A stretch of DNA of 24,000 bases from Romboutsia hominis (GTDB lineage: Bacteria; Bacillota; Clostridia; Peptostreptococcales; Peptostreptococcaceae): contig NZ_LN650648.1 in assembly GCF_900002575.1 (NCBI RefSeq), positions 1,565,565-1,589,564 on the forward strand, in the 5' to 3' direction. The translations under genes were made by a program, and so were the position numbers. Position 1 is the first letter of the stretch. Each line of letters begins with the position of its first letter. The notes under the pieces were generated by a model. That model was given only the letters and a program-made list of their open reading frames with translations. It did not search any database and had not been told where the DNA came from. Shown one piece after another: positions 1 to 24,000 of this stretch.

Positions 1-278
1 TTATCTTTATTAAACTTTACTTCTAAATAATTCCCTAATTTATTTAGCCATTTGTCTATATCTATAATTTCCCCTAATAAAGCCCCTAAAGCTATACAAA
101 CTATAGTCAAAAGTGTATTTTCTCCTTTAAATGCTCCCTCTATTCCTATATATATAACACAAAGTGCTAAACCATTCATTACAGTTGTACTTATTTTTTC
201 ACTTAGTCTTCCCTTGACAATAATTCCTATTATACAACCTAAAACAATAGATATACTATTTACAATAGTTCCTATCAT
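1..278 (-). CDS. DUF554-family integral membrane protein (N-terminal part; gene runs off the left edge)
   Basis: Absent from the ORF track because it has no in-window stop. Reverse strand from ATG (complement of 276-278), preceded by a GGGGGG RBS, reads MIGTIVNSISIVLGCIIGIIVKGRLSEKISTTVMNGLALCVIYIGIEGAFKGENTLLTIVCIALGALLGEIIDIDKWLNKLGNYLEVKFNKD with no stop to position 1. Hydrophobic helices and the N-terminal pattern fit DUF554/YdfK-like proteins. The + ORF 52..348 is its antisense shadow. Confidence 0.7.
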   Translation of the reverse strand, partial: MIGTIVNSISIVLGCIIGIIVKGRLSEKISTTVMNGLALCVIYIGIEGAFKGENTLLTIVCIALGALLGEIIDIDKWLNKLGNYLEVKFNKD

Positions 279-349
279 AATATCCCCCCAATATTTTAAT
301 CCTAAAATTTATCCCTTAAATAATATTATTTACCTCCATTTTATATAGT

Positions 350-838
350 TTAAACTTCTACAGGTATTAAATCATATCCCATACTATGTACAAACTTTTT
401 CAGACCTTCTGAGGATAAATTAACCATCTTTGTATTTATATTAGGATGAAAGTTTAAATTTTGTCCATCTAATACATCTTTATCTATACATAAGGTTACT
501 TTTTTCTCTTCATCATTTATTATAGAAAATGGATTAACACTACCTGGTGTAAGTTTTAATGTGTCATATAGCCTTTCTGCTGATGCAAAAGATAATCTAG
601 TACTTCCTAATTGTTCTTTTAATATCTTTAAGTCTGCTTTTTTATCATCTCTAACTACTACTAGATAATATCTATCTCCTTTAGAATTTTTTAAAAATAA
701 ATTTTTACAATGATTTCCCTTAGCTACATCCTTTATAATCTCTAACTGCTCTGCTGTGTATATTGGTTCATGTTCAAATACTTCATACTCAATATTTAAA
801 TCATCTAATATTTTGTATACTTTAGTCTCTATGTTCAT
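350..838 (-). CDS. YbaK/ProX-type aminoacyl-tRNA deacylase (prolyl-tRNA synthetase-associated editing domain protein)
   Basis: 162-aa ORF with AAGGAG RBS 6 nt upstream. Size and pattern (HCKNLFLKN, YYLVVV, KADLK, LSFAS, PGSVNPF, FHPN) match free-standing ProX/YbaK editing-domain proteins of Clostridia. Confidence 0.75.
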   Translation of the reverse strand: MNIETKVYKILDDLNIEYEVFEHEPIYTAEQLEIIKDVAKGNHCKNLFLKNSKGDRYYLVVVRDDKKADLKILKEQLGSTRLSFASAERLYDTLKLTPGSVNPFSIINDEEKKVTLCIDKDVLDGQNLNFHPNINTKMVNLSSEGLKKFVHSMGYDLIPVEV

Positions 839-887
839 ATATTTCTCCTTATATATTTTGTGATTATATTATTTATATTTAATTATA

Positions 888-1976
888 CTAAATATTAGTA
901 ATTTCTTGTAAGTACTTTAATGGATTTCTAGAAAAATCTTGAAAAGAGCCTTCTGTATATATCACATCTTTTCCTAAAAATCTTTTATATCTTTCTTCTT
1001 CCTTTCTCATAGAGTAATCTTTTTTTCCTTCATGATTATTAAATACCATAATCTTTAAAGGAGGTTTTCTTCTACTACCTTGAACTCTTTTTAACATATA
1101 CTTTATATGTATATCAGAATCAGGGAAAGAATATCCACAAAATACAAGTATATCTGCGTTTCGTAAATTCTTTTCTACTTCTCTCCAAACATTAGATATA
1201 TAAACATTTGACATATCTTTAAAGTATGTAGGTGGTATTATTATAGGTATAGTAGTTTCACCACACTCTAAACATTTAGCATCTTCTATATTATATAATA
1301 ATCTCATAACCCCTCCTTCATAAGGAGTTAATGTTAGGCTGTTACATATAGGGCAGTATAGCCAATTTAATGATCCATGTATTTTATATAGCTTTATAGT
1401 TTTTCCAAATGGTTTTCTCCAGCCATCTTTTACATAAAAGTTAGTAAAATCAACTCCATAATCTAGCATTATATGATTTTTTTCTTCACTATATAAGGAT
1501 GCTATGGTATTATCTACATGTATATCATAGTTTGCACTTATAAATGTTGTCTTTTCTATTAAGTTTGCTTTAGATAAATTATCTACTAATAGCTTATGGT
1601 ATTTGTTATTTCTATTTTCACTTTCATGTATTGCCTTTGCCATTAATAAAATTAAATATTGTCTTAAAAATCTTATGCTATCACTTTTGTTACTTAAATT
1701 TTCCATCCCAAAGTTTTTAAAAGCTTCTCCTCTTTTTTCTGCCAAATCAAGAAGTCCTAATACTTCTTCAAAGGTTGGAAAGTTTACTTTATCTATATTA
1801 TCTTTTGTTATATCTATATCAAACATTTGTTTAAAGAATTTATATAGTTCTTTATTCATGTCACTTTCAAAATCATTATCTTTTAAACTTTTAAAGTAAT
1901 CTACAAAAAGGTCACTTTGTATTGGTAAATTTTCAGCAGCAGATGCTCCTGCTCCAAGGAATATACTTATGTTCAT
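888..1976 (-). CDS. SIR2-family protein (SIR2_2-like motif set plus Cys4 zinc ribbon), stand-alone
   Basis: Motifs read in the translation: FLGAGASAAENLP (NAD-binding glycine loop at the extreme N terminus), SANYD, KIHGSLNW (catalytic His), CPIC-x23-CLEC zinc ribbon, IIPPTYFK, FCGYSFPDSD. Preferred start is the second ATG (MNISIF..., complement of 1974-1976), because the GGAGGG in the first codons of the track ORF (888..1988) sits 5 nt upstream as its RBS. Confidence 0.8.
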   Translation of the reverse strand: MNISIFLGAGASAAENLPIQSDLFVDYFKSLKDNDFESDMNKELYKFFKQMFDIDITKDNIDKVNFPTFEEVLGLLDLAEKRGEAFKNFGMENLSNKSDSIRFLRQYLILLMAKAIHESENRNNKYHKLLVDNLSKANLIEKTTFISANYDIHVDNTIASLYSEEKNHIMLDYGVDFTNFYVKDGWRKPFGKTIKLYKIHGSLNWLYCPICNSLTLTPYEGGVMRLLYNIEDAKCLECGETTIPIIIPPTYFKDMSNVYISNVWREVEKNLRNADILVFCGYSFPDSDIHIKYMLKRVQGSRRKPPLKIMVFNNHEGKKDYSMRKEEERYKRFLGKDVIYTEGSFQDFSRNPLKYLQEITNI

Positions 1977-2084
1977 TTTGCCCTCCATTACTAATTTAAA
2001 GTCTTTATTTATTATATTAAATTTTTTAAAATTTATAATTTATCATAAATTTTCTTAATAAATGATCTATGTTTAGTAAACTAT

Positions 2085-2112
2085 GTAAAAAAACCACCAT
2101 TAAGGTGGTTAT
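2085..2112 (-). terminator. Rho-independent terminator after the DUF1905 gene
   Basis: Stem AACCACC (2092-2098) / GGTGGTT (2104-2110), 5-nt loop. The A-run at 2087-2093 becomes the U-tract on the minus-strand transcript. It isolates the SIR2 gene from upstream transcription. Confidence 0.75.
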
Positions 2113-2123
2113 AAGTTTACTAT

Positions 2124-2582
2124 TTATAATTTAGTGTTTGATTTTAATTTTAAAACTGCTTCTGCTATTCTTTTTTTTCTAGTTTCTTGTTTTTTGGCAC
2201 CTGTTATCCATTGATAGTATTTTTTCTTTGAAGAGTAAGGTAGACTTTCATAAAATTTCATAGCTTCTTCATTTTCGTTAATAGCATTTTTAAAATCACC
2301 TGGTAATTCAATTACCCTTTCCTCTTCATCTTTTTCAATTTCAACAAATACTTTATCTAAAGCTTCTTTACCTATTTCTTTTCTTATGGCTTTAGTTATC
2401 CCTATTATATAACATCCTAGGCCCATATTTACTATAGATCCTCTATATTTGACTCCATCAAATTTAGCTTTTACTTTTATCCTTTTTGCATTAAATTCTG
2501 TTTCAACATCAAATGGTATTTCAATGAATGTAGCATCTTTATCTGGTACTTTCTGTATTATTGCTTCAAACTCATAGATCAT
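2124..2582 (-). CDS. DUF1905 / YdeI(OmpD-associated)-family protein
   Basis: ORF track 2124..2600 begins at a GTG. The ATG 18 nt downstream (MIYEFEAIIQKV...) has a GAGAGGAAAAT RBS. The beta-rich N-terminal half (FIEIPFDV, VKAKFDG) and the C-terminal YYQWITGAKKQETRKKRI motif are typical of DUF1905 plus a YdeI C-terminal bacteriocin-protection-like domain. Confidence 0.7.
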   Translation of the reverse strand: MIYEFEAIIQKVPDKDATFIEIPFDVETEFNAKRIKVKAKFDGVKYRGSIVNMGLGCYIIGITKAIRKEIGKEALDKVFVEIEKDEEERVIELPGDFKNAINENEEAMKFYESLPYSSKKKYYQWITGAKKQETRKKRIAEAVLKLKSNTKL

Positions 2583-2606
2583 ATTTTCCTCTCTAGGCAC
2601 AAATCT

Positions 2607-2990
2607 TTAGTATATATCTTCTCTAACTAGATAATCATTACCATCTTGGTCTTTGAATGAGAATATTTTTCCATAAGGCATTATCATTAATTCTCCTACT
2701 TCAACTTCATTTGATTTCATTTTATTGTAAGTATTTTCTATGTCCCTAGTACTTAAAATTATATTAGGATGATTAACATTTGCTTTTGGATTTTGAGATA
2801 ACATCATATTTTTATCATATATAACAAATGTAGTAAATTCTTCTTTACTTGGTCCAACTTCTAGCCATTTCATAGAAGGTCCCATTTGCTTTTCTAATTT
2901 AACTATAAAGTTCATTTTGTTGATCCAAAACTCTTTAGCCTCTTCTTGATTGTTAACATATATAGTTATTTTTCCTATTTTGTCTATCAT
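2607..2990 (-). CDS. VOC (glyoxalase/bleomycin-resistance/dioxygenase fold) family protein
   Basis: 127-aa ORF with a strong AGGAGG RBS. Size and pattern (KITIYVNNQEEAKEFW, FSFKDQDGNDYLV) fit single-module VOC proteins. Confidence 0.6.
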   Translation of the reverse strand: MIDKIGKITIYVNNQEEAKEFWINKMNFIVKLEKQMGPSMKWLEVGPSKEEFTTFVIYDKNMMLSQNPKANVNHPNIILSTRDIENTYNKMKSNEVEVGELMIMPYGKIFSFKDQDGNDYLVREDIY

Positions 2991-3191
2991 ATAATTTCCT
3001 CCTAAATTGTTGTAAAAAACTACATATTTAATTTTTTATTTCAAGTTCTATAAATTAATTTGAGATAATATTATAAACATATTCTTTTTAAGATTATATA
3101 CCCCAAAAAACAAAATGTATATCTTATTATTAATAAAAATTATGCTAAATTTTTATCATTAACTTACATATTTTTATATCATAAATAAATA

Positions 3192-3225
3192 TAGGCTATG
3201 GAGATTGCTCCATAGCCTAAGTTTT
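3192..3225 (-). terminator. Terminator hairpin downstream of tldD-pmbA (structurally bidirectional)
   Basis: Perfect 12-bp stem TAGGCTATGGAG (3192-3203) / CTCCATAGCCTA (3208-3219) with 4-nt loop. It is flanked by T-rich sequence on both strands (TTTTT at 3222-3226 on the plus strand). Confidence 0.75.
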
Positions 3226-3304
3226 TATCTTATTTATTTTAGTTTTAATAAGATAGCTTCTACTGATTGTTTTTGTATTAATATAAATTATTAGATTTTA
3301 TTAC

Positions 3305-4645
3305 TTATTTACCAGCTATTGATAGCTCCTTAACTATAACAGAAGGAGAACCAACATTACTCATAGGGAATTTTAAATCACTTCCAACTACTTCTATATC
3401 TTTTAATAATTCAAAGTAATTTCCTGCAACAGTTATTTGTTCTATAGGATGAGTCTTAACTCCATCTTTTATATAAAATCCTTTAGCAGCTAATGAAAAA
3501 TCTCCACTTATTGAGTTAGCTCCAGAGTGAAGCCCTGCTAAATCAGTTATCATTATTCCCTCATCAACTATCTTCATAAGTTCATCTAAATCTTTATCTC
3601 CAGCTTCAATATATAAGTTACTACACTCAACACCTATATTTGATGCAAATGATGCTTTAAATCCATTACCAGTACTCTTAGTATTTGCTTTATTTGCAGT
3701 TTTTAAGTTGTGAAGTAATGTATTTAATCTACCACTAGATACTAATTCTTTTTTATAAGTTGCCACACCTTCATCATCAAAAGGAGTTGACCCTAATCCA
3801 TTATCTAAAAGTGGGTTATCAACTATAGTTAAAACTTCACTTCCTATAATCTCACCTTCTTTTTCCTTAAGAAGAGATAATCCCCTTTGTGCAGCATCTG
3901 CACTAAATGTATTTGAGAAAGTTTCAAGAAGTGATGCCATAGCATCTTTATATAGTATAGTTTTATATTTTTTAGATTCTATACTACTTCCATTTAATTT
4001 ACTTATAGCTTCTTTAATACCATCTTTAGCTATTTCTTTTGGATTTAATTTATCTATAGAATTAACTATAGAATATCCTATACCATCTTGTTTTTGACCA
4101 TTATCTTCAACAACAGGTACAACATAAGCCATTAATATATTACTTTTATTATTAAGCTCTAATCCATTAGTGTTATATATGCTATGACTAGATGAACTAT
4201 ATGATATTTTACAACCATTTATATTAGCGACCTTATCGTAAGACTTAGCTTCTTTTTCTATATTAAGTACTAAATCTATCATTTTAGCTGGGTCTATGTT
4301 TTCTAAGTCTTCACTGTAAGTTTTAACTTCGCTATAATTCTTATCACCTTTATATATAAATTGAACATCATCACTTTCTACATTTAAAGCACTTTCCTTA
4401 GCATTTTTTATAAGCATATTTAAGGCATCAAAATCTAGTATTTCAGTAAAAGAATATCCCATTTTACCATTTATTAATCCTCTAAAAGAAAGCCCCTTAG
4501 ATTTTTCTAAGTTGTACTTTTCAACTTCACCTTCATAAACACTTATACTTAAGCTTTCTCCTTGAGTGTAGTATATTTCGCATTCACTAAATCCAGCTTC
4601 TAATCCTTTTTTAAGCAACATTTTTCTAAAAGCATTAAATTCCAT
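3305..4645 (-). CDS. pmbA: PmbA/TldE-family metalloprotease partner
   Basis: 446 aa, 2-nt gap after the tldD stop. Typical PmbA length and C-terminal pattern (GxxSGANxISGDFS, GxGSPxxxV). Confidence 0.85.
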   Translation of the reverse strand: MEFNAFRKMLLKKGLEAGFSECEIYYTQGESLSISVYEGEVEKYNLEKSKGLSFRGLINGKMGYSFTEILDFDALNMLIKNAKESALNVESDDVQFIYKGDKNYSEVKTYSEDLENIDPAKMIDLVLNIEKEAKSYDKVANINGCKISYSSSSHSIYNTNGLELNNKSNILMAYVVPVVEDNGQKQDGIGYSIVNSIDKLNPKEIAKDGIKEAISKLNGSSIESKKYKTILYKDAMASLLETFSNTFSADAAQRGLSLLKEKEGEIIGSEVLTIVDNPLLDNGLGSTPFDDEGVATYKKELVSSGRLNTLLHNLKTANKANTKSTGNGFKASFASNIGVECSNLYIEAGDKDLDELMKIVDEGIMITDLAGLHSGANSISGDFSLAAKGFYIKDGVKTHPIEQITVAGNYFELLKDIEVVGSDLKFPMSNVGSPSVIVKELSIAGK

Positions 4646-4647
4646 GA

Positions 4648-6039
4648 CTAATTCTCCTCTCTTCCACCAACTGTTATTTCTTTTACTCTTATCATTGGTT
4701 GACCTACGTTAGTTGGTATACTTCCAGAAGATGAACCACACATACCTTGTGCTTGTTTTAGATTGTTTCCAACCATATCTATATTCATTAAAACCTCGCT
4801 ACCTTTTCCTATTAAACTAGCACCTCTTACAGGTTCTACTATTTCACCATTTTTAACTAAATAACCTTCTGATACTGCAAAGTTAAATTCACCAGTAACA
4901 GGGTTTACTGATCCTCCACCCATTTTTTTTGCATATAATCCATTGTCTATAGACTTTATTATATCTTTAGGATCATCAGTACCATTAGCTATATAAGTAT
5001 TAGTCATTCTTGAAGTCGGTGCAAATTTATAGCTTTGACGTCTACTACTTCCAGTAGCTTTCATATTCATTCTTCTACCATTTAATTTATCTATCATATA
5101 TGACTTTAGTATTCCATTTTCTATTAATACATTCTTTTTAGTAGGATTTCCTTCATCATCAATATTTGCTGAACCCCAGTGATTAGTTAATGTTCCATCA
5201 TCTATTGCAGTTACCTTAGTTGATGCTATTTGCTGACCTAACTTATCTGAAAATACAGAGTTTCCTTTAGCAACAGAAGTAGCTTCTAGTGAATGGCCAC
5301 ATGCCTCATGAAATATTACTCCACCAAAACCATTGTCTATTGCTACTGTCATTTTACCTGCTGGGCAATTTTTAGCATTTAGCATTGTTACTGCTACACG
5401 AGATGCTTCTTTTCCGTAGTATTCTGGGTCTATTTTTTCAAATAACTCAAATCCCATACTAGCACCAGGTCCTTCAAAACCTGTTTGATTTTCAGTTTCA
5501 TTAGATGCTACAGAGTTTATAGATAGTCTTGTTCTTATTCTTCTATCTTCTACATATAGTCCTTCTGTGTTTGCTATTAATACTTGTTGGTCTTTATCTA
5601 AGTATCCAACACTTACTTGAGATATTAAGCTATTGTATGATTTTGCACTTTTATATGCCCTTTTCATAACGTCTATTTTTTTGTTGTATCCTACAGTGTT
5701 TGGATATATTTTTATAGGATTTATATCTGTTAAAACTTTAGTATTATTTAAAGTTATGCTTATATCTTCTTTTAAGCTACCTAATGCTAAAGCTGCTTTA
5801 TAAGCTGTATCAATTAGTGAGTTTAGGCTATTGTCATTAGTGTATGCATATACACTTTTTAATCCTTTAAATATTCTAATTCCTATACCGTAACTTCTTC
5901 CCCCTAGTGCATTTTCTATTTTTTCATCTATTAAACCTATAGAGTTAGTTATAGTGTCTTCTTCAAATATTTCAGCAAAGTCAGCACCTGTTATTAGGCA
6001 CTTTTCTAATACTTTGGTTGCTATTTCTTTAGATAACAT
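4648..6039 (-). CDS. tldD: TldD-family zinc metalloprotease
   Basis: 463 aa. Contains the TldD HExxxH zinc motif as FHEACGHSLEA and the conserved GMCGSSSGS / PTNVGQP C-terminal region. AGGAGG RBS. Confidence 0.88.
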   Translation of the reverse strand: MLSKEIATKVLEKCLITGADFAEIFEEDTITNSIGLIDEKIENALGGRSYGIGIRIFKGLKSVYAYTNDNSLNSLIDTAYKAALALGSLKEDISITLNNTKVLTDINPIKIYPNTVGYNKKIDVMKRAYKSAKSYNSLISQVSVGYLDKDQQVLIANTEGLYVEDRRIRTRLSINSVASNETENQTGFEGPGASMGFELFEKIDPEYYGKEASRVAVTMLNAKNCPAGKMTVAIDNGFGGVIFHEACGHSLEATSVAKGNSVFSDKLGQQIASTKVTAIDDGTLTNHWGSANIDDEGNPTKKNVLIENGILKSYMIDKLNGRRMNMKATGSSRRQSYKFAPTSRMTNTYIANGTDDPKDIIKSIDNGLYAKKMGGGSVNPVTGEFNFAVSEGYLVKNGEIVEPVRGASLIGKGSEVLMNIDMVGNNLKQAQGMCGSSSGSIPTNVGQPMIRVKEITVGGREEN

Positions 6040-6080
6040 AATTTTCCTCCTATTTACTCGTATATTTATATTATATATAT

Positions 6081-6112
6081 AAAAACACCCGTATACAATG
6101 TATACGAGTGTC
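6081..6112 (-). terminator. Rho-independent terminator after yjjW
   Basis: On the minus strand, CACTCGTATA / TATACGGGTG form a 10-bp stem (one G-U pair) with an ATTG-type loop, followed by TTTTT (complement of 6081-6085). It separates the yjjIW unit from tldD-pmbA. Confidence 0.7.
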
Positions 6113-6131
6113 CTATATTTAAATGATTTAT

Positions 6132-6950
6132 TTATAAGTTATTAGCAATACTTTTTCTAAGCTCTATAAAATTATTTATTTCTTCTTCATTAGGTCCTAC
6201 TTCACCATGAAAATCTAATCCTTCTTTTCTAACTCCATATTTTCTATATGCATTAAACTTATACTTGCACTTATCTTTAATAATCTTTGAAACTTCTATT
6301 ACAGTTTCTTCATTATTTAAATTAGGAGCTATAACAGTTCTAACTTCGTAAAGTTTTTCTATACTTAAAAGATATTTTAAGTTTTTTAACACTATATCAT
6401 TACTTACTCCTGTTAATTTAATATGCTCATATTCATCAATACTTTTAACATCTAGCATAAATTTATCAGTTAAATCAACAAGTTCTTTATGCTCTGTTAA
6501 GTCTATGCTTCCATTAGTATCTATAAAACAAGTAAGGTTTAATTCATATTTAACTTTTTTAAATAATTTTACTAAAAAATCTGAGTTAAGAGTACACTCA
6601 CCACCACTTACAGTTATCCCTTGAATAAATGGACTTATTTCTTTAATTTCTTCAAAAAGTTTATCTACTGAATAGTCTTTAGTTTTAGGGCTTGATAAAT
6701 TATCACATGCTTTAATGCAATCGTCACATCCTATACATTTTTTATCATCCCAAATCACTTTATTATCTATTTTAAATAATGCATCTACCTTGCAAGTTGA
6801 AATGCACTTACCGCAATTTATACACTTATTTATAGTTTCTGGGTTATGACAATAAGTACATTTAAAATTACACCCTTGAAAAAATATAGCGGTTCTATTT
6901 CCTGGTCCATCTATACAAGAAAAAGGAATAATCTTGTTAACTAGTGCCAT
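6132..6950 (-). CDS. yjjW: YjjW-family glycyl-radical enzyme activase (radical SAM)
   Basis: N terminus IIPFSCIDGPGNRTAIFFQGCNFKCTYCHNPET carries the CxxxCxxC radical-SAM motif of GRE activases. Two extra ferredoxin-type CxxCxxCxxxC motifs follow (CINCGKCISTC, CIGCDDCIKAC). Starts 2 nt after the GRE stop. Confidence 0.8.
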   Translation of the reverse strand: MALVNKIIPFSCIDGPGNRTAIFFQGCNFKCTYCHNPETINKCINCGKCISTCKVDALFKIDNKVIWDDKKCIGCDDCIKACDNLSSPKTKDYSVDKLFEEIKEISPFIQGITVSGGECTLNSDFLVKLFKKVKYELNLTCFIDTNGSIDLTEHKELVDLTDKFMLDVKSIDEYEHIKLTGVSNDIVLKNLKYLLSIEKLYEVRTVIAPNLNNEETVIEVSKIIKDKCKYKFNAYRKYGVRKEGLDFHGEVGPNEEEINNFIELRKSIANNL

Positions 6951-6952
6951 AA

Positions 6953-8446
6953 TTAAGCCCTACGCTTTCTATCAAAAGCTTTAGAACCATGTTTTGCATT
7001 CATACCAAATACTGTTGCATTATTTTTAACTGCATTCCCACTTTCAAGCTGATTAACTTCTGATTTTTTAACTAAATATCCTGTAACACGAACTACATCA
7101 CTACTATCTGAATAAGCTGATATATATCTTATTCCAGTTTTAAATGCTCCATCTATAACATTAACTATAGCTTCTGGATTATCTTTATATGTATCTTCAA
7201 ACACAAATATATCACCTATTCCATTAAAGAAATACTTATGATATGGTGCTGATTGTATAATGTGTTTAAATAATTCAGGTTCTTCTCCTACTGGAATTCT
7301 ACATCCTGGAGATATACCTGTATCTGTATCTATTCCAACTTGAGCGTGCATTAAGTGTTGACCTCCAAAACACCCTGTATACTTTGATTTATGTGAAGTT
7401 ACTATAGAATTAATATTTTCTATTATTCTTAACCCTAGTTCATTAGCTTCTTTTGAATATCCAAATCTGTCCTCTTGATTAGTTGCATTTAATAAATGAT
7501 TTACAGCCTCAGCAAGTCCAACTATACCAAACATTCCTGAGAATAACTCTTTTTTAATAAATCCTTCTAATACAAGGAAGTTTGATTTAAAGAATGCTGC
7601 TTCTTCTACTAAAAATCTTATTCTTTCATCTATATACTCAAGCATCTTTTGTGTAACAAAAGGTATTTTATTTTCTATAAAATCATCAACAGAACTTGAT
7701 TCTTCTGCTAATCTACTAAGAACAAGTCTAACTAGGGTATATCCCCCTCCACCTATTAAAAATCCATTGTAACAACTTGCAAGTGCATATTTTTCAGTTT
7801 TAAAATCAACAACATCCATCTTATGATTTGCAAAACTTGGCTTAGCTGTAGATAATGCTGTTTGTGCACATAGTGCTATAAATTCTTTTGATGTTAAGTC
7901 TTTATCATATTTAACTGTTAAATTTGGTACTGCACATTGTAATTCGCTCATTGCTTTAAGTATAAGTCTACCAGCTTTAGTATCTATTGGACCTATGTTT
8001 GCATGAACAAATGAATCAGTAAGTGTTCTATCTATGTGTTTTAAGTATAATTTTATAGCCTTGTAAGCTTCTTCTTCATCTTTTACAAAAGGCTCTAAAA
8101 GTTCATCTATATTCCCTAAATATACTGGATATGATGTTATTGATGGAACATGCTTGTAAAATATTAATAAGTTATTAGTTGCTTCCCATATATCATTAGG
8201 TACATCAAGTTCTAAAAACTTGCATCCTTCTTTCATTAGTTTTTCATAATCTGGTATAACATATCTTGGTCTGTAAGGAGCATTACCTTCAAACATTGTG
8301 CATATTATATTTTTTTCTAGCAAAGGTTTAGTTTCTTCATCTATATTTAATACATTAAGAGTACTTTCTCCTTGACCTGCTAGCTGTAGTACTTGTTGAT
8401 TATAAGTTAAAGTTTCATTTTTTATAATGTTTAGTGCTTGGTTCAT
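6953..8446 (-). CDS. yjjI: YjjI-family glycine radical enzyme (short GRE, function unknown)
   Basis: 497 aa. The C-terminal VVRVTGYLV matches the glycyl-radical fingerprint RVxG[FWY]. An immediately adjacent dedicated activase, and a size of about 500 aa rather than about 800 aa, fit the YjjI family. Confidence 0.75.
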   Translation of the reverse strand: MNQALNIIKNETLTYNQQVLQLAGQGESTLNVLNIDEETKPLLEKNIICTMFEGNAPYRPRYVIPDYEKLMKEGCKFLELDVPNDIWEATNNLLIFYKHVPSITSYPVYLGNIDELLEPFVKDEEEAYKAIKLYLKHIDRTLTDSFVHANIGPIDTKAGRLILKAMSELQCAVPNLTVKYDKDLTSKEFIALCAQTALSTAKPSFANHKMDVVDFKTEKYALASCYNGFLIGGGGYTLVRLVLSRLAEESSSVDDFIENKIPFVTQKMLEYIDERIRFLVEEAAFFKSNFLVLEGFIKKELFSGMFGIVGLAEAVNHLLNATNQEDRFGYSKEANELGLRIIENINSIVTSHKSKYTGCFGGQHLMHAQVGIDTDTGISPGCRIPVGEEPELFKHIIQSAPYHKYFFNGIGDIFVFEDTYKDNPEAIVNVIDGAFKTGIRYISAYSDSSDVVRVTGYLVKKSEVNQLESGNAVKNNATVFGMNAKHGSKAFDRKRRA

Positions 8447-8473
8447 ATATTTTCCCCCTATAATTTATATTAA

Positions 8474-9169
8474 TTATTTACTTTTAATTGAATCTAGTTT
8501 ATTTAATAATTTATAAAACTGTTCTTTATTTATTGATATATATTTTCTATTTACACAAATTAATTTTTCTTCTTTTAATTCTTTTAAGTTTCTATTTATT
8601 GTTCTTATAGAAAATCCTAATACTGACCCTATTTCTTCTCTTGTTTTATATATATATACAACATCTTTTTCTTCACTTTCAAATATATCTATTAAGTAAT
8701 TTATTAGTGAATAGATTGCTGGGTATGCAAGAACTTCTCCTTTATTTAAAGATTGTTCATACATACTTTTTGATACAAAGTGTAATATTTTTAATGTTAA
8801 ATCTTGGTCTAGTTTAATCCATTTTATAAAATCACTTGTAGATATTTTAAGCATTATACAATCTGTTATAGTTTTAAGTGTTGATGAGTAAGCTTGTTTA
8901 TTTGCCATAATTTCCATAACACCTATATATGCTATAGAATCTACATCGGCAAAACTATATACAAATCCATTTTCAAATTCATTTCTAACTTGCATTTTTC
9001 CATCAAGACTTATATATATGTCTTTTATATTTTCGCCTTTTAATGCTACTGTTTTTTCCTTTTTAATTTTTATAATTTCACATTTATTTTTTATATTATT
9101 GGGTATTTTATCTATAAATTCTTTTGTATGTTTATCTTGTGTATAATTAGAGAACACACTATCTTGCAT
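8474..9169 (-). CDS. Crp/Fnr-family transcriptional regulator
   Basis: 231 aa. N-terminal cNMP-binding-like beta-roll and C-terminal HTH (REEIGSVLGFSIRTINRNLKELKEEKLI). No FNR-type N-terminal Cys cluster. 27 nt upstream of yjjI. Confidence 0.8.
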   Translation of the reverse strand: MQDSVFSNYTQDKHTKEFIDKIPNNIKNKCEIIKIKKEKTVALKGENIKDIYISLDGKMQVRNEFENGFVYSFADVDSIAYIGVMEIMANKQAYSSTLKTITDCIMLKISTSDFIKWIKLDQDLTLKILHFVSKSMYEQSLNKGEVLAYPAIYSLINYLIDIFESEEKDVVYIYKTREEIGSVLGFSIRTINRNLKELKEEKLICVNRKYISINKEQFYKLLNKLDSIKSK

Positions 9170-9233
9170 ATTTTAAGTTTCTCCTAACTATTTAACTTTT
9201 ATTTTATTTTATCATTGTTTTACAAAAGTAAAA

Positions 9234-9245
9234 GGACATATGTCC
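9234..9245. promoter_or_regulatory. Perfect 12-bp palindrome GGACATATGTCC upstream of the Crp-like gene (candidate operator)
   Basis: GGACAT|ATGTCC is perfectly self-complementary. It extends to about 20 bp with one mismatch (AAAAGGACATATGTCCCTTT). It lies 65-76 nt upstream of the regulator start codon, and its G/C content is unusual for this AT-rich spacer. Confidence 0.25.
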
Positions 9246-9489
9246 CTTTATATTTTAAATAATGGCTACAAACATACCTATATTACAATAAATACTATTA
9301 GAAATAGATTTTTTAAACTTAATTAAGATAATATATTTCACTTTAAATTTAATGAAACTATTTTTTAATTGGAAAATAATTGAATACTGTATATAATATA
9401 ATCAAAGTTCGCAATTGATATATAATGCGAAATAAAGATATTTTAGATATCATATAGATAAATATGAATTTGTAAAGGGGATAATAGGT

Positions 9490-10059
9490 ATGAATACAGC
9501 AACATTTCTAGATATATTAGCAGTAGCAGAAAAACTAAAATGTAATACGAGACATTCATGGACATCGAGCGGACGCCATGAAAGTGTAGCAGAACATAGC
9601 TGGCGTATTGCATTAATGGCATTATTAATGCGTGATGAATTTCCAAAAATTGATATGGACAAGGTAATTCGTATGTGTTTGATTCATGATTTAGGTGAAG
9701 CCTTTACTGGTGATATTCCTGCTTTTGAAAAGAAAGAAGAAGATAGTAAAAAAGAAGATGAGGAACTTTTCAAATGGATAAAAACTTTCCCTAATCCTTA
9801 TCGTGAGGAATTCACAGAGCTTTTAAAGGAAATGAATGAACTAAATACTGATGAAGCAAAGCTTTACAAAGCATTAGACAATTTAGAAGCAGTCATTCAG
9901 CATAACGAGGCGGATATTAGTACTTGGATTCCGCTAGAATATGACTTACAGTTTACTTATGGTGCAGATAAGGTGAAATTTTCTCCTTATTTAAAAGAGC
10001 TAAAGGAAGAAATAGACCAAAGAACGACAGAAAAAATAGCTCAAAAGAAGGAAGCTTAG
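9490..10059 (+). CDS. HD-domain phosphohydrolase, YfbR-like 5'-deoxynucleotidase family
   Basis: 189 aa with GGGGA RBS. The H...HD...D metal-binding set reads RHESVAEHSW, CLIHDLGEAFTGDIP, ALDNLEAVIQHNEAD, as in HD_3/YfbR-type nucleotidases. Confidence 0.75.
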   Translation: MNTATFLDILAVAEKLKCNTRHSWTSSGRHESVAEHSWRIALMALLMRDEFPKIDMDKVIRMCLIHDLGEAFTGDIPAFEKKEEDSKKEDEELFKWIKTFPNPYREEFTELLKEMNELNTDEAKLYKALDNLEAVIQHNEADISTWIPLEYDLQFTYGADKVKFSPYLKELKEEIDQRTTEKIAQKKEA

Positions 10060-10110
10060 TTATTTAGAATAAAGGCTATGTTAGCTAACTTTGTTATAAA
10101 TATCAATTTA

Positions 10111-10164
10111 AAATAACTCTATCTTAGTCATTGAAATGTTGAGTATACTAAGATAGAGTTATTT
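10111..10164 (+). terminator. Long perfect hairpin downstream of the HD gene (terminator-like)
   Basis: 18-bp perfect arms AAATAACTCTATCTTAGT (10111-10128) / ACTAAGATAGAGTTATTT (10147-10164) with an 18-nt loop. Only a weak T-tract follows, so its terminator function is uncertain. Confidence 0.45.
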
Positions 10165-10179
10165 CGTAATTTATTAATA

Positions 10180-10310
10180 TTATTCTTTAATATCTTCTGT
10201 TGTAAGTATTGCGTTCTTATCTATCCCTGAATATTGATAACCTGTAACTTTAATTCCAACTAATACTGTTAATGCTATTCCTATGATTATTTTTTACCTT
10301 TTGATTTCAT
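10180..10310 (-). pseudogene. Possible small membrane-anchored peptide gene interrupted by a frameshift in an A6 run
   Basis: GGGGGATAAAA-ATG on the minus strand (ATG = complement of 10308-10310) reads MKSKGKK then TAA. With one more A in the A6 run (complement of 10290-10295) it would read MKSKGKKIIIGIALTVLVGIKVTGYQYSGIDKNAILTTEDIKE*, ending at 10180. Confidence 0.25.
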
Positions 10311-10506
10311 TTTTATCCCCCATGATATATTTTCTTGTTTATTGTACAATTTTGATCCCTAGTTAAAATGCATTTGTTATAATTATGATAATATATTTTT
10401 ATGGTGAGTGTATATATTTATATTATTTTTGTTGTAGTGTTTTATTTTTTGATGTATTTATAATTTTCATCACTACGCATTATATTTTAATAAATTTATG
10501 TATAAG

Positions 10507-10537
10507 TAAAACCACCTTAATATTAATCAAGGTGGTA
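10507..10537 (-). terminator. Rho-independent terminator after the esterase gene
   Basis: Stem ACCACCTT (10511-10518) / AAGGTGGT (10529-10536). The A-run at 10508-10510 and beyond gives a U-tract on the minus transcript. Confidence 0.65.
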
Positions 10538-10573
10538 ATAAAATCTATTTTATATTATTTTCATAATCCTAGT

Positions 10574-11680
10574 TTATTTACTATACTTTAAAATAAAGTT
10601 CCCCATTTCAATTGCACAATCTTCACTTTGTGGATAAACGCCTATATTATCTCCATATGCATGACCAAATCCTTTATACAGTACTGTTGTAGTGTCAACA
10701 CCAGCTTTAACAAGCTTTGCAGCATAAGCTAAACATTCTACCTTTAAAAAATCATGTTCTCCAACTGTAATAAATGTAGGAGGTAATCCTTTTAGATCTC
10801 TAATATACGGACTCAAATATCCATTTTTAATTTCATCTGTACCTAATATATCTTTTAACCCACCTGATAATCCATCAAACATGTTTAGCATAAACTCTAT
10901 GCCTGATTTATGTTTAGGAGACATTTCATATTCATCCTTACTCCATTTAAAGAATTCATCTTCTTCATTAGCCATATTTACAGTAGGGTAAAGTAATAAT
11001 TGTCCTTTTACCATACCTAAGTTAGCTTCAAAATCTTTAGTAGTACAATATTGAGTTAGGTTTCCACCAGCACTATCTCCTGCTACAAATATATTATTCT
11101 TATCTCCACCTAGACTTTCTGCATTATCACAAATCCACTTTAACACAGAATAACAATCTTCATGACCAGTTGGATATGGATTTTCTGGTGCTAAACGGTA
11201 ATCAACTGAAAAAGCTAGTATGTCTGTTTTTTCAACAATTAACTTTACTAACTCCTCAACAACATCAGGTGAGCCTCCAAAGAATCCACCACCATGAATA
11301 AAGTAAAGAACTGGAGCATTTTCCTTCATAGTTTCAGATTTATATATACGTACTGGTATTTTATATCCATCATTAGCTTCAACATGTTCATTTATAATAT
11401 CAATATTTTTTTCAACAATCGGAATACTCTTAATCTCACCAAACATATTTCTTAATCTACCAATTGATTTTAAAGATGCATCCATATTCAACATGCTTTT
11501 AGGCATAAGTTTCATTATTTTTAGTTGTTTTTTCATATCATTATAAAGACGAGGATCCATTGCCCCTCTTTCATCACTATCAGGTAAGTTCTTCACTAAA
11601 ACTTTTGCACCTTTAATATCGACTATTTCTTGTTTTTTTACAATATTATCTAATAATTCTTTTGAATATTTTCTACTCAT
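10574..11680 (-). CDS. Alpha/beta hydrolase, hormone-sensitive-lipase (Aes-like, fold-3) family carboxylesterase
   Basis: 368 aa. Oxyanion motif HGGGFFGG, nucleophile elbow GDSAGG, C-terminal HAYG-type His region. GGGGAG RBS. Confidence 0.85.
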   Translation of the reverse strand: MSRKYSKELLDNIVKKQEIVDIKGAKVLVKNLPDSDERGAMDPRLYNDMKKQLKIMKLMPKSMLNMDASLKSIGRLRNMFGEIKSIPIVEKNIDIINEHVEANDGYKIPVRIYKSETMKENAPVLYFIHGGGFFGGSPDVVEELVKLIVEKTDILAFSVDYRLAPENPYPTGHEDCYSVLKWICDNAESLGGDKNNIFVAGDSAGGNLTQYCTTKDFEANLGMVKGQLLLYPTVNMANEEDEFFKWSKDEYEMSPKHKSGIEFMLNMFDGLSGGLKDILGTDEIKNGYLSPYIRDLKGLPPTFITVGEHDFLKVECLAYAAKLVKAGVDTTTVLYKGFGHAYGDNIGVYPQSEDCAIEMGNFILKYSK

Positions 11681-11830
11681 CTTTACGCTCCCCTTTTTAT
11701 TGATTATATTTTTTTAATGTCCATTTTACTAAACGTTTTCATGTATTATAAAAAAATAAACCCATAATTTGTTTATATTCAAATATATGCGTTTATTTTA
11801 CTCATTAAAATTTTATCATTTCTTATTAAG

Positions 11831-12718
11831 TTATTGTTTCCATTTTTTGTTCTCTTTTTGGTTATTTTTTGACGCTTTAAAATACTTACGGTATTTAAGT
11901 GGAGTCATATTATACTTTTGTTTAAACACACTTATAAAAGACTTTATATTTGAAAATCCATGAAAAGATGCAATATCTTGGATGTTGTCATCACTATTAA
12001 TTATATCTTCATAAGCTTTAGAAAGCCTAAAGTTATTTAAATAAGCTTTATATGTAACTCCAAACCACTTATGAAATTTTCTTGAAAAATATTCACTACT
12101 CATATAAAAATGCTTAGAAATATGTTCTAAAGTTAATTCTTTCTTATAATTTTCACTTATATAAATTAAAATTTCTTTTTGCCTTTCTTTATACTTAAAA
12201 TAATTATTTGTATAATTATCTTCTTTTTGAATCCTATAATTAGTTAATAAAATATATAAAATTTCATAAATATATGAGTTTATCTTAATATAGTCTAATT
12301 CATTTTTATTTAAAGAAAATTCTTTTATTTCTAAGAAAATCTCCTGTAATCTATCCTTTTTACAATTTGAATTCATAATATCAAACTGTATACTATCAAT
12401 ATTTGGATATACTTTTTTTATAAAGTCATAAGATAAAACTAAAATAACAACCCCACATAATTTGCCTTGATATTTCTCAAATTCATGAACATCTCCACTA
12501 TTTACAAGAACGAAATCTCCACTCTTTGCACTAATACTTTTGCCATTAATAAAACCCATTAATTCCCCTTCAGTTACAAAATTAATTTCAATACTTCTAT
12601 GCCAATGAGAATGAATATAGTAATGTCTTTTCACATCAGTATTTTCTTTTCCAAAATATCCTAATAAGGCTGGTAAATTAGGATTTAGGTTTATTTTTTC
12701 ATATATAACATTATTCAT
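11831..12718 (-). CDS. AraC-family transcriptional regulator with N-terminal cupin sensor domain
   Basis: Cupin-like N terminus (HSHWHRSIEINFV...GDVHEF) and C-terminal AraC double HTH (LEHISKHFYMSSEYFSRKFHKWFGVTYKAYL...GFSNIKSFISVFKQKYNMTPLKYR). The track ORF starts at a GTG (12730). The ATG at 12718 has GGAG 6 nt upstream. Confidence 0.85.
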   Translation of the reverse strand: MNNVIYEKINLNPNLPALLGYFGKENTDVKRHYYIHSHWHRSIEINFVTEGELMGFINGKSISAKSGDFVLVNSGDVHEFEKYQGKLCGVVILVLSYDFIKKVYPNIDSIQFDIMNSNCKKDRLQEIFLEIKEFSLNKNELDYIKINSYIYEILYILLTNYRIQKEDNYTNNYFKYKERQKEILIYISENYKKELTLEHISKHFYMSSEYFSRKFHKWFGVTYKAYLNNFRLSKAYEDIINSDDNIQDIASFHGFSNIKSFISVFKQKYNMTPLKYRKYFKASKNNQKENKKWKQ

Positions 12719-12816
12719 AATAATCTCCACTCTAAAACTTCTAAAAAAATATATTTAAATTATCTAAGTTCAGTTATTTAATTAATTTCTATTATAATTT
12801 ACATTTACATAATTTA

Positions 12817-14058
12817 CTATAGCCTAGCAGAATCTCTAAACTTTTTTGGAGTTACCCCTGTAAACCTTTTAAATATTTTAGTAAAATAGCTTTGATCATT
12901 AAAATGTAGCAATACAGATATTTCTAAAATTGAATAATCATCTAATAAAAGCAATCTCTTTGCTTCTTCAACTTTTTCTTTTAAAATATATTCACTTATA
13001 GTAATACCCACCTCTTTTTTAAAAAGCCTAGATATGTAGCTAGTATTAAAATTAATATGCTCACATATATCCTCTAAAGATATATTACTATATAAGTTTT
13101 GATATATAAAAGAAATGCAAGCTAGTATAGGGCTTGAAAAATTATTATTTTTTAAAATACGAACTCGATCAGAAAAATCACAAGCCATAGTTATTCTTAA
13201 ATTATTTAAATCATTGAGTGTATTAAGTTCTTCAATATGTTGAATATAAGAGTCACTAAGTGTATATGCAACTTCCGTATTCATTCCACCAGCAATTGCA
13301 GCACGAGTTACTAAGGTAGCAGTGGTAATTAACAAATTTTTTAATGATCTTATTGAATTATTCTTAGCTAAAACACCATAATTGCCAATTACAGGATCGC
13401 TCAAAACTTTAATTAGCTTCTCTTTGTTCCCAGTTCTTATACAGTCCATAATTGCCTCTTCATACATAAACGGATGATGAAAAACATCATTTTTTCTAGC
13501 TAAAGTGGCTATATTTTCAAAATTGCTAGAAATATTACTGATTATATCGTTGTTATAAGAGTTTGTTTTTATAACATCATCAAAACTTATCTTTTTATTG
13601 TAAATTAGATAATAAGATAGAATACTTGTATTTATAAATGTATTAAAATCTATAATTGGTAAAGAATTATAATATTTTAATAAAATATTCTTTTCTTCAA
13701 GAGTTATCTTATGTAGAAAAATATTATCTATATTATCAAATTCAATGTGCTCATAAAGGCAAGGTCCAATAATAAAAGTACCAATAAATTCATTATCAAT
13801 ACAAAGTCCAATAGATATAAAATTTTCCATATACTCTGTAGATTTAATCACAGGAACAGGTGCAAACGTATTTAAGTTAAAGTTTTTTGAAATAGATTTT
13901 ATTAATCTATCATCAATTATATCTAAATTATTCTTACCCTTTGTAGAGTATTTCAATGAGCCATCTTTACTAAAAAAATATAAAGGTATTTTTAAAGTAT
14001 CAAATATAATATTACAAATAAAATTTATATCATTACACATTTCTGTTTTTAAAATCAT
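12817..14058 (-). CDS. AraC-family transcriptional regulator with large uncharacterised N-terminal domain
   Basis: 413 aa. C-terminal AraC HTH (LEDICEHINFNTSYISRLFKKEVGITISEYI...FNDQSYFTKIFKRFTGVTPKKFR). The roughly 300-aa N-terminal domain has no motif I recognise. GGGGA RBS. Confidence 0.8.
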   Translation of the reverse strand: MILKTEMCNDINFICNIIFDTLKIPLYFFSKDGSLKYSTKGKNNLDIIDDRLIKSISKNFNLNTFAPVPVIKSTEYMENFISIGLCIDNEFIGTFIIGPCLYEHIEFDNIDNIFLHKITLEEKNILLKYYNSLPIIDFNTFINTSILSYYLIYNKKISFDDVIKTNSYNNDIISNISSNFENIATLARKNDVFHHPFMYEEAIMDCIRTGNKEKLIKVLSDPVIGNYGVLAKNNSIRSLKNLLITTATLVTRAAIAGGMNTEVAYTLSDSYIQHIEELNTLNDLNNLRITMACDFSDRVRILKNNNFSSPILACISFIYQNLYSNISLEDICEHINFNTSYISRLFKKEVGITISEYILKEKVEEAKRLLLLDDYSILEISVLLHFNDQSYFTKIFKRFTGVTPKKFRDSARL

Positions 14059-14152
14059 AAAAAATCCCCTTTAGTCAAAATAATAATAAAAAAGCAAAAT
14101 AATACAAAAATTATACTATTATTATTGATAATATATTATATATAACTAAACA

Positions 14153-14169
14153 ATCAAGTCATACTTGAT
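14153..14169. promoter_or_regulatory. 17-bp inverted repeat ATCAAGT-CAT-ACTTGAT in the divergent AraC/GH3 promoter region (candidate operator)
   Basis: Perfect 7-bp arms with a 3-nt spacer, 54 nt upstream of the GH3 start and 95 nt upstream of the divergent AraC start. Confidence 0.3.
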
Positions 14170-14222
14170 AGTGATATTTAAAATAATCATCAATAAGGTA
14201 AATCAAAATAAAAAGGGGAATT

Positions 14223-16480
14223 ATGACTATGAAAAAATGGAAAGAAATTAAAAAACATGGCTATAATATTATCTTAAATGAAGGTGGTCAAAATATAGCT
14301 TATTCACCTAACTCAGGAGTTAAAATAATTGAAGAAGATGGATATGCTTTTAAAAACTTAAGTAAAAGTGGAAAATTAGAAAAATATGAAGACTGGAGAT
14401 TACCAGTAGAAGAAAGAGCTAAAGATTTAGCATCAAAAATGAGTATAGAGCAAATAGCAGGGCTAATGCTTTATAGTGCACATCAATCTATTTCAACTAA
14501 AGATGACTTTTTCTCTAAGGCATTTGCAGGTACATATAATGGTAAAAAACTAGAGGAATGTGATGCTAAAATAACTGATTTAACTGATCAACAAAAGAAT
14601 TTCTTGTTAAATGATAACTTAAGACATGTATTAATAACCGTAGTAGACGATGCTAAGACTTCTGCTGTGTGGAATAACAATGTACAAGCTTTTGTAGAAA
14701 AAACAGGATTAGGAATACCAGTAAATACAAGTAGTGACCCAAGACATGGTGCAAGTGCAGATACAGAATTTAATGCAGGTGCAGGTGGTGATATTTCAAA
14801 ATGGCCAGAGCCACTAGGTCTTGCTGCTACTTTTGATAGTGAATTAGTTAGAAATTTTGGGCATATCGCAGCTAAAGAATATAGAGCTTTAGGAATAGCT
14901 ACAGCTTTATCTCCACAGGTAGATATAGCAACAGAACCAAGATGGATGAGATTTAATGGTACTCTTGGAGAAGACCCAATTTTATCAAGAGATTTAGGTG
15001 AGGCATATTGTGATGGCTTCCAAACTTCATATGGTGAAAATGAGATAAATGATGGTTGGGGATATGATAGTGTAAATGCAATGGTTAAACATTGGCCAGG
15101 TGGAGGTAGTGGAGAAGGTGGTAGAGATGCTCACTATGCTTATGGTAAGTTTGCTGTATATCCAGGAAATAATTTTGATGACCATCTAATACCTTTTACA
15201 GAAGGTGCCTTTAAATTAAAAGGAAAAACTAAAAAAGCTTCTGCCGTAATGCCATACTACACTATATCTTATAATCAAGATAAGAAAAATGGTGAAAATG
15301 TAGGTAATTCATATAACAAATATATAATAAATGATTTATTAAGAGATGAATATAAATACGATGGAGTTGTATGTACAGACTGGATGATTACTAAAGATAA
15401 TCACGTAGTTGACGCATTCATATCAGGAAAGTGTTGGGGTGTTGAGACTCTTTCAGAAGATGAAAGACATTACAAAGCACTTATGGCTGGTGTTGACCAA
15501 TTTGGAGGAAATAATGAAGTTAAACCAGTACTTAATGCATATGAAATGGGTGTTAAGGAACATGGAGAAGAATTTATGCGTGCTAGATTTGAAAAATCAG
15601 CAGCAAGGTTATTACTTAATATTTTCAGAACAGGATTATTTGAAAATCCATATGTAGATGTAGATAAGTCTCAAGAATTAGTAGGTAACCCTGAATTTAT
15701 GCAAGCTGGATATGATGCACAATTAAAATCATTAATTATGTTAAAAAATAAAAATAACGTACTTCCAATAAATGAAAGAAAAAAGTATATATTCCAAAAA
15801 GAAAAATAAAAGAAAGTAAGGACTGGTTTGGTAATGTAATACCTGCTAGAGAAATTGATCCTGTTAGTAAAGTTATAGTAGAAAAATACTTTAATGTTGT
15901 AGATGATGCAAAAGATGCTGATTTTTCAATAGTATTTATAGAATCTCCTAAAACTGTTGGATATACAAAAGAAGAAGGATACTTACCAATAAGTTTACAA
16001 TATAGACCATACACTGCAGTAAATGCAAGAGAAACAAGTATTGCAGGAGGTGACCCATTAGAATCATCAACTAATAGATCTTACTTAGGAAAAACTAACT
16101 TTGCTAGTAATGAATCAGATTTAGATATAATACTAGAAACAAGAAAAGCTATTGGTAAAAAACCTGTAATAGTATCTTTAAATATGACAAATCCAACTAT
16201 AGTAGGAGAATTTGAGCAATATGTAGATGGAATAATCACAGACTTTGGAGCACAAACACAAGCTATAATGGATATAATTAGTGGAAATGTAAATCCAAGT
16301 GGATTGTTACCATTTAATATGCCTGCTAATATGGAAACTGTAGAGGCGCAATGTGAAGATGTTCCTCATGATATGAAGTGTTATGAAGATGAATTAGGAA
16401 ATGTATATAAGTTTGCATATGGCCTTGATTTTAATGGAGTTATAAATGACAGCAGAGTAGCAAAATATAAAATTAAATAA
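14223..16480 (+). pseudogene. Glycoside hydrolase family 3 (beta-glucosidase/xylosidase-like), split by a -1 frameshift at 15779-15785
   Basis: The N-terminal ORF 14223..15809 carries GH3 motifs (SDPRHG, KHWPGGGSGEGGRDAH, nucleophile motif GVVCTDW). The -1 frame is open from 15776 to the stop at 16478-16480 and reads VYIPKRKIKESKDWFGNVIPAREIDPV...PVIVSLNMTNPTIVGEF...LPFNMP, a GH3 C-terminal domain. The total of about 752 codons is a normal GH3 length. ORF 16184..16480 is only the Met-delimited tail. Confidence 0.85.
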
Positions 16481-16500
16481 GTAATTTAATATTTATAAAT

Positions 16501-16541
16501 AAAAAACCTCGACAAGACATTTATGTATTGTCGAGGTTTTT
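16501..16541. terminator. Bidirectional rho-independent terminator between convergent GH3 and dctM
   Basis: AAAAAA-CCTCGACAA (16507-16515) / TTGTCGAGG (16528-16536)-TTTTT. 9-bp GC-containing stem, 12-nt loop, with A-run and T-run flanks. Confidence 0.85.
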
Positions 16542-16550
16542 ATGATGGGT

Positions 16551-17858
16551 CTAAATCATTTTCATAAGTTTTGGTATAAATAAACTTATTTCTGGTATAA
16601 ATGTTACTAACATAAGTACAACCAATATACCTACATAGAATGGTAATAAATATTTTATTACATCTTCTAGTTTTGTTTTACCTACTTTACATCCAATAAA
16701 CAGTGTATTTCCAACTGGCGGTGTTATATTACCTATACATAAGTTAAATATAAGCATTATACCAAATTGGACAGAGTCCATTCCAAAGTTTTTAGCTATT
16801 GGTAAAAATATTGGTGTAAATATTAATATTGCTGGAGTTAAGTCCATAAATGTACCAACTATTAATAATATTAAGTTCATTATTAGTAATATTACAACTG
16901 GATTTGAAGATATTCCTAATAATAATTCTGTTATTGCACTTGGAATATTTGTAAATGCCATAACCCAAGACATTATTGATGATACCCCTATTAAGAATAT
17001 TATTATCCCTGTCATTTCAACTGTTTCTAGTAGTATTCTAGGCATATCTTTTACTTTTATAGATTTGTAGAAAAAGAATGATAATATGAAAGAATATACA
17101 ACTGCAACAGCTGCTCCTTCTGTAGCTGTGAATATACCACCTACTATACCACCTATTATTACAAATATTAAGGCTAAACTAGGAAGTGCATCTATAAATA
17201 TTTTCATAGCTTCACCAAAGCTTATCTTATATTTAGTTGAATACTTATACTTTTTCGCAAGTATAAATGCTACTACCATTACTGATAATCCCCATAATAT
17301 TCCTGGTATATATCCAGCCATAAATAGTGCTGCTACTGATGTTCCTCCACTTACTAATGAATATATTATAAGTGAGTTACTTGGAGGAATTAAAAGCCCA
17401 GTTGGTGCAGATGCTATATTAACTGCCGCACTATAGTTTTTATTATAACCTTCTTTTTCTTGAAGTGGAGACATTGTTCCACCGATTGCAGCAGCTGCTG
17501 CAACTGAAGAACCACTTACTGCCCCAAATAGCATGTTTCCTACTACATTTGTATGTGCTAAAGATCCTGGTAATTTACCACTTAATACTTTTGCAAAGTT
17601 TACTAATTTTAATGCGATACCACCGTTGTTCATTATTATCCCTGCTAATACGAAAAATGGTATTGCTAATAATGAAAAACTACTTATTCCCGTAAATATT
17701 CTTTGTGCCCCAGTTAGTACTGCTACATCCCATGATAATGTAGTTAATATTCCAAATATAGATGCTACACCTATAGTTACAGATATTGGTATTCCTAATA
17801 AAAGCAGTATAGGAAATGCAATAGCTATAGCTGAACCTGCTTGAAATGCTAATTCCAT
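16551..17858 (-). CDS. dctM: TRAP transporter large permease subunit (DctM family)
   Basis: 435 aa, polytopic and hydrophobic, typical DctM length. GGGAG RBS. Follows the DctQ and DctP genes. Confidence 0.88.
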   Translation of the reverse strand: MELAFQAGSAIAIAFPILLLLGIPISVTIGVASIFGILTTLSWDVAVLTGAQRIFTGISSFSLLAIPFFVLAGIIMNNGGIALKLVNFAKVLSGKLPGSLAHTNVVGNMLFGAVSGSSVAAAAAIGGTMSPLQEKEGYNKNYSAAVNIASAPTGLLIPPSNSLIIYSLVSGGTSVAALFMAGYIPGILWGLSVMVVAFILAKKYKYSTKYKISFGEAMKIFIDALPSLALIFVIIGGIVGGIFTATEGAAVAVVYSFILSFFFYKSIKVKDMPRILLETVEMTGIIIFLIGVSSIMSWVMAFTNIPSAITELLLGISSNPVVILLIMNLILLIVGTFMDLTPAILIFTPIFLPIAKNFGMDSVQFGIMLIFNLCIGNITPPVGNTLFIGCKVGKTKLEDVIKYLLPFYVGILVVLMLVTFIPEISLFIPKLMKMI

Positions 17859-17895
17859 AATCTTATCTCCCTTGGATTAATTATATTTTTTATTT

Positions 17896-18426
17896 CTACG
17901 CAACCTTTTCATTCTTTCTGTTTGATTTAGTTACCTCTCTGTCTGATTGAGCCATCTCTTGCTTTAAATCAATTAAGTTTAATATATTGTAAATAATCGT
18001 TATTACTCCTGATAATGGTAATGCTAAATATATATATCCCATAGATATTCCTAGTGATGGTGATACTTGCCCCATAGCTAACATACTTATTTGAACTCCA
18101 CCTAATACTAAAACTAATGCTGAGAATACCATTACTACCAATTCTGTCATTACATTTAATATCATTTTTACTTTAGGACTTTTTGATTCAAGTTTTTGTC
18201 TAAAAAACACCATAGTCATATGATCTTTTTTACCAAATACATAAGCTGAACCTAATAAAGCCATCCATACAAATGAATATATTAGTAAATCTTCTGATAC
18301 TGTACTTGGATTATTTAGAACATAACGAGTTATTATTTGCCAAGTACCTAAAACTACCATAAATGCTAGTAGTGTCATACATATGACTTCTATTACTTTG
18401 TTTAACATGTTTCTTAACTTATTCAT
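17896..18426 (-). CDS. dctQ: TRAP transporter small permease subunit (DctQ family)
   Basis: 176 aa, four predicted TM helices, positioned between the DctP and DctM genes. GGGGGA RBS. Confidence 0.85.
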   Translation of the reverse strand: MNKLRNMLNKVIEVICMTLLAFMVVLGTWQIITRYVLNNPSTVSEDLLIYSFVWMALLGSAYVFGKKDHMTMVFFRQKLESKSPKVKMILNVMTELVVMVFSALVLVLGGVQISMLAMGQVSPSLGISMGYIYLALPLSGVITIIYNILNLIDLKQEMAQSDREVTKSNRKNEKVA

Positions 18427-18447
18427 CTTCGTTCCCCCTACTAGTAT

Positions 18448-19455
18448 TTATTTACTTGTTGGTGCTTTTGCTTGTATTTTATCGTATATAACTTTTACTT
18501 CTTTGTCATTTTCAGTCATTTCTCTATGAAGTGGTAAAACTTTTTCTTTAAATGGTTCTGTATCTGGGTAGTAGAATTTAACCCCCATCTTTTTTGATTG
18601 TTCTACTGCTTCACTTACTTTATCTTCCCAAGCATCAACTTGGAATTTATTTATTTCATTAGCCGCATCTAATATTATATTTCTATGTTCTTCACTTAAA
18701 TTATCTAATAACTTAGCATTCATTATTAATATGTCTGGAATCATACCATGTTGGTTATATGAATAATATTTTGCAACTTCTCCATGCTTATTATTAGTAA
18801 GTGCTAATTCATTATTTTCAGCTCCATCTATAACCTTTTGTTGAAGAGCAGTATAAACTTCTCCGAAACTCATTGGTGTAGCTGAACCACCTAATAATTC
18901 CATCATCCTTATGTTTGTTTGACTTTGTTGTACTCTTATTTTCTTCCCTTTTAAATCTTCTGGCTTCATTACAGGCTTATCTGTTGTGTACATATTTCTT
19001 GAACCTGCATCAAACCATGTAAGACCAACAAATCCAGATTCTCTAGTTGATTCATATATATCGCCCATTATATCTTTGTCATTCATTACAGAATGATAAT
19101 GTTCTTTACTATTAAATAAGTATGGAAGGTTGAATACGCTATATGATTTATTAAAACTTTCAAGCAAACTTATACTTCCAACAGCTATATCTATAGCTCC
19201 CGTTTGAGTAAGTTCTACCGACTCACGCTGTCCACCTAATAACTCATTTGGGTATACTTGTATATCTATTTCATTATTAGTTTTATCTTCTACAATTTTT
19301 TCAAACTCTTTTAGTGCTAAGTGTATTGGATGTTCCTCACCTTGGTTGTGAGCAACCCTCATAACCCTTGCTTCATTACCTTTACTTGAACTACATCCAA
19401 CTACCGATAAACTAGCTATAGCTGCAAGTAAAATAACTTTAATCCTTTTATTCAT
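18448..19455 (-). CDS. dctP: TRAP transporter substrate-binding lipoprotein (DctP family), probable hexuronate binding
   Basis: 335 aa. Lipoprotein signal with lipobox LSVVGC. DctP-type pattern (RVAHNQGEEHPIHLALKEF...YPNELLGGQRE). The substrate is inferred only from the operon context. Confidence 0.85.
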   Translation of the reverse strand: MNKRIKVILLAAIASLSVVGCSSSKGNEARVMRVAHNQGEEHPIHLALKEFEKIVEDKTNNEIDIQVYPNELLGGQRESVELTQTGAIDIAVGSISLLESFNKSYSVFNLPYLFNSKEHYHSVMNDKDIMGDIYESTRESGFVGLTWFDAGSRNMYTTDKPVMKPEDLKGKKIRVQQSQTNIRMMELLGGSATPMSFGEVYTALQQKVIDGAENNELALTNNKHGEVAKYYSYNQHGMIPDILIMNAKLLDNLSEEHRNIILDAANEINKFQVDAWEDKVSEAVEQSKKMGVKFYYPDTEPFKEKVLPLHREMTENDKEVKVIYDKIQAKAPTSK

Positions 19456-19474
19456 ATATAAATTCCCCCTAGGA

Positions 19475-20875
19475 TTATTTTATAAAATATTTTTTAGCGT
19501 TGTTGTAACATATATCTTCTACTATGTTGCCTAATATTTCTAAATCATATGGATATTCTCCATTTTCAACTAACTTTCCTAAATAATTGCAAAGAATTCT
19601 TCTAAAATACTCATGTCTTGTAAATGATAAGAAACTTCTTGAATCTGTAAGCATTCCTACAAATTTACTAACTAAACCTAATTGTGAAAGTGCTATAAGC
19701 TGTCTTTCCATTCCATCCTTTTGGTCATTAAACCACCATCCAGAACCAAATTGGATTTTCCCTGCAACTTGTCCACCTTGGAAGTTTCCAATCATAGTTC
19801 CTAATACTTCATTATCTTTTGGATTTAAACAATAAAGAATAGTTTTAGGTAGCTTATCTTCTACATCTAAGCTATCTAATAACCTTGATAAAGAATAAGC
19901 GATTTCCCCATCGTCAATACTATCAAATCCTGCATCCGCTCCAACAGAATTAAACATTCTAGTATTATTATTTCTAAGTGCACCTATATGAAGTTGCATT
20001 ACCATATTTCTTTCACTATACATTTTCCCTAATTCTATTAATGTAAATGTTGTGTATTTTTGAGCATCTTCTATGCTTATTTCTTCTCCCGCTAAAACTT
20101 TAACAAATATGCTTGCAACTTCCTCTTTGTTAGTAGGTTTAAAATAAACTCTTTCTAAACTATGGTCTGTTATATTGCAACCATTGTCTACAAAGTAATT
20201 TAACCTTTTTTCTAATATTTCTATTAATTTATCATAATCTTTAATTTCTGTATCTTCTGTTTTCCCTAATAACTTTATGTAATCACAAAAATCTTTATTT
20301 TGTATCTTTAATGCTCTATCTGGTCTAAATGTAGGTCTTACCTCACACTCAAAACTATCATCAGCATTAATTTCTTTATGATATTTTAAATCATCAACTG
20401 GATCATCTGTAGTTCCTATATAAACTACATTAGATATACTTATTAATTTTCTGGCAGTTAAATTCTTTTTTACTATAGCATTATTGCATTTTTCCCAAAT
20501 GTCTTTTGCAGTCTTTGCACTTAAAGTATCTTCAACATTAAAGTATCTTTTAAGTTCTAGATGTGACCAATGATATATAGGATTTCCTATTAAATAAGGC
20601 ATCATATTTGCAAATTCATAGAATTTTTCAAAATCACTAGCATCACCAGTTATATATTTTTCATCTATTCCAAAACTTCTCATGGCTCTCCACTTATAAT
20701 GATCATGGTATAACCACATTTGAGTTATATTTTCATATTCTTTATCTTCTGCTATTTCAACTGCTGGCAAGTGGCAGTGGTAATCAAATATCGGCATTTT
20801 TGAAGCATTATTATGATATAAGATTTTAGCTATCTCATTTGATAATATAAAATCTTGATCCATAAACTTTTTCAT
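19475..20875 (-). CDS. uxaC: Glucuronate isomerase
   Basis: 466 aa. The N terminus MKKFMDQDFILSNEIAKILYHNNASKMPIFDYHCHLP closely parallels E. coli UxaC (FMTEDFLL...LYH...PIFDYHCHLP). Confidence 0.92.
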   Translation of the reverse strand: MKKFMDQDFILSNEIAKILYHNNASKMPIFDYHCHLPAVEIAEDKEYENITQMWLYHDHYKWRAMRSFGIDEKYITGDASDFEKFYEFANMMPYLIGNPIYHWSHLELKRYFNVEDTLSAKTAKDIWEKCNNAIVKKNLTARKLISISNVVYIGTTDDPVDDLKYHKEINADDSFECEVRPTFRPDRALKIQNKDFCDYIKLLGKTEDTEIKDYDKLIEILEKRLNYFVDNGCNITDHSLERVYFKPTNKEEVASIFVKVLAGEEISIEDAQKYTTFTLIELGKMYSERNMVMQLHIGALRNNNTRMFNSVGADAGFDSIDDGEIAYSLSRLLDSLDVEDKLPKTILYCLNPKDNEVLGTMIGNFQGGQVAGKIQFGSGWWFNDQKDGMERQLIALSQLGLVSKFVGMLTDSRSFLSFTRHEYFRRILCNYLGKLVENGEYPYDLEILGNIVEDICYNNAKKYFIK

Positions 20876-20994
20876 AACTTTCTCCTAAATTAATATTTTT
20901 AATATCGTTTTCTTACTACATTAAATATTAACATGCATCTTAATATTTTCTAATATATTTCATTATTTTACCTTTTATACTATTTTTTATAAAG

Positions 20995-21027
20995 AGTGTT
21001 TCGAAATAAAATTTATTTCAAAACACT
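20995..21027. other. 33-nt near-perfect inverted repeat in the uxuA-uxaC intergenic gap
   Basis: AGTGTTTCGAAATAAA-A-TTTATTTCAAAACACT: 16-nt arms with one mismatch. It has a T-rich tail on the plus strand only. Its function is unknown (RNA hairpin or operator). Confidence 0.5.
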
Positions 21028-21040
21028 ACTTTTATTTTCA

Positions 21041-22087
21041 TTATTTATTCTTATTTATAGCCTCTATTAATCCATTTATATAAACTGCTCCTAAAGCTCT
21101 ATCATATAATCCGTATCCTGGTCTTCCTGTTTCTCCCCATATCATTCTACCGTGATCTGGTCTATATGGTCCTTTAAAGTCATAGTCGCAATATGCTTTA
21201 ACTATTTCATAGAAATCAAGTGATCCACACTCAGATAAATGAGCCACTTCATTAAAGCTACTCTCTCCTGTTATTAATACGTTTCTTAAGTGTGCAAAGT
21301 TTATTCTATTTTTTTCTTTTCCAAAGTATTCAACCATTTTTACTACATCATTAGTACTTGTGCATCCAAGTGATCCTGTACATAAAGTTATACCATTATA
21401 TTCACTATCATAAAGATTTACAAATCTTTCTAGATTTTCAAAATTTGTTATTATTCTTGGAAGTCCAAATATACCCCATGGTGGATCATCTGGATGTATA
21501 GCCATTTTTACGTTGCTTTCTTCAGCTACTGGTATTATTTCTTTTATAAAGTATTCAAGATTTTCCCATAACTTTTCTTCATCTATATCTTTATATTGAT
21601 CTAATAATGCTCCTAGTCCACCTTCTCCATAAGAAGTATCCCATCCTGGAAGTTCTAATTCACCTAGTGCTGGATCCATTTTCTTAACAGTTTCTTCATC
21701 ATATATTAGACAAGTTGAACCATCTTCAAGTTCATAGTTTAGATCTGAACGAGTCCAGTCAAACACTGGCATAAAGTTATAACAAACTGTTTCTATTCCT
21801 GCTTTTCCAAGATTTCTTAACGTTTCTTTGTAGTTTTCTATGTACTTATCTCTAGTAGGTAATCCTAACTTTATATCTTCATGAACTGGTACACTTTCTA
21901 TTACTGAAAGTTTTAGTCCATTGTCTTCTACAGTCTTTTTAAGTTCTAATATTTTGTCAATTGGCCACACTTCTCCAACTGGTATATCATATATCGCTGT
22001 AACTATTCCTTTCATTCCTGGTATTTGTCTGATGTACTCTATTTTTACAGGGTCATCTTGTCCATACCATCTAAACGTCATTTCCAT
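21041..22087 (-). CDS. uxuA: Mannonate dehydratase
   Basis: 348 aa. The N terminus [14 protein letters not shown] matches the UxuA signature (E. coli MEQTWRWYGPNDPV). GGGGGA RBS. Confidence 0.9.
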
Positions 22088-22102
22088 TTACTGTTTCCCC
22101 CA

Positions 22103-23122
22103 TTATCTCTTTATATTTTGTAGACCTTTATCTATCAAACTAATAACACATTCTTCGTCTACTAAATTTATATCTCCTCTTATCGAATGCTTTAGTGCAC
22201 TTGCACAAACTCCAAATTCGACAGTCTTTTTTGAATCCATATTGTTTATTACTCCGTGAAGTATTCCTGCTGTAAATGCATCTCCTCCACCAACTCTATC
22301 TAATATATCAAATGTATATTCATTTGATATGTAGATATCTTTTCCATCAAATATATATCCTTTTAAAGAATTTTCATTTATGGAATGTACACTTCTTTTA
22401 GTACATGCTACATATTTTATATTTGGATAGTTCTTAAATAACTCTTTGTATAAATCTTTAAGAGAATCTTCAAAGTCTAAATCATTATCTTTATATTTTA
22501 ATATATTTGTCATGTCTAACTTTCCTAAAAATGCTATATCTACATAAGGAAGTACTTTTTCTAAAAATCCTTTAGCTTCTTCTAAGCTCCAAAGCTTAGC
22601 TCTATAATTAGAATCCAAGGACACTAGTATACCATTTTGTTTACAGTGTTTTGCAATATCTATAACTAAGTTATATAACTCTTTGCTAAGTGCTGGAGTT
22701 ATACCAGACATATGAACTAAACTTACATCTTTTAGCATACTTTTAATATCAAATTCTTCTTTATTTGCCATTGATATAGCTGAGTATTTTCTATCATATA
22801 TAACTTCTGTACTTCTATATCCATGACCTATTTCAGAAAAATATATTCCTAGTCTTCCTTCTCCTCTAACGACTGAACTAGTATCTATATCAAATCCTTT
22901 TAAATCTCTTATTACTTTATCACCTAGTGAGTTGTCTGGTAATTTAGTTGCAAACTTAGTCTTATGACCAAAACAAGATAAACTTGCTATAACGTTTGCT
23001 TCACCTCCACCATAAATTGCTTCAAAAGAGTTTGACTGTATAATTTTTTTATTGTTGGGAGGTATTAACCTTAACATTACCTCCCCAAAACCTAAAACCT
23101 TTTTATTATTTGCTTCTGACAT
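22103..23122 (-). CDS. kdgK: 2-dehydro-3-deoxygluconokinase (PfkB family)
   Basis: PfkB signature VGGGDAFTAGILHG near the C terminus. Sits between the aldolase and uxuA genes. The track ORF starts at a TTG (23140). I prefer the ATG at 23122 (MSEANNKKVLGFGE...), which has GGAG upstream. Confidence 0.85.
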   Translation of the reverse strand: MSEANNKKVLGFGEVMLRLIPPNNKKIIQSNSFEAIYGGGEANVIASLSCFGHKTKFATKLPDNSLGDKVIRDLKGFDIDTSSVVRGEGRLGIYFSEIGHGYRSTEVIYDRKYSAISMANKEEFDIKSMLKDVSLVHMSGITPALSKELYNLVIDIAKHCKQNGILVSLDSNYRAKLWSLEEAKGFLEKVLPYVDIAFLGKLDMTNILKYKDNDLDFEDSLKDLYKELFKNYPNIKYVACTKRSVHSINENSLKGYIFDGKDIYISNEYTFDILDRVGGGDAFTAGILHGVINNMDSKKTVEFGVCASALKHSIRGDINLVDEECVISLIDKGLQNIKR

Positions 23123-23717
23123 TTTGTATTTTCTCCACAAATTCCTTAGCTAAGTTTTCTATATCTTCTAAGCTTCCTGCATTAAATAGTGAACTTCCTA
23201 CTCCTACACAAGAAACTCCCATTTCAAACCACTTATCTACATTATCTATACTAACTCCACCAGTTGGCATTATTTCAACATTTGGTATTGGAGCTTTTAT
23301 AGCTTTTACATACTTTGGTCCAAATACATCACCTGGGAATAACTTAACCATTTTATTTCCTTTATCTTGTGCATTCATTATTTCACTTACTGTCATACAT
23401 CCTGGTAAATAAAGTGTATTTAATTGTTTGCATACTTCATTAACTTCTTCACTATATCCTGGACTTACAACATATTTTGCTCCCGCTAATATTGCATCTT
23501 TAGCCATTTCTCTATTTAAAACACTTCCAACACCTAGTATTAGATTTTTGTCATCTCTTAGTTCATTTATTAAATCAACAACATTAGGTATTGAGTATGT
23601 TAATTCTACCGCTCTTATTCCGCCATTTACACAAGCATTTATATATCCTTTAGCTTCTTCATGGTCTTTTGCTCTAATTACTGCTACTATTCCTTCTTTT
23701 TTTATACTTTCTAGCAT
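23106..23717 (-). CDS. kdgA: 2-dehydro-3-deoxyphosphogluconate / 4-hydroxy-2-oxoglutarate aldolase
   Basis: 203 aa. Eda-family pattern (GIRAVELT, GVGSVL, Schiff-base Lys context MVKLFPG, PTGGV). GGGGGA RBS. Confidence 0.88.
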   Translation of the reverse strand: MLESIKKEGIVAVIRAKDHEEAKGYINACVNGGIRAVELTYSIPNVVDLINELRDDKNLILGVGSVLNREMAKDAILAGAKYVVSPGYSEEVNEVCKQLNTLYLPGCMTVSEIMNAQDKGNKMVKLFPGDVFGPKYVKAIKAPIPNVEIMPTGGVSIDNVDKWFEMGVSCVGVGSSLFNAGSLEDIENLAKEFVEKIQNVRSK

Positions 23718-23726
23718 AATATCCCC

Positions 23727-24000
23727 CTATACTCCTGAGTATGCTGAAAATGCTCCATCTACTGGTATAACAACACCATTTACAAATCCTGATGCATCTT
23801 CACTTACTAGATATAATAATGTACCTATTAATTCTTGGGCTTCTCCAAATCTTCCCATTGGTGTGCTATTTAATATCTTGTTGCTTCTTTCTGTTGGTGT
23901 TCCATCTTCATTGAATAATAACTTTTCATTTTGTGCTGTTACAAAGAAACCTGGTGCTATAGCATTTACTCTTACTCCTACTTTAGACATGTGTACAGCT
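23727..24000 (-). CDS. uxuB: SDR-family oxidoreductase, UxuB-type D-mannonate/fructuronate oxidoreductase (C-terminal part; gene continues past the right edge)
   Basis: The reading frame stays open to position 24000, so the track's Met at 23990 is internal (...AVHMSKVGVRVNAIAPGFF). The C-terminal TPMGRFGEAQELIGTLLYLVSEDASGFVNGVVIPVDGAFSAYSGV resembles Bacillus YjmF/UxuB-type SDRs. SDR family is certain; the specific activity is inferred from context. Confidence 0.65.
   Translation of the reverse strand, partial: AVHMSKVGVRVNAIAPGFFVTAQNEKLLFNEDGTPTERSNKILNSTPMGRFGEAQELIGTLLYLVSEDASGFVNGVVIPVDGAFSAYSGV

What the first reader, a model, noticed from the sequence alone, without database searches (positions are those of the whole stretch)
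888..1988. Stand-alone SIR2-family gene with defence-type motifs and no partner gene
The ORF carries a full set of apparently catalytic SIR2 motifs:
- FLGAGASAAENLP, 6 residues from the preferred start
- SANYD
- KIHGSLNW
- IIPPTYFK
- FCGYSFPDSD

From memory, this motif grammar (GAGxS at the extreme N terminus, xNYD, HGSxNW, GYSxxDxD) belongs to the SIR2_2 branch, which supplies NAD-depleting effectors in Thoeris ThsA, DSR1/DSR2, SIR2-HerA and SIR2-pAgo systems. It does not match CobB-type deacetylases (GAGIS..GIP.FR, QNID, GTS). Unusually, it also retains a classical sirtuin-like Cys4 zinc ribbon (CPIC-x23-CLEC).

At about 362 aa it is only the SIR2 domain. I see no SLOG, TIR, HerA, Argonaute, helicase or long sensor region in the protein or in neighbouring genes. 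A terminator (2085-2112) lies just upstream, and the gene has its own GGAGGG RBS.

This could be a minimal single-gene NADase or ADP-ribosyltransferase system, or a housekeeping enzyme of unknown target.
Basis: partly seen in the sequence, partly recalled or inferred. Interest (0 to 1): 0.7.

Follow-up and report, generated by a model that had tools for sequence, protein, structure and literature searches.

The report
Stand-alone sirtuin-like enzyme with zinc ribbon
This Romboutsia gene encodes a lone 362-residue NAD-using SIR2 enzyme from an unstudied family that combines the features of bacterial immune 'SIR2_2' NADases with the zinc ribbon of classical sirtuins; the family sits in phage-defence islands in other phyla but is a stably inherited chromosomal gene in Clostridioides difficile and its relatives.

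Summary
**Observation:** confirmed. The gene at 888-1976 (-) is real, 362 aa, with a GGAGGG ribosome-binding site and an upstream terminator. All listed motifs are present, including CPIC-x23-CLEC.

**Classification**
- The only Pfam hit is SIR2_2, and it is marginal.
- The closest solved fold is the SIR2 of SIR2-HerA, but distantly (TM about 0.55, 16-19% identity).
- It fails the curated models for SIR2-HerA, CobB, ThsA, DSR and pAgo-SIR2.
- The four cysteines sit exactly where canonical sirtuins place their zinc ribbon. They are conserved in 108 of 120 cluster representatives. Two papers state that SIR2_2/SIRim proteins lack this module.

**No partner gene**
- Across more than 85 loci, no neighbouring family recurs beyond single lineages.

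**Genomic context is split**
- In Peptostreptococcaceae, including C. difficile (one exact sequence on at least 1000 contigs), the gene is fixed in core synteny (…hfq-ynbB-SIR2-DUF554…). It evolves under purifying selection, with dS equal to that of its flanks.
- In other phyla the family is patchy and transferred horizontally. About a third of independent contexts place it beside defence or mobile genes (CBASS, TIR, OLD/Gabija-like, Hma-like, toxin-antitoxin, reverse transcriptase).

**Best reading (about 0.45):** a single-protein, NAD-consuming, conflict-type effector.
**Main rival (about 0.3):** a domesticated protein deacylase or ADP-ribosyltransferase.

It is a new variant of a known kind. 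Biochemistry is untested.

The parts
888..1976 (-). Coding sequence of the stand-alone SIR2-superfamily protein (362 aa; stop codon included)
   Evidence: ORF. The start was fixed by the RBS position and by the alignment of 24 homologues. Pfam SIR2_2 hit. AF2 model has pTM 0.81.
1981..1986 (-). Ribosome-binding site GGAGGG, 4 nt before ATG 1976; it overlaps the in-frame upstream ATG at 1988-1986
   Evidence: Read directly from the sequence.
2085..2110 (-). Intrinsic-terminator-like hairpin plus T run that ends the upstream DUF1905/OmdA gene. It leaves the SIR2 gene with its own roughly 100-nt promoter region.
   Evidence: stem 2110-2092 with 7 pairs, 4 of them G-C, followed by TTTTTT.
1941..1955 (-). 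GAGAS NAD-binding glycine-rich loop (residues 8-12)
   Evidence: G8, A9 and G10 are present in 112-114 of 120 family representatives.
1524..1532 (-). NYD motif (N149, D151), the counterpart of sirtuin QNID
   Evidence: N is present in 120/120 and D in 119/120 representatives.
1362..1379 (-). HGSLNW motif containing the catalytic His200
   Evidence: H is present in 118/120, G in 120/120 and S in 119/120 representatives. It aligns to H116 of Sir2Tm.
1263..1355 (-). Cys4 zinc ribbon: C208-x2-C211-x23-C235-x2-C238, with a conserved LTLTP(K/Y)EKG loop
   Evidence: All four Cys are present in 108/120 representatives. They align to C124/C127/C148/C151 of Sir2Tm with the same His-to-Cys spacing. The AF2 model places beta strands at 205-212 and 217-220 of the 366-aa model numbering, which runs 4 ahead of the 362-aa numbering used for these residues. 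The loop is conserved across phyla.
1113..1136 (-). GYSFPDSD motif (residues 281-288), the SIR2_2-type counterpart of sirtuin GTS
   Evidence: G, Y, S and D are present in 117-119 of 120 representatives.
350..838 (-). Downstream YbaK/ProX-type aminoacyl-tRNA editing-domain gene. It may be co-transcribed but is not a conserved partner.
   Evidence: Pfam tRNA_edit at E 4e-29. It lies between SIR2 and DUF554 only in 7 of the Peptostreptococcaceae loci. No terminator was found in the 50-nt gap.

Best explanation
**What it is**
- The gene encodes a catalytically competent, stand-alone NAD+-consuming enzyme. It belongs to a distinct, previously undescribed clade of the SIR2 superfamily.
- The clade is closest in sequence and fold to the SIR2_2/'SIRim' immune NADases, yet it keeps the Cys4 zinc ribbon of canonical sirtuins.

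**Proposed mechanism**
- Step 1 (inferred from invariant residues): NAD+ binds the GAGAS loop and the GYS..D strand. N149, D151 and H200 cleave the nicotinamide-ribose bond.
- Step 2 (inferred from topology): the zinc ribbon and the helical insert (about residues 20-125) form the small lobe over the active site. This lobe binds a macromolecular or small-molecule ligand that acts as trigger or as ADP-ribose acceptor, so no separate sensor protein is needed.
- Step 3 (inferred from genomic context of relatives): the family's ancestral role is in phage/mobile-element conflict. It would act as a one-protein abortive-infection NADase or a direct ADP-ribosylating or deacylating effector.
- Step 4 (shown): in the Peptostreptococcaceae the gene was acquired once. 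It has since been inherited vertically at a fixed chromosomal site as a constitutive part of the genome.
For: **An active SIR2 enzyme**
- The catalytic and NAD-binding motifs are invariant in 25 close homologues and about 98% conserved in 120 distant ones.
- The SIR2 fold is supported by the AF2 model and Foldseek.

**Nearest to immune SIR2s**
- Pfam SIR2_2 is the only hit.
- The best PDB folds are the SIR2 of SIR2-HerA at E 2e-12. SPARSA SIR2 ranks next, just ahead of CobB and the canonical sirtuins, and ThsA falls among those canonical hits.
- The family profile hits PsSIR2 (8w9l) at 1e-5.

**No partner gene**
- Among 106 non-redundant neighbours within two genes, from 38 non-Peptostreptococcaceae loci, no Pfam family occurs more than twice.
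- Downstream neighbours show no mutual homology.
- No informative domain fusions were seen in longer family members.

**Conflict context of relatives that are 41-55% identical and carry the same ribbon**
- L074 lies next to a type III CBASS: TRIP13 at 6e-123 and SAVED-TIR at 3e-62.
- L064 has DUF5677 plus a TIR protein matching PDC-S73 at 1e-132.
- L066 has an OLD/GajA-like gene at 2e-51, and L079 has HmaC/HmaB-like genes plus Schlafen-AlbA_2.
- L058 has a PDC-S26 match at 9e-70.
- L082/L083 carry a reverse transcriptase, integrase, transposase, Mrr and a DUF87 ATPase. The identical SIR2 protein sits in different contexts in these two loci.
- L085 has PIN, HigB and PLD genes. L088 has a SEFIR/TIR gene plus a helicase. 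L092 has a TIR_2 gene.
- The control set of 63 Peptostreptococcaceae neighbours gave nothing below 1e-30.

**Distribution and inheritance**
- The NJ tree mixes phyla within clades, which indicates horizontal transfer.
- Peptostreptococcaceae form one clade. Within it, the gene's dS equals that of flanking genes.
Against: **Behaviour in its own lineage resembles a core gene**
- The locus is the same across Romboutsia, Terrisporobacter, Intestinibacter, Clostridioides, Metaclostridioides, Asaccharospora and Faecalimicrobium.
- One exact C. difficile sequence occurs on at least 1000 contigs.
- dN/dS is about 0.02-0.15 in most pairs, similar to housekeeping neighbours.
- No defence genes lie nearby.

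**No mobile or viral copies**
- None were found in 50,697 phage records or in IMG/VR.
- Only 5 hits at 25% identity were found on 72,556 plasmids.

**Conservation and the zinc ribbon point the other way**
- Conservation is very high and uniform (45-55% identity between phyla, including the ribbon loop). This is unusual for proteins that sense fast-evolving phage factors.
- In canonical sirtuins the zinc module is tied to protein-substrate binding and deacylation (PMC12700824; bioRxiv 10.1101/2024.09.18.613514).

**Limits of the evidence**
- No biochemical or phenotypic data exist.
- Island co-location is guilt by association. It was counted on about 30 independent contexts without a formal genome-wide background.
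Confidence: 0.45

Rival explanations
1. The gene is a domesticated or housekeeping regulatory sirtuin. In Peptostreptococcaceae (and Sporomusa) the enzyme would act on a cellular protein. It would be an NAD+-dependent lysine deacylase or a mono-ADP-ribosyltransferase, using the zinc-ribbon/helical lobe as the substrate cleft in the way CobB-type sirtuins do.
For: - The Cys4 ribbon sits at the canonical position with the canonical His-to-Cys spacing, and it aligns to Sir2Tm.
- Residues 199-287 match the CobB model PRK00481 at E 1.5e-4.
- The literature ties the zinc module to acyl-lysine and protein binding, and says immune SIRims lack it (PMC12700824; 10.1101/2024.09.18.613514).
- The gene lies in core synteny next to mutL-miaA-hfq-ynbB. 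It shows purifying selection, with dS equal to that of its flanks.
- One exact C. difficile sequence occurs on at least 1000 contigs.
- The Sporomusa clade also shows stable synteny, beside FtsH-like, FBA and RluA genes.
- The gene is absent from phages, viral contigs and nearly all plasmids.
Against: - There is no hit to Pfam SIR2 (PF02146). The FGE and GTS substrate and NAD motifs are replaced by PPTYFK and GYS.
- The family is rare and patchy: 208 confirmed stretches among genomes representing 185,579 species. It has been transferred horizontally between phyla.
- The closest relatives outside the family lie in defence or mobile islands.
- No recurrent metabolic or acetyltransferase neighbour was found.
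Confidence: 0.3
2. The enzyme modifies something other than a protein. It could be an NAD+-dependent modifier of a nucleic acid or a small molecule (for example ADP-ribosylation of DNA/RNA ends or of a metabolite or antibiotic). Alternatively it could respond to a nucleotide signal made by unlinked genes, as a Thoeris-like effector that lacks a SLOG domain.
For: - TIR-domain genes recur near family members: L064, L074, L088 and L092.
- The conserved ribbon loop LTLTP(K/Y)EKG suggests a ligand that does not vary.
- Conserved basic residues follow the GYS strand: K296, K300, R301 and R306 in 366-aa numbering.
Against: - The TIR proteins share no detectable sequence similarity with one another (best pairwise BLASTP E-value 1.1). 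They belong to systems that have their own effectors.
- No TIR gene appeared in any of the 41 Peptostreptococcaceae loci.
- Family proteins are not basic, with a median pI of 6.7.
- No SLOG, Macro or other signal-binding domain is present.
Confidence: 0.12
3. The protein is a catalytically dead scaffold, or the gene is decaying.
For: None specific. The Pfam score is only marginal.
Against: - All catalytic and zinc ligands are conserved.
- The reading frame is intact and dN/dS is low.
- The gene is conserved across phyla.
Confidence: 0.03

Closest known systems
SIR2 subunit of the SIR2-HerA (Nezha) anti-phage system (PDB 8sub, 8uae, 8wld, 8w9l)
   Same: - It is the best structural match: Foldseek E 2e-12 to 1e-10, TM about 0.55.
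- It is the best sequence-profile match in the PDB, at 1e-5.
- It is of similar size (about 380-415 aa) and is a single SIR2 domain.
- It shares the GAGxS, NYD, HGSxNW and GYSxxD grammar.
   Different: - Identity is only 16-19%.
- NCBIfam SIR2_antiphage scores 23 bits against a cut-off of 500.
- No HerA gene is adjacent: none was seen next to the SIR2 gene in the clustered loci, and no helicase or ATPase family recurs among their neighbours. The one DUF87/HerA-type ATPase found, in L083, is four genes away and absent from the other contigs that carry the identical SIR2 protein.
- The profile alignment to those SIR2s stops at HGSxNW and resumes at GYS, so the zinc-ribbon segment is not matched.
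SIR2_2 / 'SIRim' subfamily in general (ThsA, DSR1/2, pAgo-associated SIR2, FAM118/SIRanc, AbiH)
   Same: - It passes the Pfam SIR2_2 threshold.
- It gives partial PADLOC hits to pAgo-SIR2 and other SIR2 models.
- The model has more than six sheet strands.
- It shows defence-island co-location in several phyla.
- A stand-alone size of about 350 aa has a precedent in AbiH and FAM118.
   Different: - Both papers that define the subfamily say the zinc site and the cysteine tetrad are absent from it. [quoted passage not shown] Here the tetrad is family-defining.
- There is no SLOG, Macro, TIR, APAZ or long sensor region.
- There is no hit to AbiH models.
Canonical bacterial sirtuins (CobB, Sir2Tm; Pfam PF02146)
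   Same: - The Cys4 zinc ribbon is inserted directly after the catalytic His. The spacing is the same (His to first Cys 8 residues; CxxC-x20-23-CxxC), and the chain returns into a P-x-I-V strand.
- The CobB model matches aa 199-287.
- Foldseek gives E about 1e-6 to CobB, Hst2, SIRT2 and SIRT5.
   Different: - There is no PF02146 hit. The NCBIfam CobB models score 16-21 bits against cut-offs of 221-243.
- A helical insert of about 130 residues lies between GAGxS and NYD.
- GYS replaces GTS, and PPTYFK replaces the FGE loop.
- The protein is about 120 residues longer.
- hhalign against E. coli CobB is not significant, although the motifs are in register.
SirTM (macrodomain-linked ADP-ribosylating sirtuins)
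   Same: Both are bacterial sirtuin-superfamily enzymes for which ADP-ribosyl transfer, rather than deacylation, is plausible.
   Different: - No macrodomain, GcvH-L or LplA2 neighbour was found in any locus.
- There is no sequence match.

Membership tests
SIR2 superfamily | Rossmann-type SIR2 fold | tested here: met
   The AF2 model has pTM 0.81. Foldseek gave 80 PDB matches at E<=1e-3; the 50 best listed are all SIR2-fold proteins or SIR2-containing complexes.
SIR2 superfamily | NAD-binding GxGxS loop plus catalytic Asn/Asp and His | tested here: met
   GAGAS, N149/D151 and H200 are invariant in alignment A1. They are conserved in 95-100% of 120 representatives, apart from the Ser of GAGAS (104 of 120).
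Pfam SIR2_2 (PF13289) / SIRim | Score above the Pfam gathering threshold | tested here: met
   27.4 bits against 24.5. The match spans aa 148-324 and covers 125 profile positions, which implies an insert of about 50 residues.
Pfam SIR2_2 (PF13289) / SIRim | Absence of the zinc-binding module and the cysteine tetrad, as stated for the subfamily in PMC12700824 and 10.1101/2024.09.18.613514 | tested here: not met
   CxxC-x23-CxxC is present and is conserved in 108/120 representatives. It lies at the canonical position.
Pfam SIR2_2 (PF13289) / SIRim | Central sheet of seven or more strands | tested here: inconclusive
   DSSP on the AF2 model lists non-ribbon strands at 7-11, 147-151, 174-176, 197-202, 247-250, 280-284 and 312-316. 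Coordinates could not be inspected, so sheet membership is not confirmed.
Canonical sirtuin deacylases (PF02146, CobB) | Match to the family profile above its cut-off | tested here: not met
   No PF02146 hit at E<=0.01. PRK00481 models score 20.8 and 16.3 bits against cut-offs of 243 and 221.
Canonical sirtuin deacylases (PF02146, CobB) | Cys4 zinc ribbon after the catalytic His | tested here: met
   All four Cys and the His align with Sir2Tm 1yc5.
Canonical sirtuin deacylases (PF02146, CobB) | NAD+-dependent lysine deacylase activity | not testable with these tools
   This needs enzyme assays.
SIR2-HerA (Nezha) | Adjacent HerA/DUF87 ATPase gene | tested here: not met
   None is adjacent in the window or in the clustered loci. 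The only DUF87 gene seen (L083) is four genes away and absent from other contigs with the identical SIR2 protein.
SIR2-HerA (Nezha) | SIR2 matches NF042942 above its cut-off | tested here: not met
   23.4 bits against 500.
Thoeris ThsA | SIR2 fused to SLOG (or Macro) and an adjacent ThsB TIR gene | tested here: not met
   The protein has a single domain. No TIR gene is in the window or among the Peptostreptococcaceae neighbours examined. TIR genes near four distant relatives are unrelated to one another.
DSR1/DSR2 | Long (about 1000 aa) protein with a C-terminal sensor region | tested here: not met
   The protein is 362 aa. Most full-length family representatives are about 340-410 aa, and the few longer ones differ mainly by inserts in the helical region or short unannotated tails.
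SIR2-APAZ / short pAgo (SPARSA) | APAZ fusion and an adjacent pAgo gene | tested here: not met
   PADLOC Aga_SIR2 scores 44 bits over aa 6-210 only. No Argonaute neighbour was found.
AbiH single-gene abortive infection | Match to AbiH profiles | tested here: not met
   No AbiH hit in Pfam or PADLOC at E<=0.01.
Anti-phage defence gene (generic) | Enrichment in defence islands | tested here: inconclusive
   Met outside Firmicutes, where about 10 of about 30 independent contexts qualify. Not met in the gene's own clade. No formal background model was run.
Anti-phage defence gene (generic) | Protection against phage | not testable with these tools
   This needs plaque assays.

The most novel reading that the evidence does not exclude
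This clade may be an evolutionary bridge between immune SIR2_2/SIRim NADases and canonical protein-deacylating sirtuins. On this reading the zinc ribbon is not a late invention of the deacylases, or it was already in use within the immune branch. The enzyme would work as sensor-less, one-protein immunity. Its zinc-ribbon cleft would recognise a conserved phage or host macromolecule directly and ADP-ribosylate or deacylate it. Substrate recognition would then replace the separate sensor, and the gene would be harmless enough to become core in C. difficile and its relatives.
Probability: 0.17. Interest if true: 0.85.

Novelty: new variant of a known kind. Interest (0 to 1): 0.58.

Why it matters
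- Two recent papers that split the SIR2 superfamily into deacylating sirtuins and immune 'SIRim/SIR2_2' NADases use the zinc module as a dividing feature. They infer function from its absence. A well-populated clade with both sets of traits tests that rule. The clade has at least 176 clusters at 50% identity and spans many phyla. It also bears on the proposed order of events, NADase first and zinc module later.
- The clade offers a minimal, partner-less SIR2 enzyme for asking how NAD+ cleavage is gated.
- It is near-universal in Clostridioides difficile and common in gut Romboutsia, Intestinibacter and Terrisporobacter. An NAD-depleting or protein-modifying activity there could affect phage therapy, physiology or sporulation studies in these organisms.

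Tried and rejected
**Candidate partner genes, all rejected**
- DUF554: it is adjacent in most Peptostreptococcaceae, at a 31-92 nt gap. It is missing in 5 loci, separated by inserts in others, and absent outside the family.
- The YbaK/ProX-like gene: present in only 7 loci.
- The FtsH-like gene: found only in Sporomusa.
- Downstream genes of about 300 aa in many phyla: they share no homology.
- TIR neighbours: they are unrelated to one another.

**Other leads that gave nothing**
- Domain fusions as Rosetta stones: the longer family members carry only helical-insert expansions or low-complexity tails.
- Phage, plasmid or viral origin: no match in phage records or IMG/VR, and only 5 hits at 25% identity on megaplasmids. 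BFVD gave only distant sirtuins.
- RNA elements in the window: no Rfam hit.
- Nucleic-acid-binding charge: median pI is 6.7.

- hhalign of the family against E. coli CobB was not significant, at probability 0.2.

**Literature**
- Searches for the C. difficile orthologue by name or by guessed locus tags found nothing.
- mutS and mutL are CD630_19770 and CD630_19760. The orthologue should therefore lie a few genes away, but its tag is unverified.
Full report
**1.

The minus-strand ORF 888..1988 (366 aa) is present. The sequence upstream reads taATGGAGGGcaaaATGaac. The GGAGGG ribosome-binding site (1986-1981) overlaps the first ATG and sits 4 nt before the ATG at 1976. All 24 aligned homologues begin at that second Met. 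The product is therefore 362 aa (888..1976).

Every quoted motif is present, and the cysteines form C208-x2-C211-x23-C235-x2-C238. A terminator-like hairpin (2110-2092, then a T run) ends the upstream gene. None was detected in the 50-nt gap to the downstream gene.

G+C content is uniform across the region, at 25-27%. The window is 98-99.7% identical to Romboutsia sp. 1001713B170131_170501_G6 at this gene.

**2. What the protein is**

- *Profile searches.* Pfam gives a single, marginal hit: SIR2_2 at 27.4 bits against a cut-off of 24.5. The hit spans aa 148-324 and covers only 125 profile positions, which implies an insert of about 50 residues. There is no hit to canonical SIR2 (PF02146).
- *Curated models.* NCBIfam SIR2_antiphage scores 23 bits against a cut-off of 500. 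The CobB models score 16-21 bits against cut-offs of 221-243, but they match exactly the His-to-ribbon segment, aa 199-287. PADLOC gives only partial hits of at most 44 bits to generic and pAgo-type SIR2 models.
- *Structure.* An AlphaFold2 model built on 25 sequences has pTM 0.81. Its best Foldseek matches in the PDB are the SIR2 subunits of SIR2-HerA, at E 2e-12 to 1e-10, TM about 0.55 and 16-19% identity. SPARSA SIR2 ranks next, just ahead of CobB, Hst2, SIRT2 and SIRT5 at about 1e-6 to 1e-5. ThsA falls among those canonical hits.
- *Zinc ribbon.* A family profile searched against PDB sequences hits PsSIR2 (8w9l) at 1e-5. It also aligns the His and all four Cys onto H116, C124, C127, C148 and C151 of Thermotoga Sir2 (1yc5), with the same His-to-Cys spacing.

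The protein is therefore a mosaic. It has the SIR2_2-type sequence grammar and a long helical insert, together with the canonical sirtuin zinc ribbon.

**3. The family**

- 1449 proteins match in the 90%-identity clustered collection. The best 120 are nearly all single-domain proteins of about 350-370 aa from Peptostreptococcaceae, apart from a few truncated entries and one of 402 aa.
- Among 1.84 billion representatives clustered at 50% identity, 176 clusters reach E<=1e-30 and 1257 reach E<=1e-10. Most full-length ones are about 340-410 aa.
- In 120 full-length sequences (119 representatives plus the window protein), N149 is present in 120, H200 in 118 and the full Cys tetrad in 108. A further 6 have CCCD.
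- Longer members carry only expansions of the helical insert or unannotated tails, with no informative fusions.

**4. Literature**

- Two papers that define the SIR2_2/'SIRim' subfamily state that it lacks the zinc module. [quoted passage not shown]
- Both papers link the module to protein-substrate binding.
- I found no paper on this clade or on its C. difficile member.

**5. Genomic context in the gene's own lineage**

A scan of genomes representing 185,579 species gave 208 confirmed stretches, of which 80 loci were kept. I clustered the neighbouring ORFs and annotated the recurrent clusters.

- *Synteny.* Across Romboutsia, Terrisporobacter, Intestinibacter, Clostridioides, Metaclostridioides, Asaccharospora and Faecalimicrobium, the gene sits in the block mutL-miaA-hfq-ynbB-(M20 peptidase)-SIR2-(occasional ybaK or cyclase insert)-DUF554-unknown 290-aa gene-NuoE/F-like. 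The genes upstream vary by species. In this window they are DUF1905/OmdA, a glyoxalase and TldD/PmbA.
- *Selection.* In 12 pairs of related genomes with unsaturated dS, the SIR2 gene has dN/dS of 0.02-0.29, and 0.02-0.15 in all but one. Its dS is close to that of its flanking genes in most pairs. This indicates vertical co-inheritance under purifying selection.
- *C. difficile.* One exact C. difficile sequence is recorded on at least 1000 contigs.
- *Defence neighbours.* A PADLOC scan of 63 non-redundant neighbours from this clade gave nothing below 1e-30.
- *Sporomusa.* This genus shows a second stable synteny.

**6. Genomic context elsewhere**

Outside these Firmicutes clades the family occurs in Bacteroidota, Ignavibacteria, Planctomycetota, Acidobacteriota, Chloroflexota, Myxococcota, Actinomycetes and others, at 40-55% identity. 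A neighbour-joining tree mixes phyla within clades, whereas Peptostreptococcaceae form a single clade. That pattern fits horizontal spread followed by one ancient fixation.

Among 106 non-redundant neighbours within two genes, no Pfam family occurs more than twice. Downstream genes are not homologous to each other. There is no conserved partner.

Many contexts, however, are of the defence or mobile type:

| Locus | Neighbouring genes |
|---|---|
| L074 | Type III CBASS: TRIP13 (6e-123), SAVED-TIR (3e-62) |
| L064 | DUF5677 plus a TIR protein matching PDC-S73 (1e-132) |
| L066 | OLD/GajA-like (2e-51) |
| L079 | HmaC- and HmaB-like genes, Schlafen-AlbA_2, DUF7680 |
| L058 | PDC-S26 match (9e-70) |
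| L082 / L083 | The identical SIR2 protein in different surroundings: reverse transcriptase, integrase and transposase (L082); DUF87 ATPase and Mrr (L083) |
| L085 | PIN, HigB/HTH, PLD |
| L088 | SEFIR/TIR plus a helicase |
| L092 | TIR_2 |

All of these relatives carry the same HGSLNW-CxxC-x23-CxxC signature and the conserved ribbon loop LTLTP(K/Y)EKG.

The family is absent from 50,697 phage records and from IMG/VR. It is nearly absent from plasmids.

**7. Interpretation**

- *Shown.* The gene is real and intact. Its catalytic and zinc ligands are invariant. The fold is SIR2, nearest to immune SIR2s. There is no partner gene. The gene is a vertically inherited, core-like gene in its own family, while relatives in other phyla are island-borne and transferred horizontally.
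- *Inferred.* The enzyme cleaves NAD+. The ribbon and helical lobe bind a trigger or an acceptor. The biological role is unknown.
- *Weighing the evidence.* Island association and SIR2_2 affinity favour a conflict function. The zinc ribbon, uniform conservation and core synteny favour a domesticated protein-modifying role.
- *Probabilities.* I put about 0.45 on a one-protein NAD-consuming conflict effector that became fixed in Peptostreptococcaceae. I put about 0.30 on a domesticated deacylase or ADP-ribosyltransferase. I put about 0.12 on a non-protein substrate or a role as a signal-responsive effector, and about 0.03 on an inactive protein. The remaining ~0.10 is left for roles not considered here.

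**8. Verdict**

The defence interpretation is plausible but unproven, and the gene's behaviour in its own clade argues against a typical defence gene.

The protein belongs to no named system. It represents an undescribed zinc-ribbon-bearing variant of the SIR2_2 kind, which contradicts a published generalisation about that subfamily.

Interest is moderate to high (0.58).

Noticed in passing
window 14223-16480 (+): A GH3 glycosidase appears to be split. A 528-aa ORF carries the N-terminal domain (14223-15809). A 98-aa ORF carries a fragment of the C-terminal domain (16184-16480). No plus-strand ORF lies between them. It is either a pseudogene or an assembly error.
   Followed up: partly
window 16551-23717 (-): A hexuronate-utilisation cluster: TRAP transporter DctM/DctQ/DctP, glucuronate isomerase UxaC, mannonate dehydratase UxuA, a PfkB-family kinase and a KDPG aldolase.
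   Followed up: partly
window 3305-9169 (-): A TldD/PmbA metalloprotease pair (3305-6039). Next to it are a YjjI-like glycyl-radical enzyme with its radical-SAM activase (6132-8446) and a Crp-family regulator (8474-9169).
   Followed up: partly
L082 9196-11445; L083 6906-9155; L084 408-2657: The identical SIR2 protein (P0112) occurs on three contigs with unrelated upstream genes. In every case it is followed by the same convergent 299-aa gene, which has no Pfam match. This may be a mobile two-gene cassette. The 299-aa gene has no homologue next to other family members.
   Followed up: partly
L064 8017-10383; L074 7186-8421; L088 4157-5599; L092 2900-4204: TIR-domain genes recur within three genes of family members in four unrelated lineages. 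The TIR proteins share no detectable sequence similarity with each other in pairwise BLASTP.
   Followed up: yes
L049, L053, L059, L060, L072, L075, L076 (about 4430-6000 in each): In Sporomusa the SIR2 gene starts within -68 to +68 nt of the end of an FtsH-like gene (AAA plus peptidase M41, about 496 aa). That gene is itself preceded by an unknown 182-aa membrane protein. This may be a lineage-specific operon.
   Followed up: no
L001 8631-9488 and the equivalent gene in about 35 Peptostreptococcaceae loci: An unknown protein of about 290 aa is conserved downstream of SIR2-DUF554 across the family. Its only Pfam hit is to DUF432 and is sub-threshold. It lies just beyond the left edge of the window.
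   Followed up: partly
window 2124-2600 (-) and L090 17331-17894: An OmdA-domain protein lies directly upstream of the SIR2 gene in this window (as DUF1905+OmdA). Another lies about 6 kb downstream of the Ignavibacteria family member (as DUF8412+OmdA). This is probably coincidence.
   Followed up: no
window 52-348 (+) and 1603-1899 (+): Two 98-aa TTG-start ORFs with low-complexity translations. The second is antisense to the SIR2 gene. Both are most likely spurious.
   Followed up: no
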